Notes: a model not told the origin generated them from the letters alone. Shown: positions 1 through 60,860, counted from the stretch's first letter. The stretch is 60,860 bases of DNA from Rickettsiales bacterium (GCA_049317085.1 JBMOIY010000001.1:1-60860); one strand, 5' to 3'. Translations and numbers: made by a program.

Positions 1-282
1 CGCCGGGATCCGCTGCTGCACGCGCGCATCCTGTGGAACAAGCTGCGCCTGACGCATGACGGGGTTGCGCTCTTGAGTGGTGTGGCCGAGAATGATTTTG
101 TGTATTTTGTCCACTCTTTTGCTGCGACGCATTGCAAGGATGAGGAAATACTTGCCACGACGCAGTATGGGGGCGATGTTGTGGCGCTGATCGGCCGTGG
201 GAATATCTATGGTACGCAATTCCACCCCGAGAAAAGCCAAGCCGTCGGCCTACGAATCATCCGCAATTTTTTAGGACTGTAA
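1..282 (+). CDS. hisH: Imidazole glycerol phosphate synthase amidotransferase subunit HisH, C-terminal part (5' end outside window)
   Basis: Frame 1 is open from base 1. The C-terminal YFVHSF...GTQFHPEKS motif is typical of HisH. It is followed by hisA and hisF. Confidence 0.85.
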   Translation, partial: RRDPLLHARILWNKLRLTHDGVALLSGVAENDFVYFVHSFAATHCKDEEILATTQYGGDVVALIGRGNIYGTQFHPEKSQAVGLRIIRNFLGL

Positions 283-284
283 TT

Positions 285-851
285 ATGGTAGCCGTATCCG
301 AATTGAAACCTACGCAGCATAAGTTAAGTGTCGAACGCAAAACTGTGCTCAGTGACAACGAGCTCGGCGAACTATGCATCGCAACGGAAGATGCGATCCG
401 CGACGGGATCGGTTTTAATTGGCTGACACCGCCCATGCGCGAGACGCTCGAAAGCTATTGGCGCGGGGTATTGATGGTGCCGACGCGCGAACTGTTTGTT
501 GCGCGTTTGGATAATGTCATCGCGGGCTCGATTCAATTATTGCGTCCTACCAAGTCGAAAGAGACGTCGGCATTCGCGGCGAGCATCGAGGCGCATTTCG
601 TGGCGCCCTGGGCGCGCGGGCATGGGTTGGCACCGATGCTGCTCGATGCGGCGGAACGCGAGGCGGCGAAGGAAGGGTTCGCGGTCATTAACCTCTCGGT
701 ACGCGAAACGCAGGCGCGCGCACTTGAGGTGTATCGCGGCCATGGCTACACGGAATGGGGAACGATGCCGTATTATGAATTCGTGAATGCAAGTATGGTG
801 AGCGGGCATTATTTTTACAAAAAACTGGAACCGATTTCGAATTTGATATGA
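285..851 (+). CDS. GNAT-family N-acetyltransferase
   Basis: 188 aa with an acetyl-CoA-binding-like segment (HFVAPWARGHGLAPMLL). It starts 2 nt after the hisH stop and overlaps the hisA start. Confidence 0.7.
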   Translation: MVAVSELKPTQHKLSVERKTVLSDNELGELCIATEDAIRDGIGFNWLTPPMRETLESYWRGVLMVPTRELFVARLDNVIAGSIQLLRPTKSKETSAFAASIEAHFVAPWARGHGLAPMLLDAAEREAAKEGFAVINLSVRETQARALEVYRGHGYTEWGTMPYYEFVNASMVSGHYFYKKLEPISNLI

Positions 852-1573
852 GACTTTACCCGGCAATTGATTTGAAAGACGGCAGCTGCGTGCGCCTGTT
901 CAAAGGCGATATGAATGCAAGTACGGTCTATAACGAAGATGCGGCGGCGCAGGCACGGCGGTTCGAGGCAGCGGGGTTCGAGTATCTGCATGTGGTGGAT
1001 CTAAATGGGGCGGTGAGTGGCAGCCTCGTCAACCGCGAGGTGGTGCAGCGTATCCTTAAATCGGTCGACATGCCGGTACAGTTGGGCGGTGGCATTCGTG
1101 ATCGCAAGACAGTCGATATGTGGCTGGAAGCTGGGGTGACGCGCGTCATTCTTGGCACGGCAGCGGTGAAGAACCCAGCATTGGTAGAAGAAGTCGCGAA
1201 GGCGTATCCCGGGAAAATCGCGGTTGGTATCGATGCGCGGGCGGGGATGGTTGCGGTTGAAGGCTGGGTGAAGGCCTCGACGCTGAAAGCGGTGGACCTT
1301 GCAAAATTGTTCGAGGATGCGGGCGTGGCGGCGATCATTTATACCGACATCGCGCGCGATGGAACGCTGGAAGGGCCGAATCTGGAAGAGACGGTGGCGC
1401 TTGCGAAGGCGATAACTATTCCAGTGATTTTATCGGGCGGCATCGGCAGCATGGCGGACCTAGCAGCAGTGAAAGCGCAGCAGGATAGTGGCATCGAGGG
1501 CATTATCATTGGTCGCGCACTTTATGAAAACACCATCCAGCCGTATGACGCGCTGGCTTTGATGGCTGAGTGA
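848..1573 (+). CDS. hisA: ProFAR isomerase HisA
   Basis: 241 aa, [17 protein letters not shown]...GGGIR...GRALYE, the classic HisA pattern. There is a 4-nt overlap with hisF. Confidence 0.95.
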
Positions 1574-2337
1574 TGGCGTTCCCGGTGCGCATCATTCCCT
1601 GTCTTGATGTGACCGGTGGTCGCGTGGTGAAGGGTGTGAATTTCGTCGACCTTATCGATGCGGGCGATCCCGTAGAGCAGGCGCGGGCCTATGATGTGCA
1701 AGGGGCGGATGAGCTTTGCTTTCTCGATATTACGGCGACGTCGGATAATCGCGGCATTTTGCATGATATGGTAGATCGTGTAGCGCAGCATTGCTTCATG
1801 CCGTTCACGGTGGGTGGCGGTGTGCGGGATCTGAGCGATATTCGCAGTTTGTTGCTGGCGGGGGCGGATAAGGTGTCCATCAATTCGGCGGCCGTGTCGC
1901 GGCCGGAATTTGTGTGTGAGGCGGCGGAGAAGTTTGGAGCTCAGTGCATTGTCGTCGCGATTGATGCGAAGCAGGTTGCGAAGGGGAAATGGGAAATTTT
2001 CACGCATGGTGGGCGCAAGGACACAGGCATCGATGCCGTGGCGTGGGCGGAGCGGATGGCAAGCCTTGGGGCGGGTGAGCTGCTAGTGACCTCAATGGAC
2101 CGGGATGGCACAAAATCGGGCTTCGATACGGATCTCATCACGCAGATCACTGAACGCACGCGGGTGCCGATCATTGCATCAGGTGGTGTCGGCAGCCTGC
2201 AACATTTTGCTGAGGGTGCACGGGCGGGCGCCACCGGGTTGCTTGCGGCTTCGGTGTTCCATTTTGGTGAGTTCACCATCGCACAGGTGAAAGATGCTTT
2301 ATCCGCGCAACAAATTGCGGTAAGGAACACTCTATGA
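1570..2337 (+). CDS. hisF: Imidazole glycerol phosphate synthase cyclase subunit HisF
   Basis: 255 aa, [17 protein letters not shown]...GGGV...SGGVG motifs. Confidence 0.95.
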
Positions 2338-2660
2338 GTGCTTTTGATTATTTAGATACGTTAGTCGCGACCATCCAAGCGCGGGTTGGGGGCGACCCGA
2401 AATTGTCGCACACCGCCAAACTGTTGAAGCGTGGCCCGGCGCGTATTGCAAAGAAACTGGGTGAAGAAGCGGTGGAGACCGCTATCTCTGCAGCCCAAGG
2501 CAATCGGGAGGAAGTAGTGGCCGAGAGTGCGGACCTGATGTTCCACCTGCTTGTGCTGTGGCAGGCGATGGGGATCGCACCGAATGAAGTGATGCTTGAA
2601 TTGCAACGCCGTGAGGCAATGAGCGGCATTGAAGAAAAAGCGTCGCGCGTTCAACAGTAG
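2334..2660 (+). CDS. hisE: Phosphoribosyl-ATP pyrophosphatase HisE
   Basis: 108 aa, LL.RG...I.KKLGEEA.E...A......E.aDL.fHllVL pattern. It is overlap-coupled to hisF. Confidence 0.9.
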
Positions 2661-3014
2661 ATGGTTTACGACTCCAACAATGTGTTTGCAAAAATCCTGC
2701 GTGGGGAGATTCCCTGCAGTAAAGTTTATGATGATGCGTTCGCGCTGGCGTTCCATGATATTGCACCGAGCGCGCCGACGCATATCATTGTGATACCTAA
2801 GGGGGAGTATCGTAATTTTGCCGAGTTTTCAGCGCTTGCGCCGAAAGGATTGCTGCAGGGGTTTTTTGCAGCGGTGCAGAAAATTGCTGCGCAGCAAGGG
2901 CTCACGGATTATCGACTGATTACGAATAACGGTGAGGTTGCGGGGCAGACGGTGCATCATTTCCATATGCACATCCTTGCTGGAAAACCGATGCACGGAT
3001 TATTGCCGGAGTAG
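2661..3014 (+). CDS. HIT-family (histidine triad) protein
   Basis: 117 aa with FAKILRGEIP at the N-terminus and the HHFHMHIL histidine triad. Confidence 0.85.
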   Translation: MVYDSNNVFAKILRGEIPCSKVYDDAFALAFHDIAPSAPTHIIVIPKGEYRNFAEFSALAPKGLLQGFFAAVQKIAAQQGLTDYRLITNNGEVAGQTVHHFHMHILAGKPMHGLLPE

Positions 3015-3578
3015 CTGTGCGGTCTCAAATAGCGGTAATCCCACCACATTACTATGCGAGCCTGAGATGAACGGGATGAAGGTGCTGGCGACGCCCTGAA
3101 TCGCATAGCCGCCAGCCTTGCCGCGCCATTCGTCGCAGGCGATGTAGGCATCGATCGTGCGCTTGCTCAAGTTGCTGAAGCGCACCATCGTGGTTGCGGT
3201 CTTGCTGCGCATGGTGCCATCGGCGCTGATGACGCAGACGCAGGTCATCACGCGGTGACGGCGGCCCGATAGTAGGCTGAGGCAGGTGCGGGCGGTCGCT
3301 TCGTCCTCGGCTTTGGGCAGGATGCGGCGGCCTAAAGCAACGATGGTGTCGGCGCTAAGGATGGTCTGTCCGAGATTCGAGGCGGCGACTTTGATGGCTT
3401 TGTTCTGCGCAATGCGTGTGACGTAGGCTTGCGGCAGTTCACCGTTATGGGGTGTTTCGTCGATATCAGCGGGGATGATGGCGTCCGGCGTGATGCCCAG
3501 TTGGGTGAGCAATTGGACGCGGCGTGGGGAAGCAGAGGCGAGGATGAGGGGGGTATAAGGCTCGATGACCGCGGCCAC
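3000..3578 (-). CDS. maf: Maf-like nucleoside triphosphate pyrophosphatase
   Basis: 192 aa, LILASASPRR..LL...G...DIDE...KAGGYAIQG, typical Maf motifs. Confidence 0.85.
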   Translation of the reverse strand: MAAVIEPYTPLILASASPRRVQLLTQLGITPDAIIPADIDETPHNGELPQAYVTRIAQNKAIKVAASNLGQTILSADTIVALGRRILPKAEDEATARTCLSLLSGRRHRVMTCVCVISADGTMRSKTATTMVRFSNLSKRTIDAYIACDEWRGKAGGYAIQGVASTFIPFISGSHSNVVGLPLFETAQLLRQ

Positions 3579-3587
3579 GGCGACGAC

Positions 3588-3806
3588 CTATTTCTCGCGG
3601 AATTTGATACGGCCTTTGCTGAGGTCGTATGGCGTCATCTCAACGATGACTTTATCACCGGCCAGCACGCGGATGCGGTTCTTGCGCATGGAGCCCGACG
3701 CATGGGCGAGCATTTCGTGGCCGTTCTCGAGCTTCACCCTGAACATGGTGTTCGGGAGCACTTCGGCGACGACGCCTTTGAATTCAAGTAGTTCTTCTTT
3801 GGTCAT
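3588..3806 (-). CDS. infA: Translation initiation factor IF-1
   Basis: 72 aa, [37 protein letters not shown]...GDKV..EM.PYDL.KGRI..R. Confidence 0.95.
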
Positions 3807-3905
3807 GAGCGCTGTATAGCAGGGTTTTAGGCGGATGCAAGTAGTTAGCAGTTAGCCGTTGGCAGTTAGGTTTTGGCTCAAAAAGGTTAGTTTTTTGGCT
3901 AACCG

Positions 3906-4385
3906 CTACTTAATATGTAGCACACAGATCAGCGTAAACAGCCGCCGTGCGGTCGCGAAATCCATGTCGAGGCGGTCGGAAAGCTGAGATTGCAGCATTT
4001 CGGAGCCTTCGTTATGGACGCCGCGGCGGGCCATGTCGAGGGTCTGCAGGCGGTCGCTCGCGCTGTGTTTGATGGCGTCGTAATACTGTTCGCACATCAG
4101 GAAATAGTCCTTGATGATGCCACGGAAGCCGATGAGTGGGAGGGTCACATCATGCGCTTGCGTGGTTTCGTCAGTGGTGAAGCGCAGCGTGAGGCGGTTA
4201 TCGCGCACGCTGATGAAGAGGTCATACGGTGGGTGGAGTTCTGGCGCGCCGAGGATGGTGACGTCATTGGTGTGGGTGATGTCGACTAGCGCAACGCGCC
4301 GCTCATGCTCCACTTCCGGTGAACGCTTGATGATGCTTGCGTCATCGAGCGTCACTTTGCGGATGCTGGCGGTGGTTGTACTCAT
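3906..4385 (-). CDS. UPF0262-family protein
   Basis: 159 aa with EHERRVALVDI and DYFLMCEQYY segments. It sits between hisD and infA, as is common in alphaproteobacteria. Confidence 0.7.
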   Translation of the reverse strand: MSTTTASIRKVTLDDASIIKRSPEVEHERRVALVDITHTNDVTILGAPELHPPYDLFISVRDNRLTLRFTTDETTQAHDVTLPLIGFRGIIKDYFLMCEQYYDAIKHSASDRLQTLDMARRGVHNEGSEMLQSQLSDRLDMDFATARRLFTLICVLHIK

Positions 4386-5656
4386 GTGCGTAATCGCAAG
4401 GAGATGGCGTGAGCGGCGAGGCCTTCAGCATCGGCCAATGTCGCAGCGGGTTGCAAGAGGGATGATTTTTCGGGCGCGCCGATAAGGCTGGTGCGGTTGA
4501 CGAAATCGAATACACTCAGGCCGCTGCTGAAACGGGCGGCACGGGAAGTGGGCAGCACGTGGCTTGGCCCTGCGATATAATCGCCGACTGCTTCAGGGGT
4601 GTGGCGACCGAGGAAGATGGCCCCGGCGTTACGTACATGGGGTGCGAATTTTTCCGGTGCGTCGATGGCGAGCATCAGATGCTCGGGTGCGATGGTTGCG
4701 ATGACAGGGAGGGCGTCGGTCAATGTATCAACGACAATAATGCCACCATGGTTTTTCCAGCTGCTGCGTGCGATATCCGCTTTCGGCAACACGTCGAGCA
4801 GGTCGTTCACCTCGGCGGCGATGGCGTCGGCGAAATTGGCGTCGGTAGTGATGAGGATGGATTGCGCCATTTCGTCGTGTTCAGCCTGGCTCAATAAATC
4901 GGCAGCAATCCATGGCGGAGGATTTTTCGCGTCGGCGACGACCAGAATTTCTGACGGGCCAGCGATGGTGTCGATGCCGACGGTGCCGTAGACCTGACGT
5001 TTGGCTTCGGCGACATAGGCGTTGCCAGGGCCGACAATTTTTATAACCGGGGCGATGGTGGCGGTGCCGTAAGCCAAGGCGGCAACGGCTTGTGCGCCGC
5101 CGATACGATAGATCTCATGCACACCGGCGAGTTTGGCGGCAATTAAGATGGCTGGGTTGATGATGCCATCCGGTGTTGGGACGACCATAACGATGCGCTC
5201 AATGCCTGCGACGGTCGCGGGAATGGCGTTCATGAGGACGCTAGATGGGTAGCTGGCCTTGCCGCCCGGGACATAGATGCCGACGGATTCGAGCGGAGAA
5301 TATTGCCAGCCGAGAGTGACGCCTGCGTCATCGACATAGTGGTGGTTATAGGGTTTTTGAACTTCGTGATAGGTGCGGATGCGTTCGGCGGCGAGCGTCA
5401 ACGCGGCACAGACATCGGGTGCGCAATCGGTTTCGGCTTTGGCAATTTCGGTGTCAGTGAAGCGGACGTTGGTGATTTCGAGACGGTCGAATTTCTTGGT
5501 GTAGTCGAGCAGGGCTTTGTCGCCGCGGTCGCGGACGTCACCAATGATCATTTTCACGGTGTGGGCGACATCGGCGGCACCCACATTGCGGGTGTCGAGC
5601 AGGGCCTGCAGTTTTTGTGCGAAATCCTTTTCAGACGAGTTGAGGCGCGCGGTCAT
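4382..5656 (-). CDS. hisD: Histidinol dehydrogenase HisD
   Basis: Start moved to Met75 of the 498-aa ORF (MTARLNSS...). ATG 5656-5654 overlaps the hisG TGA (ATGA coupling). The first 74 ORF codons are Arg/Pro-rich and lie inside hisG. Confidence 0.9.
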
Positions 5657-6315
5657 GCGAGGGCTCCGCGGAAAGCGTCGAGGATGGGGCCGAGTTCGGC
5701 GATGCGGGTTTTGTAGGCGGCGCGGTTGACGATGAGGCGCGAGGAAATGTCCATGATCTTTTCGACTTCGATAAGGCCGTTCGCTTTCAAGGTTGCTCCG
5801 CTTGAGACTAAATCGACGATGCGTTCGCTGAGGCCGATGGCGGGGGCGAGTTCCATCGCACCGTTCAGGTGGATGCATTCGGCCTGCACGCCGCGGGTAG
5901 CGAAATAGCGGCTGGTGAGGTTCGGGTATTTGGTGGCGATGCGCACATGGCTCCAGCGGGTGGGATCATCGTTTGCTGCTATAGATTCAGGTTCGGCGAC
6001 GCTCAGGCGGCATTTGCCGATATTGAGGTCGAGCGGGGCGTAGAGGTCTGGGTAATTGAATTCTTCGATGACATCACTGCCGGCGACCCCGAGCTGTGCG
6101 GCACCGTAGGCAACGAAGGTCGCAACGTCAAACGAGCGAACGCGGATGATGGAGAGGCCGTCGATGTTGGTGGCGAATTTGAGCGCGCGGTCGCCTTCAT
6201 CGAAAAAACTTTTCTCGGGCGTGATACCGACCTGTTTCAACACAGGTTCCAGCTCGTCGAAGATGCGCCCCTTCGGCAGTGCCAGGATGAGAGGGGATGT
6301 GAGAGTGATGGTCAT
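5653..6315 (-). CDS. hisG: ATP phosphoribosyltransferase, short form
   Basis: 220 aa, LALPKGRI...LK......D...V..G..D.G..G.D pattern. The short-form length implies a HisZ partner elsewhere. Confidence 0.9.
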
Positions 6316-6980
6316 TCGTTTGCGGCGATGAGGCGGGAGGTAAAGAGTTTCACTGTTTCGACCGATTGACTGAAGGTGTTGGCGTCGGCGTTGGTAGAGG
6401 GGGCGTATAGGTTTACGGAAACGGGGTTGCCGCCGATCATGGTCATGGCGGCAGTGCTGGCGACGTTGGTGGTTTTGCCACCAACGTTATTCGATTGTTT
6501 CATGCCGATGATGACCATATCGGCATTCTGGAACAAAACACCGCGTGAATTCGCGGTGATGGCTTTCGGGTCGCTGATGCCGCTTTGTGTTTCAGTGGCT
6601 GCTGCTTCGCGTGCGCCGGTCAGGGCGTTCTCGAGCAGGTTGCTGCCGGTGCTCTTGAAAATCCTAGCGGCACTCTCGACATAATCCTTGCGGTCGAGCG
6701 GGAGTTTTTCACCGAGTGTTTGTGCCAGTACCGCGCCATAGCGGGTGACCGACTCGGCCTTGCGATTCGTTATGGCATTCAGTTCATCGCAATCCGCGAA
6801 GGCAGCAACCATGTCGTTGCTGGTGCCATTGGTGCTTCGGAGATAGTCTATGATGGTTGCCTCGGCTTCTTTTTTCTCGTTCAGTTTGCACATGCCGCTC
6901 GGCAGTCCAGGTATGGCCAGTGCCATTGCGACGCATGGTAACAGACTCAAGACAGCAAGGATGGAGAGGCGGGTGTACAT
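6312..6980 (-). CDS. Hypothetical secreted protein
   Basis: 222 aa with an N-terminal hydrophobic signal-like segment ([20 protein letters not shown]). No motif was recognised. Its stop overlaps the hisG start. Confidence 0.5.
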
Positions 6981-7076
6981 GGTTACCTAACAGGGTTGAA
7001 GGTGGGATAGCACGCCATACTACCCGATATTTTTGTTATTTTCCAGCATTTAGTGCGGTGCAGCAATTGGCTGAAA

Positions 7077-8387
7077 TCAGCGGATTCGATGGATCATTGC
7101 GCCGCAGGCGGCGAGTTTCTCCTCGAGGCGTTCGTAGCCGCGGTCGAGATGGTAGATGCGGCCGATGGTACTGATGCCTTCGGCGGCCAGCGCCGCGATG
7201 ACGAGGGAGACAGAGGCGCGTAGGTCGGTCGCCATGACGGGGGCGGCTTTCAGGGATGTTTTACCGTGGACGGTGGCGCAGTGGCCGTCGATGACGACAT
7301 TGGTGCCCATGCGGGCGAGTTCCGGCACATGCATGAAGCGATTCTCGAAAATGGTTTCGCAGATGAGGCTGTTGCCTTCGGCTTGCGTGAGCACGGTCAT
7401 CAGTTGCGCCTGCATGTCGGTTGGGAAATCGGGGAAGGGGGCAGTGGTGATGTCCATCGGCTTAAGGGGTTTGCTCAGGTCGCGCCGCACACGCAGTGTG
7501 TCCTGAGTTTCTTCAATGTCCACGCCGATTTCCTTCAAATAATCGATAACGACCCTCAGGGTCTCGGGGCGGGTGTCGAGCAGTTCGACGTCGCCGCCGG
7601 TGACGGCAACGGCGCAGAGGAAGGTGCCGGTCTCGATACGGTCGGGGATGATGCGGTAGGTAGTGCCGGAGAGGGCAGTGACGCCGCGCACTGTCAGTGT
7701 CGATGTGCCGATGCCCGAAATATCTGCGCCCATGGTGATGAGTAGATTTGCAAGGTCGGTGATCTCGGGTTCACGGGCGGCGTTATGGATGGTGGTGGTG
7801 CCTTTGGCGAGGGTGGCGGCCATGAGGAGATTCTCGGTTGCGCCGACAGAGACTTTCTCGAAATACACATCGCCGCCAACAAGTCCACCTTGCGGGGCTT
7901 CGGCGAGGACGTAGCCTTCGGTAAGGGTGATCTTCGCACCGAGGCATTCCATGGCTTTGAGGTGCATATCGACGGGCCGCGCGCCGATGGCGCAGCCACC
8001 GGGCAGGGATACGCGCACGACATGTTCGCGGGCGAGGATGGGTCCGAGGACGAGGATGGAGGCGCGCATGGTGCGTACGAGTTCGTAGGGCGCGACAACG
8101 TTCGGTATGTTCTCGCAGGTAAGGGAGAGCTCGCGACTATAATGGCCGGGCATGTTGGGGCTGTGGAGACTGCCGCCGCTGGTGTCGCGCAGGGTAAGGT
8201 GCGCGCCGTGCTGCACCAGCAATTTTGCCATGGTGGTAATATCGGCGAGGAAGGGAACGTTGTCGAAGGTGACTTTTTCGCGCGTCAACAAGGCGGCACA
8301 CATGAGCGGAAGCGCCGCATTTTTTGCGCCGCCTATGATGATCTTGCCGTGCAGCGGCTTTCCGCCAGTGATGCGTAGTTTATCCAT
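7077..8387 (-). CDS. murA: UDP-N-acetylglucosamine 1-carboxyvinyltransferase
   Basis: 436 aa, MDKLRITGGKPL.G...I.GAKNAALP...A.LLT..., a full-length MurA pattern. Confidence 0.95.
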   Translation of the reverse strand: MDKLRITGGKPLHGKIIIGGAKNAALPLMCAALLTREKVTFDNVPFLADITTMAKLLVQHGAHLTLRDTSGGSLHSPNMPGHYSRELSLTCENIPNVVAPYELVRTMRASILVLGPILAREHVVRVSLPGGCAIGARPVDMHLKAMECLGAKITLTEGYVLAEAPQGGLVGGDVYFEKVSVGATENLLMAATLAKGTTTIHNAAREPEITDLANLLITMGADISGIGTSTLTVRGVTALSGTTYRIIPDRIETGTFLCAVAVTGGDVELLDTRPETLRVVIDYLKEIGVDIEETQDTLRVRRDLSKPLKPMDITTAPFPDFPTDMQAQLMTVLTQAEGNSLICETIFENRFMHVPELARMGTNVVIDGHCATVHGKTSLKAAPVMATDLRASVSLVIAALAAEGISTIGRIYHLDRGYERLEEKLAACGAMIHRIR

Positions 8388-8447
8388 AGAGGGCGGTTTC
8401 TAGCATGGCCGCTAAGAAAGGCTAGGATTATCCGAGATACGGTCCAG

Positions 8448-9232
8448 CTAGAAAACGTTACTAAAAAGCAGCGGGCATTCAAGACTGTTGGTAGTTATCC
8501 GGTAGGGGCTGGCAGAAGTGCAGGCAGCGTTCCAGAAAATGCCAACTACCTTTCCTGCACCTGGAAGTCCGTTATCCAACTTGGCATCCAAAACGTATGC
8601 GTCTTCGGGGCTCAAAGCGGGTGACATGGTGGAGCTGCCCGTGCGCTGTATGCCGAATATCAAGGAATTTCCATAGTTGAAGGTGTAAAAATTAGGATCG
8701 CCACCGGAGAAGTCAAGGTTGCGCAGCCTCCAGCCTGTACAGGGGTATCTGGATTTGGGGACATTGGTGCTGATCACTGCATCATCTGCGCCTGCTGGTC
8801 TTGCAATGCCGCTATAAACGCCTTCGATCAGCCCGGCGAGACGCAGCTGGCTCCAGAATTGGATAATTTCTCTAGCGGCGCTAGCGCCGCTGCCAAGCGA
8901 CATAGCGCCATTGGCATTACCATCGCAGGTGCGGTTGGCGTTGACGGCAGCAGCGGAGTTGGTGACGCAGACGCCCGCGGCTGATTGGCGCTTCCACTAA
9001 GAAGTGGCATTACTGATATCGCCGGGGATGCCAGCATACTGATCCTGAAAATTCTGAACTGCAGCCGCGTAGCGTTCGTATTCGGTGGTGATGTTGCTCA
9101 GGCGGCTTTTCTTGATGAGTGTCTGGCCTTCGAGCACACCGCCGACGAGGAGGCCGATGATGACCAGCGCCATGCTCAGTTCCACCAAGGTGAAGGCGTG
9201 GTGCGACCGGTACGGCCAGGCATCAACTGCAT
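8448..9232 (-). pseudogene. Prepilin-type (type IV pilin / T2SS pseudopilin-like) gene, disrupted
   Basis: An AFTLVELSMALVIIGLLVGG N-methylation-type motif is present. The only ATG with an RBS (GGGAGA-N7-ATG, 9232-9230) is out of frame with it. An in-frame TAG at 8997-8999 splits the body. It is a paralog of 9962-10783. Confidence 0.6.
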
Positions 9233-9295
9233 CGGTATTCTCCCATCAACAGCTTGAGAAGCATGCCAAAATTATTGGGTGTAGACAATGCAATT

Positions 9296-9859
9296 CTAGG
9301 CGATCTCGACCCGCGGCAGGGTTACGCCGGTCTGGCCCATATATTTGCCTTTGCGATCGCTATAGCTGGTCTCACAGACGGATTCGCCCTTTAAAAACAG
9401 GAACTGACAGGCACCCTCGTTGGCGTAGATTTTAGCCGGCAACGGCGTGGTATTGCTGAATTCCAGCGTCACATGGCCCTCCCATTCGGGCTCGAGCGGG
9501 GTCACGTTGACGATGATGCCGCAACGTGCGTAGGTGGATTTACCAAGGCAGATGACCAGTGTGTCACGCGGGATGCGAAAATACTCCACCGTGCGAGCAA
9601 GTACAAAGCTGTTGGGTGGGATGATGCAAACATCCGTTTTGCGGTCGACAAAACTTTTTGGGGAGAAGTCTTTTGGATCGACGATGGCAGAATCCACATT
9701 GGTGAATATCTTAAACTCGTCGGCAACGCGCGCGTCGTAGCCGTAAGAGGAAAGCCCATAGGAAATCACGCCCTCGCGCCGAAGATTCTCGACGAAGGGT
9801 TCAATCATGCGATCGTTGTTCGCGCGGTCACGGATCCAGTGGTCAGGTTGAATAGCCAT
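9296..9859 (-). CDS. dcd: dCTP deaminase
   Basis: 187 aa, [10 protein letters not shown].....MIEPF..........[12 protein letters not shown], a typical Dcd. Confidence 0.9.
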
Positions 9860-9961
9860 GTAGCGGTTTTAACGTGTGGGGAATGAAAAGCAAGTGATGC
9901 GTTTGGTTATTCAGGAGTTTGTATTGCCCATTACAGAGAAAAATGCGTAATATGAAAGGGT

Positions 9962-10783
9962 ATGAAACAATCTTGCTCCGTACAGCGTGCATTTTCCCTT
10001 GTCGAGCTCTCAATCGTTTTGGTTATCCTTGGACTTTTGGTTGGGGGCATTCTTTCAGGGCAGTCACTTATTCATGCGTCATAACTTCGTAGTGTTACAG
10101 CGGATCTTACGCGCTATCAAACGGCCATGAGTACATTCCGCGATAAGTATTTTGCGCTTCCGGGCGATATGACGAATGCGGTGATATTCTGGGGTGCGGC
10201 CGATGGTGGTGACGGTCTAGGACTCGATTGTTATGAAACGGATAGCACCGGACTTAAAACTACATGTAACGGTAACGGCGATGGCATTGTAACTTCCAGC
10301 AGCACTCTGGTGGGTAACGAAAAATTCCGTTTCTGGCAGCATCTGGCGAATGCCGGATTGATTGAAGGAAGCTATAGTGGTCGCGCCGCTGTCACTACGG
10401 GTGCCGCCAATCGTTCCGTAGGCATCCAGATGGCAGGCAGGATACCGCTCAGTAAAATCAGTGGTGGGGCATATGACATTGAGGGTATCGGCACGGCACT
10501 CGGATATGCTTGGGCCTGGGATGGTTATTATGGCACCACGATCTATTTCGGTGCCTCAGATCAAGAGGGAGCTATTGGTGATTTGCTCGAAGGCGCCATT
10601 ATAACGCCGGCAGACCAATGGAATATTGATACCAAAATGGATGACGGAAAACCCAGTTACGGCAAAATACGGGCGTATCAAAACTCCGTTAACTGCAACA
10701 CGAACGTTTCGCAGGCAACGGCAGCGTACCGTGTGGATGTAACGGACAAAGTATGTTTTATAATGTATTCAACGGGGTATTAA
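9962..10783 (+). pseudogene. Prepilin-type gene interrupted by one in-frame TAA
   Basis: ATG 9962 gives MKQSCSVQRAFSLVELSIVLVILGLLVGG..., then TAA at 10082-10084. The same frame continues into the 218-aa ORF 10127-10783. The FWQHLANAGLIEGSYSG block is shared with 8448-8903. Confidence 0.65.
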
Positions 10784-10795
10784 TTTCACGCCCCA

Positions 10796-11686
10796 CTAAA
10801 AATTACTCTGCGCAATCTTTTCAGTAATATAGTTGCGGAAGACATTGATGCGTTTTGAATTTCGTAGCTCGACGGGGTAGACGTACCACGCCTCGGTGAC
10901 AGGGCCGGGGATGCTTTCCAGCACGCGGCTGACATGGCGGGTACGGTGCATGAGGTAGTCCGGCAGGGCGGCGATGCCCATACCGCGTTTCACCATGGTG
11001 CGCAGGGCGAGCAGGGAGTTGGCCTTTACATACGGAGCACGATTCGATTTGGTGCCCCCCAACTCGAACAGCCAGTTGGCTTGCGGGAAGGGTAAGGGTG
11101 TCACCGAATTATCAAACCCTAACAGGCGATGGTCGGCCAGATCTTCGATGGATGCAGGAACGCCGTGGATGCGCAGGTAATCGTTCGAAGCATAGAGAGA
11201 ATTCTGGAGTTGCATCATCGGTATCTGGACGAGGTCCGGATGTTTGGTTGGCTGGAAGCGGATGGCGGCGTCGGCTTGACGGGTGGTAAGGTCGAGCTCA
11301 CGGTCCTCGCAGATGAGGGTTACCTGGATATCGGGATAAAGCTCGCAATATTCTTTCATTTGTGAGGCGAGCCAGAGTGTACCGAAGGTTGCAGGTACAG
11401 TAAGGGTGAAGGGGCCTTTGGGTTTCAGTGTCGCTTCGGCGAGGGAAATTTCGGTCGCTTCGAGTTTAATAACCATGTCGCAGACAGTGCGGAATAATAT
11501 CTCGCCATGCTCGGTGAGTACGAGGCCGCGTGCGTGGCGGTGGAAGAGGGGGGTCCCCATTTTTTCTTCCAGTGAGGATATCTGGCGGCTAACAGCAGAC
11601 TGGCTGAGATTCAATGCTTCGCCAGCGCGCGTCAGGCTTTTATGAAGCCCTACCGTGTGAAACACCCTGAGTTTGTCCCAATCCAT
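10796..11686 (-). CDS. LysR-family transcriptional regulator
   Basis: 296 aa with an N-terminal wHTH (LRVFHTVGLHKSLTRAGEALNLSQSAVSRQISSLE). Confidence 0.85.
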   Translation of the reverse strand: MDWDKLRVFHTVGLHKSLTRAGEALNLSQSAVSRQISSLEEKMGTPLFHRHARGLVLTEHGEILFRTVCDMVIKLEATEISLAEATLKPKGPFTLTVPATFGTLWLASQMKEYCELYPDIQVTLICEDRELDLTTRQADAAIRFQPTKHPDLVQIPMMQLQNSLYASNDYLRIHGVPASIEDLADHRLLGFDNSVTPLPFPQANWLFELGGTKSNRAPYVKANSLLALRTMVKRGMGIAALPDYLMHRTRHVSRVLESIPGPVTEAWYVYPVELRNSKRINVFRNYITEKIAQSNF

Positions 11687-11774
11687 CGGTTTCAGTAACT
11701 ATCATATTGCGGTGCGGGAAGCAAGCTGTACGCCTGACTTATACGTACGGCTAAGTCGCTTCTGGCTAATTATC

Positions 11775-11972
11775 TTAGCGCATCATGATGAGGAAGGCAT
11801 TGCTGCGGGTGACCGCGGAACTAGGGGCGGTGATGGTATCCCAGTCGATTGCGGCGATTTGTTGGTGCTGTAAGGGGCTATCCTTAGCGGCAGTGGTTGA
11901 TGTGTTAGCACAGCCGCTGCACATCATCATTGCAGCGCATGCTCCCAGCAGGGTAAGCATCGATCGGCGCAT
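11775..11972 (-). CDS. Small putative lipoprotein
   Basis: MRRSMLTLLGACAAMMMCSGC is a lipobox-like signal. GGAG lies 6 nt upstream of ATG 11972. No homology was recognised. Confidence 0.35.
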   Translation of the reverse strand: MRRSMLTLLGACAAMMMCSGCANTSTTAAKDSPLQHQQIAAIDWDTITAPSSAVTRSNAFLIMMR

Positions 11973-12219
11973 GTTACACTCCATCCTCAGTTTTTTATGG
12001 CGCTGTAGTGCAGTGCCTTATGGGATGTATGCGTGATGTGCCGACGAATGAGGAGCACCGGTTTTGCAACCGACGCATGCACGGGGCGCAAGGCTTCGGT
12101 AAAAATGTTTATATATCAATTATATGCTGAGCGGGTGTTGCGCTTGCTTATGTGTTTATGTCGCAGACGCTAGTGGGTTCGCTGACTCCACCGCGGCATG
12201 CTACCTCTATAGCCTCTCC

Positions 12220-12762
12220 CTATTTGGGGCTTAGTTTCCTGAATCCGATAACCAGTTCACCAACTTTGAAGCCGAATTTGCGCATTTCTGTGCGGTTGAT
12301 AACGTGGTTATCATCGATGCGATAGAGCCAGTCATCCATTTTCACTTCGATGGTTTTGCCATCGTGCGGCACTTGCAGTGTGTATTTCATGTTCACGGCG
12401 TTGCCATATTGCTGGCCAATACCTTCGCCGGTCACATCGTCTGCAGTACCGATGAAATGATGGTCATCACTCACGCGGAAACGCCAGAGGCGTGTTTTCT
12501 TCTCACCGCTGGTGTAGGTGAATTCTTCGGCGAGTGTGCCGTCGTTGCCGTTCCAGCTACCTTTCATTTTTACAAAGAATTGCGGCTCTGCGCTGCCGTC
12601 GCGGTTAATGAGTACGCCCCAGGCTTCAAGATCGCCATTCAAATATTCGCGAATATCGAACATGGGTTTGTTGCTGCTGTATTGTTTTATGTCCACCTCC
12701 GAGCAGCTGGTAAGACAGAACAGGGTAGTCGCGAGCAGTGCGGTAAGGCGTTTCATGGTCAT
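12220..12762 (-). CDS. DUF3833-family lipoprotein
   Basis: 180 aa with a lipobox (LTSC). The FDIREYLNGDLEAWGVL...DDWLY pattern is typical of DUF3833 genes in cfa-like clusters. Confidence 0.7.
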   Translation of the reverse strand: MTMKRLTALLATTLFCLTSCSEVDIKQYSSNKPMFDIREYLNGDLEAWGVLINRDGSAEPQFFVKMKGSWNGNDGTLAEEFTYTSGEKKTRLWRFRVSDDHHFIGTADDVTGEGIGQQYGNAVNMKYTLQVPHDGKTIEVKMDDWLYRIDDNHVINRTEMRKFGFKVGELVIGFRKLSPK

Positions 12763-13292
12763 TCTCCTGATGGGTTCAGTAATTGTTTACGCATGGTGGG
12801 TTCGGAAGTTTTTGGCGACAGCCAAATACCAAAAAAAGCTGAGGTAAATATGTTGTCAGCGATCGCACCAAGCTGTCTGCCATTATGGAAGAACAAGGTG
12901 CTACCATCAACGCGGGCGAGGGCGGTGATGCGGTCGCCTTCCTTCACATCTGGCCATAAGTTGGACAGTTTCGCAGCATAGCTGCGCAGGTTTGCTTCTG
13001 GGGCATCCGAAACACGCTGCATTTCGCTCAGTGTACGTTCAGAGAGATCCTTAGCGCTGAAATCCATGGCATAGGTAATGCTCAACGCATAGGGGGCTTT
13101 TTGCCAGCTGTTCGTATCGCTCCAGAAGCTGGCATCGTACACGTGCAGCATGAATTTGCGCAGCGTAGCGGAGCCGGTGGGGGTGGCGGCATGGATGGCC
13201 TGATTCAGCTCTGGTGGTTTTTCACCCGCCCATGCTGTGATGGGCATAAATATAAGTAAAGTGGCTAAAAATATGCGGAGATGGTTACGCAT
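12759..13292 (-). CDS. Chalcone-isomerase-like family protein (periplasmic)
   Basis: Start moved to MRNHLRIFLATLLIFMPITAWA (ATG 13292). The longer ORF start lies inside the upstream gene. Confidence 0.65.
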   Translation of the reverse strand: MRNHLRIFLATLLIFMPITAWAGEKPPELNQAIHAATPTGSATLRKFMLHVYDASFWSDTNSWQKAPYALSITYAMDFSAKDLSERTLSEMQRVSDAPEANLRSYAAKLSNLWPDVKEGDRITALARVDGSTLFFHNGRQLGAIADNIFTSAFFGIWLSPKTSEPTMRKQLLNPSGE

Positions 13293-14454
13293 GGACGACC
13301 TCGAACTGTGATACATCGGTGCGGCCGATGGCGAAGGCAGCAGCACACATGCCGAGATAATAATCCCAATTGCGCAGGAATTTTTCGTCGTAGCCGAGAC
13401 CGATAACATCGCTACGTTTGGCGCGCAGTCGCTGGCTCCATTGGCGCAATGTCTCGGCGTAATCTTTCCCGAAGCTGAAGTTATCCGTTACCTTCATGCC
13501 TGCGTTCTCGGCTTCTTGCTTGAAACGCTGGGTGGATGGCAGCATGCCGCCGGGGAAGACATAATGGCGCACGAAATCGCTGCGGGTGCGGTAGCTGGGG
13601 AATAACTCATCACGGATAGTAATGGTCTGAATCATGGCTTTGCCGCCGCGTTTCAGGCGCTCGCGTAGTTGGGAGAAATACACTGGCCAGTAGCGTTCGC
13701 CCACCGCTTCGAACATTTCAATCGAAACGATTGCATCGAAGGTGCCTTCTGTATCGCGGTAATCCTGTAGGCGGATATCGGCGGCGTTGCCCAGGCGTGC
13801 CTTGGCGTATTCATGTTGCGCTGGTGAGACGGTTAGGCCGGTGACCTGATGGGAGCGTTCGGCCGCTTGTTCAGCGAACCCTCCCCAACCGGTGCCTATC
13901 TCGAGTACCGAAGCGCGGTCATGCTCGATACGATCGAGAATGCGCTGGTATTTGTTGGTCTGTGCCACTTCCAGCGGTGCCTCATTCTCGGTGTAGAGGG
14001 CTGAGGAGTAGGTCATCGTTCTGTCGAGCCAGAGAGAGTAGAACGCGTTGCCGACGTCGTAATGTGCCTTGATATTGCGGCGGCTGCCTTCACGGTTGTT
14101 GCGGCGCAGGAACTGGTTGTTCAAGGTGAGCAAAGAACGTTGGATGGTGTTGCCGTTGGCAAACCCATCCAACGTATCAAGGTTGAGAAGAAAGAATGAG
14201 AACAGCGCTTCGATGCCGCTCGTCGTCCACAGACCGGCGATGTAATCTTCGCCCATAGCGATATCGCCGCGCTCGGCCATGCGACGGATAACGTCCCAGC
14301 TGCTGATGTTGAATTCGGCTTCCGGGCCTGGTTGTGGGCCATGAAAGGTGACGCGCTCGCCAGCGGGCGACACGAAATGCAGCGTGCCATACTGGATCTT
14401 GACGAGCGTATCGTACCAGCGATGGATCACGACCGAATTGGGAATCAGGTTCAT
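13285..14454 (-). CDS. Cyclopropane-fatty-acyl-phospholipid synthase family SAM-dependent methyltransferase
   Basis: Contains HYD.GN.FY..WLD..M.YSSA and the VLEIGTGWGG SAM motif. Start ATG 14454 overlaps the upstream TGA (ATGA). Confidence 0.85.
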   Translation of the reverse strand: MNLIPNSVVIHRWYDTLVKIQYGTLHFVSPAGERVTFHGPQPGPEAEFNISSWDVIRRMAERGDIAMGEDYIAGLWTTSGIEALFSFFLLNLDTLDGFANGNTIQRSLLTLNNQFLRRNNREGSRRNIKAHYDVGNAFYSLWLDRTMTYSSALYTENEAPLEVAQTNKYQRILDRIEHDRASVLEIGTGWGGFAEQAAERSHQVTGLTVSPAQHEYAKARLGNAADIRLQDYRDTEGTFDAIVSIEMFEAVGERYWPVYFSQLRERLKRGGKAMIQTITIRDELFPSYRTRSDFVRHYVFPGGMLPSTQRFKQEAENAGMKVTDNFSFGKDYAETLRQWSQRLRAKRSDVIGLGYDEKFLRNWDYYLGMCAAAFAIGRTDVSQFEVVHA

Positions 14455-15212
14455 CGTGAAATCTCCGTTGTGGGTGGGGTGGGTTTGCAATGGTAACGCA
14501 CGCCTTTGAGGAAAAGACGCAATGCCTGATAATGAATCAATGCGATAACTTTGAACGTGACCAGCGGGTAGCGGAAGAAACAGGCAAGCAAGCTGCGTGC
14601 GGTTAGTGTATGGCGCTTACCAGTGACCGACGTAGTGAGCAGCAGGCCATCCGCATCATGATGGTCGATCCAGACACCGATAGCATCCGCAGCATAGGCT
14701 ATGCGGAACTCATAATGGCCGGAGACCTCGATGAAAGGCGATACATGCATGGCTTTTTGGCTGTTGAACAAGTCATCGGCAGTGATCGGACGTTGGTCGT
14801 CATGGAACAGCAGGTAGGCATGGCGTTCGCCGAAAGTGTTAGTAACATCGGCCAGCATCGCGCGCAGTGTCCCTAACTTATCCAGGCAGAACCAAAAGCT
14901 TACTGGGTTGAAGGCATATCCCAGGATGCGCGGCATGGTCATCAACACAATCTCGCCATCGGCGGAGGTGATGTGATAGCGACTGAGAAGACTGCGCATC
15001 CATGCTTCGGGTATTTCGCCGCGGCCATAATCATGGGCGCGCAAGCTGAAGAGGTTGAAGTGCTCGAGCCCGAAAAAGCGCAGGCGATGCAGGGCCGACC
15101 ATTGCGACAGCGCAAGGCAGAGATAATAGACGCGGTAGCGAAACGCATTCTTCGCCGGGCGTTGCCGGGCGTGCGCGACCGTTGCTTCAAGCCATGTATG
15201 CGTTAGTGCCAT
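14451..15212 (-). CDS. DUF1365-family protein
   Basis: 253 aa with the H.R..P..N.FRYRVYYL pattern. It is a usual partner of cfa-like and FAD-oxidoreductase genes. Confidence 0.75.
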   Translation of the reverse strand: MALTHTWLEATVAHARQRPAKNAFRYRVYYLCLALSQWSALHRLRFFGLEHFNLFSLRAHDYGRGEIPEAWMRSLLSRYHITSADGEIVLMTMPRILGYAFNPVSFWFCLDKLGTLRAMLADVTNTFGERHAYLLFHDDQRPITADDLFNSQKAMHVSPFIEVSGHYEFRIAYAADAIGVWIDHHDADGLLLTTSVTGKRHTLTARSLLACFFRYPLVTFKVIALIHYQALRLFLKGVRYHCKPTPPTTEISR

Positions 15213-16495
15213 GGAATCGGAGCCCCCATTGCCGTTGCGACCTTGACGGCGCTGAGCAGGCCGTCTTCGTGGAAGCCATAACGTGTATAAGCGCCGCAGA
15301 ACCAGCTATTATTTTTACCCTGGATGCTCGGGAGGCGCGCTTGCGCTGCAAGAGTATCGCGCGTGAAAATCGGGTGTTCGAATTCGTGGCGGTTGAAGGT
15401 CAGTGCTTCGGGGATAGGCTGGGCAGGGTTGAGCGTGACAAATAACGGATAGCGTTGATCGATTGATTGTAACAGGTTCATCCAATAGGTAACGCCGATG
15501 CCATGGGCGCGTTCGCGCGCTTCGCCGGGTGTGCCGGTATGGTAGACCCAGCTCGCCCAGCAGCGGCGACGTTTGGGCATGACAGATGTGTCGCGATGAA
15601 GATAAGCACTATTTTTCTGGTAGTGGAACGCACCGAGAATCTCTCGCTCCTCGGTGCTTGCATCGTTTAATATGGCCAATGTTTCATTGGCATGGCTGGC
15701 GAATACTACCTGATCATAAGTCTCTGTCTGACCGGTGCTGTCTAGAATAGACACACCATCAGCATGGCGCGTAACTGACTGTACTGCGCAATTGGTGCGT
15801 ATGCGATCATGGAACGGTTCTGTAATTTTTTTAATATACTCCTGGGATCCTCCTGTCACCGTATACCATTGATGCTGGCCATTTAGTGATAGCAGGCCAT
15901 GATTCTTGAAGAACTGTACAAAGGTGGCGGCGGGAAAATTGAGCATGCTCTCAGGTGCGCAGCTCCAGATCGCACCACCCATCGGCAGGAGGTAGTAATC
16001 CATGAAACCCTTGCCCAGCTTGAGATGGGTGATGAGGTCGCGCAATGTCATTTCAGGGTAGCGTCTCACCGCCTCGAGCGCGCGGGAGTTGAAACGCAAT
16101 ACATCGCGGATCATGCTATAGAATGCTGGATTAAATAAATGTGAGCGCTGGCCGAAAATACTGTTCAGTGTGCGCGCGCTCCACTCAAATTTTCCGCTGG
16201 CAACGGTAATAGCAAAGCTCATATCGCTTTTTTGCACTTTAACGTTGAGATGACGGAAGAGACCGAGCAGGTTGGGGTAGTTGGGCTCATTATACACGAT
16301 GAATCCGGTATCAACCGCGATGGGGACATTCCCATAATCGATTGTGAGGGTGCGTGTGTGACCACCGATGCGCGCAGATTTCTCATAGACGGTGACGCGA
16401 TGACCGGCCTGTTGCAGCAAGTATGCTGACGCCATGCCTGAGATGCCGGTGCCGATAATGGCAATGTTATGCACGCTAAACTCCTTCTTGTGCAA
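15203..16495 (-). CDS. FAD-dependent oxidoreductase (amine-oxidase/desaturase-like)
   Basis: 430 aa with an N-terminal IAIIGTGISGMASAY...YEK..R.GGH dinucleotide-binding motif. Confidence 0.85.
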   Translation of the reverse strand: MHKKEFSVHNIAIIGTGISGMASAYLLQQAGHRVTVYEKSARIGGHTRTLTIDYGNVPIAVDTGFIVYNEPNYPNLLGLFRHLNVKVQKSDMSFAITVASGKFEWSARTLNSIFGQRSHLFNPAFYSMIRDVLRFNSRALEAVRRYPEMTLRDLITHLKLGKGFMDYYLLPMGGAIWSCAPESMLNFPAATFVQFFKNHGLLSLNGQHQWYTVTGGSQEYIKKITEPFHDRIRTNCAVQSVTRHADGVSILDSTGQTETYDQVVFASHANETLAILNDASTEEREILGAFHYQKNSAYLHRDTSVMPKRRRCWASWVYHTGTPGEARERAHGIGVTYWMNLLQSIDQRYPLFVTLNPAQPIPEALTFNRHEFEHPIFTRDTLAAQARLPSIQGKNNSWFCGAYTRYGFHEDGLLSAVKVATAMGAPIPWH

Positions 16496-16534
16496 CTAGA
16501 CAGTAAGCTTGGTTCATGTTAATCATACTGATCA

Positions 16535-16562
16535 GTCTATAATAATAGACCAGTTAGTCTAT
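16535..16562. promoter_or_regulatory. Overlapping palindromes, candidate TetR operator
   Basis: GTCTAT-AATA-ATAGAC-CAGTTA-GTCTAT lies in the divergent region between the oxidoreductase operon and the TetR gene. Confidence 0.3.
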
Positions 16563-16589
16563 TTTGTATCAAGAGTCAATGAGGTTCCA

Positions 16590-17237
16590 ATGCGTCCTGC
16601 CGCCGTACGCAATATCAATGCTCGCAAGGGTGAGGCTATCCTTCATGCGGCAGCATTGCTATTCCCGAAGCTCGGATTCGAGAAAACGACCATGGATGAT
16701 ATTGCGCTGGCTGCGGGTGTCACCAAGCAAACAGTGTATTCGCATTACCGGAGCAAGGAACTGCTGTTTACCAAGATGATCGACAATCTTTGCCAGCGCG
16801 CCATTCACTCACAGCCAGTGGCTGGAATCAAAAGCAAGCCGTTTGAAATATTGCTGCTCAATGTGGGAATGAAGGTACTCGACCTTATCACCAGTGCGGA
16901 TGGGATGGCGGTGACGCGACTGGTGATCGCGGAAGCGGCGCGCTATCCCAAACTGGCCAGGCTTTATTATGAATCGGGTACGCAGCGCATTATGCAATTG
17001 CTGGCCGAATTCCTTGATGGGCAGAACGCGCGAGGGGTGATTTCAATCCCGGATACGCAGAGTGCTGCTGCCTATTTCTTTGCGATGCTGAAAGGCCAGT
17101 ATTTCCTTCGCATGACGCTTGGGGTGCCGCCAATACCATCGGCCAGTGCCAAGCGCGCGCATGTGAAAGAAGTGGTGGTGCTTTTCATGCGGGTCTATGG
17201 CGGCAAGAATCCACTACACACCAAAAGTAGCTTGTAG
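16590..17237 (+). CDS. TetR/AcrR-family transcriptional regulator
   Basis: Start moved to ATG 16590, with GAGG 5 nt upstream. The HTH is FEKTTMDDIALAAGVTKQTVYSHY. Confidence 0.85.
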   Translation: MRPAAVRNINARKGEAILHAAALLFPKLGFEKTTMDDIALAAGVTKQTVYSHYRSKELLFTKMIDNLCQRAIHSQPVAGIKSKPFEILLLNVGMKVLDLITSADGMAVTRLVIAEAARYPKLARLYYESGTQRIMQLLAEFLDGQNARGVISIPDTQSAAAYFFAMLKGQYFLRMTLGVPPIPSASAKRAHVKEVVVLFMRVYGGKNPLHTKSSL

Positions 17238-17246
17238 GAATACGTC

Positions 17247-18083
17247 ATGACACGTTTGCTTGTTGCATGTTTTTCATTGCTTGCATTGTCGGCTTGTTCC
17301 AAAGCTAGCCTGTTGAATGCGACTATCACGCGCGATGGATATGCTGTGAAACGCGATTTTGCTTACGGTGAAAATCCACGGCAGCGTTTTGATCTGTATA
17401 TTCCTCATGGTGTGACCAAGGCGCCCGTGATCGTTTTCTATTATGGTGGCAGTTGGCAGAGCGGCTCGAAGGATGATTATCGCTTCCTCGGCCAGGCATT
17501 CGCCGAGAAAGGTTTCATCACCGCCGTTGCTGATTATCGGCTTTATCCTGAAGTGAAGTTTCCTGAGTTCATAGAGGATGGAGCGCGGGCATTTGCCTAT
17601 ATCCATGCCCATGCGGACGCGTGGGGTGGTGATCCTGCGCGTGTGTATGTAGCTGGCCATTCCGCAGGTGCCTATATTGCGATGATGGTTGGTGCTGATC
17701 CGCAGTATGTTGCCGCCACAGGCGGGCAACGGTCGGATGTGCGGGGGATTATTGGAATCGCTGGGCCGTATGATTTCCTGCCCTTCACGGATGATGACAT
17801 CCAAGCAATATTCAGCACAGCTTCAGACGCCGCCACCCAGCCCATCAACCATCTCATTTCACCAATGCCGCCGGTATTCTTAGCGTCGGGCAATAGCGAT
17901 GATGTGGTCGATCCGCGTAACAGCCTGCGTGTGGAGGCCAAGTTGAAATCCATGGAGAGTAAGGTCGTAGCGTATCACTATCCCGATACCGGGCATATCG
18001 GCATTATTCTCTCACTCGCGCAGGGTTTCCGTGGTCGCACCAGTTTGCTTGAGGATGTTGCTGATTTCATCACGCAGCATTGA
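17247..18083 (+). CDS. Alpha/beta hydrolase (esterase/lipase-like lipoprotein)
   Basis: 278 aa with a lipobox (LALSAC), an HGGSW-like YYGGSW segment and the GHSAGA nucleophile elbow. Confidence 0.8.
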   Translation: MTRLLVACFSLLALSACSKASLLNATITRDGYAVKRDFAYGENPRQRFDLYIPHGVTKAPVIVFYYGGSWQSGSKDDYRFLGQAFAEKGFITAVADYRLYPEVKFPEFIEDGARAFAYIHAHADAWGGDPARVYVAGHSAGAYIAMMVGADPQYVAATGGQRSDVRGIIGIAGPYDFLPFTDDDIQAIFSTASDAATQPINHLISPMPPVFLASGNSDDVVDPRNSLRVEAKLKSMESKVVAYHYPDTGHIGIILSLAQGFRGRTSLLEDVADFITQH

Positions 18084-18192
18084 GCGAGTTGATGAAGGCT
18101 CATTCGGGTGGATTCACGCTGCATGCGCACCTGGTGTAGCTACATGTGCTACTTGAGGAAAAGGTGGTGTGTGCAGTTATCGACGTTCCGTG

Positions 18193-19377
18193 TTATCTCA
18201 CGCGACGGGTTTTAGAGATATTAACTGCCATCGCTTGTGAAAAGGATGAATTCAAATCTTCAATACCTTTTCTGTAATTAGGCGATAACGCTGCAATTTC
18301 AGGGGCGAGTAATTTTTCCGAGGTTTTTAAACAACCGAGAGCGCCGCCTACAATTGCACCTACTGAATCACTGTCACCGCTATGGGTCACAGCAATTTGC
18401 AATGCTTCCTTCATACCAAGCTGATGTTTTTCAGAACAAAATAGGGTTGCTATACTCTGTAAGAATACGATGTTTGCAGTAAAAAGACTTTTACGTAAGC
18501 CGTGAGACTCTATAAAATGTTGCGCAAGCATATCCATATCATGCCCCGTCATGCGCAACGGCTGGCTAGCATACTTTATGGCTGCATCTATAGCATCTTT
18601 ATATAAATTTTTGTTTTCTGAATTGATATCGCTGCGAGTCTGTAATTTTTGTAGCGCTTGTTTTGCTGCGTCCGCGAATGAAATGTGCTCGTCATTTACT
18701 TTGATTGCCACAGTTTCAGCTATAAGCCCGGCTGTAATATAGGCTTGGGGGTCGCCATGTGTTATAACGGCGCTCTTCATTCCCATATCCAATGAATCGA
18801 GCCCTGTATGTGCGCACCATACCGCTAAGGGGATCACCCGCATTAAACCGCCGCAGCCATCTGAATAAGGGTAAGCTTCACCGGTCTGAGGTGGATTATC
18901 AAATGTTCCCATTTGCCGGTTTCGAGAAAGAGTTCTTAAGGTAGAAATGCCGGCGCCGCCTGTTTCACGAAATACGTCAAACTCTTTAGGCCACTTAATG
19001 TTTTTATCTCTAAACTCATCGATTACTTTGCAAAGATATTTACCATCGCGTTTCTGTTCCTCTGCCCAATAGAGAAAAGCCTGATAGATAGAGGATAAGA
19101 GAATATCTGAGAATGCACCCGAACTTAAATCTATATCAGGCGTTGCCAGTGCTTTTGCGCGGCAAATAGCCGCTATTATACAAGCGCTCATACCAGTATC
19201 ATCACTGACATCTCCCGCTTTACTCCACTGGCTGTCAATATAATGATCTACGCGCTTCGGAAACAATGCTAAAATTTCATCCGTCTTTTTTACTTCTACG
19301 CCCAACCCCAGCGCGTCCCCGACAGCAATACCCCATAAAGCATTTTGCATTTGCGATGTTAACTTTTTTTTGTTCAC
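18193..19377 (-). CDS. ADP-ribosylglycohydrolase family protein
   Basis: Contains GIAVGDALG, SDDT, CGGLMR, THGDP and GDSDSVGAIVGGALG motifs in canonical order. The DNA is visibly AT-rich. The start may instead be ATG 19350. Confidence 0.8.
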   Translation of the reverse strand: MNKKKLTSQMQNALWGIAVGDALGLGVEVKKTDEILALFPKRVDHYIDSQWSKAGDVSDDTGMSACIIAAICRAKALATPDIDLSSGAFSDILLSSIYQAFLYWAEEQKRDGKYLCKVIDEFRDKNIKWPKEFDVFRETGGAGISTLRTLSRNRQMGTFDNPPQTGEAYPYSDGCGGLMRVIPLAVWCAHTGLDSLDMGMKSAVITHGDPQAYITAGLIAETVAIKVNDEHISFADAAKQALQKLQTRSDINSENKNLYKDAIDAAIKYASQPLRMTGHDMDMLAQHFIESHGLRKSLFTANIVFLQSIATLFCSEKHQLGMKEALQIAVTHSGDSDSVGAIVGGALGCLKTSEKLLAPEIAALSPNYRKGIEDLNSSFSQAMAVNISKTRRVR

Positions 19378-19471
19378 AGCTATTCCAGTTGATTCGTTTC
19401 GTCTTGTTCGAATAACGCATTTTTTGAATAAAAAAAAGCTAAGTATTCAACCGCCTCATCGTTCAGGTACG

Positions 19472-19657
19472 CTAGGCAGTACGCAGGCGAACGCCAAGCT
19501 CGTTCGCCTCCTTCAGGATGGTCGAGAACTCAGGGTTGCCCTCCGCGCTCAGCTCACGGTAGATGCCTTCACGCGTTAGTCCTGCCTTCTTCGCCACCTT
19601 GCTCATGCCGCGTGCGCGCGCCTCGACGCCGAAGGCATGCACGATTAAATATTCTAA
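19472..19657 (-). pseudogene. HigA-like addiction-module antidote, C-terminal remnant
   Basis: Translation reads ...EYLIVHAFGVEARARGMSKVAKKAGLTREGIYRELSAEGNPEFSTILKEANELGVRLRTA*. The N-terminal roughly 35-40 aa are missing, with a TAA immediately upstream in frame. No toxin gene is adjacent. Confidence 0.5.
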
Positions 19658-19873
19658 GCCTTAGGTTCTAATCCACCGACTTTCAGTCGGTAAAGTGGAC
19701 CTTGGTTTTTCATTTAACAATGACATCGAGCAGGCAAGCGGCGGGAACGCCTACGGCGAGGAGCAACAGTTCCTGCCGAAATGCTGCTTTGGATACAAAT
19801 GCAGCTTTCAATCCATCGTAGGAATAGCATAAGGCTTTGATCAGTCGGGGTAGTCCGGTGGGTTTCTTCTCGG

Positions 19874-22597
19874 TCATTTTTTGTCTCCGAATAGGTCGCG
19901 CTCGCCGAATACGAACCGGGTATAAAACCAGCTAAGGCCAAGCAGGCTGAGACCAAGGCCGAAGAAGGAGAAAACGCGGAATAGCCCTTCAAGTTCTGAG
20001 GCATCGTAGAGGAATACCTTTCCGACCGTAAGGATCATCACTGCCAGTGACGCGATGCGGATCATTTTATCGGCGCGGAGCGTGCCATAGAACAGCAAGC
20101 CCACACCGAACAGTAGCCATACAACCGAGTAGCTGTAGATTTCTGCGTTGCTGGTTTCCGTTCCGTTCAGGTAAGTGCCATGGAAAAATTGGCGTACACT
20201 CAGTGAAAGCAGCATGAAGGCTAGCAACAAGATGAATCCGTGCGTATATCGCACCCATGCGGATTTACCTAGATGCGGCAATTCCTGGGTGGTGCGCCAT
20301 GTCCATAGAATCGGCAATCCATAGGTTAGCAGCAAGGCATTGATAATAGGGATTTCGCCGACGGTTTGTGCTGACCAGAGCGGATTGTAGGCGATCAGGT
20401 CGAAGTAGCTGATGCGGAACATCGCGATACCTGCGAGCACCAGCCCACTCAGCGACACTGCTTGCCGTGCAAAGTTTCGGCCAATCCAGAGACAGACGAG
20501 CCCGTAGACGAACAGAATGTTGGTGATCACTCCACGCTCAACGAATCCAGCTTTGACGAACAGCACGTTTTCATCAACATGGAAGGCGTGGCGGGTGAGA
20601 TAATAACCCATCACTGCAATCAGCGCGATGGCAGCGATTTCGAGGGCGCGCACTAGTCCATCATCTTTGCTTTGGCGCAATAGGTAGCTAGCCGCAACAA
20701 AGCACACTGCCGGTAAGCCAAGCTGGAAGAACGGCCAATCCACCATCGGAATTCCCTGCTGCAGTGCCAGCTTGGCTTCCGTGAGGCTGTAGACCGTCAG
20801 TTGAATCAGTAGTAAGGTTTGTGGCAGCAACAAGAAGCCAAATACGCAGCCGAGAATGCCTGCAATATAGCGGAGGGCTTTTACATCGATCTTGGTGTTG
20901 ATCCAAACGATGGCAAGCAACTGGAGTGCGAATGCAACGGACAGGAACTCGCGCGGTAGCTCGATGGTCAATGCCAGAGAAATAAACGCGGTGCCCGTTG
21001 CAGCATAAATGGCGAGCAGATGCTGCTTTTGCGGATGATCCGCAGGCACCTCCGTCAGGATGTTCTTAACGCTATACGTTCCGAGCATCGCAAAACCAAG
21101 TGCTAGCCCGCCCCAGAATGATGGAATATCTGCTACTAGCGAAGTGGTGTGTAATGCATAATACCCAAGCAGATAATAACTGAGGCTCGCCGTCGACGTC
21201 AGCCCCGCCCATAATAATGGCCTTTCACTACGCGATTGCAGCAAATAACCGCTGGCAATATACATTACGCCAAAGATGGTGATGGTAATCGCAAGCTCAC
21301 CAGCATCTGCCGTATGCCAGGCCAATAGCATCACGGCATTTACTGCCATCGAGATCCACGGCACGAGGCCGTAAAGTTTCTGGTTACCGTAAGCCAATGC
21401 AACGCCGCCGAGCGACAGGATGCCGAATAGGCCCCATTCCATTGCGCCGAATCCGGCATGGACGGTCATACTGTCCATCAGCAGCAACGCGCCACCGAGT
21501 GACAAGTAGTTCAGCGCCGAAGTGACTTTGAATAGGTCAGTGATATCGGCACACTTAGCATCGTATGGCTGTTTGGATGTAACGACGACTGTTGCGCTCA
21601 CCGCAATGAGGAAGAGACCAAGATAGATGCTATCGCCCGGTGTGAAGTGGCTGCCGAACAGCCAGAGGCATACCCAAAGGAATGCGCCGCATACGGTTGG
21701 AATCGCCAACGCCCACCAGCCTTTTTTTCGGCTGACGGCCATTAAGCCGGTGAGTACGAAATAGAGGTAGAGGAATAAAATCGGGGCCTGTGGATCATGG
21801 CTACCAACAAGTGCCGGGGTCAGGAATCCACCGATAAGCCCGAGCAATGCAATCGGCATGCCGTGGCGCAAGGATAGCCATACGGCGGTGGCCGTGACTG
21901 CCGCCATGCCGCTGAACCCTACAAAAGCAGGAATTAAGTCATAGAGGCTAGTTGCAGCGAATAGACAAACGTATAAATCGGCAATACCCGCGCCGGATAG
22001 GGCTTGGGCGATGCGCGTGTCGTTAGCAAATTGCGTGCGCTCGCGCACCCAATCCGCCGCATAAAGCAACCCGCCGCCGAAAATTATTCCCAGTACGACA
22101 CGAACAGTGGGGCTAAGCAGTCCTGTTTCAATCGAATATTTGACGAGGAAGAATCCTGCTAATGCCAATGCGATGCCGCCGATCCAGACCGGCAGGCGCG
22201 CACCAAATTGCTGCTCAAAACTAATATGGGGAATGGCTGTCTTTTTAGGAGTAGCTTCCTTCGGTTCGCCGTGGGTGGCGTTAGCTTCTGCATTAATTGC
22301 AGCGAAATCATGCGATGGCTGTGCGCCTATAGCCGGGGTTTCTGTAGAGGCAGGTTGTGCAGCGAGGATAGCTTGCGCCGTTTCCTGACGCTGCCAAGGC
22401 CATATTTTTTGCGGTGATACGATTTCTGGCGGCACCTTTACGCCGGTCTTTTCAAGAAAAGCGAACAGTTCCTGTAGTTGCTTCTTCAATGCTGCCAACT
22501 GCGCTTGCGTATCCTGTATACGGCTACGGTTTACCCAAGGGAGAATGAGCGCGGTGAAGAAAAAGAAGCCGCCGATGAGAAGAGCAAAGAGCCACAT
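19874..22597 (-). CDS. DUF2339-family polytopic membrane protein
   Basis: 907 aa with one N-terminal TM, a coiled-coil (QAQLAALKKQLQEL) and then many hydrophobic helices. Confidence 0.75.
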   Translation of the reverse strand: MWLFALLIGGFFFFTALILPWVNRSRIQDTQAQLAALKKQLQELFAFLEKTGVKVPPEIVSPQKIWPWQRQETAQAILAAQPASTETPAIGAQPSHDFAAINAEANATHGEPKEATPKKTAIPHISFEQQFGARLPVWIGGIALALAGFFLVKYSIETGLLSPTVRVVLGIIFGGGLLYAADWVRERTQFANDTRIAQALSGAGIADLYVCLFAATSLYDLIPAFVGFSGMAAVTATAVWLSLRHGMPIALLGLIGGFLTPALVGSHDPQAPILFLYLYFVLTGLMAVSRKKGWWALAIPTVCGAFLWVCLWLFGSHFTPGDSIYLGLFLIAVSATVVVTSKQPYDAKCADITDLFKVTSALNYLSLGGALLLMDSMTVHAGFGAMEWGLFGILSLGGVALAYGNQKLYGLVPWISMAVNAVMLLAWHTADAGELAITITIFGVMYIASGYLLQSRSERPLLWAGLTSTASLSYYLLGYYALHTTSLVADIPSFWGGLALGFAMLGTYSVKNILTEVPADHPQKQHLLAIYAATGTAFISLALTIELPREFLSVAFALQLLAIVWINTKIDVKALRYIAGILGCVFGFLLLPQTLLLIQLTVYSLTEAKLALQQGIPMVDWPFFQLGLPAVCFVAASYLLRQSKDDGLVRALEIAAIALIAVMGYYLTRHAFHVDENVLFVKAGFVERGVITNILFVYGLVCLWIGRNFARQAVSLSGLVLAGIAMFRISYFDLIAYNPLWSAQTVGEIPIINALLLTYGLPILWTWRTTQELPHLGKSAWVRYTHGFILLLAFMLLSLSVRQFFHGTYLNGTETSNAEIYSYSVVWLLFGVGLLFYGTLRADKMIRIASLAVMILTVGKVFLYDASELEGLFRVFSFFGLGLSLLGLSWFYTRFVFGERDLFGDKK

Positions 22598-22603
22598 ATA
22601 AAC

Positions 22604-23914
22604 CTATCCTCTAATACCGCGAATGGCTGCGACGGTTTTATTCGGTAATTCGGGAAGCAGCTTGCAGCTGCGCGCTACGACTCCTAAATTCAATAAGGCG
22701 ATGATGATGGATAATTCAAATATATTAACCCCAATGGCGAGCAGCCCCGCGCTGATCAGCATGGCTAGCGTAATGAAAGCCGAATTGATCACGTTGCGCG
22801 CCGCGATAATGCGCGAGCGGTATTTCACCTCGGCTTTTGCCTGCATGATTGTATAGAGTGGCACGATGTAGACACCACCGGCGACTGCAATGCCAACCAT
22901 GGAAAGCATCATCGGCCAGTGTTTCGAGTGTTCGATGAATTCCCATGCGCCCATCAAGTGATCCGTGGGCGCGGGTGCACTGAACACCATGGCGGCAATG
23001 AAAAGCGAGATGAAAAACGCGGCGACCGGAGTGAATTTTGCTGAGATTTCACCCTTTAGAAGGCGGTTGCAAATCAGCGAACCTAGCGAAATGCCCAGTG
23101 AGAAGATAATTAGGAACAACGTATACACCTCGCTATCGCCACCGACCGCTTTGGCAAACGTTGGAAATTGCCCCATGAACACTGCCGCGATGAGCAGGAA
23201 CCATGAAAGGCCGAGAATCGATAAGATCACCGGGCGATTCGTTCTGACTTGGCCGATGATGGTAATGGCTTCGCGTACCACATAGTAATTGATTTTCAAT
23301 TCCGCTGAAGCTGGCTGGGTCGGAAAAATAAATCGGCTAGCGATGAAACCCAATATCGCACCACCGGCGAGCACATAACCAATCAGTTCGCCGCCTTTGT
23401 CATGTTCGATCAATAAGCCGCCGAGGATTAGTCCCGCCAGCACCGAAGCATAGGTTCCACCCGCTATGAGGCTATTACCGGGGAGCAGTTCCTTCTCAGT
23501 GAGATGATCCGAGAGGATGCTATATTTGATTGGGCCAAAGAATGCTGAATGCACGCCTGTCATCAGTAACAGCCCCATCAGCAGATAAATCTCGCCATGG
23601 ATGAATCCGTAGGCGGCGAAGCTCATGATGAGAACTTCCGATAGCTTGATCCATTTAATCAGCTTCGCCTTATCGTATTTATCAGCCAGTTGCCCAGCGA
23701 TGGGGGAAAGGATTGGGAATGGGATCACCAGCAATGTAGAGCACAGCGCGACCATCACGCCCGCCGTTAGCCATGAGATCGGCCCGCTGGTGAATTGATA
23801 GGTAATCATCACCGCCAACGCGCTGCGAAACATATTGTCGTTAAATGACCCAAGAAACTGCGTCATGAATAATGGCAGGAATCGTCGGGTCTTCATTAGC
23901 TCGTATTGTCCCAT
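22604..23914 (-). CDS. MFS transporter, lysophospholipid-transporter (LplT)-like
   Basis: 436 aa with the RRFLPLFMTQFLGSFNDNMFRSAL N-terminus typical of LplT-type MFS proteins. Confidence 0.8.
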   Translation of the reverse strand: MGQYELMKTRRFLPLFMTQFLGSFNDNMFRSALAVMITYQFTSGPISWLTAGVMVALCSTLLVIPFPILSPIAGQLADKYDKAKLIKWIKLSEVLIMSFAAYGFIHGEIYLLMGLLLMTGVHSAFFGPIKYSILSDHLTEKELLPGNSLIAGGTYASVLAGLILGGLLIEHDKGGELIGYVLAGGAILGFIASRFIFPTQPASAELKINYYVVREAITIIGQVRTNRPVILSILGLSWFLLIAAVFMGQFPTFAKAVGGDSEVYTLFLIIFSLGISLGSLICNRLLKGEISAKFTPVAAFFISLFIAAMVFSAPAPTDHLMGAWEFIEHSKHWPMMLSMVGIAVAGGVYIVPLYTIMQAKAEVKYRSRIIAARNVINSAFITLAMLISAGLLAIGVNIFELSIIIALLNLGVVARSCKLLPELPNKTVAAIRGIRG

Positions 23915-23961
23915 GCGTAACTCCCTTGCCTTGTCAATTTCAATTCACTATAGCTTTTAAA

Positions 23962-23974
23962 TGAACAATGTTCA
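23962..23974. promoter_or_regulatory. Perfect 6-1-6 palindrome TGAACA-A-TGTTCA, candidate operator
   Basis: Lies in the divergent intergenic region between the MFS gene and the TetR gene. Confidence 0.3.
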
Positions 23975-24011
23975 ATAAGTAATTATACAACGTCTAATTA
24001 AAGAGGGAATT

Positions 24012-24608
24012 ATGGCTCGGCGTTACGATCACAGCAAGGAAGCCTTGCAGGAAATGGCGATTACGGCAGGCCAATATATTATTCAATCTCAGGGATTTGA
24101 CAAATTCAGCGCCCGCAAGGTGGCGGCAGAGATTGGGTACACGGTCGGGACGGTCTATAACTTGTTTGGCAGCCATGATAACCTGATCCTGCATATCAAC
24201 GCCCGCACGCTCGATGCATGGTTCGAAGATTTGCAGCGTACGATAGCGGCACGCAAAACTCCGCCTTCGTTTGAAGACCTGGCGCTTTACTATATCGACT
24301 ACAGTGCCGCCCATTATAACGAATGGATGGCGCTCTTTGAACATAGCCTGCCGCCGGATGCTCCTATGCCTGAATGGTATATCCCCAAAATGCGGCACTT
24401 CTTTGAACTACTGGAGGGCATGGTGCTGCCTTATGTGAAAGCTAACCGCCGCAAGGCGCGCCGTGCCGCACGGGTGTTGTGGGCAGGGATTCATGGCATC
24501 TGCATACTTTCTCTCTCCCGCAAACTGGACCTGATCGATTCCGAATCGGCACAAATATTGGCCAAATCCTTCGTCGAAAATTACCTGCGGGGATTGCAGC
24601 ATGCCTGA
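24012..24608 (+). CDS. TetR-family transcriptional regulator
   Basis: 198 aa with the HTH FDKFSARKVAAEIGYTVGTVYNLF. Confidence 0.85.
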   Translation: MARRYDHSKEALQEMAITAGQYIIQSQGFDKFSARKVAAEIGYTVGTVYNLFGSHDNLILHINARTLDAWFEDLQRTIAARKTPPSFEDLALYYIDYSAAHYNEWMALFEHSLPPDAPMPEWYIPKMRHFFELLEGMVLPYVKANRRKARRAARVLWAGIHGICILSLSRKLDLIDSESAQILAKSFVENYLRGLQHA

Positions 24609-24711
24609 TGGTGTCATCGTTCTACACGGCATTTTCCGTAAGCATCGTAGCATGCGCAAACTTGCCATTTATCTGGAGAAGGATGGGTTTGAAGTGCTCA
24701 ACCTTAGTTAA
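24601..24711 (+). pseudogene. Alpha/beta-hydrolase N-terminal fragment (36 codons)
   Basis: MPDGVIVLHGIFRKHRSMRKLAIYLEKDGFEVLNLS* has its ATG overlapping the TetR stop. It resembles the start of lipase/esterase-type hydrolases and ends before any catalytic motif. Confidence 0.4.
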
Positions 24712-24880
24712 TATTCCCTCCTAAACGACACGCCGAAATAGCCTCGCAGAGAGAACGGCGTGAATGTAGCTCTAAAATGGCTCGGAATCTTTTCTCTGGT
24801 GTCGTTTGCTTTTGCTAGTAGCCCAAATAGCGCGGCACAGGACGATAATCTCTCTAAAAATGAGACTGCTACTCCGGAAA

Positions 24881-24957
<77 letters not shown>

Positions 24958-25003
24958 ACTTCCCTTAACGGAGGGCGTCTTTTAGGCACCCCGGGGCGGG
25001 TTG

Positions 25004-26155
25004 TCAAGCCGTTCGGCGTGTCCGCAGGTAAATGAGGCCCCAGAGGCTGGATAGCAGGGAGCCTGCTAGGACGCCGAGTTTGAGTTCGTCCTGCATCTCG
25101 GCTCCGGTGAAGGCCAGTTTCCCGATGAAGAGGCTCATGGTGAAGCCGATGCCGGCGAGGATGGCGATGCCGTACACTAAGGGCCAGTTGACACCGTTTG
25201 GCAGGCTGGCGAGACGACCTTTCACGCAGGCATAGGTGGCGGCGAGGATGCCGAGCTGTTTGCCAAAGAAGAGGGCGAGGGTGATGCCGACGGGCAAGGC
25301 TGAGAAGGCAGCAGCGATGCTGATGCCACGAATATCGACCCCAGCGCTGGTGAAGGCAAAGATGGGGAGGATGAGGAAGGCGACGCTCGGATGGATTTTG
25401 TGCAGCAGGTTATTGAGTAACGGGTCGCCGCTTTTTTTGCGTAGTGGAATCGCGATGCCGGTCATGACGCCTGCGACGGTGGGGTGGATGCCTGCTTCGT
25501 GCAGTGCGAACCAGAGGGCGATGCCGGTGAGCAGATAGGGGATGAGGCTGCTGATATGGACGCGGTTGAGGATGTAGAGCAGCGCGCCTAATGCGGCGAC
25601 GGCAGCTAGGGGAAAAATGGCGAGGCCGCTAGAGTAGAATAACGCGATGATGAGTATGGCGGCGAGGTCATCGTAAATGGCGATGGCGAGGAGGAAGATT
25701 TTTGCGGGTTGCGGGACGGCGGGGCCGATGAGGCGCAGGACGCAGAGGGCAAAGGCGATATCGGTCGCGGTCGGGATGGCCCAGCCTGCGTGGAGTTGTG
25801 GCTGGTCATGGGTGATGGCGAGGTAAAGCATTGCAGGGACGACAATGCCGCCGATGGCGGCGATGAGCGGGAGGATCTTCTGGCCTTTGGCGGCGAGTGC
25901 GCCTTCGCGCATTTCGATCTTCAGTTCCATGCCGATGGCAAAGAAGAAGATGACCATCAAGACGTCTTTCACCAGCAGTTCGACATCGACATGGCCGAAG
26001 AGGTTGGCGGTGATGAGTTGGTGGTAGCCTTGTGATAAGGGTGAATTGGCGAGCAAGATGGCAAACGCGGCGGCGGCGATCATTACGATGCCGCCCGCGG
26101 ATTCCAGCTCGAGGAAATTTTTCGTGGCGTGGGTGAGTCTACGGAAATAGCGCAT
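25004..26155 (-). CDS. nhaA: Na+/H+ antiporter NhaA
   Basis: 383 aa polytopic protein with FFF.IG.E.K.E and IPTATDIAFALCVL (the NhaA DD-region equivalent). Confidence 0.9.
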   Translation of the reverse strand: MRYFRRLTHATKNFLELESAGGIVMIAAAAFAILLANSPLSQGYHQLITANLFGHVDVELLVKDVLMVIFFFAIGMELKIEMREGALAAKGQKILPLIAAIGGIVVPAMLYLAITHDQPQLHAGWAIPTATDIAFALCVLRLIGPAVPQPAKIFLLAIAIYDDLAAILIIALFYSSGLAIFPLAAVAALGALLYILNRVHISSLIPYLLTGIALWFALHEAGIHPTVAGVMTGIAIPLRKKSGDPLLNNLLHKIHPSVAFLILPIFAFTSAGVDIRGISIAAAFSALPVGITLALFFGKQLGILAATYACVKGRLASLPNGVNWPLVYGIAILAGIGFTMSLFIGKLAFTGAEMQDELKLGVLAGSLLSSLWGLIYLRTRRTA

Positions 26156-26156
26156 G

Positions 26157-26861
26157 CTATTTCACGTTGATGCGTTTGCCGTTGGGGGCATCCGCCTCGG
26201 AAAGACGCACGAACATTTCGGTAATGGATTCGGGTGCGGGAAGGCTTAGCGGGTCTTCGCCGGGGAAGGCTTTAGCGCGCATACGGGTGCGCACGGCGCC
26301 CGGGTCTAGCACGTTGACGCGCACGCTGGTCATCGCCATCTCGGCGGCATAGGTGAGGGTCAGATGTTCGAGGGCGGCTTTGCTTGCAGCGTAGGGGCCC
26401 CAATAGGCGATGGGTGCAAGTGCAGCGCCCGAGGTAACCATGATAACGCGGCCTGCTTTGGCGAGGCGCAATAGTGGATCACAGGCACGCAGCAGGCGGG
26501 CACTGGCGATAGTGTTGATGGCGAACACATCTTCCACTTCACTTGGCGCGGCGTGGGCGATGGGCGATAAGCTGCCGAGGGTGGCAGCGTTACCGACAAG
26601 GATATCGAGCTTGCCGAAGCGTTCATATATTTGTGCGCCGAGGGCGTCGATCATGTCGGACTGGCGTAAATCGAGCGGGACGATGGTGGCGGGTTTGCCG
26701 GTGATCTTCTGGATCGCGTCGTCTACTTCCTCAAGCCCGCCAATGGTGCGGCCTGTCAAAATCACCTGCGCGCCTTCGGCGGCGAATTGCTTGGCGACGG
26801 CGGCGCCGATACCGCGCGATGCGCCGGTGATGAGGGCGATTTTATTTTCTAAGCGCTTCAT
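26157..26861 (-). CDS. SDR-family oxidoreductase
   Basis: Start moved to MKRLENKIALITGASRGIG (ATG 26861, ATGA overlap with the purF stop). Has TGxxxGIG and YxxxK (YAASKAAL). Confidence 0.85.
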   Translation of the reverse strand: MKRLENKIALITGASRGIGAAVAKQFAAEGAQVILTGRTIGGLEEVDDAIQKITGKPATIVPLDLRQSDMIDALGAQIYERFGKLDILVGNAATLGSLSPIAHAAPSEVEDVFAINTIASARLLRACDPLLRLAKAGRVIMVTSGAALAPIAYWGPYAASKAALEHLTLTYAAEMAMTSVRVNVLDPGAVRTRMRAKAFPGEDPLSLPAPESITEMFVRLSEADAPNGKRINVK

Positions 26862-28294
26862 GCCACCTCTTTGACGAAGAGGTCCTTCTGGCTGACGCCG
26901 ATACCGGAGTTGTAGTCCGTCAGTGCGATGGGGTATTCGCCGCTGAAGCAGGCGTCGCAATATTGGGGGACTTCGTTGTTGCGTTTGGCTTCGCCGACGG
27001 CGCGGTAGAGACCGTCCATGCTGAGGAAGGCGAGGGAATCGACGCCGATGATTTTCGCCATTTCTTCGATGGTGTTGTTTGCGGCCATAAGTTGGGATTT
27101 CTCGGGTGTGTCGACACCGTAGAAGCAGGAGTTTGTCGTTGGTGGGCTGGCGATGCGCATGTGCACTTCGGTCGCACCCGCCTCGCGTACCATGGTGACG
27201 ATTTTTTTGCTGGTGGTGCCGCGGACGATGGAGTCATCGACAAGGATGACGCGCTTGCCTTTGAGCAGGGCGGAGTTGGCGTTGTGTTTTAGTTTCACGC
27301 CCAAGTGGCGGACGGATTCCGACGGTTCGATGAAGGTGCGGCCGACATAATGGTTGCGGATGATGCCCAGATCGAACGGGATGCCGGCCGTTTCAGAATA
27401 ACCAATCGCGCCGGGGACGCCCGAATCGGGCACGGGGACGACGACATCCGCTTCCACATGGTTCTCGCGAGCGAGTTCCGCGCCGATGCGTTTGCGCACG
27501 GCATAGACGCTGGTCTCCTGCATTACGGAATCAGGACGAGCGAAATAGACATACTCGAAAATGCAGAAGCGCGGCGTTTGTATGGTCAGTGGGAAGAGGC
27601 TGCGGATGCCGCTTTCATCAACGATGATCATTTCGCCTGGCGCAACGTCACGCACATGGTCGGCGCCGATGATGTCGAGGGCGCAGGTCTCGGAGGTGAG
27701 TATGTACGCGTCGCCGAGTTTGCCTAGGACGAGCGGGCGCACGCCGTGAGGGTCGCGCACGCCGATCAGGGATTGTGGCGAGAGGATGACGAGGGAGTAG
27801 GCGCCCTCGACCTGTTGCAAGGCGTCGATGATGCGGTCTTCGATGGTGAGGCCATTGCTCAGCGCGACGCGATGGACGATGACTTCGGTGTCGGAGGTGG
27901 AGGCGAAGAGGGAACCGCGGGCAATGAGTTCGCGGCGGAGTGTCATGGCGTTCGTCAGGTTGCCGTTATGGGCGAGGGCGAAGCCGCCCAGCGCAAGGTC
28001 GGCATAGAATGGTTGCACGTTGCGCAGGAGGGTTTCGCCGGTGGTGGAGTAACGGTTATGGCCGATGGCGGCGGTGCCGTGGAGGCGACCCATGGTCTCG
28101 GCATCGGAGAAATTATCGCCCACCAAACCGAGGGCCCGGTGGGAGAAGAATTGGCCGCCATCGTTGCTGACGATGCCGGCGGCTTCCTGCCCGCGATGCT
28201 GCAGGGCATGGAGGCCGAGTGCAGTGTGGGCTGCGGCATCCGGCGTGCCGAAGATACCGAAGACGCCGCACTCATCGTTGAATTTATCGAACAT
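26858..28294 (-). CDS. purF: Amidophosphoribosyltransferase
   Basis: 478 aa with the N-terminal ...ECGVFGIFG Ntn motif and the PRTase VILVDDSIVRGTT motif. Confidence 0.95.
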   Translation of the reverse strand: MFDKFNDECGVFGIFGTPDAAAHTALGLHALQHRGQEAAGIVSNDGGQFFSHRALGLVGDNFSDAETMGRLHGTAAIGHNRYSTTGETLLRNVQPFYADLALGGFALAHNGNLTNAMTLRRELIARGSLFASTSDTEVIVHRVALSNGLTIEDRIIDALQQVEGAYSLVILSPQSLIGVRDPHGVRPLVLGKLGDAYILTSETCALDIIGADHVRDVAPGEMIIVDESGIRSLFPLTIQTPRFCIFEYVYFARPDSVMQETSVYAVRKRIGAELARENHVEADVVVPVPDSGVPGAIGYSETAGIPFDLGIIRNHYVGRTFIEPSESVRHLGVKLKHNANSALLKGKRVILVDDSIVRGTTSKKIVTMVREAGATEVHMRIASPPTTNSCFYGVDTPEKSQLMAANNTIEEMAKIIGVDSLAFLSMDGLYRAVGEAKRNNEVPQYCDACFSGEYPIALTDYNSGIGVSQKDLFVKEVA

Positions 28295-28965
28295 CAGCGT
28301 TTCTCATTCTCTTCCCGGATACGTTTCTGGAGGTCCTCGATGGAAGGAAGTTTCGAGGTAGGCATGTCTTCGTCTTTAGTATTCGGCGGCGTGATGCGCT
28401 TAACAATGGTGCCGCGCTCGAATGGGTTGGCGCTGACTTTTTCACCGTCGGTGGACTCTTTGTCTTCCTTCTTGCCGGTCACTGCGTCGAGGTAGCTTGG
28501 CGTGAGTTTGGCGACCCATTTAGCGGATTTGGCGATGTAGGGGCGCGATTCGGAGGTGCGCACCCAATCCGGGTAATCTTTCTCGACGAGGACGATGGTC
28601 ATGACGAAATAGGCGATGGAGACAATGAGCACACCGCGTGCGACGCCGAAGCAGAGGCCGATGATGTTGTCGAGCACGCCGACTTCGGAGCCGGTTTTGA
28701 CGAATTTCAGGATGAGGCTGGTCAGGATGGAAAGAAGAATCAGTGCGATGAAGAAGACGCCGATGGAAGCAAGGCCGCTGGCGATGACCTCGCTTTTGAC
28801 TTGCGGCTCTATGTATTTGCTGGCCATCGGGAACGTATAGAGGGTGATGACGGAAGCGCCGAGCCATGCGCCGAGGGAAAGCACTTCGCGCACGAAGCCG
28901 CGGAAGAAGGAAAGCAAGGCGGATAAGCCGACGACAATCAGCACGCCCAAATCGAATAGATTCAT
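28294..28965 (-). CDS. cvpA: CvpA-family membrane protein
   Basis: MNLFDLGVLIVVGLSALLSFFRGFVRE is typical of CvpA. It has a charged C-terminal tail of about 60 aa. Start chosen at ATG 28965. Confidence 0.8.
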   Translation of the reverse strand: MNLFDLGVLIVVGLSALLSFFRGFVREVLSLGAWLGASVITLYTFPMASKYIEPQVKSEVIASGLASIGVFFIALILLSILTSLILKFVKTGSEVGVLDNIIGLCFGVARGVLIVSIAYFVMTIVLVEKDYPDWVRTSESRPYIAKSAKWVAKLTPSYLDAVTGKKEDKESTDGEKVSANPFERGTIVKRITPPNTKDEDMPTSKLPSIEDLQKRIREENEKR

Positions 28966-29004
28966 CGAAGTTTCGACCACACGAACCCCAGCTGTTAGAT
29001 TGCG

Positions 29005-30357
29005 CTAGCTGCTCTCTAGCATAAACCTAACCAGCCCGTCCACATGCCCCACGCGGTGGGGAGCGTTATTTTTTTCGGGGGAGCTCGCGGGGATAAGGGA
29101 TTTGGTGAAACCAAGCGCCAGGGACTCCTTCAGGCGAGTGTCAGTGCGGCTTACGGAGCGAATTTCGCCTGTAAGGCCGATTTCGCCGAAGCCGACGAGG
29201 CTGGTGGGTAAGGGTTTATCCAGCAGGGCGGAAATCAGGGCCATGGCGACGGCGACGTCGGCGGCAGGTTCGTTGATCTTGAGGCCGCCTGCGACATTGA
29301 GGAAGACTTCCTTATCCGAAAAGCGCATGCCGGCGCGGGTTTCTAATACCGCTAAAATCATGGATAAACGTGCGTTGTCGTAGCCGACGGTTGCCCTGCG
29401 CGGGGTGCTCATGGTCGAGGAAGAGACGAGGGCTTGGATTTCCACCAGTAATGGACGGGTGCCTTCCATGCCCGCAAATACAGCGGCGCCGCTGACGGGG
29501 TTCTCGCGTGCATGGAGGAACATGGCGGAGGGGTTGGCGACTTCTTCCAAGCCCGTATCGCTCATGGCGAAGACGCCGATTTCGTCCGTTGCGCCAAAGC
29601 GGTTTTTCACGGCGCGTAGGATGCGATAATATTGGCCACGGTCGCCCTCGAAATACAGCACGGTGTCGACCATATGCTCGAGTACGCGGGGGCCGGCGAT
29701 CTGGCCGTCCTTCGTTACATGGCCGACTAAAATAAGGCTGAAACCCCGTTTCTTGGCGGCGCGGATGAGTTCGTGGGTACTGGCGCGCACCTGAGCGACG
29801 GTGCCGGGGGCAGAATCCAATGAATCGACGAACATGGTCTGGATGGAGTCGATGACGACGACATCGGGTGCCTGGCCACTATCGATGCTTGCGAGAATTT
29901 CACGGACGGAAGTGGCGGTCGCGAGTTTCAGTGGGGCATTGGCGAGGCCGAGGCGCTGGCTGCGAAGCTGGATCTGGGCGAGGGATTCCTCGCCGCTAAC
30001 ATAAAGCACATCACGCCCGCCGCGGGCCAAGGTAGAGGCGGCTTGTAATAATAGCGTGGATTTGCCGATGCCTGGGTCACCGCCCAATAGAATCGCGGAG
30101 CCTTCGACGAGGCCGCCGCCGAGGACGCGGTCGAGTTCGGCGATGCCAGTGGATTCGCGGGCGTGGGGGGCGACGGTATCTGCCAAGGTGGCGATCTCGA
30201 GGCCTTTGGATTTGCCGGGCTTCAAGCCTTTGGGTGTAACCGTTACCGATTCCTCGATGATGCTGTTCCACTCACCACACGCGTCACAGCGGCCCGACCA
30301 TTTATGGGTGACGGCACCGCAGGACTGACAGACATACTGTTTCGCGTTCTTGGCCAT
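29005..30357 (-). CDS. radA: DNA repair protein RadA
   Basis: MAKNAKQYVCQSCG zinc finger, Walker A GDPGIGKST, KNRFG motif and a Lon-like C-terminus. Confidence 0.95.
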   Translation of the reverse strand: MAKNAKQYVCQSCGAVTHKWSGRCDACGEWNSIIEESVTVTPKGLKPGKSKGLEIATLADTVAPHARESTGIAELDRVLGGGLVEGSAILLGGDPGIGKSTLLLQAASTLARGGRDVLYVSGEESLAQIQLRSQRLGLANAPLKLATATSVREILASIDSGQAPDVVVIDSIQTMFVDSLDSAPGTVAQVRASTHELIRAAKKRGFSLILVGHVTKDGQIAGPRVLEHMVDTVLYFEGDRGQYYRILRAVKNRFGATDEIGVFAMSDTGLEEVANPSAMFLHARENPVSGAAVFAGMEGTRPLLVEIQALVSSSTMSTPRRATVGYDNARLSMILAVLETRAGMRFSDKEVFLNVAGGLKINEPAADVAVAMALISALLDKPLPTSLVGFGEIGLTGEIRSVSRTDTRLKESLALGFTKSLIPASSPEKNNAPHRVGHVDGLVRFMLESS

Positions 30358-30407
30358 GCCACGGTTGTAGCATTCTTGGGACAAGAATCAAGTAGCTAGT
30401 TATAAAA

Positions 30408-30436
30408 TTGAAAAAAAACGCGTTTCCGTCATAATT
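30408..30436 (+). promoter_or_regulatory. Candidate sigma70-type promoter TTGAAA-N17-ATAATT
   Basis: Hexamers and 17-nt spacing were read directly. It lies just upstream of the deaminase-like ORF and overlaps the ORF-track TTG start region. Confidence 0.3.
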
Positions 30437-30466
30437 TTGTCATGTTTTGCGGCTAAAGCGTGTAAG

Positions 30467-33223
30467 ATGCACAGCGATATGACAGACAAAGCCCGGGCCC
30501 ATTTTGCGATCGACCTCCATGGAGAGTTCCCATGCAGCGTTGTCCAGTCGGCAGATGGGAAGCCCCGGTTGCGCATTGAACTTGGGAATGCGGAACTCGA
30601 TACGTTCCCGCGCACATTGTATCAGCATCTGGAATTGGCGCATGGCAAGGAAAGCCGTGGGCCGGTGTCGCCGATCAGCGATCTCGGGCGGCGGGTGCGG
30701 GTGGAAAGTAACGGGCATCAGCGCACAGAGAATGAAGGGTATCGCCGGATCGATTTCAGTTTGCCTACCAACGCGCAGGATGGCGATCATGTGACGTTGA
30801 AATTGCTGGGTAAGTCAGTATTGACGCTTGACCATGTGCATGGGGCATGGGCAACGGCGGCGGATACAATGATCGTTCAGCTTGCGCCAAGCGAGATACG
30901 GGCACTTGGGATGCAATTGCGCGAGGATGTGTTGCCCAAATTTCCCTATAGCCGTGAAGCGCGGCAAGGGTTCGATGCCGGAAAGCATGCGCCGATCACG
31001 GATTTGCATACGCATATGTCGGCGGAGATCAGTGCGAAAGATCTGTTCGATATCGCGCTTGAGACTAGCACCGGTAACCCGGCTAAGGGCATTGAGCCCA
31101 ACAACACCATTGCTTATCCGGTCGAATTGCTGAACCTCATCGGTGCGGGGCCGACCGAGAAGCAGATCGAGCGTGGGCAAGTTATCCAGGTCGCATCGCG
31201 GGGGTTCAATCCGCTGAGGGCAGAGGGATTGAAATGCGAGCAGGATGGGCAGATGTGCAATGCCATTCGCCTTCGTGACCTGACGCCGAACCAGCGCGAG
31301 CGGGTGACCAACCAGATGCGGGTGATGCCCGACCAATGCACTCTGCCAACGCATTTCGACCGGGAGCTTTACCGGTTCCGCAATCCCTTCAGCAAGCACC
31401 CGGACCTGACGAAGGCCGTCATCAAAAAGCAGGCGGAGGCCTATGCGAAGATGGGTGTGGAGTATGCGACGCTGTCGACCAGTTCGATGCTTGACCCGGC
31501 TTGGTTTTCGCAAATGGTGGAAGCGGTCGATGAGATCGAGCGCGACGGGGTGATGGTGGATGGGGTGAAGAAGGCGATGCATCTTCGCTTCCTTGTCGGG
31601 GTGCCGCGCAACATTACGCCGGAGGAGACGTTCGTTGCGCTAAACAAGATCAAGTTCCTTGCGCAGCATCCGTATATCGTGGGCATGGACATGAACGGCT
31701 ACGAGTCGAACAAGACGTCGCAGTTCTTCTGGGCGCTGGCGCATATGGGGCGCTGGGCGCGCGATAGTTTCGCGAACCCTGAGGATGCCAAATGGGATTT
31801 CAAGGATAAGTTCATCATGCAGGTGCATGCGGGCGAGACCAGCAAGAACCAGGCGAATGTAGGCCGGGCGATCGCGCTGGCGCAGCATTACGATGTGCGG
31901 GTGATGGTGGGGCATTATCTGCATGCCGACCTGAAAGAGAATGAAACGCGGTGGCTGAAAGATATAAAGAACAAAGGGGTGCAGGCGTTGCAGAAATGGG
32001 AGGAAGACCCCGCAAGCGTTCCCTCCGATAAGCTGGATAAATTCATCATGCAGATGTGCCCGGATTCGAACCAGGGTTTCAACGCGAAACGGCTGGTGCA
32101 TCATTCGCCGATCAAGGAGCGCATGAAGCAGGGGCAATGTGTGCTGAGCTCGGACGGCGGCGGGATGCTGGGCCTCAGCCCACGCGGGCTTGCCTATTCG
32201 GCCATTGCGGCAGGGGTGAGCCTTCAGCAGCTGGAGCAATTGCAGGCCTATGAGCGCGGGTTCATTGACCGACAGAAAGTGCGCGAGGCGAAGAACCGCA
32301 AGACATTCACACAGGAACATGGTGCCGAGCGTACAGGGAATGAATCGTTCGTGGCGGCATATAAGAAGCATTGTGTGCAATATCCGCACCCGCGTGACCC
32401 GGAAAAATTCGCGAAGTTCCTGCCGAAGGAATTCGACGAAAAAACGCCGCTATTTATCGGGGGCGCAGCGGGCAGTAGCTGGGGCCAACTGGAGAAGCTG
32501 GACCAGTGGGAGATCGAGCAGTTCATGGATTTCCTGGTCGAAGTGATCGATCCGAAGAAATGCTATTTCGTGCTGGGGCGGGTGCAGAACGATGGGGTGA
32601 GCAAGTCGCTTGATATCGCTATCAACCGTCATAACAAGCTGCACCCGAAAGCGCCGTTCAGTGTTCTGGGACGTTATGCGGGCAAGCCAACGGGTGACCT
32701 ACCGGAGACCATTACCTGGCTGCAGCCGATCCTCGGCGACCAGAATATCGCGGCGAGCGATATGATCGAATTCCTGCAGAAGAAAAATGGTAAGGCTTTG
32801 CTGTTCCCGGGTCAGGATTACACGGCGGAAATGATCATCGGTGCGAACAATGAAGATAACCCAGTGGCGAACGCTTTTATGGTGCCGCGGCCCCACAAGC
32901 GTGGTGACGATGTGGGCAAAATATACGAGCTTGCGGAGACCATGCCGGCGGCGACGCAGTTCATGAGCGACCATAGTTTGCCGCTATCGCAGGTGGGCAA
33001 GCAGAATGGGGCGATCGATGCGTTCATCGACCGAATCATGCAGCCGGGCAGCCCGTTCATCAGCGATGAAGCGGACCGTGCGAGCATCCTGCGCGACGGG
33101 GTGGACATGCATGCGGAAAAAGAAAAGGCGCTCAGTATATGGCTGAAATCGCATATCGGCAAGCCGAGCTTCGGCAATGCGCTGAAGGAAATGACCTCGC
33201 CGATGAATTCGGGCCGCGGTTAG
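30467..33223 (+). CDS. Large multidomain protein with a central adenosine/AMP-deaminase-fold domain
   Basis: Ordered motifs are DLHTHM, VHAGE, VGH, MCPDSN and SSDGGG. The N-terminal ~185 aa and C-terminal ~300 aa are unrecognised. The start is uncertain (TTG 30437, ATG 30467 or ATG 30479). Confidence 0.7.
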   Translation: MHSDMTDKARAHFAIDLHGEFPCSVVQSADGKPRLRIELGNAELDTFPRTLYQHLELAHGKESRGPVSPISDLGRRVRVESNGHQRTENEGYRRIDFSLPTNAQDGDHVTLKLLGKSVLTLDHVHGAWATAADTMIVQLAPSEIRALGMQLREDVLPKFPYSREARQGFDAGKHAPITDLHTHMSAEISAKDLFDIALETSTGNPAKGIEPNNTIAYPVELLNLIGAGPTEKQIERGQVIQVASRGFNPLRAEGLKCEQDGQMCNAIRLRDLTPNQRERVTNQMRVMPDQCTLPTHFDRELYRFRNPFSKHPDLTKAVIKKQAEAYAKMGVEYATLSTSSMLDPAWFSQMVEAVDEIERDGVMVDGVKKAMHLRFLVGVPRNITPEETFVALNKIKFLAQHPYIVGMDMNGYESNKTSQFFWALAHMGRWARDSFANPEDAKWDFKDKFIMQVHAGETSKNQANVGRAIALAQHYDVRVMVGHYLHADLKENETRWLKDIKNKGVQALQKWEEDPASVPSDKLDKFIMQMCPDSNQGFNAKRLVHHSPIKERMKQGQCVLSSDGGGMLGLSPRGLAYSAIAAGVSLQQLEQLQAYERGFIDRQKVREAKNRKTFTQEHGAERTGNESFVAAYKKHCVQYPHPRDPEKFAKFLPKEFDEKTPLFIGGAAGSSWGQLEKLDQWEIEQFMDFLVEVIDPKKCYFVLGRVQNDGVSKSLDIAINRHNKLHPKAPFSVLGRYAGKPTGDLPETITWLQPILGDQNIAASDMIEFLQKKNGKALLFPGQDYTAEMIIGANNEDNPVANAFMVPRPHKRGDDVGKIYELAETMPAATQFMSDHSLPLSQVGKQNGAIDAFIDRIMQPGSPFISDEADRASILRDGVDMHAEKEKALSIWLKSHIGKPSFGNALKEMTSPMNSGRG

Positions 33224-33999
33224 GCGCGTTTGAAATCGCTGGTTATCGGCCCTTCGCCACGCCCGTTGACGAACTGATCGACATACGGGTTGCCGGAGCT
33301 GTCGATTTTGCTGACGGGTCCGTCCCAGATGATCTTACCCTGGTAGATCATGGCTACACGGCTGGCGATCTTACGGACGCTCGACATATCGTGGGTGATG
33401 GTGACGGCGGTGGAGCCGAGTTTTTTGACGCATGAAACGATGAGTTCGTTGATGACGTCGGCCATGATGGGGTCGAGACCGGTGGTCGGTTCATCGAAGA
33501 AAATAATATCCGGATTTGCGGCGATGGCGCGGGCGAGGCCGACGCGTTTTTGCATGCCGCCCGAGAGTTCGGAAGGAAGGAGATCAGCTACTTCGGGGCG
33601 CAGGCCCACGGCTTCGAGTTTGTCGATGGCGAGTTCGCGGGCGCTTTCGGAAGAGAGTTTATGGCCACGTTCTTTTGAGCCGAAAGTGATGTTCTTCCAT
33701 ACGGGTAAGGAATCAAACAACGCGCCGCCCTGGAACAGCATGCCGACTTTTTGCAGCATCGGCTCGCGCTGGCGGAAGCTGTAATGGGTGACATCCTCGC
33801 CATCGACCTCAATGGTGCCTGAATCGGGCTTGATGAGACCGAGGACGCTTTTGATGGTGACGGATTTGCCGGAGCCGGATCCACCAATGATGACGAGCGA
33901 TTCGCCGGCGGCGACTTCGAGGTTCACGCCGTCCAGCACAACTTTGCTGCCGAAGCGTTTATGGACATCCGTCAATTTAATTTTGGGGAGGGCGGCCAT
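33220..33999 (-). CDS. mlaF: ABC transporter ATP-binding protein, MlaF-like
   Basis: Start moved to MAALPKIKLTDVHKRFG. Has Walker A GGSGSGKS, signature LSGGMQKR and Walker B IIFFDEP. Confidence 0.8.
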   Translation of the reverse strand: MAALPKIKLTDVHKRFGSKVVLDGVNLEVAAGESLVIIGGSGSGKSVTIKSVLGLIKPDSGTIEVDGEDVTHYSFRQREPMLQKVGMLFQGGALFDSLPVWKNITFGSKERGHKLSSESARELAIDKLEAVGLRPEVADLLPSELSGGMQKRVGLARAIAANPDIIFFDEPTTGLDPIMADVINELIVSCVKKLGSTAVTITHDMSSVRKIASRVAMIYQGKIIWDGPVSKIDSSGNPYVDQFVNGRGEGPITSDFKRA

Positions 34000-34001
34000 G
34001 T

Positions 34002-34793
34002 TTATATTCCAAAGAATGCTTCGGTGATGAGGTAGTTGGACAACAGGATGAGGATCGACGCGGAGACGACGGCATTGGTTGTCGCGGTGCCGACACCCTG
34101 TGCGCCGCCTTTGCTGTGGTAACCGTGGTAGCAACCCATGAGTGCGACGAGGAAACCGAAGACACCCGCTTTGACGAGGCCTGTCATCACATCAAACCAT
34201 GTGAGGAAGTTCCAGGTGTTGTTGATGTAGGGCATGGGCGCGAAATGCAGGGCCTTCACACTCACCGCGTAGCCACCGAAGATGCCGATGATGTCACCAA
34301 CGAAGACGAGGCAGGGCAGCATCAGCGTTGCGGCGAGGATGCGGGGGAAGAGCAAGTATTTGAATGGATTCGTGCTTAGCGTTACCAACGCATCAACCTG
34401 TTCGGTGACGCGCATGGTACCGATCTCGGCGGCGAAGGCGGCGCCGATGCGCCCGGCGACCATAAGGCCTGCCATGACGGGGCCGAGCTCCCGGGTAATA
34501 GCGAGGGCGACAATGAGAGGAATCGAATTCTCTGCACCGAAATCGGCGAAGCCGGAGTTGGATTGTAGGGCGAGGGCGGCGCCGGTGAAGAGGGTCGTCA
34601 TGCCGACGACGGGAAGGGAATAATAGCCGATCTCGATGATCATGCGCAGGATCTGTTTCGGGTAATACGGTGGGCGGATGCCTTGCGCGAGAATGCTCCA
34701 GCTGAACAGGACGAGGCGGCCGATGGCGGTGAGGAACAGCAGGAACACACGCCCCACTGCCGCAATCGGATTATGTCTGATAATCATCTGCAT
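34002..34793 (-). CDS. mlaE: ABC transporter permease, MlaE-like
   Basis: 263 aa, polytopic, with the ...ITRELGPV..G.MVAGR.G...AAEIGTM.VTEQ.DAL pattern. Confidence 0.8.
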   Translation of the reverse strand: MQMIIRHNPIAAVGRVFLLFLTAIGRLVLFSWSILAQGIRPPYYPKQILRMIIEIGYYSLPVVGMTTLFTGAALALQSNSGFADFGAENSIPLIVALAITRELGPVMAGLMVAGRIGAAFAAEIGTMRVTEQVDALVTLSTNPFKYLLFPRILAATLMLPCLVFVGDIIGIFGGYAVSVKALHFAPMPYINNTWNFLTWFDVMTGLVKAGVFGFLVALMGCYHGYHSKGGAQGVGTATTNAVVSASILILLSNYLITEAFFGI

Positions 34794-34844
34794 CGGGAAG
34801 TGCTTAGCGGGTTTGGAGGCAGCCGTCCAGTGGCAGGTTTGGGG

Positions 34845-35933
34845 TCAGGCGTAGACCCGTTTGACGCGAGGGCCGATGCGGGTGAGGACTTCGTAACCGA
34901 TGGTTTCGGCGCTTGCGGCCACCTCATCGACCCGGATGTCGGGCTTGTCGCCGAGCAGGGTTATGGTGGCACCTTCATGGAGGAGGGATTCGGGGACGTT
35001 GCTGACATCAAAGCAGAGCATATCCATCGTCACGCGGCCGATGAGGGGGACCTGGTGCTCACCCAGATAGCCGATGCCTTTGTTGGAGAGGTGGCGAAGG
35101 TATCCGTCGGCATAACCGCTGGCGACGGTGGCAATGCGTGCGCCTGTTGGTGCGTGGGCGCTGGCGCCGTAGCCGATGGTCTGGGCTTGTTCAAGGATGC
35201 GCGTCGTGAGGATGGGTGCGTTCCATGTTGCGACTTGCATCATTGGGTTGGCGCCATCGTTCTGTGGCGCGATGCCGTAGAGGGAGCAACCGGGCCGGGC
35301 GAGGTGGAAATGGAATTCGCTCGGCAGATAGATACCGCCGGAGTTGCAGAGACTCGCCGGGATGTTCTGCGCGTGTGCCAAAGCGGTGTGGAAGAGGTTG
35401 AGCTGTTTGCCATTGAGCGGATTTGTCGCCTCGGGCGCGCATGCTAGGTGGCTCATCACTAATCCGACACGGCAGGCTTCGAGGATGCTGGGGTCGCGGG
35501 CGATGAGGTTCGCGAATTCTTTCGGCTGCAGGCCCATGCGGGCCATGGCGGTGTCGATATGCAGGGCGCTTACCGCATGCACATGTTCGGCGGCGACGGG
35601 TTTCCAGCGCGCGATCTGTTCGAGGGAGTTCAGGACCGGAATCAGCCGGTGGGCAGCAAAGGCGAATTCCTCACCGGCGAGTACGCCGTGGAAGACGAGG
35701 ATGCGCACATCCGGCAAGGCGGTGCGTAGTTCGATGGCTTCCTCGAGCGTTGCGACGAAGAAGGTGTGGCAGCCTGCATTCGCCAATGCGCGGGCGACTT
35801 CGCTGGCACCCAGGCCATACGCATCCGCCTTCACCACGGCGGCGCACTCCTCACCTTTGAACTGGGCGCGCAACGTTTGCCAGTTGGCGATGATGGCGGG
35901 GAGGGAGACGATGAGGGTGGGGGTCAGGAACAT
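34845..35933 (-). CDS. alr: Alanine racemase
   Basis: 362 aa with AVVKADAYGLG (PLP lysine motif). Confidence 0.9.
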   Translation of the reverse strand: MFLTPTLIVSLPAIIANWQTLRAQFKGEECAAVVKADAYGLGASEVARALANAGCHTFFVATLEEAIELRTALPDVRILVFHGVLAGEEFAFAAHRLIPVLNSLEQIARWKPVAAEHVHAVSALHIDTAMARMGLQPKEFANLIARDPSILEACRVGLVMSHLACAPEATNPLNGKQLNLFHTALAHAQNIPASLCNSGGIYLPSEFHFHLARPGCSLYGIAPQNDGANPMMQVATWNAPILTTRILEQAQTIGYGASAHAPTGARIATVASGYADGYLRHLSNKGIGYLGEHQVPLIGRVTMDMLCFDVSNVPESLLHEGATITLLGDKPDIRVDEVAASAETIGYEVLTRIGPRVKRVYA

Positions 35934-36060
35934 GCTTTGTCAGTAGCTATTTGGCGCCAACCCGTAAAGCAAAAGATATGTGTCAGCGCGAGCAGGGCGA
36001 GCCAGCCATGAGCCCGCAAAGCGGCGCGCAGAGTTGATCAGCAGATCAACTCGCAGCAAC

Positions 36061-37542
36061 TCAATAATACTGTTCCGGCAAATGGTCCTCTTTTGCGAGG
36101 TCGAGGAACCTTGTAAGTTCGCCCTGGAATTGCAGCTTCACGGTGTCGACCGGGCCGTTACGGTGCTTGGCGACGATGACTTCCGCGACGCCGTGGATGG
36201 CGGCCATGTCGGATTGCCATTGGTTGTGCTCGGGCGTGCCTTCTTTGGGTTGCAGGCGCTGTTTGTAATATTCCTCGCGGAAGACGAACATGACGATGTC
36301 GGCGTCCTGCTCGATGCTTCCTGATTCGCGCAGGTCAGCGAGTTGGGGGCGTTTGTCGTCGCGGCTTTCGACGGCGCGGCTGAGCTGGGAGAGGGCGATG
36401 ACAGGGATGTCGAGTTCCTTGGCGATGGCTTTGAGGCCTTGGGTGATCTCCGATACTTCCTGTACGCGGTTGGTCTGGCTGTTGCCGCCTGATGGGCGCA
36501 CGAGTTGCAAATAATCGACGACGAGGAGGGCGACGTTATGCACGCGTTTCAGGCGGCGGGCGCGGCTGCGCAATGCGCCGATAGTGAGGGCCGGTGTGTC
36601 GTCGATATGCAGCGGCAGGCTGGCCATGGCGCTTGAGCTTTCGACGAGGCTCTGGAATTCGGTTTGCGTCAGTTCGCCGCGCTGGAGTTTGTGGGAGCCC
36701 ACACCGCAGGCGGAGGCTAGCAAACGCATGGCGAGCTGTTCGCCCGACATCTCGAGCGAGAAGAAACCAACGGAGCGAGGCTTGCCGCCCCGGGCGAGGA
36801 GGTCCTTGTCCTCCTCGGCGAGGGCTTTGGCGGCGTTGTAGGCCATGGTGGTTGCGAGTGCGGTTTTGCCCATGGCGGGGCGGCCGGCGAGGATCAATAA
36901 ATCCGCGGGGTGGAGGCCGCCGAGCAGGCGGTTCATGTCCTTGAAGCCGGTGGTGACGCCTACCACATCTCCGCTGCGCTGGAAGGCTTTTTCGGTGCGG
37001 TTCAGCGCTTCGACGATGGAGTTCTTGATGGGTTTGAAGCCGCTTTCGCCGTCGCCATCGGTCGCGAGTTTGAAGAGTTGCTGTTCGGTCTGCTCGACGA
37101 GGCTGATGCCACCATGTTCGCTTTGCGGGTTGAAGGCCTCGACCACCGCGCCCTCACCGATGCCGATGAGGCGGCGCTTCACCGCGAGGTCGCGGATGAT
37201 GCGCGTGTAGTCATGGATGTTGATGATGGAGGTGGCGGTGGCGACGAGGCGCGCGAGATATTGGTCCTCCACCCCTTCGGCCCCGGCGAAATGATGCTTG
37301 AGGGTGACGGGGTTCGCGATCAGGCCCTTATCGTTGAATTGCTTGATGGCCTTGAAGATGCGCTGGTGGATGCCGGCATAGAAATCCTCGGGCTCGAGGC
37401 TACTTCCGACATGGTTCAGCGCCTCGTTGTTGGCGAGGATGGCGCCGAGGACGGCCTGTTCCGCCTCAAGATTGTTCGGGGCTTCCTTCACGGGCAGATC
37501 AGATTTCGCATTCGTGTTCGGATGTTCTAGGACCGTGGCCAT
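36061..37542 (-). CDS. dnaB: Replicative DNA helicase DnaB
   Basis: 493 aa with PNNLEAEQAVLGAIL, Walker A GRPAMGKT and LVVDYLQL. Confidence 0.95.
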   Translation of the reverse strand: MATVLEHPNTNAKSDLPVKEAPNNLEAEQAVLGAILANNEALNHVGSSLEPEDFYAGIHQRIFKAIKQFNDKGLIANPVTLKHHFAGAEGVEDQYLARLVATATSIINIHDYTRIIRDLAVKRRLIGIGEGAVVEAFNPQSEHGGISLVEQTEQQLFKLATDGDGESGFKPIKNSIVEALNRTEKAFQRSGDVVGVTTGFKDMNRLLGGLHPADLLILAGRPAMGKTALATTMAYNAAKALAEEDKDLLARGGKPRSVGFFSLEMSGEQLAMRLLASACGVGSHKLQRGELTQTEFQSLVESSSAMASLPLHIDDTPALTIGALRSRARRLKRVHNVALLVVDYLQLVRPSGGNSQTNRVQEVSEITQGLKAIAKELDIPVIALSQLSRAVESRDDKRPQLADLRESGSIEQDADIVMFVFREEYYKQRLQPKEGTPEHNQWQSDMAAIHGVAEVIVAKHRNGPVDTVKLQFQGELTRFLDLAKEDHLPEQYY

Positions 37543-37765
37543 GGATAGTTTGCTCGCTGGTGTTTTTTTATTATCGGCCTAGTAGCATACTGCCAGATAT
37601 TAAGACGACTAGTGATGAGAATGGTTGTGCACACTATGTCGCTTAGCTGCGGGTGAGCGGTGGGGATAAGTCTTATAGTTACTAAAAATAAGTCTTTTCT
37701 AATTAAATTGCTACTTTAATAAAAGTACACTTGCACTATTTTGCATATTTAGTTACTATATCAGT

Positions 37766-39193
37766 ATGAAAATAGAAAAAGAAGAATTGGGGGCTGTTTT
37801 AGCTCAATTTAATCCTTGGTGGAGAGGGGAAAGTATTGCTGATCTTCCTACTTGGAAAAGAGCTGCATACGGAGAATTGCGTCAATGGATTATAAATCCC
37901 CCAGCTGCGAGAGCCACCATGCTTTCTGGTGCGCGGCAAGTGGGCAAAACTACATTAATTATTCAAGCTATTGATGAACTGCTGCGTGATGGTGTGCCTG
38001 CAAGTAACATATTATATGCAACCTTTGACCACCCGCTTTTAAAATTAGCAGGTATTGATACGGTTATTGAAGCGTGGAAGCAGCGCGAACCTAAAAAAGA
38101 TGGTCCAGAATATGTATTTTTGGATGAGGCACAATTCATCCGAGAGTGGGGTACTTGGGTTAAGCATCAAGTGGACTTTGTAAAAAGCAGAAGAATAATT
38201 TTTACTGGTTCAGCTATGCCGCTGACGGAGAAAGATCAAGAATCTGGAGTGGGACGATGGTCTACTATTAAATTAACTACGTTATCTTTTTACGAATATA
38301 CAAGACTTAGAAATCTATCGTTGCCTGAATTACCCAACGTTAAATCGCTTAAAGAGTTATTTAACTGGGAACAGGACAAGATTTATCGTACATCAGAATT
38401 AGCTGCGCCATATCTTGCCCATTTTCATGAATATTTAATAAGAGGCGGATTTCCTCAAAGCGCGCTTGCTCCTACTTTTACACAAGCTCAAAAAATGTTG
38501 CGTGAAGATATAATAGACAAAGTACTTAAGCGGGATATGACCGCATTATTTGGTGTTAGACGTGTCTTAGAGTTAGAGCACACTTTCTTATATTTGTGTA
38601 TGCATGAAGGTGGTCTATTAGACATGCAAGCTCTTTGCACGAACCTAGAGGTCAAGCGGCCTACAGCACAAAATTTTATAGAGTTGTTAAAAGCAACGCA
38701 TCTTATCTATAAGCTTGCTCCGTTTGGGTATGGTAAAAATATTTTGCGCGCTAAATATAAAATTTATTTGGCCGATGCAGCTATCGCTCCAGCAGTCATG
38801 TTAAAAGGACGAAGTGTAATTGATGATACTAAAGCTCTAGGCATAGCGGCAGAAGCAGCAACCTTAAAGCATCTATATGCTCGCTATTACAAAAATGATA
38901 TTCGCTTTAGTTACTGGCGCGGGAAGAAAGATGCGGAAGTAGATTTGGTAGCGGAAATGGGAAGTGATGTTGTCCCATTTGAAGTTAAATATCGCACGCA
39001 ACAAACCCAAGAAAAAGATTTGAAAGGACTTCATCAATTCTGCAAAGAAAAGAAAGTTACACGAGGTTATGTTGTAACGAAATCACCCCAAGATTTTGGA
39101 TTGCTTGCGCAGCGAGATAAAACAGCGCCACCGATATTCAAAGTACCTGCTGCTTTACTGTGTTATTGGATGGGAGAAATGGAAATTTCTTAA
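37766..39193 (+). CDS. AAA+ ATPase with a PD-(D/E)xK-like C-terminal region (AAA_14/DUF4143-type architecture)
   Basis: Walker A GARQVGKTT and Walker B VFLDEAQ. The C-terminus has EVDLV...FEVKY. The DNA is visibly AT-rich and no SD was seen. Confidence 0.8.
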   Translation: MKIEKEELGAVLAQFNPWWRGESIADLPTWKRAAYGELRQWIINPPAARATMLSGARQVGKTTLIIQAIDELLRDGVPASNILYATFDHPLLKLAGIDTVIEAWKQREPKKDGPEYVFLDEAQFIREWGTWVKHQVDFVKSRRIIFTGSAMPLTEKDQESGVGRWSTIKLTTLSFYEYTRLRNLSLPELPNVKSLKELFNWEQDKIYRTSELAAPYLAHFHEYLIRGGFPQSALAPTFTQAQKMLREDIIDKVLKRDMTALFGVRRVLELEHTFLYLCMHEGGLLDMQALCTNLEVKRPTAQNFIELLKATHLIYKLAPFGYGKNILRAKYKIYLADAAIAPAVMLKGRSVIDDTKALGIAAEAATLKHLYARYYKNDIRFSYWRGKKDAEVDLVAEMGSDVVPFEVKYRTQQTQEKDLKGLHQFCKEKKVTRGYVVTKSPQDFGLLAQRDKTAPPIFKVPAALLCYWMGEMEIS

Positions 39194-39208
39194 CATGCCG
39201 TTGAAGAA

Positions 39209-39246
39209 TAAAAAAACCCGGCCATCGCTGGCCGGGTTCTTTTTTC
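39209..39246. terminator. Bidirectional rho-independent terminator
   Basis: AAAAAAACCCGGCC-ATCGCT-GGCCGGGTTCTTTTTT lies between the convergent ATPase gene and rplI. Confidence 0.7.
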
Positions 39247-39266
39247 GTTTGCATCCAAAGCGACGC

Positions 39267-39812
39267 TTACGCAGCTGACTCGTCGTCAGCGGTTTCGGCT
39301 TCCGCTTCTTCCACTTGTGGTGCTGCGTCTTCTTCCTTGGCGGCGAGTTCCTGGGCGAGCAGGCCTTCGGCGTTGCGGGCAACTTGCACTTTCACTTTCA
39401 CATGCACTTCCGGGTGCAGGTTGACGACGGCTTCGTAGACGCCGAGGCTCTTGATCGCGGTGGTGAGGTCGATGTAGCGACGCTCCACTTTGTGACCGGC
39501 TTCCTCGAGCGCAACTTCGACATCGCGTGCGGCAACGGAACCGTAAAGTTTCCCATCTTCCGACGCCTGGCGGATGATGCTGACCGAAAGGTTCTGCATG
39601 CCCGCGGCGAGTTTTTCGGCAGCAGCGCGCGTTTCGGCGTTCTGCTTCTCGAGGACGGCGCGCTTGCCTTCGAAGACTTTCTTGTTGTCTTCGGTGGCGC
39701 GGAGGGCTTTTTTCTCCGGCAGCAGGAAGTTACGGGCGAAGCCGTTCTTTACTTTCACCACGTCGCCAACGGAACCGAGGCGGGCGATGCGTTCTAACAG
39801 AATAACGTCCAT
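39267..39812 (-). CDS. rplI: 50S ribosomal protein L9
   Basis: MDVILLERIARLGSVGDVVKVKNGFARNFLLP, with an acidic C-terminal tail. Confidence 0.9.
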   Translation of the reverse strand: MDVILLERIARLGSVGDVVKVKNGFARNFLLPEKKALRATEDNKKVFEGKRAVLEKQNAETRAAAEKLAAGMQNLSVSIIRQASEDGKLYGSVAARDVEVALEEAGHKVERRYIDLTTAIKSLGVYEAVVNLHPEVHVKVKVQVARNAEGLLAQELAAKEEDAAPQVEEAEAETADDESAA

Positions 39813-39823
39813 GTTCTAATCTC

Positions 39824-40183
39824 CTACGACTGTACGACGTATGGCAGCAATGCGAGGTTGCGGGCGCGTTTGATGGCTTGGGAAAGCGCGCGCTGCTTCT
39901 TCGCGGAAACGGCGGTGATGCGGCTTGGCAGGATTTTGCCACGCTCGGAAATGAAACGGCCGAGCAGTTTCACATCTTTGTAATCCACTGCCGGAGCGTT
40001 CGGGCCCGTGAGGGGGCACGACTTGCGACGACGGAAGAAGACCTTGCGGCCACCAGCAGCATCGCCGCCAGCACCTGCTGTACCATCACGGTCACCGCCG
40101 AAGCTGCGACCACCTTCACGGCCACCGGCCGGACGTTCCGAGCGGCCCTCGCCGCGGGGTTTGAAACCTGTGTTCATGTTCAT
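39824..40183 (-). CDS. rpsR: 30S ribosomal protein S18 with an Arg/Gly-rich N-terminal extension
   Basis: The core is [12 protein letters not shown]...[32 protein letters not shown]. It is preceded by ~45 aa rich in R/G. No alternative start exists between. Confidence 0.9.
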
Positions 40184-40189
40184 TGCTCC

Positions 40190-40537
40190 TTATGCTGCTT
40201 CGTAGCTATCGCCCGATTTGCTTTGCAGCATCACGGTCGGGGTTGCGTCCATGGCGTCCACGCGCACGGTGAGGGTACGAATGATATCCTCGTTGATGCC
40301 CATGTTGCGCTCGAGTTCTTTCAACGTCGCGGGCAACGCCTCGATGCCGAGCATGGTGTAATGGCCCTTGGCCATTTTGTTGATCTTGTACGCCAGCTGG
40401 CGCAGGCCCCAATACTCGGACTTGATGATGGTGCCTTTACCGTCAGTCACGATCTTGCTGAACGTGTCGGTGAGTTTTTGTACGTCGGCCTTAGAAAAAT
40501 CCGGGCGCGTGACGAACGTGCATTCATAAAATGCCAT
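40190..40537 (-). CDS. rpsF: 30S ribosomal protein S6
   Basis: Start moved to MAFYECTFVTRPD (ATG 40537), with GAGGAAG upstream. Confidence 0.9.
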   Translation of the reverse strand: MAFYECTFVTRPDFSKADVQKLTDTFSKIVTDGKGTIIKSEYWGLRQLAYKINKMAKGHYTMLGIEALPATLKELERNMGINEDIIRTLTVRVDAMDATPTVMLQSKSGDSYEAA

Positions 40538-40724
40538 AACGAACTTCCTCATTAACGGCTGCGTTCGATTTGCACACCCCATGTGTGCCTACCCCAACAA
40601 CCTGTGAATTAATGTTCCCCATCGGGGAGGTGGGCTTATAGGGGTGGCCACCGAGTTAGGCAAGCGAAAACTGGCCGGGATTGACGTTGGCAGGGGTTAG
40701 GGGTATCGGGCAGGAGTAAAACTC

Positions 40725-41687
40725 ATGGAGAACCCTATGTCCACCGCACTCGTCTTTCCCGGCCAAGGTAGCCAAGCTATTGGAATGGTACAATCTTTAG
40801 CCGCCGCCTTTCCCGCAGCGCGTGAGGTGTTGCAGCAGGTGGATGATGCATTATCCTTCAAGCTGTCGGCACTGATGAAGGATGGGCCGGAAGCGGAATT
40901 GACCGCGACGCAGAATGCGCAGCCGGCGATCATGGCGGCTTCGCTCGCGGCGTTCCGGGTGATGCAATCGCAAATGGGCTTCAGCCTGCCGAAGGATGCG
41001 GCGTATGTGGCGGGGCATTCGCTCGGCGAATATTCGGCGCTGACGGCGGCGGGGTCACTCACGGTCGCGGAAGCGGCGAAGCTATTGCGCGTCCGCGGCA
41101 ATGCGATGCAGGCGGCGGTGCCGCCAGGGCAGGGTGGCATGGTTGCGGTCATCGGGCCGGAATTGCCCCTGGTGGAGGAGATCGTGGCCGAAGCGCGTCG
41201 GCGGAGCCCAAGCGAAGTGATCGAGATCGCCAATCATAATTCAACGAACCAGATCGTGCTTTCGGGTTCGGCGAAGGGGATGGAAATGGCGATCGAGGTC
41301 GCCAAGGAAAAAGGGGCGAAGCGGGCATTGCCGCTCGCAGTATCCGCACCATTCCATTGTTCGCTGATGGCGCCCGCCGCGTTCGTGATGGAGCAGGCAC
41401 TCAGCGAGGCGAACCTCAAGGATCCAATTGTGCCGCTGGTCGCGAACGTGACCGCAGAAATGGTGGAAGATGCGGCGGCGATCAAAGGGCTGCTGGTGCA
41501 ACAGGTGACCGGGATGGTGCGTTGGGTCGACAGCATCGAGCGCATGAAACAGGCGGGTGTGACGCGCCTGATCGAGATTGGTCACGGCAATGTGCTCGCA
41601 GGTCTCATCAAGCGCATCGCGCCCGAGATTGCGGTGGTGAATATCGGGACGCCTGAAGATTTGGATGCGTTTAGCAAGGCGGTTTAG
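40725..41687 (+). CDS. fabD: Malonyl-CoA-ACP transacylase
   Basis: FPGQGSQ..GM and the GHSLGEYSAL active site. AGGAG lies 8 nt upstream of ATG 40725. Confidence 0.95.
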   Translation: MENPMSTALVFPGQGSQAIGMVQSLAAAFPAAREVLQQVDDALSFKLSALMKDGPEAELTATQNAQPAIMAASLAAFRVMQSQMGFSLPKDAAYVAGHSLGEYSALTAAGSLTVAEAAKLLRVRGNAMQAAVPPGQGGMVAVIGPELPLVEEIVAEARRRSPSEVIEIANHNSTNQIVLSGSAKGMEMAIEVAKEKGAKRALPLAVSAPFHCSLMAPAAFVMEQALSEANLKDPIVPLVANVTAEMVEDAAAIKGLLVQQVTGMVRWVDSIERMKQAGVTRLIEIGHGNVLAGLIKRIAPEIAVVNIGTPEDLDAFSKAV

Positions 41688-42532
41688 TAGGCAGCAATAG
41701 CTTGGTCTATTTTAAAACCAACGGCGCGATGTATATTCTCAACGAATCCTCGCACGCTTATCTGAACTGTTTTAGGTTGGCTTTCTAGGCCTTGAAGTAA
41801 TTGTTCTGGCTGTGCTGCGAGAGTAGCTATGTTTTTCTTGATATATTCTAATACATCCTGCGCTTGGGGAGCAGGCATTTTTTGTATCAGCACCCCTGCA
41901 GCGGACACGCAAGCATCCTCCATCTTTCGGCGAATATCTTTTTTGAAAGGCTGACTTTTATCTAGCCATTCAATCCATTTATCCATTAGCCTTACACTAT
42001 CTGGGTAAAGCACCCTACTGCCCAAGATTGCTTTTTCATAAATTTTTGAAAGCCTTTGTGGATATGTTTCCTCTGATATTGAGCCAGGCATATGTTCATT
42101 ACGCAATAGATCCATTGTTTGTGTAACTTGTACTAGTTTCAGAAAAAAATCATCGCCAAACAGAGAATTGTTACGCCAAACATCCTCGAAATGCGCCCAG
42201 CCGTTACGTAACTCACGTAGTTTCACTATGTGTGGACTGTTGTATAATCTGGGATTTGTCTGCTTACTAAAGCAGCTAGTAAGGTTAAGACCATCGAGTA
42301 GCACGTTCATTCTGAAGCGGTGAGACATCGTTGTTGCCATAAATCCAAGTTTATTGTAATCGACTCCTAATATTTTACATGCATCGGCGACTGTTGGATC
42401 AGTTTGTAGCGATACTATGTCGTTCGAGTTGCCGACACAACCTACTTTTACCATCGCATTGGATAGTCTGTTTGACCCAGGCCATCGGCTCATAATATTT
42501 ACTAGATTGACTAATTTTTGGATGGTTTTCAC
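41684..42532 (-). CDS. Hypothetical protein with an Rx4H (HEPN-type) motif
   Basis: LRELRNGWAHFEDVWRN is encoded at 42191-42208 (R-N-G-W-A-H). The DNA is AT-rich. The stop overlaps the fabD stop. The true start is uncertain (GTG 42532 follows a TAG directly; internal ATGs are possible). Confidence 0.6.
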   Translation of the reverse strand: MKTIQKLVNLVNIMSRWPGSNRLSNAMVKVGCVGNSNDIVSLQTDPTVADACKILGVDYNKLGFMATTMSHRFRMNVLLDGLNLTSCFSKQTNPRLYNSPHIVKLRELRNGWAHFEDVWRNNSLFGDDFFLKLVQVTQTMDLLRNEHMPGSISEETYPQRLSKIYEKAILGSRVLYPDSVRLMDKWIEWLDKSQPFKKDIRRKMEDACVSAAGVLIQKMPAPQAQDVLEYIKKNIATLAAQPEQLLQGLESQPKTVQISVRGFVENIHRAVGFKIDQAIAAY

Positions 42533-42980
42533 CTAAGTCTATGTTTCCGTAATCTTTTACACGTTTTAACTCTTTAAGAATCCTATCCGTACTTTCATCA
42601 CGATTCTCGTGATTAAAATGCGTGAAGATATCTCGCAACCGTTTCGGTGCGTTCCAAGGATAATTCGCTAGTAATGCCTTCACTTCTGGTTCCATGTTTT
42701 TTGCTGCTTCACCTACCAGATTTTTTGCTAATAGCGCAGCTTCCCAGAATGCATAACGAGGCATTATTAGCTCCCAATGCAAACCTTCTCCTGTGATTTT
42801 TTCGGCTAGCAAAAAAGTTTTTATGGTGTAGTGGTATTGTTTATAGCTAGGTAAAGACTTGTAGAAATCCCATAGTTTGCGGCTATCCCATAGCGCCCTA
42901 TCCTCCAGAAACTCTTTCAATGTCTTTGCCATAGGACCAAATAATACAGGCACTTGGTTAAGGATTAATGACAGCTTCAT
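42399..42980 (-). CDS. Hypothetical protein with an Rx4H (HEPN-type) motif
   Basis: KRLRDIFTHFNHE is encoded at 42618-42635 (R-D-I-F-T-H). The start was trimmed to ATG 42980 (or 42932), because the first 28 ORF codons translate a palindromic repeat. The 3' tail overlaps the next ORF by 134 nt. Confidence 0.55.
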   Translation of the reverse strand: MKLSLILNQVPVLFGPMAKTLKEFLEDRALWDSRKLWDFYKSLPSYKQYHYTIKTFLLAEKITGEGLHWELIMPRYAFWEAALLAKNLVGEAAKNMEPEVKALLANYPWNAPKRLRDIFTHFNHENRDESTDRILKELKRVKDYGNIDLGENHPKISQSSKYYEPMAWVKQTIQCDGKSRLCRQLERHSIATN

Positions 42981-43001
42981 GACAATTGCGTGACAATTGC
43001 C
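42980..43001. repeat. Tandem 11-bp direct repeat TGACAATTGCG/TGACAATTGCC
   Basis: Read directly. Each unit contains the palindrome CAATTG. It lies immediately 5' of the upstream HEPN-like ORF. Confidence 0.5.
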
Positions 43002-43040
43002 GTTCAGGTTTGTAGGAACGGGGCTTAAAAACCAACTACT

Positions 43041-43129
43041 TGTCATGCCAGCGAAGGCTGGCATTCAGCTTCTTGGGATTCTCGCGGCGCCGCGCGCCGC
43101 GCTGGATACCAGCCTTCGCTGGTATGACA
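43041..43129. repeat. Nested palindromic (REP/MITE-like) element
   Basis: The 29-nt arms TGTCATGCCAGCGAAGGCTGGCATTCAGC and GCTGGATACCAGCCTTCGCTGGTATGACA are inverted with 3 mismatches. Each arm is itself a hairpin (TGCCAGC-GAAG-GCTGGCA). The centre holds GCGGCGC-CGC-GCGCCGC. Confidence 0.7.
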
Positions 43130-43148
43130 ATATAACGAGGAGACGACC

Positions 43149-43886
43149 ATGACCCACCTATCAGGCAAACGCGCTCTTATCACCGGCGCTTCAGGCGGCA
43201 TCGGCGGGGCGATTGCCAAAGCATTGGTAGCGGCGGGTGCGAGTGTCGCCATTTCGGGCACGCGGGTCGAGGCGCTGGAGGCGCTGAACGCAGAGCTGGG
43301 TGGCGTGGCGAAAGTGCTGCCATGCAATTTGACGGATGGTGCGGCGGTGGATGCTTTACCGGGGCAGGCGGAAGCCGCTTTAGGCGGTTTGGATATTCTG
43401 GTTTGTAACGCTGGTGTCACTAAAGATGGCCTCGCGATGCGGATGAAGGATGAGGATTTCACCTCGGTACTCGACATTAATCTGGTCGCGACATTCCGCC
43501 TGAATCGTGCAGTATTGAAACCCTTCATGAAGCAGCGCTCGGGGCGCATTATCAATATCGCGTCGGTGGTTGCGGTCATGGGCAACCCTGGGCAGGCGAA
43601 TTATTGTGCATCGAAAGCCGGGATGATCGGGATGAGCAAATCGCTGGCGCAGGAAGTCGGCAGCCGCGGTATCACCGTGAATTGCGTGGCGCCCGGGTTC
43701 ATCAAGACAGCGATGACGGACAAATTGAATGAAGAGCAGCAGAAGCGCATTACGGATAACATCCCGGCGCAGCGGTTCGGGTTGCCGGAGGATGTGGCGG
43801 CGGGTGTGGCGTTCCTCGCGTCCGAAGGCGCGAGCTATATCACCGGGCACACGCTGCATATCAATGGCGGCCTGTTGATGGTATAG
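43149..43886 (+). CDS. fabG: 3-oxoacyl-ACP reductase
   Basis: 245 aa with GKRALITGASGGIGGAIA, NAG and the YCASKAG catalytic motif. GAGGAG RBS is present. Confidence 0.95.
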   Translation: MTHLSGKRALITGASGGIGGAIAKALVAAGASVAISGTRVEALEALNAELGGVAKVLPCNLTDGAAVDALPGQAEAALGGLDILVCNAGVTKDGLAMRMKDEDFTSVLDINLVATFRLNRAVLKPFMKQRSGRIINIASVVAVMGNPGQANYCASKAGMIGMSKSLAQEVGSRGITVNCVAPGFIKTAMTDKLNEEQQKRITDNIPAQRFGLPEDVAAGVAFLASEGASYITGHTLHINGGLLMV

Positions 43887-43890
43887 CGGC

Positions 43891-45144
43891 GTGGCCCTTT
43901 CTTATGAAGTGCTACGCAATCGCGATTTTCGCCGCATCCTTGCGACGCGGCTCTGCGGGATTTTTGCGTTGCAAGCGCAGGCGGTCATCGTCGGTTGGCA
44001 GGTCTATAGCCTGACGAAAGACCCGTTAATGCTTGGGCTGGTGGGGTTGGTGGAGGCGGTGCCTGCTATTATCTTCGCACTTTTTGCAGGGCATATCGTC
44101 GATAAGAGCCGTCCGCATTTCATCTTCCGCAATTGTTTGCTCGTGCATTGTGTCATCTCGTTCATCGTGCTGATCGTCGCCGGAGGTTTCGCCGGGGCGA
44201 GCCGGGACATGGTATTGGTGACGTTGTTCATCGGCGTGTTCCTATCAGGGTTGACGCGCAGTTTCATCATGCCGTCCTCGTTCACGCTGCTGTCGCGGAT
44301 TGTGCCGCGGGCGAATATCCCGGCGGCGCTGTCATGGATGACGAGTGGTTTCCAGCTTGCGGCCATTGGCGGCCCGGCAATCGCTGGGCTTGTCTATGGT
44401 GGGTATGGCGCATCGGTCGCGTGGTTCATGCCGTTTATTTTCTTAGCTGCTGCAACTGCGGTGGTCAGTGGCATTAGCCCTGAGCACCGTGAATTCAAGA
44501 ATCAGGATAGCCGCGAACCGGCGGTGAAAAGCATCGCGGCAGGGTGGAAGTTCGTCATTGGCAATCGCGTGCTGTTGCCGATTATGATGCTCGATATGTT
44601 TGCTGTGTTGTTCGGTGGTGCAGTTGCTATCCTACCCGTGTTTGCGGACCAGGTACTGCATACGGGGTCGGAAGGGCTGGGGTTGTTGCGCGCGGCACCG
44701 GCGATCGGGTCCATTATCACTGCGCTTTATTTTGCAGTGAAGCCAATGAAGGTGATTCGTGCGACGCGCTTGCTGATGGCGGTCGCGGGTTTCGGCGTGT
44801 GCATGGTGTGTTTTGGGCTTTCCACCAGCTTTGGAGCCGCAGCATTTTTCCTCGCGCTCAGTGGTGCGTTCGACAGTGTAAGCATGGTGGTGCGCGGGAC
44901 ATTGATGCAGTTGCTGATTCCGGACACGATGCGCGGGCGTGTATCCGCACTCAACAGTATGTTCATTATTTCGTCGAACGAGATAGGCGCGTTCGAATCG
45001 GGTGCTGCGGCAAGTTTGCTCGGATTGATTCCGTCAATTCTCATTGGGGGAAGTATGTCGCTGCTGGTCGTTGGGTTCACGACCCTGTTCTGCGGCGATT
45101 TGCGCAGGCTGGTAGTGCATACGGATAAGAAAGAAACGGCCTAG
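43891..45144 (+). CDS. MFS transporter
   Basis: 417 aa, roughly 12 hydrophobic helices, with an LRNRDFRRIL N-terminus as in MFS_3-type exporters. Confidence 0.8.
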   Translation: MALSYEVLRNRDFRRILATRLCGIFALQAQAVIVGWQVYSLTKDPLMLGLVGLVEAVPAIIFALFAGHIVDKSRPHFIFRNCLLVHCVISFIVLIVAGGFAGASRDMVLVTLFIGVFLSGLTRSFIMPSSFTLLSRIVPRANIPAALSWMTSGFQLAAIGGPAIAGLVYGGYGASVAWFMPFIFLAAATAVVSGISPEHREFKNQDSREPAVKSIAAGWKFVIGNRVLLPIMMLDMFAVLFGGAVAILPVFADQVLHTGSEGLGLLRAAPAIGSIITALYFAVKPMKVIRATRLLMAVAGFGVCMVCFGLSTSFGAAAFFLALSGAFDSVSMVVRGTLMQLLIPDTMRGRVSALNSMFIISSNEIGAFESGAAASLLGLIPSILIGGSMSLLVVGFTTLFCGDLRRLVVHTDKKETA

Positions 45145-46871
45145 CTCGTAGGTTTTTCTTCTGGCTTTCTTTCTGCAGCAGGGGTTGTGGATGAGGGCGC
45201 AAACAGACCCTCAAAGAAATTCGGTTTATCCTCTGCCGCAGGGCTTACATTTTGCTGCGTTTCTGGTGCAGCAATCGGTGCAGCATGTTGGGGTGCGATT
45301 GTTTCGGGTTTTGCCGGTGCCTGCCAGCTGCCGCCGAGGGCTTTTACTAACTGCACCGTGGTGATATATTGATTGCCGCGCACTTGTACTTGGGCGCGCT
45401 GGGCGGCGAGGTAGCTGCGTTGTGCGTCGAGATATTCCAAGTGACTGGTGTAACCTGCATCGAAGCGTTGCCCCGCAACTTTATTTGCGCGGGTCGCCGC
45501 GCTCAGGCCTGCATCGACCGCTTTAGTCTGTTCGCTTAAATTGCGGATGCCGCTGAGTTGGTCCTCGACCTCGCGGAAGGCAGTGAGTACGGATTCGCGA
45601 TAGGTCGCGGTGGCGGCGTTGAAATCAGCTTGGGTTTGCGCTTTCGCAGCGGCGATGCGGCCACCTTCGAAGATGGGCTGGGTGATGACGGTGCCCGCAA
45701 GTGGGCCAATGGTCCAGGTGCGGTTCGACCATTTGAAGAGATCGCCCAGATCACCCGAAACGAAACCGCCGACGGCGCTCAGCGAGATATCAGGGAAGTA
45801 GCCTCCGCGGGCGACGCCGATGCGCTGGTTGGCGGCAGCGATAAGGCTTTCGGCCTGTTTGATATCCGGGCGGCGCTCGAGCAGGCTTGAGGGGATGCCT
45901 GCGGGAATGGTCGGTGGTGGCGTTGACAGATCAGCAGTCTCCACTTTCAGTTCCGATGATGGCACGCCGATCAGGGTAGCGAGGGCATGTTCGCTCACGG
46001 CGAGGTTTTGGGCGACCACTGTTGCATCGGATTTCACGGCGGCGCGATCAGTCTCGGCGGAAGAAAGAACGAGGGAATCGATCTCACCGACTTCGTGGCG
46101 TTTGCGTGTGAGCTCTAAATACTTGTCGCGGGTGGCGACGGTATCGGTGAGGATTTTATTTTCGGCGCGCAGGGCTGCGACACGGAAATAGGCTTGCACG
46201 ATTTCGGTTTGTAACGCTAAGCGCGCGGCGCGGTAATTATTCTGTTCGGCTTCTGCATCTTTTTCCGCCGCTTTTACACGGGCGCGGGTCTGGCCGAAAA
46301 GGTCGAGTTCATAGGTGATGGAACCTTGCGCGGTGTAGAGGTTGTAAGGTTTAGTCGTCGGCGTAATGCCGGGCGGCAGGCTGACTTCCTGAGCGGCTGC
46401 GGATGGACGCGTGCGTTGCGGTCCAATGCCGGCAGAGATGGATGGGTAGAGATCGGCCGCGCGTGTATCGACCACGGCGCGGGCGCTGTTGACGCGTTCG
46501 CGGGCGATATCGAGCGATGGGTTATCCTTCATCGCCTGATCCATCAGCGCGTCAAGCTTGCTATCGTTGAACATGCGCCACCAGGCGAATTCCTCTATCT
46601 GAGCTTTTTCGTCGAAGCGTTTCCATTTGCCGTCGGTCGCGGGTTCGACGGTCACCGTTTCCGCGCTGGTGTCTTCTTTAAAGGCGGAAGGCGTAAACAC
46701 TTCCGGTAGTTTCAAATCGGGTGCGAGGTCGCAGGCGGTGAGTGGCAGCAGCATGACGCCGAGCAATAGCATCTTTCTGCGCTTGGCCTTCCATGGCGAG
46801 CCGCTCGTGGCAGTGGTCAGCGATGAAGGCGCGTAGGGGGCAAGGCCCCTTTCAATGATATAGTCACGCAT
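45141..46871 (-). CDS. Efflux outer-membrane factor lipoprotein (NodT family)
   Basis: Lipobox LLPLTAC with paired OEP repeats. It has a Pro/Ala-rich C-terminal tail. The start overlaps the RND stop by 8 nt. Confidence 0.85.
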   Translation of the reverse strand: MRDYIIERGLAPYAPSSLTTATSGSPWKAKRRKMLLLGVMLLPLTACDLAPDLKLPEVFTPSAFKEDTSAETVTVEPATDGKWKRFDEKAQIEEFAWWRMFNDSKLDALMDQAMKDNPSLDIARERVNSARAVVDTRAADLYPSISAGIGPQRTRPSAAAQEVSLPPGITPTTKPYNLYTAQGSITYELDLFGQTRARVKAAEKDAEAEQNNYRAARLALQTEIVQAYFRVAALRAENKILTDTVATRDKYLELTRKRHEVGEIDSLVLSSAETDRAAVKSDATVVAQNLAVSEHALATLIGVPSSELKVETADLSTPPPTIPAGIPSSLLERRPDIKQAESLIAAANQRIGVARGGYFPDISLSAVGGFVSGDLGDLFKWSNRTWTIGPLAGTVITQPIFEGGRIAAAKAQTQADFNAATATYRESVLTAFREVEDQLSGIRNLSEQTKAVDAGLSAATRANKVAGQRFDAGYTSHLEYLDAQRSYLAAQRAQVQVRGNQYITTVQLVKALGGSWQAPAKPETIAPQHAAPIAAPETQQNVSPAAEDKPNFFEGLFAPSSTTPAAERKPEEKPTS

Positions 46872-49800
46872 GGGGAACCCCTTGGGTGGGTGCTTTGGGT
46901 GGGAAGAACCGCACGGTGAGTGTACGTACGATCACATAGAACATCGGGGTCATTAAGAGGCCGAAACCGGTAACGCCGATCATGCCGGAGAAGACGGCGA
47001 CGCCCATGTCCTTGCGCATTTCCGAGCCGGCACCGGTCGCGGTGACGAGGGGAATAACACCCATGACGAAGGCGAAGGAGGTCATCAGGATAGGTCGCAG
47101 GCGCAAGTGGGCAGCTTCGAGCGCGGCAGCGGTGATGCTGCGACCCTGATGCTCCAATTCGCGCGCGAACTCGACGATGAGGATGGCGTTCTTACAGGCT
47201 AGCCCGACGAGGACGATGAACCCGATCTGGGTAAAAATATTATTCTCGCGGCCCATGAGCCAGACGCCGAAGACGGCACCGAGTAGGCAGAGCGGCACGA
47301 TGAGTATCACCGCGAGTGGCAGGCTCAGGCTTTCATATTGGGCGGCCAGGACGAGGAAAACGAACAGCACGCAAAGTGGGAAGACGAAAAGGGCGGTGTT
47401 GCCTGCCAGAATTTGCTGGTAGGTCAGCTCCGTCCATTCGTAGGTCATGCCTTTGGGCAATGTTTCATCGAGGATTTTGATGATGGCGGCTTTCGCCTGA
47501 CCGGAGGAGAAGCCGGGTGCTGCATCGCCGTTCAAGTCGGCGGAGCGGAAAGCATTGTAACGTGTCGCGCGGTCGGGGCCGTAGGTCTCTTTCACATCGA
47601 CCAATGAGCCGAGCGGGACCATGGTGCCGTTGCGACTGCGGACTTTCAACTGGCCGATATCTTCCTTATGCGCACGGTATGGTGCATCTGCCGACGCGTA
47701 AACGCGGAAAGTGCGGCCGAAGAGGTTGAAGTCGTTCACGTAGTAGGAGCCGAGATAAATTTGTAGCGTGTCGAAAAGGTCGGCCAGCGCGATATTCTGT
47801 TGCTTGGCATGCATGCGGTTGATGTTGATATCAAGTTGCGGCACGCCGTTCTGGAAGGAACTGAAGACACCGGCGAGGCCCGGGGTCTGGAATGCTTTTC
47901 CCTGAATCTGGCCAATGACGCCCGCGAGTGCATCGTACCCCTGATCGGTGCGATCCTGAATCTCGAGCTTGAAGCCGCCGATGGTGCCAAGGCCCATCAC
48001 CGGTGGCGGCGGGAAGATAGCAACATACGCGCCCTGGATGACTCCAAATTGCTGGTTCAAGGCACCGGCGATGGCGCCGGCGGACAGGTCCCCGGTGGTG
48101 CGTTCTTCGAATGGTTTCAGCGTCACGAAGACGATGCCGCCGCTGCTGCTATTGCTAAAGCCTGCGATCGAAAGACCGGGGAAAGCGACGGAGTTGGCAA
48201 CACCCGGATGCTTGAGGGCGATGTCCGACATCTGGCGGATAACGGCGTCGGTGCGTTCGAGCGAAGCGCCCGGTGGTAATTGCGCAAAGGCGACGAGGTA
48301 TTGTTTATCCTGCGCGGGCACATAGCCGCCCGGTACTTGCGAGAAGCCGAGTACTGTCAATGCTAGCAGCACCAGGTAGATGGTGCCGAGTAGCTTCTTG
48401 CTATGGAACGACCATTGAACAAGACGGGCGTAACGCTCCGACGCATTGTGGAAGAAGTGGTTGAAGCGCGCAAAACCTGCAGTCTTCGGGTCGTTATTTT
48501 TCGACAGGATGAAACGAGTGGTCTGGATGAGGCCGATCGCGAGTGCAGCGATTACCGCTACTTTAAAGCCGATGGCGACGACCATCAGCACCATGCCCGG
48601 GCCGAAGAGCTTGATGGCCGCCCATTTGACGATGAGGCCGACGAGGAAGAGCACAATCGCGTAACGCCACCAGCGCGTGGCTGCGAAGATGCCGCCGAAG
48701 ACGGTTTCCATTTTGCGGGTCAGCCAATCATGGGGGGCATCATGACCGCGCAGGAGAATGGCGGAGAGGGCAGGGCTTAGCGTCAGTGAATTGAACGCAG
48801 AGATGACAGTAGAAATGGCGATGGTCAGGGCAAATTGCTTATAGAACTGACCCGTCAGCCCGCTGATGAAGGCGATGGGTACGAACACGGCGCAAAGGAC
48901 GAGCGCGATGGCGATGATGGGCCCGGAAACTTCGCGCATGGCCTGATAGGTCGCTTCGCGCGGCTTGAGGCCGTTCTCGATGTTACGTTCGACGTTCTCG
49001 ACGACAACAATTGCGTCATCGACCACGATGCCGATTGCGAGTACCAATCCGAAGAGGCTGAGGGCGTTGATGGAGAAGCCGATCATATGCATGATCGCAA
49101 AGGTTCCGACGATGGAAATCGGCACGGCGAGGAGCGGGATGATGGAAGCGCGCCATGTCTGCAGGAAGATGATGACGACGAGCACGACGAGCAGGATGGC
49201 CTCGAAGAGCGTGTGGATCACCGCGTCGATGGATTGGTCGACGAAGCGGGTGGGGTCGTAGACGATGTCATACGTCACGCCTTCGGGGAAGTTGGCTTTC
49301 AGCTCTTCCATTGTTTTGCGGACTTTGGCGGCGAGTTCGAGCGCGTTTGAGCCTGGGGACTGGAAGATACCGATACCGACGGCGGGTTTGTTGTTGAGCA
49401 GCGAGCGCAATGAATAGCTGCTGGCACCGAGTTCGACGCGGGCGACATCCTTCAGGTGTGTCACGGCGCCTTTGTCGTCGGACTTCACGATGATGTCCTC
49501 GAACTCCTCGACGGATTTGAGGCGGCCTTGCACGTTGACGGGCAGCTCGAATGGAATCTCGGCGCCGCTGGGTTGGGAGCCGATCGTGCCGGCGGCGATC
49601 TGGATGTTCTGTTCGCGGATGGCATTGGTCACATCCGACGCGCTCAGGTTGCGGGCGGCTAGTTTGTTGGGGTTTAGCCAGACACGCATGGCGTAATCCC
49701 CGCCACCGAACACTTCCACCTGACCGACACCCGAGAGGCGGGCGAGCTGGTCCTTGACGTTGATGAGACCGTAATTGCGCAAATAGGTGATGTCATAGCG

Positions 49801-50256
49801 CTCATTGGGGGAGAGGAGGTGGACGACCATGATGAAGTCCGGTGAGGATTTCACGGTGGTGACGCCGAGGGCGCGCACCACATCCGGCAAGCGTGGCGTT
49901 GCCTGCGCGACACGGTTCTGCACGAGTTGTTGGGCGAGGTCGGCATTGGTGCCGAGTTTGAAGGTGACGGTGATGGTCATCGCGCCATCGGTGGTGGCCT
50001 GAGAACTCATGTAGAGCATGTTCTCGACACCGTTGATCTGTTCTTCGAGCGGGGCGGCGACGGTCTCGGCAATCACTTTAGGGTTGGCGCCGGGGTAGAA
50101 GGCGGAGACGACGACGGAAGGGGGAACGACTTCCGGATACTCGGAGATCGGCAGCAGGAACATGGAAATGGAGCCTGCGATGAATATGAAGAACGACAAT
50201 ACCGCCGCGAGGATCGGGCGGTCGATAAAGCGATGTGAAATATCGAGACCGGCCAT
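46864..50256 (-). CDS. RND efflux permease (AcrB/HAE1-type) with an extra central insertion
   Basis: 1130 aa with the IDRPILA N-terminus and VVDDAIVVVEN. About 75 extra residues lie between TM6 and TM7. Confidence 0.95.
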   Translation of the reverse strand: MAGLDISHRFIDRPILAAVLSFFIFIAGSISMFLLPISEYPEVVPPSVVVSAFYPGANPKVIAETVAAPLEEQINGVENMLYMSSQATTDGAMTITVTFKLGTNADLAQQLVQNRVAQATPRLPDVVRALGVTTVKSSPDFIMVVHLLSPNERYDITYLRNYGLINVKDQLARLSGVGQVEVFGGGDYAMRVWLNPNKLAARNLSASDVTNAIREQNIQIAAGTIGSQPSGAEIPFELPVNVQGRLKSVEEFEDIIVKSDDKGAVTHLKDVARVELGASSYSLRSLLNNKPAVGIGIFQSPGSNALELAAKVRKTMEELKANFPEGVTYDIVYDPTRFVDQSIDAVIHTLFEAILLVVLVVIIFLQTWRASIIPLLAVPISIVGTFAIMHMIGFSINALSLFGLVLAIGIVVDDAIVVVENVERNIENGLKPREATYQAMREVSGPIIAIALVLCAVFVPIAFISGLTGQFYKQFALTIAISTVISAFNSLTLSPALSAILLRGHDAPHDWLTRKMETVFGGIFAATRWWRYAIVLFLVGLIVKWAAIKLFGPGMVLMVVAIGFKVAVIAALAIGLIQTTRFILSKNNDPKTAGFARFNHFFHNASERYARLVQWSFHSKKLLGTIYLVLLALTVLGFSQVPGGYVPAQDKQYLVAFAQLPPGASLERTDAVIRQMSDIALKHPGVANSVAFPGLSIAGFSNSSSGGIVFVTLKPFEERTTGDLSAGAIAGALNQQFGVIQGAYVAIFPPPPVMGLGTIGGFKLEIQDRTDQGYDALAGVIGQIQGKAFQTPGLAGVFSSFQNGVPQLDININRMHAKQQNIALADLFDTLQIYLGSYYVNDFNLFGRTFRVYASADAPYRAHKEDIGQLKVRSRNGTMVPLGSLVDVKETYGPDRATRYNAFRSADLNGDAAPGFSSGQAKAAIIKILDETLPKGMTYEWTELTYQQILAGNTALFVFPLCVLFVFLVLAAQYESLSLPLAVILIVPLCLLGAVFGVWLMGRENNIFTQIGFIVLVGLACKNAILIVEFARELEHQGRSITAAALEAAHLRLRPILMTSFAFVMGVIPLVTATGAGSEMRKDMGVAVFSGMIGVTGFGLLMTPMFYVIVRTLTVRFFPPKAPTQGVPHA

Positions 50257-50257
50257 G

Positions 50258-51526
50258 CTAGTCGGCCTTCGGTGCGTCGGTTGCTGGCGCGGCTTCGGCG
50301 GGTTTATCGGCTGCTGGTGTTTCTGCGGCAGGCGTAGGATTCAGTGATTGCAACGTGATCATGTCCACTTCGCTGCCGGCGATGGGAGTGCCGGGGCGGG
50401 CGCGTTGCAGGCCGCTGACGATGATTTGCTCGCCAGGTTTGAGGCCGCTGCTGACGACTTGCAGCCCATCGACGATGCCGCCGAGGGTGACTTCGCGGTA
50501 TTCGGCTTTGCTGTCTTTATCCACGACCATGACGAATTTTTTGCTCTGGTCGGTGTTGACGGCGGTGGGGTGGATGAGGATGGCGTCGGTTTCATCCGCC
50601 GAGCCGAGGCGCACTTGCGCGTAGAGTCCGGGGACTAATGTGCCGTCCGTGTTCGGCAACAGCGCGCGGACACGGATAGTGCCGCTGCCGGGGGTGATCT
50701 GATTGTCAAAGGAATGGATAGTGGCTTTGGTGTAGGTGGCGCTATTGTTGCTGAACGCGACTTCGACCGGGATGGTTTTCAGTTTCGCGGCGGGTGTCCC
50801 TTGAATGGATTTCAGGAAGGTCTGTTCGTCGATATCGAAACTGGCATAAACAGGCGAGAGGTCGACGATGCTGGCGAGTGCTTGTGCGTTGCTTGGGTCA
50901 ACGAGGTTGCCAACAGTGACTTCTGCACGGCTGATTTTACCGGTAATCGGGGCGGTGATGTGGGCGTAAGCGAGGTTGATCTCGGCAGTGCGTGCTGCAG
51001 CTTTAGCGGATTCGAGCTGGCCGTTCGCTTGTTTCAGGGCGCTTGCGCGTTGTTCATATTCACTTTGCGAAATGGCTTTGCTCTTGATGAGTTTGGTGGC
51101 GCGGGCCATGTCCTGCGCGGCGTTGGCCTGTGCGCCACTGGCGGCGACGAGCTGGCCTTTGGCGCGGGCGGCTTCAGCTTCATAGGGGCGGGTATCGATG
51201 GTGAACAGGCCTTGGCCTTTTTTTACTTCGGAGCCATCCTTGAAATGAATCGCGGTGATCTGTCCGCCGACGCGCGGGCGCACCTCGACCGAGTTCACGG
51301 CCTGCAGGATACCGGAGAAATTGCTCCATTGGGTGATGGGCTTGTTGATAACAGTGGCGATGCTGACCGGCGGGCCTGCAGGAGCTTCAGCTGCTGCTTT
51401 CCTCGCATCATCGCCTGAAGGATTGCGCCCAAACGCGACATATGCGCCTACTGCAACAATGGCCAGAATAATAAGGGGTTTGACCGGGAATCTACGCTTT
51501 GGCGATTGAAGTTGCGACACCATCAT
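50258..51526 (-). CDS. RND periplasmic adaptor (MFP)
   Basis: 422 aa with a signal anchor. The coiled-coil/lipoyl/beta-barrel pattern is typical of AcrA-like proteins. Confidence 0.9.
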   Translation of the reverse strand: MMVSQLQSPKRRFPVKPLIILAIVAVGAYVAFGRNPSGDDARKAAAEAPAGPPVSIATVINKPITQWSNFSGILQAVNSVEVRPRVGGQITAIHFKDGSEVKKGQGLFTIDTRPYEAEAARAKGQLVAASGAQANAAQDMARATKLIKSKAISQSEYEQRASALKQANGQLESAKAAARTAEINLAYAHITAPITGKISRAEVTVGNLVDPSNAQALASIVDLSPVYASFDIDEQTFLKSIQGTPAAKLKTIPVEVAFSNNSATYTKATIHSFDNQITPGSGTIRVRALLPNTDGTLVPGLYAQVRLGSADETDAILIHPTAVNTDQSKKFVMVVDKDSKAEYREVTLGGIVDGLQVVSSGLKPGEQIIVSGLQRARPGTPIAGSEVDMITLQSLNPTPAAETPAADKPAEAAPATDAPKAD

Positions 51527-51580
51527 GCACTCGTGCTTTAAAGGATTTTACATCTCTATTGCGCTGCACCCTAACCCTAC

Positions 51581-51619
51581 TTGACCGTTCAGTCAATCGT
51601 TAGTTGACTGGTCGGTCAA
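51581..51619. promoter_or_regulatory. Two TTGAC-N6-GTCAA palindromes, candidate TetR operator
   Basis: TTGACCGTTCAGTCAA-tcgttag-TTGACTGGTCGGTCAA lies in the divergent region between the MFP and TetR genes. Confidence 0.4.
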
Positions 51620-51655
51620 ATTTTAGTATCTCAGTGGCATCAGCGCAGGAGATAT

Positions 51656-52315
51656 GTGCTGCTGGAGAATTGTTTGACCAAAGCGCCCGCTATTTCAAAA
51701 ACCAAGCGTAAACTGATCGATGCGGCGCATGCACTGATCTGGGCGAATTCGTATGCGCAGGTGAGTGTCGAAGATATCTGCCGTGAGGCGGGGGTGCAGA
51801 AAGGGAGTTTCTATCATTTCTTCCCGACGAAATCGGACCTTGCGGCGGCAGCACTGGAAGACCATTGGCAAGCGAACTGCGCTGATTTCGAGGCGATCTT
51901 CACCGGTGGCAGTGACCCGCGTAAGCAGCTCAAGATTTTATGTCAGGAAATTCTTGAGGAGCAGAAGGAGTCGCTGGCGACCACGGGTGTGGTCTGCGGC
52001 TGCCCGTATGCCATGCTCGGGACGCAGGTGAATGATAGTGGCCAGCAGAAGCTGCATGCGATGTCGCAACAGATGTCGGAGCGTTTTAGTGGGTACTTCG
52101 AGCAATTGCTCAAGAATGCCGCGAAGCTTGGGTACATCCCCAAAGCGGGGCTCGCCCGCACGGCGCGGGAAATGCACATCTACACGCTTGGGGCGATGTT
52201 GCAGGCGCGGCTGACCAACACGCTCGACGCAGTGGGGCCCAACTTGCATGCAGCGTTGCTGCGGTTGAGCCGGATGGACGTGCCACAGACGCAAAAAAAG
52301 CGAACAAAACACTAG
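51656..52315 (+). CDS. TetR/AcrR-family regulator of the adjacent efflux operon
   Basis: 219 aa with the HTH YAQVSVEDICREAGVQKGSFYHFF. It has a GTG start with AGGAG 4 nt upstream. Confidence 0.85.
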   Translation: MLLENCLTKAPAISKTKRKLIDAAHALIWANSYAQVSVEDICREAGVQKGSFYHFFPTKSDLAAAALEDHWQANCADFEAIFTGGSDPRKQLKILCQEILEEQKESLATTGVVCGCPYAMLGTQVNDSGQQKLHAMSQQMSERFSGYFEQLLKNAAKLGYIPKAGLARTAREMHIYTLGAMLQARLTNTLDAVGPNLHAALLRLSRMDVPQTQKKRTKH

Positions 52316-52398
52316 CCAAACCCGCGAAAATCGCCTATTGCGGCGCACCATGGGCGCAATGCTTTGCGCCATAACCTCCTAACCTGTTGAAATGTATC

Positions 52399-54219
52399 AT
52401 GACCAAACTTCGTAATGTCGCCATTATCGCCCACGTAGACCACGGTAAAACCACGCTGATCGATGTGATGCTGCGTCAGGCGGGCACGTTCCGCTCCAAC
52501 CAGAACGTCGCCGAGCGGGTAATGGATAGCAACGACCTTGAGAAAGAGCGCGGGATTACGATTCTCGCGAAATGCACCTCGATCCAGTGGAAAGATACGC
52601 GCATCAACATCATCGATACCCCGGGCCACGCCGATTTCGGTGGTGAGGTGGAGCGTATACTAGGTATGGTTGACGGAGTACTGCTGTTGGTAGACGCGGC
52701 TGAGGGACCGATGCCGCAAACGAAATTCGTGCTGATGAAAGCATTAGCACAAGGCTTGCGCCCGATTGTCATCATCAATAAAGTCGACCGCCCGGATGCG
52801 CGGGTTGATGAAGTCTTGAACGAAGTGTTCGACCTCTTCGTCGCGCTTGATGCGAACGATGCGCAGCTTGATTTCCCGGTTCTTTATGCTTCGGGCCGCA
52901 ATGGCTGGGCAGTGAAAGACCTGAATGATTCGCGCGAGCATTTGCACGCCATCATGGACGAAGTGGTACATTATGTGGAAGCGCCGGATGTCGATCCGGA
53001 AGCAACATTTGCGTTCCTCGTGACACTGATTGAATCCGATAACTTCCTCGGACGTATCCTCACCGGTAAAATCGAATCGGGTACTGCCCGGGTCGGCATG
53101 CCAGTGAAAGGTATCAGCCTGGATGGTCATGTTGTCGAGCAGGGCCGCATCACCAAACTGTTGTCGTTCGATGGTATTGAGCGCAATCCAGTCGATATAG
53201 CGGAAGCAGGTGCGATTGTATCCATCGCGGGTCTGAGTGAAACGACGGTAGCCGATACGGTCGGGGCGATCGAACTGCAATCGCCGCTGAAAGCGACGCC
53301 GATCGATCCGCCAACGATGGCAATCACCATTGCGGTAAATGATTCTCCGCTTGCAGGGACGGAAGGTACGAAAGTGACCAGCCGCATGATCCGTGACCGG
53401 TTAATGAAAGAGGCCGAGACCAACGTTGCTATTCGTGTAAAGGAAACCGAAACGGCGGATGCGTTCGAAGTAGGTGGTCGCGGGGAATTGCAACTGGGCG
53501 TTCTCATCGAGACGATGCGCCGTGAAGGGTTCGAGCTTTCGGTGTCGCGCCCGCGCGTGCTGTTCCGCACTGATGATGAAGGTAACCGCGAAGAGCCGAT
53601 GGAAGAAGTACAAGTAGATGTCGACGAGGCCTATTCGGGTGTCGTGGTTGAGAAGCTGAGCATGCGTAAAGGGAACATGACGGAGATGCGCCCATCCTCG
53701 GGCGGCAAGCTACGCATGAAGTTCCTCATCCCGTCGCGCGGGATGATCGGGTATCAGGGCGAATTTATGACCGACACGCGTGGTTCGGGTGTGTTGAGCC
53801 GCATTTTCAGCGGCTATGCGCCGTATAAGGGTGATATCCCGGGCCGTCGTAATGGTGTGCTTATTTCGAACGCGACCGGAGTCGCTGTAGAATATGCGCT
53901 GTGGGGCCTTGAAGAGCGTGGCTTCCTGATCATCCCCCATGGTGTGCGTATTTATGAGGGAATGATCATCGGCCAGCACAGCCGTGATAATGACCTTGAG
54001 GTGAACGCGCTGAAGGCGAAGCAGCTGACCAATATCCGCACCACATCGAAAGATGAAGCGGTGAAGCTGACCCCGCCGCGCGTGCCAACGCTGGAGCAGG
54101 CCATCGCGTATATCGAGGAAGATGAGCTGATCGAAGTGACCCCGAAGAACATCCGTTTGCGCAAGCGGTTCCTTGATCCGAACCTGCGCAAGCGCATGGA
54201 AAAAGCGAAGAGCGCTTAA
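52399..54219 (+). CDS. typA: Translational GTPase TypA/BipA
   Basis: LRNVAIIAHVDHGKTTL, DTPGHADF and NKVD motifs. Start set at ATG 52399 rather than TTG 52387. Confidence 0.95.
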   Translation: MTKLRNVAIIAHVDHGKTTLIDVMLRQAGTFRSNQNVAERVMDSNDLEKERGITILAKCTSIQWKDTRINIIDTPGHADFGGEVERILGMVDGVLLLVDAAEGPMPQTKFVLMKALAQGLRPIVIINKVDRPDARVDEVLNEVFDLFVALDANDAQLDFPVLYASGRNGWAVKDLNDSREHLHAIMDEVVHYVEAPDVDPEATFAFLVTLIESDNFLGRILTGKIESGTARVGMPVKGISLDGHVVEQGRITKLLSFDGIERNPVDIAEAGAIVSIAGLSETTVADTVGAIELQSPLKATPIDPPTMAITIAVNDSPLAGTEGTKVTSRMIRDRLMKEAETNVAIRVKETETADAFEVGGRGELQLGVLIETMRREGFELSVSRPRVLFRTDDEGNREEPMEEVQVDVDEAYSGVVVEKLSMRKGNMTEMRPSSGGKLRMKFLIPSRGMIGYQGEFMTDTRGSGVLSRIFSGYAPYKGDIPGRRNGVLISNATGVAVEYALWGLEERGFLIIPHGVRIYEGMIIGQHSRDNDLEVNALKAKQLTNIRTTSKDEAVKLTPPRVPTLEQAIAYIEEDELIEVTPKNIRLRKRFLDPNLRKRMEKAKSA

Positions 54220-54255
54220 TCCTTTGGCCATTGGGAATGGACGGGATCGGATTAT

Positions 54256-54482
54256 ATGTGGAGTTCGGGCCGCTTGGTTGAATCACGTCCAGGTTATGTG
54301 TGGGTGCCGGATCGCTGGGATCATTTCCGAATGGCTGGCGCTTCAATCGCGGGCATTACAAAGCGTGGCACAATCCACGCCCCGTGGTTGTGAACCGGGT
54401 GGTCTACAAGGATCGTGACCACCATGATAAGGGCAGCCATAAAGGCCATGACCGGCGTGATCGCGGGGGCGACCGTCACTAA
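54256..54482 (+). pseudogene. Small WxxGxW-repeat-like gene, apparently frameshifted
   Basis: ATG 54256 gives ...RPGYVWVPDRWDH, then the sense continues in another frame as FPNGWRFNRGHYKAWHN... with a His/Asp/Arg-rich tail. The shift is near 54310-54320. Confidence 0.3.
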
Positions 54483-54489
54483 CTCACAC

Positions 54490-55779
54490 TTATTGTTTTG
54501 CCACCGCCGCGGCCTGAACGCGCAGTTCTGGTACGGCGGTGGATTCCAATAGCTGGCCGGTGAGTAGCGAACCCATCGCATAAAGATGCGGGTACAATGC
54601 GCCCCATGCACGGTATTGTATATCCACTGCAATACCGAGGCCGGTGGCGTGTGGCTCGACAAACCCATTCGCAGCGAGCTGTTTCAGCAATGTGTTGTTG
54701 CTGCGGGCGAGGTTGAGTTCGAGCCCGGTGCAATTGATGATGCGTGACGGGTTGAAGGCTTCATTGTTTGCAATGATAGTGACTGTATCGCTTTGCAGTG
54801 TTGAATCCAGTTTTTTGCATGCGATAATGCGTACGGTGCCTGCAGCAATTTCGCTTTGAATGCGTTCGGCAATTTCAGGGGCCATGCGATGGCGATGGTT
54901 ATTCCACCGCGATAGCAGTCGTGCGATAAATTTCTGTTGTTGATAGGTGCTGAGGCGCTGCCATAGCGTCTGGGTGTAGGAGCGCAAGGCATCGACGGTG
55001 CTTCGCCAGTCACCCGTGGCAGCGATTTTTTTGCGCAGCAAACGTAGTAACTTGGACAAGGATTTTTTTTCGAGTTCGTCAGCATTGAAACTGCAGATTG
55101 CGGTGGGCGCAGCATGAACCTGCGGTAATGCACCGCTACGCGACGTAGCGATGATGGCACCAGTATACCCGGCGCGGCGCAATGAAAGTACCATATCGAT
55201 AGCGGTGAGGCCGGTGCCGATGAGCAGCACAGGGGATAACCAGCCAGAAGCATCCTTAAACGCATCCGGCGCCCATGGGTTCTGAACGATGGTAGGGGAC
55301 TTGATTTCCGGCAAAACCGGTTTCATCTCGTGCCCGGTGGCGAGGATGATAGTATCCACTGCGATGGCATCGCCGCGTTCAGTGAGGATGGCTTTATCCG
55401 GCTGGATAGCGGTGGCGCGGCTCGGCACGAGTTTCAGCTCGATCTGTTTTTCTGCGGCGAGCCTTTGCGTATCGCGCCAGATCGACTGGAGGTAGTTGCC
55501 ATAGATCTTGCGGGGGACGAAATCATCCGGGGTGTAATGACGGGTTGTTTCGTTGCGCGATAGCCAGTTCACAAAATTATCCGGCGCATCCGCGAAGGCG
55601 CTCATATTGTCGGAGCGGACGTTGAGGAGATGATCGGGGTTGGTGGTGCTGTAGGCGGTGCCGAATCCGGCGCTGCTGTCATCAATGATATAGATAGTCA
55701 GCGGTGCTTTGGCCTCGCGCACGAGGTTAACCGTTGCCATCAAGCCTGAGAATCCAAATCCGATGACGGCGATACGCAT
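54490..55779 (-). CDS. FAD/NAD(P)-binding protein
   Basis: 429 aa with an N-terminal MRIAVIGFGFSG motif and a second dinucleotide motif LLIGTGLTAID. Confidence 0.75.
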   Translation of the reverse strand: MRIAVIGFGFSGLMATVNLVREAKAPLTIYIIDDSSAGFGTAYSTTNPDHLLNVRSDNMSAFADAPDNFVNWLSRNETTRHYTPDDFVPRKIYGNYLQSIWRDTQRLAAEKQIELKLVPSRATAIQPDKAILTERGDAIAVDTIILATGHEMKPVLPEIKSPTIVQNPWAPDAFKDASGWLSPVLLIGTGLTAIDMVLSLRRAGYTGAIIATSRSGALPQVHAAPTAICSFNADELEKKSLSKLLRLLRKKIAATGDWRSTVDALRSYTQTLWQRLSTYQQQKFIARLLSRWNNHRHRMAPEIAERIQSEIAAGTVRIIACKKLDSTLQSDTVTIIANNEAFNPSRIINCTGLELNLARSNNTLLKQLAANGFVEPHATGLGIAVDIQYRAWGALYPHLYAMGSLLTGQLLESTAVPELRVQAAAVAKQ

Positions 55780-56114
55780 TAGACACTGTAATCAGCGTCG
55801 ATCGCGTCGCGCCGTGATTTGGGGATGCGCGATTTCATGATGCGGTAGACGATCTCGATCTGGTCACTGGCGGCGCGGGTGAGCAGGAAGGGGAAGAGGC
55901 CGTGGATCATCAGCACGATGGTGGTGTAAAGAAAGCGCGCTGAGAGTTTGACAGTGAACCAGAGATGCTGCGGGTAGGTCTCACCAGTGTCGTGCGGGTG
56001 TTCGGTAAAGGCGCGGTTCAGCTCGGCGGTAAGTTCGCGGGCCTTGGTGCGGTGTTCCTCACGCGTCACCCAGGCGACGCATTGCTTCCATTTCTCGCGG
56101 TACGCTATGGCCAT
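55779..56114 (-). CDS. Small hypothetical membrane protein
   Basis: 111 aa with one or two hydrophobic helices. Its stop abuts the downstream start. No motif was recognised. Confidence 0.5.
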   Translation of the reverse strand: MAIAYREKWKQCVAWVTREEHRTKARELTAELNRAFTEHPHDTGETYPQHLWFTVKLSARFLYTTIVLMIHGLFPFLLTRAASDQIEIVYRIMKSRIPKSRRDAIDADYSV

Positions 56115-56338
56115 GCCACTCTCCCTCGTTCACCGCGATGTAATGTGGTTTTGATGTTTTAGCAAGTCTGTGCAGCTGCAAAAAAGGATGTTTAATGCGG
56201 CTATGCTTATCAACGGGTTAAACTTTTCTCTAGCCAAGTCTGTTTTGGGTATGGTAAAGCCCGGGTTCGTCCCCGAGGTGGCAGGGAAAAACCAAGAACG
56301 ACGCCACCTTGCATGATTCACTAAACCAAGAGGTTACC

Positions 56339-56575
56339 ATGTCTGATACTGCTGCACGCGTAAAAAAGATCGTCGTTGAACATCTGGGCGTCGAGGAAGC
56401 AAAAGTTACCCCGGAAGCCAACTTTATCGATGATCTGGGCGCAGATTCGCTCGACACGGTGGAACTGGTGATGGCGTTCGAAGAAGAATTCGGCGTCGAG
56501 ATCCCGGATGAGGCGGCGGAGAAGATCCAGACCGTTTCGAACGCAATCGAATTCATCGAAAAGAACGCAGCGTAA
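56339..56575 (+). CDS. acpP: Acyl carrier protein
   Basis: [18 protein letters not shown]...[26 protein letters not shown] lies upstream of ATG 56339. Confidence 0.95.
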
Positions 56576-56602
56576 GCTGTTTTTTTGAAATAACGAATTG
56601 AA

Positions 56603-56647
56603 CGAAGCAATCCACTTTTTCAGTAAAGTTGGGTTGCTTCGTGTTTT
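56603..56647 (+). terminator. Imperfect long hairpin plus T-run between acpP and fabF (attenuator/terminator-like)
   Basis: CGAAGCAATCCACTTT...AAAGTTGGGTTGCTTCG is followed by TGTTTT. Confidence 0.45.
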
Positions 56648-56659
56648 AAGGGAGTATTT

Positions 56660-57919
56660 ATGACACGCCGCGTTGTGGTTACGGGTATGGGTCTGGTCAC
56701 ACCACTCGGTACGGGGGTGGAGCATGTGTGGAAGCGCCTGATTGCGGGTGAATCCGGCATCAGCAGCATCACAAAGTTCGATACGTCGGACCTCAAGACA
56801 AAGATCGCCGGCCAAGTACCGCGTGGCGATGGCCCGGGTGAGTTCAACGCTGACAATTATATCGAGCCGAAGGAGCAGAAAAAGATGGATGATTTCATCC
56901 ATTTTGCGATGGCGGCGGCGGATGAGGCGATCAAGCAATCGGGCATCGATCTATCAACCGAAGAGAAACGCGTGCGCGCGGGTGTAATGATCGGCTCCGG
57001 TATCGGCGGCTTGCAAGCTATCGAAGAAACGGTGTTGATGATGAAGGAGCGTGGCCCAAGCCGTGTGTCGCCATTCTTCATCCCGGCGTGCCTGATTAAT
57101 CTTACTTCGGGGCAGGTCTCCATCAAACATGGCTTAAAAGGCCCGAACCATTCAGTGGTGACGGCGTGCTCGACAGGGGCGCATGCCATCGGCGATGCGG
57201 CGCGGATGATTCAGTACGGTTCGGCGGATGTGATGGTGGCGGGTTCGGCGGAAGCTGCGATTTGCCGTATCGGTATTGCCGGGTTTGCTGCAGCACGGGC
57301 ATTGAGCAACAGCTATAATGAGACACCTACCAACGCATCGCGCCCATGGGATACGGGCCGTGACGGGTTCGTGATGGGTGAGGGTGCCGGTGTGGTGGTG
57401 CTGGAAGAATACGAGCATGCGAAGGCGCGCGGTGCGAACATCCTTGCTGAGTTCGGCGGCTATGGTCTTTCGGGCGATGCGTATCACATCACGAGCCCGG
57501 CGGATGATGGGGATGGTGGATACCGTTCGATGCAGATGGCGCTTGCCGATGCGAAGCTGAAGCCGAGTGATATCGGCTATGTCAATGCACATGGCACGAG
57601 TACGCCCAAGGGCGATGAAATCGAAGCTGCTGCGGTGCGCCGACTGTTCGACGGGACGGATGTTTCGATGTCCTCCACGAAATCGGCGATCGGGCATTTA
57701 CTCGGCGGTGCGGGTTCGGTCGAAGGGATTTTCGCGTGCCTTGCGATGATGCATGGTGTGCTGCCACCGACGCTCAACCTTGAAACGCCATCGCAATCCG
57801 TGGCGGGGATGGATCTTGTGCCGTTGATCGCGAAGAAGAAAGAGGTGCATGCAGTGCTCTCCAACAGCTTTGGTTTCGGTGGGACGAACGCGAGCCTGGT
57901 GTTCAAGAAAGCCAGTTAG
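56660..57919 (+). CDS. fabF: 3-oxoacyl-ACP synthase II
   Basis: 419 aa with RRVVVTGMG, the ACSTGAHAIG active-site Cys, NAHGTST and the NSFGFGGTN C-terminus. Confidence 0.95.
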   Translation: MTRRVVVTGMGLVTPLGTGVEHVWKRLIAGESGISSITKFDTSDLKTKIAGQVPRGDGPGEFNADNYIEPKEQKKMDDFIHFAMAAADEAIKQSGIDLSTEEKRVRAGVMIGSGIGGLQAIEETVLMMKERGPSRVSPFFIPACLINLTSGQVSIKHGLKGPNHSVVTACSTGAHAIGDAARMIQYGSADVMVAGSAEAAICRIGIAGFAAARALSNSYNETPTNASRPWDTGRDGFVMGEGAGVVVLEEYEHAKARGANILAEFGGYGLSGDAYHITSPADDGDGGYRSMQMALADAKLKPSDIGYVNAHGTSTPKGDEIEAAAVRRLFDGTDVSMSSTKSAIGHLLGGAGSVEGIFACLAMMHGVLPPTLNLETPSQSVAGMDLVPLIAKKKEVHAVLSNSFGFGGTNASLVFKKAS

Positions 57920-57950
57920 GTCAACGTGCGGCTAACGGGTGAATAGAAGA

Positions 57951-58428
57951 ATGTCGCCCTCTATATCGGCAAATGTGTGACCGGGTTCGCGGGGCTGATG
58001 CTGTTCGGTGAGAGCCTTGGCATTCCGGATATGAGCTGGGTCGTCATCTCGATGTTGCTGGTGCTTACGCCCGATAGTGGTGAAGTGATTTCACTGACCA
58101 TTGTGCGTAAAAATCGAACCTTGTGGCAAGTGTCGTCAGCGTTCTTTTCCTGTTGCTATGCCCGAGTGTCATCGGCGCCATCTGCTTGTCGATCACGGTT
58201 ACGATCATCATTTGTTACCTGCTCAACCTAATGGCGGGGAGTCGCGCAGCACTCGCGGCAGTCGTTATCATCTCGTTGCACCCGGCGGGCATTCATCTGT
58301 GGAGCACGGCGGCGGAGCGGGTGCTGGCGGTGGTGGCGGGCTGTGTGGTAGCGCTGCTGCTGACATTCGTTTTTCATCGCACGCTGCCGTTGCACGGCAT
58401 TGCCACAGCGGACAAGCATAACGAATAA
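57951..58428 (+). pseudogene. Small FUSC/aromatic-acid-exporter-like membrane protein gene, frameshifted
   Basis: The sense runs through three frames: ATG 57951, then ALYIGKCVTGFAGLMLFGESLGIPDMSWVVISMLLVLTPD..., then KSNLVASVVSVLF...ERVLAVVAGCVVALLL. One shift is at the run GTAAAAATC (about 58103-58111). Confidence 0.35.
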
Positions 58429-58488
58429 TTTTAGTGGATGGTCGGTGCTTTCAGTAGCGCTGGATGGTTGAGTGCGTATAGTCGGTGC

Positions 58489-59463
58489 ATGCGTAAACTC
58501 ATGTATCTTTTGTTCGGTCTGGCTATTCTGGCGATGATGCCGGTGGTGCTGAGCGTGTATCTCTACAAGACCACAAATAGTACGACCGAGAAAATGGTAT
58601 TCATCGAACCCAAGACCGGGGTACGGGAGTTGATCGCGCAGCTGCATGCAGAAGGATTGGTGCCGTCGCCGATGCTGACATTGATCCCGGTCATCATGAC
58701 GGCGGATTACCATTTGCTGAAGGCGGGGGAGTATGAATTCCCGGCGGGAAGTACGCCAGCGCAGGTGATCGACCAGATTATCCGTGGCGAGGTTGTCATC
58801 CATAAGGTGACGATTCCTGACGGATGGGATGTGTGGCAAGTTAAGGCGGCGCTGATGGCGGAGCAATTATTGACGGGTGAGTTACCCGTGATCGCGGAAG
58901 GGTCACTGCTACCGGATACGATTCATTTCTCGCGCGGGGAGGCGCGCAGTTCCGTCATCGCGCGCATGCAGAAGGCGCAGAGTGAACTGATGGAGAAACT
59001 TTGGGCGAACCATGCGGCGGATCTTCCTTATCAGTCCCCCGCGCAAGCGTTGGTGCTGGCTTCCATTGTCGAGAAGGAAACAGGCATTGGTGGGGAGCGT
59101 GGAAAAGTGGCGGGGGTGTTCGTCAACCGGTTGCGTCTTGGCATGCCGCTGCAGTCCGACCCGACGGTGGTGTATGGCATCGAACTTCGCAATGGGGGCA
59201 TGCCGATGGGGCGGGCGCTGAGCAAGCTCGACCTCAAGACGGATACGGCACATAATACTTACACGCGCGCTGGATTGCCACCGACGCCCATTTGCAATCC
59301 TGGGCGTGCGGCGATCGAGGCAGTGTTGAATCCGACACCAACCGATGCCCTATATTTTGTCGCGACCGGCAATGGCGGACATAATTTTTCGGCCACGCTT
59401 GGTGAGCATGAGCGGTTCGTGGACCAATATCGTGCTGTGTTAAAGGATGCGCAGAAGCGTTAA
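58489..59463 (+). CDS. mltG: Endolytic murein transglycosylase MltG
   Basis: It has an N-terminal TM. Motifs are ASIVEKE, GVFVNRL...LQSDPTV.Y and YNTY...GLPP.PI.NPG. Confidence 0.9.
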
Positions 59464-59858
59464 TCTTTTTTCTTCAAATCCAAACTCACCGAATTAATGC
59501 AATACCGTAATCCTGTCTCGGTCGGGCCGTCGGGGAAGACATGGCCGAGATGGGCGTCGCATTTGCTGCAGGTGATCTCGGTGCGCACCATGCCGTGGCT
59601 ATGGTCCTGGTGTTCGGCGACGGCAAGTTTATCCATTGGGGCATCGAAACTGGGCCAGCCGCAGCCGGAATGGAACTTATGGTCGCTGGTAAAAAGCGTA
59701 TTTCCACAGCAGGCGCATGTATAGATGCCTTTACTCTCCTCGTCAGTGTATTTCCCAGTGAAAGGCCGCTCGGTTCCTTTTTCCCGGGCGACCCGGTAGA
59801 GGTCGGGGGACAGTGTATCGGCCCATTCTTTATTTGATTTCAATGCTTTGTCAGTCAT
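59460..59858 (-). CDS. msrB: Peptide-methionine (R)-S-oxide reductase
   Basis: 132 aa with CxxC...CxxC zinc motifs and the GHVF..GP and RYCINS catalytic region. Confidence 0.95.
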
Positions 59859-60046
59859 TTATACCCTCCCGCCACATCTGTGGCAAAATTACAACTACCG
59901 CGCTTTCTCTGCGGGCTACGGGGGGGTGCTGGCACAGAGTGTTTGCATCTTAACCCGTGATTCGCCAGATATAGTCCCGATGCATCGCCTCTGCAACCCG
60001 CAGACGCGATGTAGCGGTTCACATTACATAGCTTAAGGACATCATC

Positions 60047-60589
60047 ATGAAAGCTCTTAAAACATCGACGATTCTGGCAGCTGCAAGCGTGCTGCTCATG
60101 GCAGCATCGGCAAGCGCAGGTACCATTTTCAAAGACACCGTCCGTACGGCTGCAGGCCCATCGGCTGTTACTAAATTCGGCGACTGCGTTCTCACCAAGT
60201 GGGATTCGACCAGCGGCGAGTGCAAAGGCATCACCGGCGAAATGCGCACGGTTTACTTCAACTTCAATAGCTCGGCGCTGACGCCTGCTGCGAAGACGAA
60301 GCTGAACGCTCTTGCGAAAGCGCTCAAGTCGGACAAAGTATCGTCGGTTAAAATTGTTGGGTACGCTGACCAGGTCGGCACCGATGGCTACAACCTGCGC
60401 CTCAGCCAGAAACGTGCGAACGCCGTTGCTGCTTACCTGCGTGGTAAAGGCCTGAAGGTTGTCGGTAACTCGGAAGTACGTGGCCTCGGTGAGACTGCGT
60501 CACAATCCCAGTGCGAAGGCACCAAAGGTAAAGCGCTCCACGCTTGCCTGTGGCGCGACCGCCGCGTTGAGATCGAAGTCGTTAACTAA
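60047..60589 (+). CDS. OmpA-family (peptidoglycan-associated C-terminal domain) protein
   Basis: Signal peptide, then YFNFNSSALTP....L..LA..L.....V.I.GYAD..G....N..LS..RA..V..YL. Confidence 0.8.
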   Translation: MKALKTSTILAAASVLLMAASASAGTIFKDTVRTAAGPSAVTKFGDCVLTKWDSTSGECKGITGEMRTVYFNFNSSALTPAAKTKLNALAKALKSDKVSSVKIVGYADQVGTDGYNLRLSQKRANAVAAYLRGKGLKVVGNSEVRGLGETASQSQCEGTKGKALHACLWRDRRVEIEVVN

Positions 60590-60616
60590 GCGACTTCTTC
60601 CAACATACGGAAATGA

Positions 60617-60646
60617 AGGGGCGGCCAATCGGTCGCCCCTTTTTTG
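60617..60646 (+). terminator. Rho-independent terminator
   Basis: GGGGCG-GCCAATCGGT-CGCCCC is followed by TTTTTT, downstream of the OmpA-like gene. Confidence 0.65.
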
Positions 60647-60703
60647 TTCCATTTGCCCACTCTCCACTTTCATAGAATTTCTTGGGTAATCTGGTATGGT
60701 TTG

Positions 60704-60779
60704 ATGCGTAAACTCGCGTATAGTAAAGCACCGCCCGTTTCGTCGTGGTTTCACGCTGGTCGAGCTATTGATCGTACTG
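60704..60779 (+). pseudogene. Prepilin leader/N-methylation motif remnant
   Basis: ATG 60704 (MRKLAYSK...) is out of frame with the following ...KHRPFRRGFTLVELLIVL. After LIVL the sequence is not pilin-like. The window ends at 60860. Confidence 0.3.
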
Positions 60780-60860
60780 TGTAACCCGACATCCAACCCC
60801 GCGGAAATACTCCATGACTTTCCTCCTTGGTTTATGATACGATAACGCCATAGAATGCCC

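Follow-up and report, generated by a model that had tools for sequence, protein, structure and literature searches.

Paired HEPN domains form a composite RNase site in HepT dimers, in Ire1 and RNase L, and in Cas13. Two such domains within one chain are otherwise known, among well-studied proteins, mainly from Cas13. In HEPN proteins a polar residue (N, D or H) directly follows the conserved arginine, and the motif is described as closing a helix at its C-terminal end, its histidine lying in the next loop (PMC3710099). We analyzed a window of 60,860 nt, the whole stretch of DNA under study (Rickettsiales bacterium, GCA_049317085.1 JBMOIY010000001.1:1-60860), in which an islet separates the fatty-acid-synthesis genes fabD and fabG (Table 1). 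A preliminary description had read this islet as two genes, each with one HEPN-type Rx4H motif. Our analysis leads us to conclude that it is a single gene, here called gene X, and we think it fairly probable, if well short of certain, that gene X is a hypervariable single-chain tandem-HEPN RNase-like conflict gene that has been inactivated in this genome.

Most of what had been said about the islet itself holds. The gap between the two fab genes, put at about 1.4 kb, measures 1.46 kb, and it is indeed AT-rich, with a GC of 0.41 and a GC3 of 0.37-0.38, against 0.61 and 0.73 in fabD and 0.59 and 0.70 in fabG. No MNT, HTH, integrase or transposase gene lies between fabD and fabG, as claimed, and no further ORF there has a family match. 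The absence of a Shine-Dalgarno sequence was also confirmed, no AGGAG-type element being found before the start codon. One detail needs correcting: the stop codons of the islet and of fabD share 2 nt rather than 3, and gene X overlaps fabD by 4 nt (41684-41687). The nested palindrome described at the right edge is present; it occurs once in the window and in this genome only, and the leader of locus L087, which is collinear apart from it, has none. The leader of gene X contains repeated (A)TTGTCA(C/T)G boxes (42968-43000), an 11-nt tandem repeat (42980-43000) and a TATTAT 8 nt 5' of the ATG. The leaders of L087, L003 and L092 share this conserved region, as does that of a small ORF in L082, whereas its motif was not found in L001 and L002, where the fabD-fabG spacer is empty. 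For this conserved type-1 leader, a hairpin in the RNA and a palindromic operator were considered and rejected, the left-arm changes being uncompensated and the right arm invariant. No CRISPR or other repeat array was found within 36000-48000; direct repeats flanking the islet, an integrase and an attC-like element were likewise not seen, and Rfam reported one tRNA only in the window.

Table 1. Features of the fabD-fabG interval, in window coordinates
Feature	Position	Strand	Basis and remarks
fabD (malonyl-CoA-ACP transacylase)	40725..41687	+	ORF; last 4 nt overlap gene X tail; 84% identity to L001 fabD; Acyl_transf_1 recorded for orthologues
Gene X C-terminal part, frame B, residues 136-415	41684..42526	-	phmmer matches to family C-terminal halves
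C-domain motif R242-N-G-W-A-H247, then F248	42191..42208	-	family consensus R[NDH]xx[AS]HF
ORF A out-of-frame tail	42399..42527	-	TGA 42399-42401; no family homology in that frame
Zone with +1 frame change	42505..42533	-	GAAAAC (A run 42526-42529), CAAAAAT (A run 42515-42519)
Gene X N-terminal part, frame A, residues 1-135	42528..42932	-	tblastn of 16 homologues from residue 1; family alignment
N-domain motif R100-D-I-F-T-H105	42618..42635	-	family consensus RLRDxxTH; end of helix 94-104 in AF2 model
Leader/promoter region of gene X	42933..43039	-	no Shine-Dalgarno sequence
Nested palindromic, MITE-like element	43040..43130	.	30-nt arms, 90% complementary; between gene X leader and fabG ribosome-binding site
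fabG (3-oxoacyl-ACP reductase)	43149..43886	+	ORF; divergent from gene X; adh_short recorded for orthologues at same position

The islet contains two minus-strand ORFs, ORF A (42399-43064) and ORF B (41684-42532), which overlap by 134 nt in different frames. Comparison with homologues reveals that both belong to one gene of about 415 codons, which runs on the minus strand from an ATG at 42932 to a stop at 41684; tblastn of the homologues places the true start there rather than at 43064. In L003 a single 412-aa ORF is collinear with ORF A over its residues 1-110 and with ORF B over residues 212-393, and the 16 family representatives, apart from one fragment, are single polypeptides of 404-482 aa. 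Similarly, when ORF B was searched with phmmer against 1.84 billion representatives, it matched only the C-terminal halves of proteins of 404-482 aa, with E down to 2.6e-35. The 16 homologues follow frame A to about 42534 and frame B from 42505 (tblastn), placing the frame switch between these positions, and frame B is closed by a TAG at 42533-42535. Deletion of one A within 42505-42533 restores a reading frame of 415 aa, whose product aligns with the family end to end and gives an AF2 model with a pLDDT of 82.3 and a pTM of 0.79. The N-terminal part of this repaired protein comprises the conserved N-terminus MAKTLKEFLEDRA and a first HEPN-like domain (invariant G74-E75, P82 and PW at 92-93); the C-terminal part comprises a second HEPN-like domain (about 170-285) and a conserved C-terminal helical domain (about 286-405). 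At this composition, the probability that frame B would be open by chance over 282 codons is about 7e-9.

The proposal that the islet encodes two separate HEPN proteins, which would work as a pair in toxin immunity or abortive infection and would have entered the fab operon recently, had drawn on the fact that two ORFs are open in the window, with one Rx4H motif in each; public gene calls, too, give two proteins (P0001 and P0002). We now regard such a pair as very improbable. Both motifs lie on one polypeptide in every homologue, and a search for co-occurring homologues of the two ORFs found them fused in a single ORF each time. The ORFs overlap in different frames with their junction at A runs, ORF B is without a convincing start signal or Shine-Dalgarno sequence, and the sharing of this locus with at least 11 other related loci argues against a recent insertion. 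The two public gene calls, one of 218 and one of 221 aa, are artefacts of the frame change in one gene, which is a practical lesson for annotation.

The simplest cause of the frame change is one extra A in the A4 or the A5 run. A contig of an independent Logan assembly, L094, is 100% identical to the window over 1,484 nt, A runs included. It may come from the reads behind the window; in that case the agreement rules out a slip of the assembler but leaves room for a systematic error in the reads. Because this assembly has the identical sequence, the break in gene X is probably real and recent. The neighboring AT-rich ATPase gene is intact despite containing 10 A/T runs of 5 or more. The window copy of gene X is most likely a very recent pseudogene, both halves of which are still fully open. 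The lack of any second lesion, and the position of the break exactly at the A4 and A5 runs, would also be expected if gene X were intact in the living organism, either because of a homopolymer sequencing or consensus error or because of +1 ribosomal slippage on CCA-AAA-A, where +1 re-pairing of Lys-tRNA on AAAAA is possible. We consider an intact gene unlikely, given that the Logan assembly has the same run lengths, that nearby AT-rich and GC-rich genes are intact, and that the site is without a stop, a rare codon or a prfB-type stimulatory Shine-Dalgarno sequence. Nor does any homologue need a frameshift, and programmed frameshifting as a family trait was rejected on the same ground, every homologue being uninterrupted.

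The two motifs on which the HEPN proposal had been built, RDIFTH and RNGWAH, lie where they were first placed (Table 1). The presence of two Rx4H motifs in one protein is not significant alone, about 0.5 being expected by chance for this composition, and the motifs carry weight only because they are conserved across the family. This conservation, which had been named as a check on the proposal, was indeed found. R242 and H247 are present in all 17 sequences, as is F248 (17/17); in the N domain R100 never varies, and 14/16 members retain H105. Lys replaces H105 in P0005, in P0011 and in the full-length form of P0008 in L095, and because the N-domain histidine is Lys in one subgroup, a symmetric two-histidine site is not universal. 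Position 243, next to the arginine, holds N in 14 sequences, D in two and H in one, and position 101 holds D in 13 and H in three. In the AF2 model H105 lies just past helix 94-104 and H247 just past helix 233-245, and a model of the isolated C domain agrees. Candidates for the conserved acidic residue of the preceding HEPN helix (Ex3[KR]-like) are, in the N domain, the invariant E75, with K78 in 13/16, on helix 59-84, where the spacing in the window protein is Ex2K, and, in the C domain, D or E at position 213 in 15/17, on helix 192-216 of the AF2 model. When the N half was aligned with the C half by hhalign, the two matched with a P of 6e-4 and both motifs in register. The HEPN proposal therefore survives in part: both motifs are conserved, with N, D or H after the arginine, but they belong to one polypeptide and not to two proteins.

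Profile searches point the same way, again in part: weak matches converge on HEPN families, but the window protein itself has no Pfam match. The Pfam HepT-like profile matches the N domain in 6/17 members, five of them below threshold; P0015 is just over the gathering score (24.2 vs 23.5 bits, E 2.9e-5) and is the only above-threshold Pfam match in the family. All C-domain Pfam matches are below threshold, and those on the C motif are all to HEPN families, namely Swt1, Apea, RiboL-PSP, Ribonuc_2-5A, AbiU2 and DUF4145 (sub-threshold E values of 0.0025 for HEPN_Apea, 0.019 for Swt1 and 0.1 for AbiU2). PADLOC matches, each in one or two members, are weak and mostly CARF-type (CARF6, E 4e-4; CARF_HEPN, E 0.02; Csx1, E 0.027); two of these models, CARF_HEPN and Csx1, are HEPN-bearing. 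The ORFs and protein of the window gave no Pfam, NCBIfam, PADLOC or PHROG match, and the family as a whole carries no annotation and has none in NCBIfam or PHROGs or, those weak ones aside, in PADLOC. Profile and single-sequence searches of PDB sequences returned matches at chance level only (mL40, cutinase-type esterases and an Ire1 motif); the best match of the C-domain profile, the catalytic stretch LRALRNKYHHF of the Ire1 KEN domain, has an E of 0.7 and is not significant. A structure search did not bear out the predicted HEPN fold. Foldseek gave no significant neighbor for the full model against PDB and BFVD or for the C-domain model against PDB (best E 0.4, 1.4 and 0.7), and a Csm6 HEPN entry stood at rank 38 with an E of 8.4.

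This lack of a structural neighbor, HEPN included, and the fact that HEPN profile matches are below threshold with one exception, would be expected if the family were neither HEPN nor RNase but a lineage-specific all-helical protein, such as a secreted type IV effector that targets a eukaryotic host, a regulator or a scaffold, in which the arginine and histidine have another role. Other features are consistent with this as well. The carriers are named Rickettsiales, and the presence of SET-domain and Rick_17kDa antigen genes in their fab regions suggests host association; paralogues occur in tandem arrays, like effector families; and the C-terminal tails of the family are disordered, small-residue and basic. 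Nevertheless, we find this account doubtful. The arginine and histidine of the C-terminal motif are invariant polar residues followed by F, HEPN catalytic motifs are nearly the only place where the weak matches from three independent libraries recur, and the placement of the motifs in predicted helices agrees with the HEPN description (PMC3710099). Moreover, an HEPN RNase fold and an effector role are not mutually exclusive.

The gene X family is rare, fast-evolving and previously undescribed. Its carriers are uncultured alphaproteobacteria of a small clade, most of them entered in GenBank as 'Rickettsiales bacterium'. The search of 1.84 billion representatives recovered about 17 sequence clusters. 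A word-indexed search of 5.8 billion proteins with each ORF as query returned self matches only, and a family-profile search of 5.8 billion proteins gave P0017 and self matches among the matches listed. By tblastn, plasmid and phage collections contained no homologue. A scan for MAKTL[KR]EF gave one locus in JGI metagenomes and none in genomes, and a literature search that combined HEPN with fabD and fabG came back empty. The marginal Pfam match of P0015 aside, the family has been invisible so far to curated libraries.

Members of the family occupy the fabD/fabG gap of at least 11 other loci from related genomes. They are convergent with fabD, with a 4-nt overlap at its 3' end, and lie upstream of fabG; the tail-to-tail arrangement with fabD is seen in 12/14 contexts. 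Because the locus is common to at least 11 other related loci, gene X is not a fresh insertion, and the insertion into a core operon that had been suggested is neither recent nor unique. Alleles are 21-31% identical between genomes in which fabD is 70-90% identical, gene X is AT-rich in every host, and the close relatives L001 and L002 have empty sites. By these sequence comparisons, the locus behaves as a hypervariable cassette. A vertically inherited housekeeping or RNA-processing factor of the clade, merely fast-evolving, would account for the position and the tail-to-tail fabD overlap kept in 12 contexts, and for the gene's own conserved leader. Such a factor would hardly be expected to be absent from close relatives with 84-89% fabD identity, to be inactivated in the window genome, to fall to 21-31% identity where fabD retains 86-90%, to differ so strongly from fabD in GC3 (0.37 vs 0.73), or to leave fabD remnants with stacked cassettes in L082; we therefore give this alternative very little credence.

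The L082 locus is informative about how the cassettes arrive. Three divergent paralogues are stacked there, each trailed by a fabD 3' remnant with the same breakpoint, implying acquisition of a cassette together with a piece of fabD and not duplication in situ. In-situ tandem duplication was rejected because the paralogues are about 25-35% identical and the non-coding fabD remnants about 72% identical to the window fabD. The repetition of the same breakpoint hints at some site-directed process. Small neighboring ORFs in L085, L090 and L082 were considered as partner genes and set aside, having no family match; in particular, none has a Pfam match to NTP_transf_2 or to any MNT-type nucleotidyltransferase family. 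The statement that this is not the classical HEPN-MNT module is therefore upheld, no adjacent MNT gene being found in the islet or in 14 homologue contexts. The idea of a defence unit gained nothing from genomic context, as no member was found in a recognizable defence island, phage or plasmid.

Overall, our preferred reading is that gene X encodes a single chain with two predicted HEPN-like domains, whose Rx4H motifs would lie at helix ends (R100/H105 and R242-N243/H247), followed by a third part, the conserved C-terminal helical domain of about 120 residues. By analogy with HepT dimers, Ire1/RNase L and Cas13, the two motifs are predicted to form one composite, metal-independent RNase site, and the C-terminal domain may serve in regulation or target recognition. 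Gene X is compositionally foreign and evolves very fast, which fits a conflict gene, whose product would be an RNase that works as a toxin or in the manner of abortive infection, or perhaps an effector directed at the host. A more elaborate model would make the fabD/fabG gap a dedicated exchange site for integrase-less cassettes, whose main cargo would be stand-alone, single-chain tandem-HEPN RNases of a new class, held by an antisense brake and released on shutoff. Promoter-bearing cassettes would arrive with a replacement fabD 3' end, breaking always near fabD codon 294. The antisense brake would come from the convergent overlap with fabD, an essential and highly transcribed gene; in this model the overlap is obligatory and leaves no space for a terminator. 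A collapse of fabD transcription, caused for example by phage or host attack, would release the RNase; the whole would then act as a transcription-shutoff-sensing suicide or defence module with no antitoxin gene. We put this forward as a long shot.

If the HEPN assignment holds, gene X encodes both HEPN domains in one compact chain of about 415 aa, with neither CRISPR nor antitoxin. The locus is also a clean natural case of a hypervariable cassette flanked by two essential genes of fatty-acid synthesis. Among closely related genomes the site is seen empty, with one cassette, with three, and with an inactivated one, and it could reveal how integrase-less exchange works at core-gene junctions in poorly known, probably host-associated alphaproteobacteria.

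Among known systems, the locus resembles core-gene hotspots and 3'-end-integrating islands in having fixed flanks (the fabD 3' end and fabG), empty and occupied sites, highly divergent AT-rich alleles and, in L082, accretion that repeats the target 3' end. It differs from them in that the cassettes are single genes with their own promoter, and no integrase, attC-like element or flanking direct repeats were seen with them. Stand-alone HEPN defence proteins (AbiD/F, AbiU2, AbiV, ApeA and Swt1-like) are similar in acting solo, with no antitoxin, and gene X shares with them the RNxxAH motif variant, fast evolution, foreign composition and presence/absence polymorphism; in contrast to these proteins, it has sub-threshold matches only, no PADLOC model and no place in a defence island. 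HepT/DUF86 (PF01934, HepT-like), the toxin of type VII HEPN-MNT systems, is matched by the N domain of P0015 over profile positions 14-93 of 120. HepT and the N domain of the family share ...PW..L.RLRDxxTH, the polar residue after the arginine and the helix end, whereas in gene X a second HEPN-like domain and the helical domain of about 120 residues follow in the same chain. In the KEN domain of Ire1 and RNase L (Ribonuc_2-5A), the catalytic stretch LRALRNKYHHFMD of Ire1 aligns with the C-domain consensus L..lRN..AHF.D; Ribonuc_2-5A matches two members of the family at E 0.017-0.07, which is not significant, and the bacterial gene X has no kinase or ankyrin module. Finally, gene X differs from Cas13 of type VI CRISPR systems in size (about 415 aa vs about 800-1300 aa), in having no CRISPR array nearby and no recognizable crRNA-binding lobe, and in its lack of sequence or Foldseek similarity. 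What the two have in common is a pair of HEPN-type Rx4H motifs in one polypeptide and, by analogy, the two motifs in one gene X chain suggest that a composite RNase site forms within the molecule and not by homodimerization.

In the window, fabD and fabG lie 1.46 kb apart, and the islet between them has a GC content of 0.41 (GC3 0.37-0.38), against 0.61 and 0.59 (GC3 0.73 and 0.70) for fabD and fabG themselves. The two minus-strand reading frames of the islet, ORF A and ORF B, overlap by 134 nt in different frames. The preliminary description was accurate on the AT-rich islet, on the nested palindrome at the fabG side and on the placement of the two encoded motifs, RDIFTH and RNGWAH. By themselves, two Rx4H motifs in one protein of such composition are unremarkable, about 0.5 being expected by chance. 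The islet is surrounded by neither a repeat array nor flanking direct repeats.

Coordinates of features in the window, in related loci (L numbers) and in the protein X
Feature	Position	Strand	Remark
fabD	40725-41687	+	
fabG	43149-43886	+	
ORF A	42399-43064	-	
ORF B	41684-42532	-	
RDIFTH motif	42618-42635	-	
RNGWAH motif	42191-42208	-	
X C-terminal tail	41687-41713		
Type 2 leader boxes	42968-43000		TATTAT 8 nt before ATG
Nested palindrome	43040-43130		91 nt; 30-nt inverted arms, 90% complementary
Second AT-rich islet	37766-39193	+	GC 0.39
fabG-fabF block	43891-56660		~12.7 kb
fabF	56660-57919		
yceG	58438-59463		
Lower-GC stretch	18000-25000		GC 0.45-0.53
tRNA	24884-24957	-	only one in the window
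fabD 3' remnant, L082	1319-1396		
fabD 3' remnant, L082	3978-4052		
fabD 3' remnant, L082	5523-5567		
Accessory insertion, L085	3723-4310		
Accessory insertion, L090	9704-10226		
Accessory insertion, L087	4875-5252		
Conserved place 1	X residues 1-16		
Conserved place 2	G74-E75		helix; both invariant
Conserved place 3	P82...PW...RLRDxxTH		R100 invariant; H105 in 14/16, Lys in one subgroup
Conserved place 4	S219.F...R[NDH]xx[AS]HF		R242, H247, F248 invariant
Conserved place 5	~120-residue C-terminal domain		Y298, G304, A340, A344 invariant

The islet had been read as a two-gene HEPN+HEPN pair. Neither ORF matched Pfam, NCBIfam, PADLOC or PHROGs, and a word-indexed search of 5.8 billion proteins with each returned the window's own gene calls alone. 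Homologues were reached through synteny, by fetching relatives of fabD and inspecting their fabD-fabG gaps. In the relative L003 (fabD 71% identical), the same AT-rich gap is filled by one minus-strand ORF of 412 aa; ORF A aligns with its residues 1-110 and ORF B with residues 212-393 (E 9e-12), and it carries both motifs, as RLRDELTH and TRNVWAH. When ORF B was searched exhaustively with phmmer against 1.84 billion cluster representatives, 16 relatives of 404-482 aa and one fragment came up, and all of them aligned with ORF B through their C-terminal halves alone. We conclude that the islet holds one gene, X, which is interrupted in the window; what had been expected to co-occur as a gene pair is joined in a single protein.

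The interruption can be placed closely. When family proteins were compared with the window by tblastn, frame A was homologous from the ATG at 42932, where the family's conserved N-terminus (MAKTLKEFLE...) begins, down to about 42534, and frame B from 42505 onward. Because a TAG at 42533-42535 closes frame B, the +1 frame change must lie in 42505-42533, a segment that contains GAAAAC and CAAAAAT. Removal of one A yields a 415-aa protein that aligns with the family end to end. Automatic gene calls at this locus are inconsistent (P0001, 218 aa; P0002, 221 aa; P0019, 256 aa; P0009, 480 aa): the window's X is called as two truncated products, and for P0002 and P0009 the called start lies 44 and 34 codons too far upstream, so that both run through conserved leader DNA.

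We asked whether the break is real. In clustering at 90%, the ORF B gene call is joined by a single other sequence, which comes from the Logan assembly of run SRR30676221; the Logan contig of the locus (L094, 1,523 nt) is 100% identical to the window across the full 1,484-nt overlap, both A runs included. A second assembler thus reproduces the break, possibly from the same reads. Nor is indel noise general, since the nearby genes fabD, fabG, rpsF, rpsR, rplI, dnaB and alr are intact, as is an ATPase gene that is just as AT-rich and has ten A/T runs of at least 5. Programmed frameshifting as a family trait was rejected because no homologue requires a frameshift. Both halves of X have kept an open frame throughout, which for frame B alone would happen by chance with a probability of ~7e-9, and the lesion, if real, is very recent. 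Overall, we think it likely that X in the window has been truly and recently inactivated.

Genomic contexts were readable for 14 family members. In 12 of them (window, L003, L083, L084, L085/86, L087/88, L089, L090/91, L092, L095, L097 and the L082 array) X and fabD meet tail-to-tail, usually sharing the same 4-nt overlap, and X diverges from fabG wherever that side is visible; the other two, L096 and L098/99, sit elsewhere. The idea of a gene freshly wedged into a core operon therefore misreads the history of a family that occupies a fixed locus. Named carriers are 'Rickettsiales bacterium' MAGs and one mislabelled 'Azospirillum' MAG, and X is AT-rich in all hosts. Among carriers, fabD is 70-90% identical and X 21-31% (90% and 26% for L087 and L083), and in L001 (84-89%) and L002, the nearest relatives by fabD, the spacer is empty, 58-76 nt long and free of the leader motif. 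X has no conserved partner gene among these contexts and no homologue in plasmid and phage collections. It is, in short, a rare family at a fixed, hypervariable locus, with conserved R/H motifs.

The L082 locus bears on how such genes arrive. It holds three tandem X paralogues (426, 430 and 460 aa), and behind each lies, in antisense, a remnant of the final ~25 fabD codons (about residues 294-319). The paralogues are much more diverged than these non-coding remnants, which rules out local duplication and implies that the array was built by successive capture of a cassette together with a piece of fabD. The first two remnants share essentially the same breakpoint, ...CTCATCAAGCGC, which suggests that cassettes are captured at the fabD 3' end in a site-directed way; no integrase is visible.

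X is preceded by two leader types. Type 1 (L083, L084, L085, L089, L095, L082a, L082c) carries ATTGTCACGAnAATAGA and a nearly invariant TTTACCATTGATTAACnTCAATGGGTTAGAATGGG that ends 5-7 nt before the ATG; in type 2 (window, L087, L003, L092 and a small ORF in L082) an (A)TTGTCA(C/T)G box is repeated. An RNA hairpin formed by the type 1 palindrome was rejected, as changes confined to one arm are uncompensated. With a -10-like box so near the ATG and no Shine-Dalgarno sequence, the X mRNA may be leaderless or near-leaderless. The non-coding leader is far better conserved than the coding sequence downstream: in the type 1 leader (L083 1930-1965), for example, the block TTAACnTCAATGGGTTAGAAT is nearly invariant before proteins ~25% identical, and the type 2 leader also precedes an unrelated 100-aa ORF in L082, implying a modular promoter or regulatory element. 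The window's nested palindrome, present there in single copy between the X leader and the fabG ribosome-binding site, is missing from the otherwise collinear L087 leader. It looks like a MITE or REP-like element, and each arm holds its own CCAGC-GAAG-GCTGG hairpin.

Other spacers nearby are also occupied. The second AT-rich islet, between dnaB and rplI, carries the intact gene of a 475-aa ATPase (AAA_14 + DUF4143) whose C-terminus weakly resembles Mrr_cat; the same spot holds nothing in L087 and a different, unknown 260-aa gene in L085. The fab cluster is split again after fabG by a block comprising an MFS_3 transporter, an OEP/AcrB/HlyD efflux trio, typA/bipA and a FAD oxidoreductase. In relatives, fabG-acpP-fabF is contiguous or broken by small insertions of other kinds (ParDE in L085, a SET-domain gene in L087), and the relatives' rpsF-fabD-fabG-acpP-fabF neighbourhood as a whole includes ParE/ParD and BrnT/BrnA toxin-antitoxin pairs besides the SET-domain gene. 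Within this clade, the intergenic spacers of the rpsF-fabF block serve generally as landing sites for accessory genes. Further away, the lower-GC stretch adjoining the tRNA (ADP-ribosylglycohydrolase, 907-aa DUF2339 membrane protein, MFS transporter) may be a tRNA-associated island.

An AlphaFold2 model built from a 17-sequence alignment is all-alpha (pLDDT 82.3, pTM 0.79), with confidence dropping near the repaired junction and over the final 9 residues. Conservation in the family alignment clusters in five places. In the model, a helix runs into each Rx4H at its C-terminal end and the His falls in the next loop, which is where a reference survey places the HEPN active site, noting also that the residue following the Arg is polar, being N, D or H (PMC3710099). 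The long helix before each motif bears a conserved acidic residue, a putative further point of agreement with that description. The long helix and motif of the N and C halves align in register (hhalign, P 6e-4), suggesting an internal duplication. In one subgroup (P0005, P0011, P0008/L095) Lys replaces the N-domain His (RDLNVKYGE) while the C-domain motif is kept; their N domain may be catalytically degenerate.

Profile searches point weakly to HEPN families. Pfam HepT-like (PF01934) matches the N domain in 6 of 17 members, P0015 alone exceeding the curated threshold (24.2 vs 23.5 bits, E 2.9e-5, over profile positions 14-93 of 120). For the C motif there are sub-threshold matches to HEPN_Swt1, HEPN_Apea, RiboL-PSP-HEPN, Ribonuc_2-5A, AbiU2 and DUF4145; the best PDB sequence match of the C-domain profile is the catalytic LRALRNKYHHF of the Ire1 KEN domain (E 0.7), and PADLOC gives weak, mostly CARF-type matches, including CARF_HEPN and Csx1, besides two unrelated ones. 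Each match is weak, but chance is an unlikely reason for their meeting in a single clade and always at the motif. However, the window's X reached no threshold in these searches, and Foldseek gave no significant neighbour for the full model in PDB or BFVD, nor for the isolated C-domain model in PDB. On balance we lean slightly towards X being HEPN-like, short of proof of membership.

X would be a cytoplasmic single-chain protein whose two HEPN-like domains might come together in one metal-independent RNase site; control or target choice would perhaps fall to the conserved C-terminal domain. As the locus has no antitoxin gene, restraint would have to come from that domain or from low expression, perhaps through an AT-rich, Shine-Dalgarno-less gene or a convergent fabD overlap too tight to fit a terminator. 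Presence/absence, extreme divergence, paralogue stacking and inactivation together make up the population-genetic pattern of a conflict gene, whose opponent may be a phage, a competing element or a eukaryotic host. Overall, the initial observation was largely correct and the spirit of its reading survives, but the architecture and history it proposed do not: X is a previously undescribed, probably HEPN-type, tandem-domain family at a cassette hotspot, of which the window has a frameshifted copy. Finally, the C-terminal tails are disordered, and 10 of 17 members end in A, 4 of those in AA (KRAA, EVAA, RSAA, GAAA). Such endings recall ssrA-like ClpXP degrons or, alternatively, the basic tails of type IV secretion substrates.
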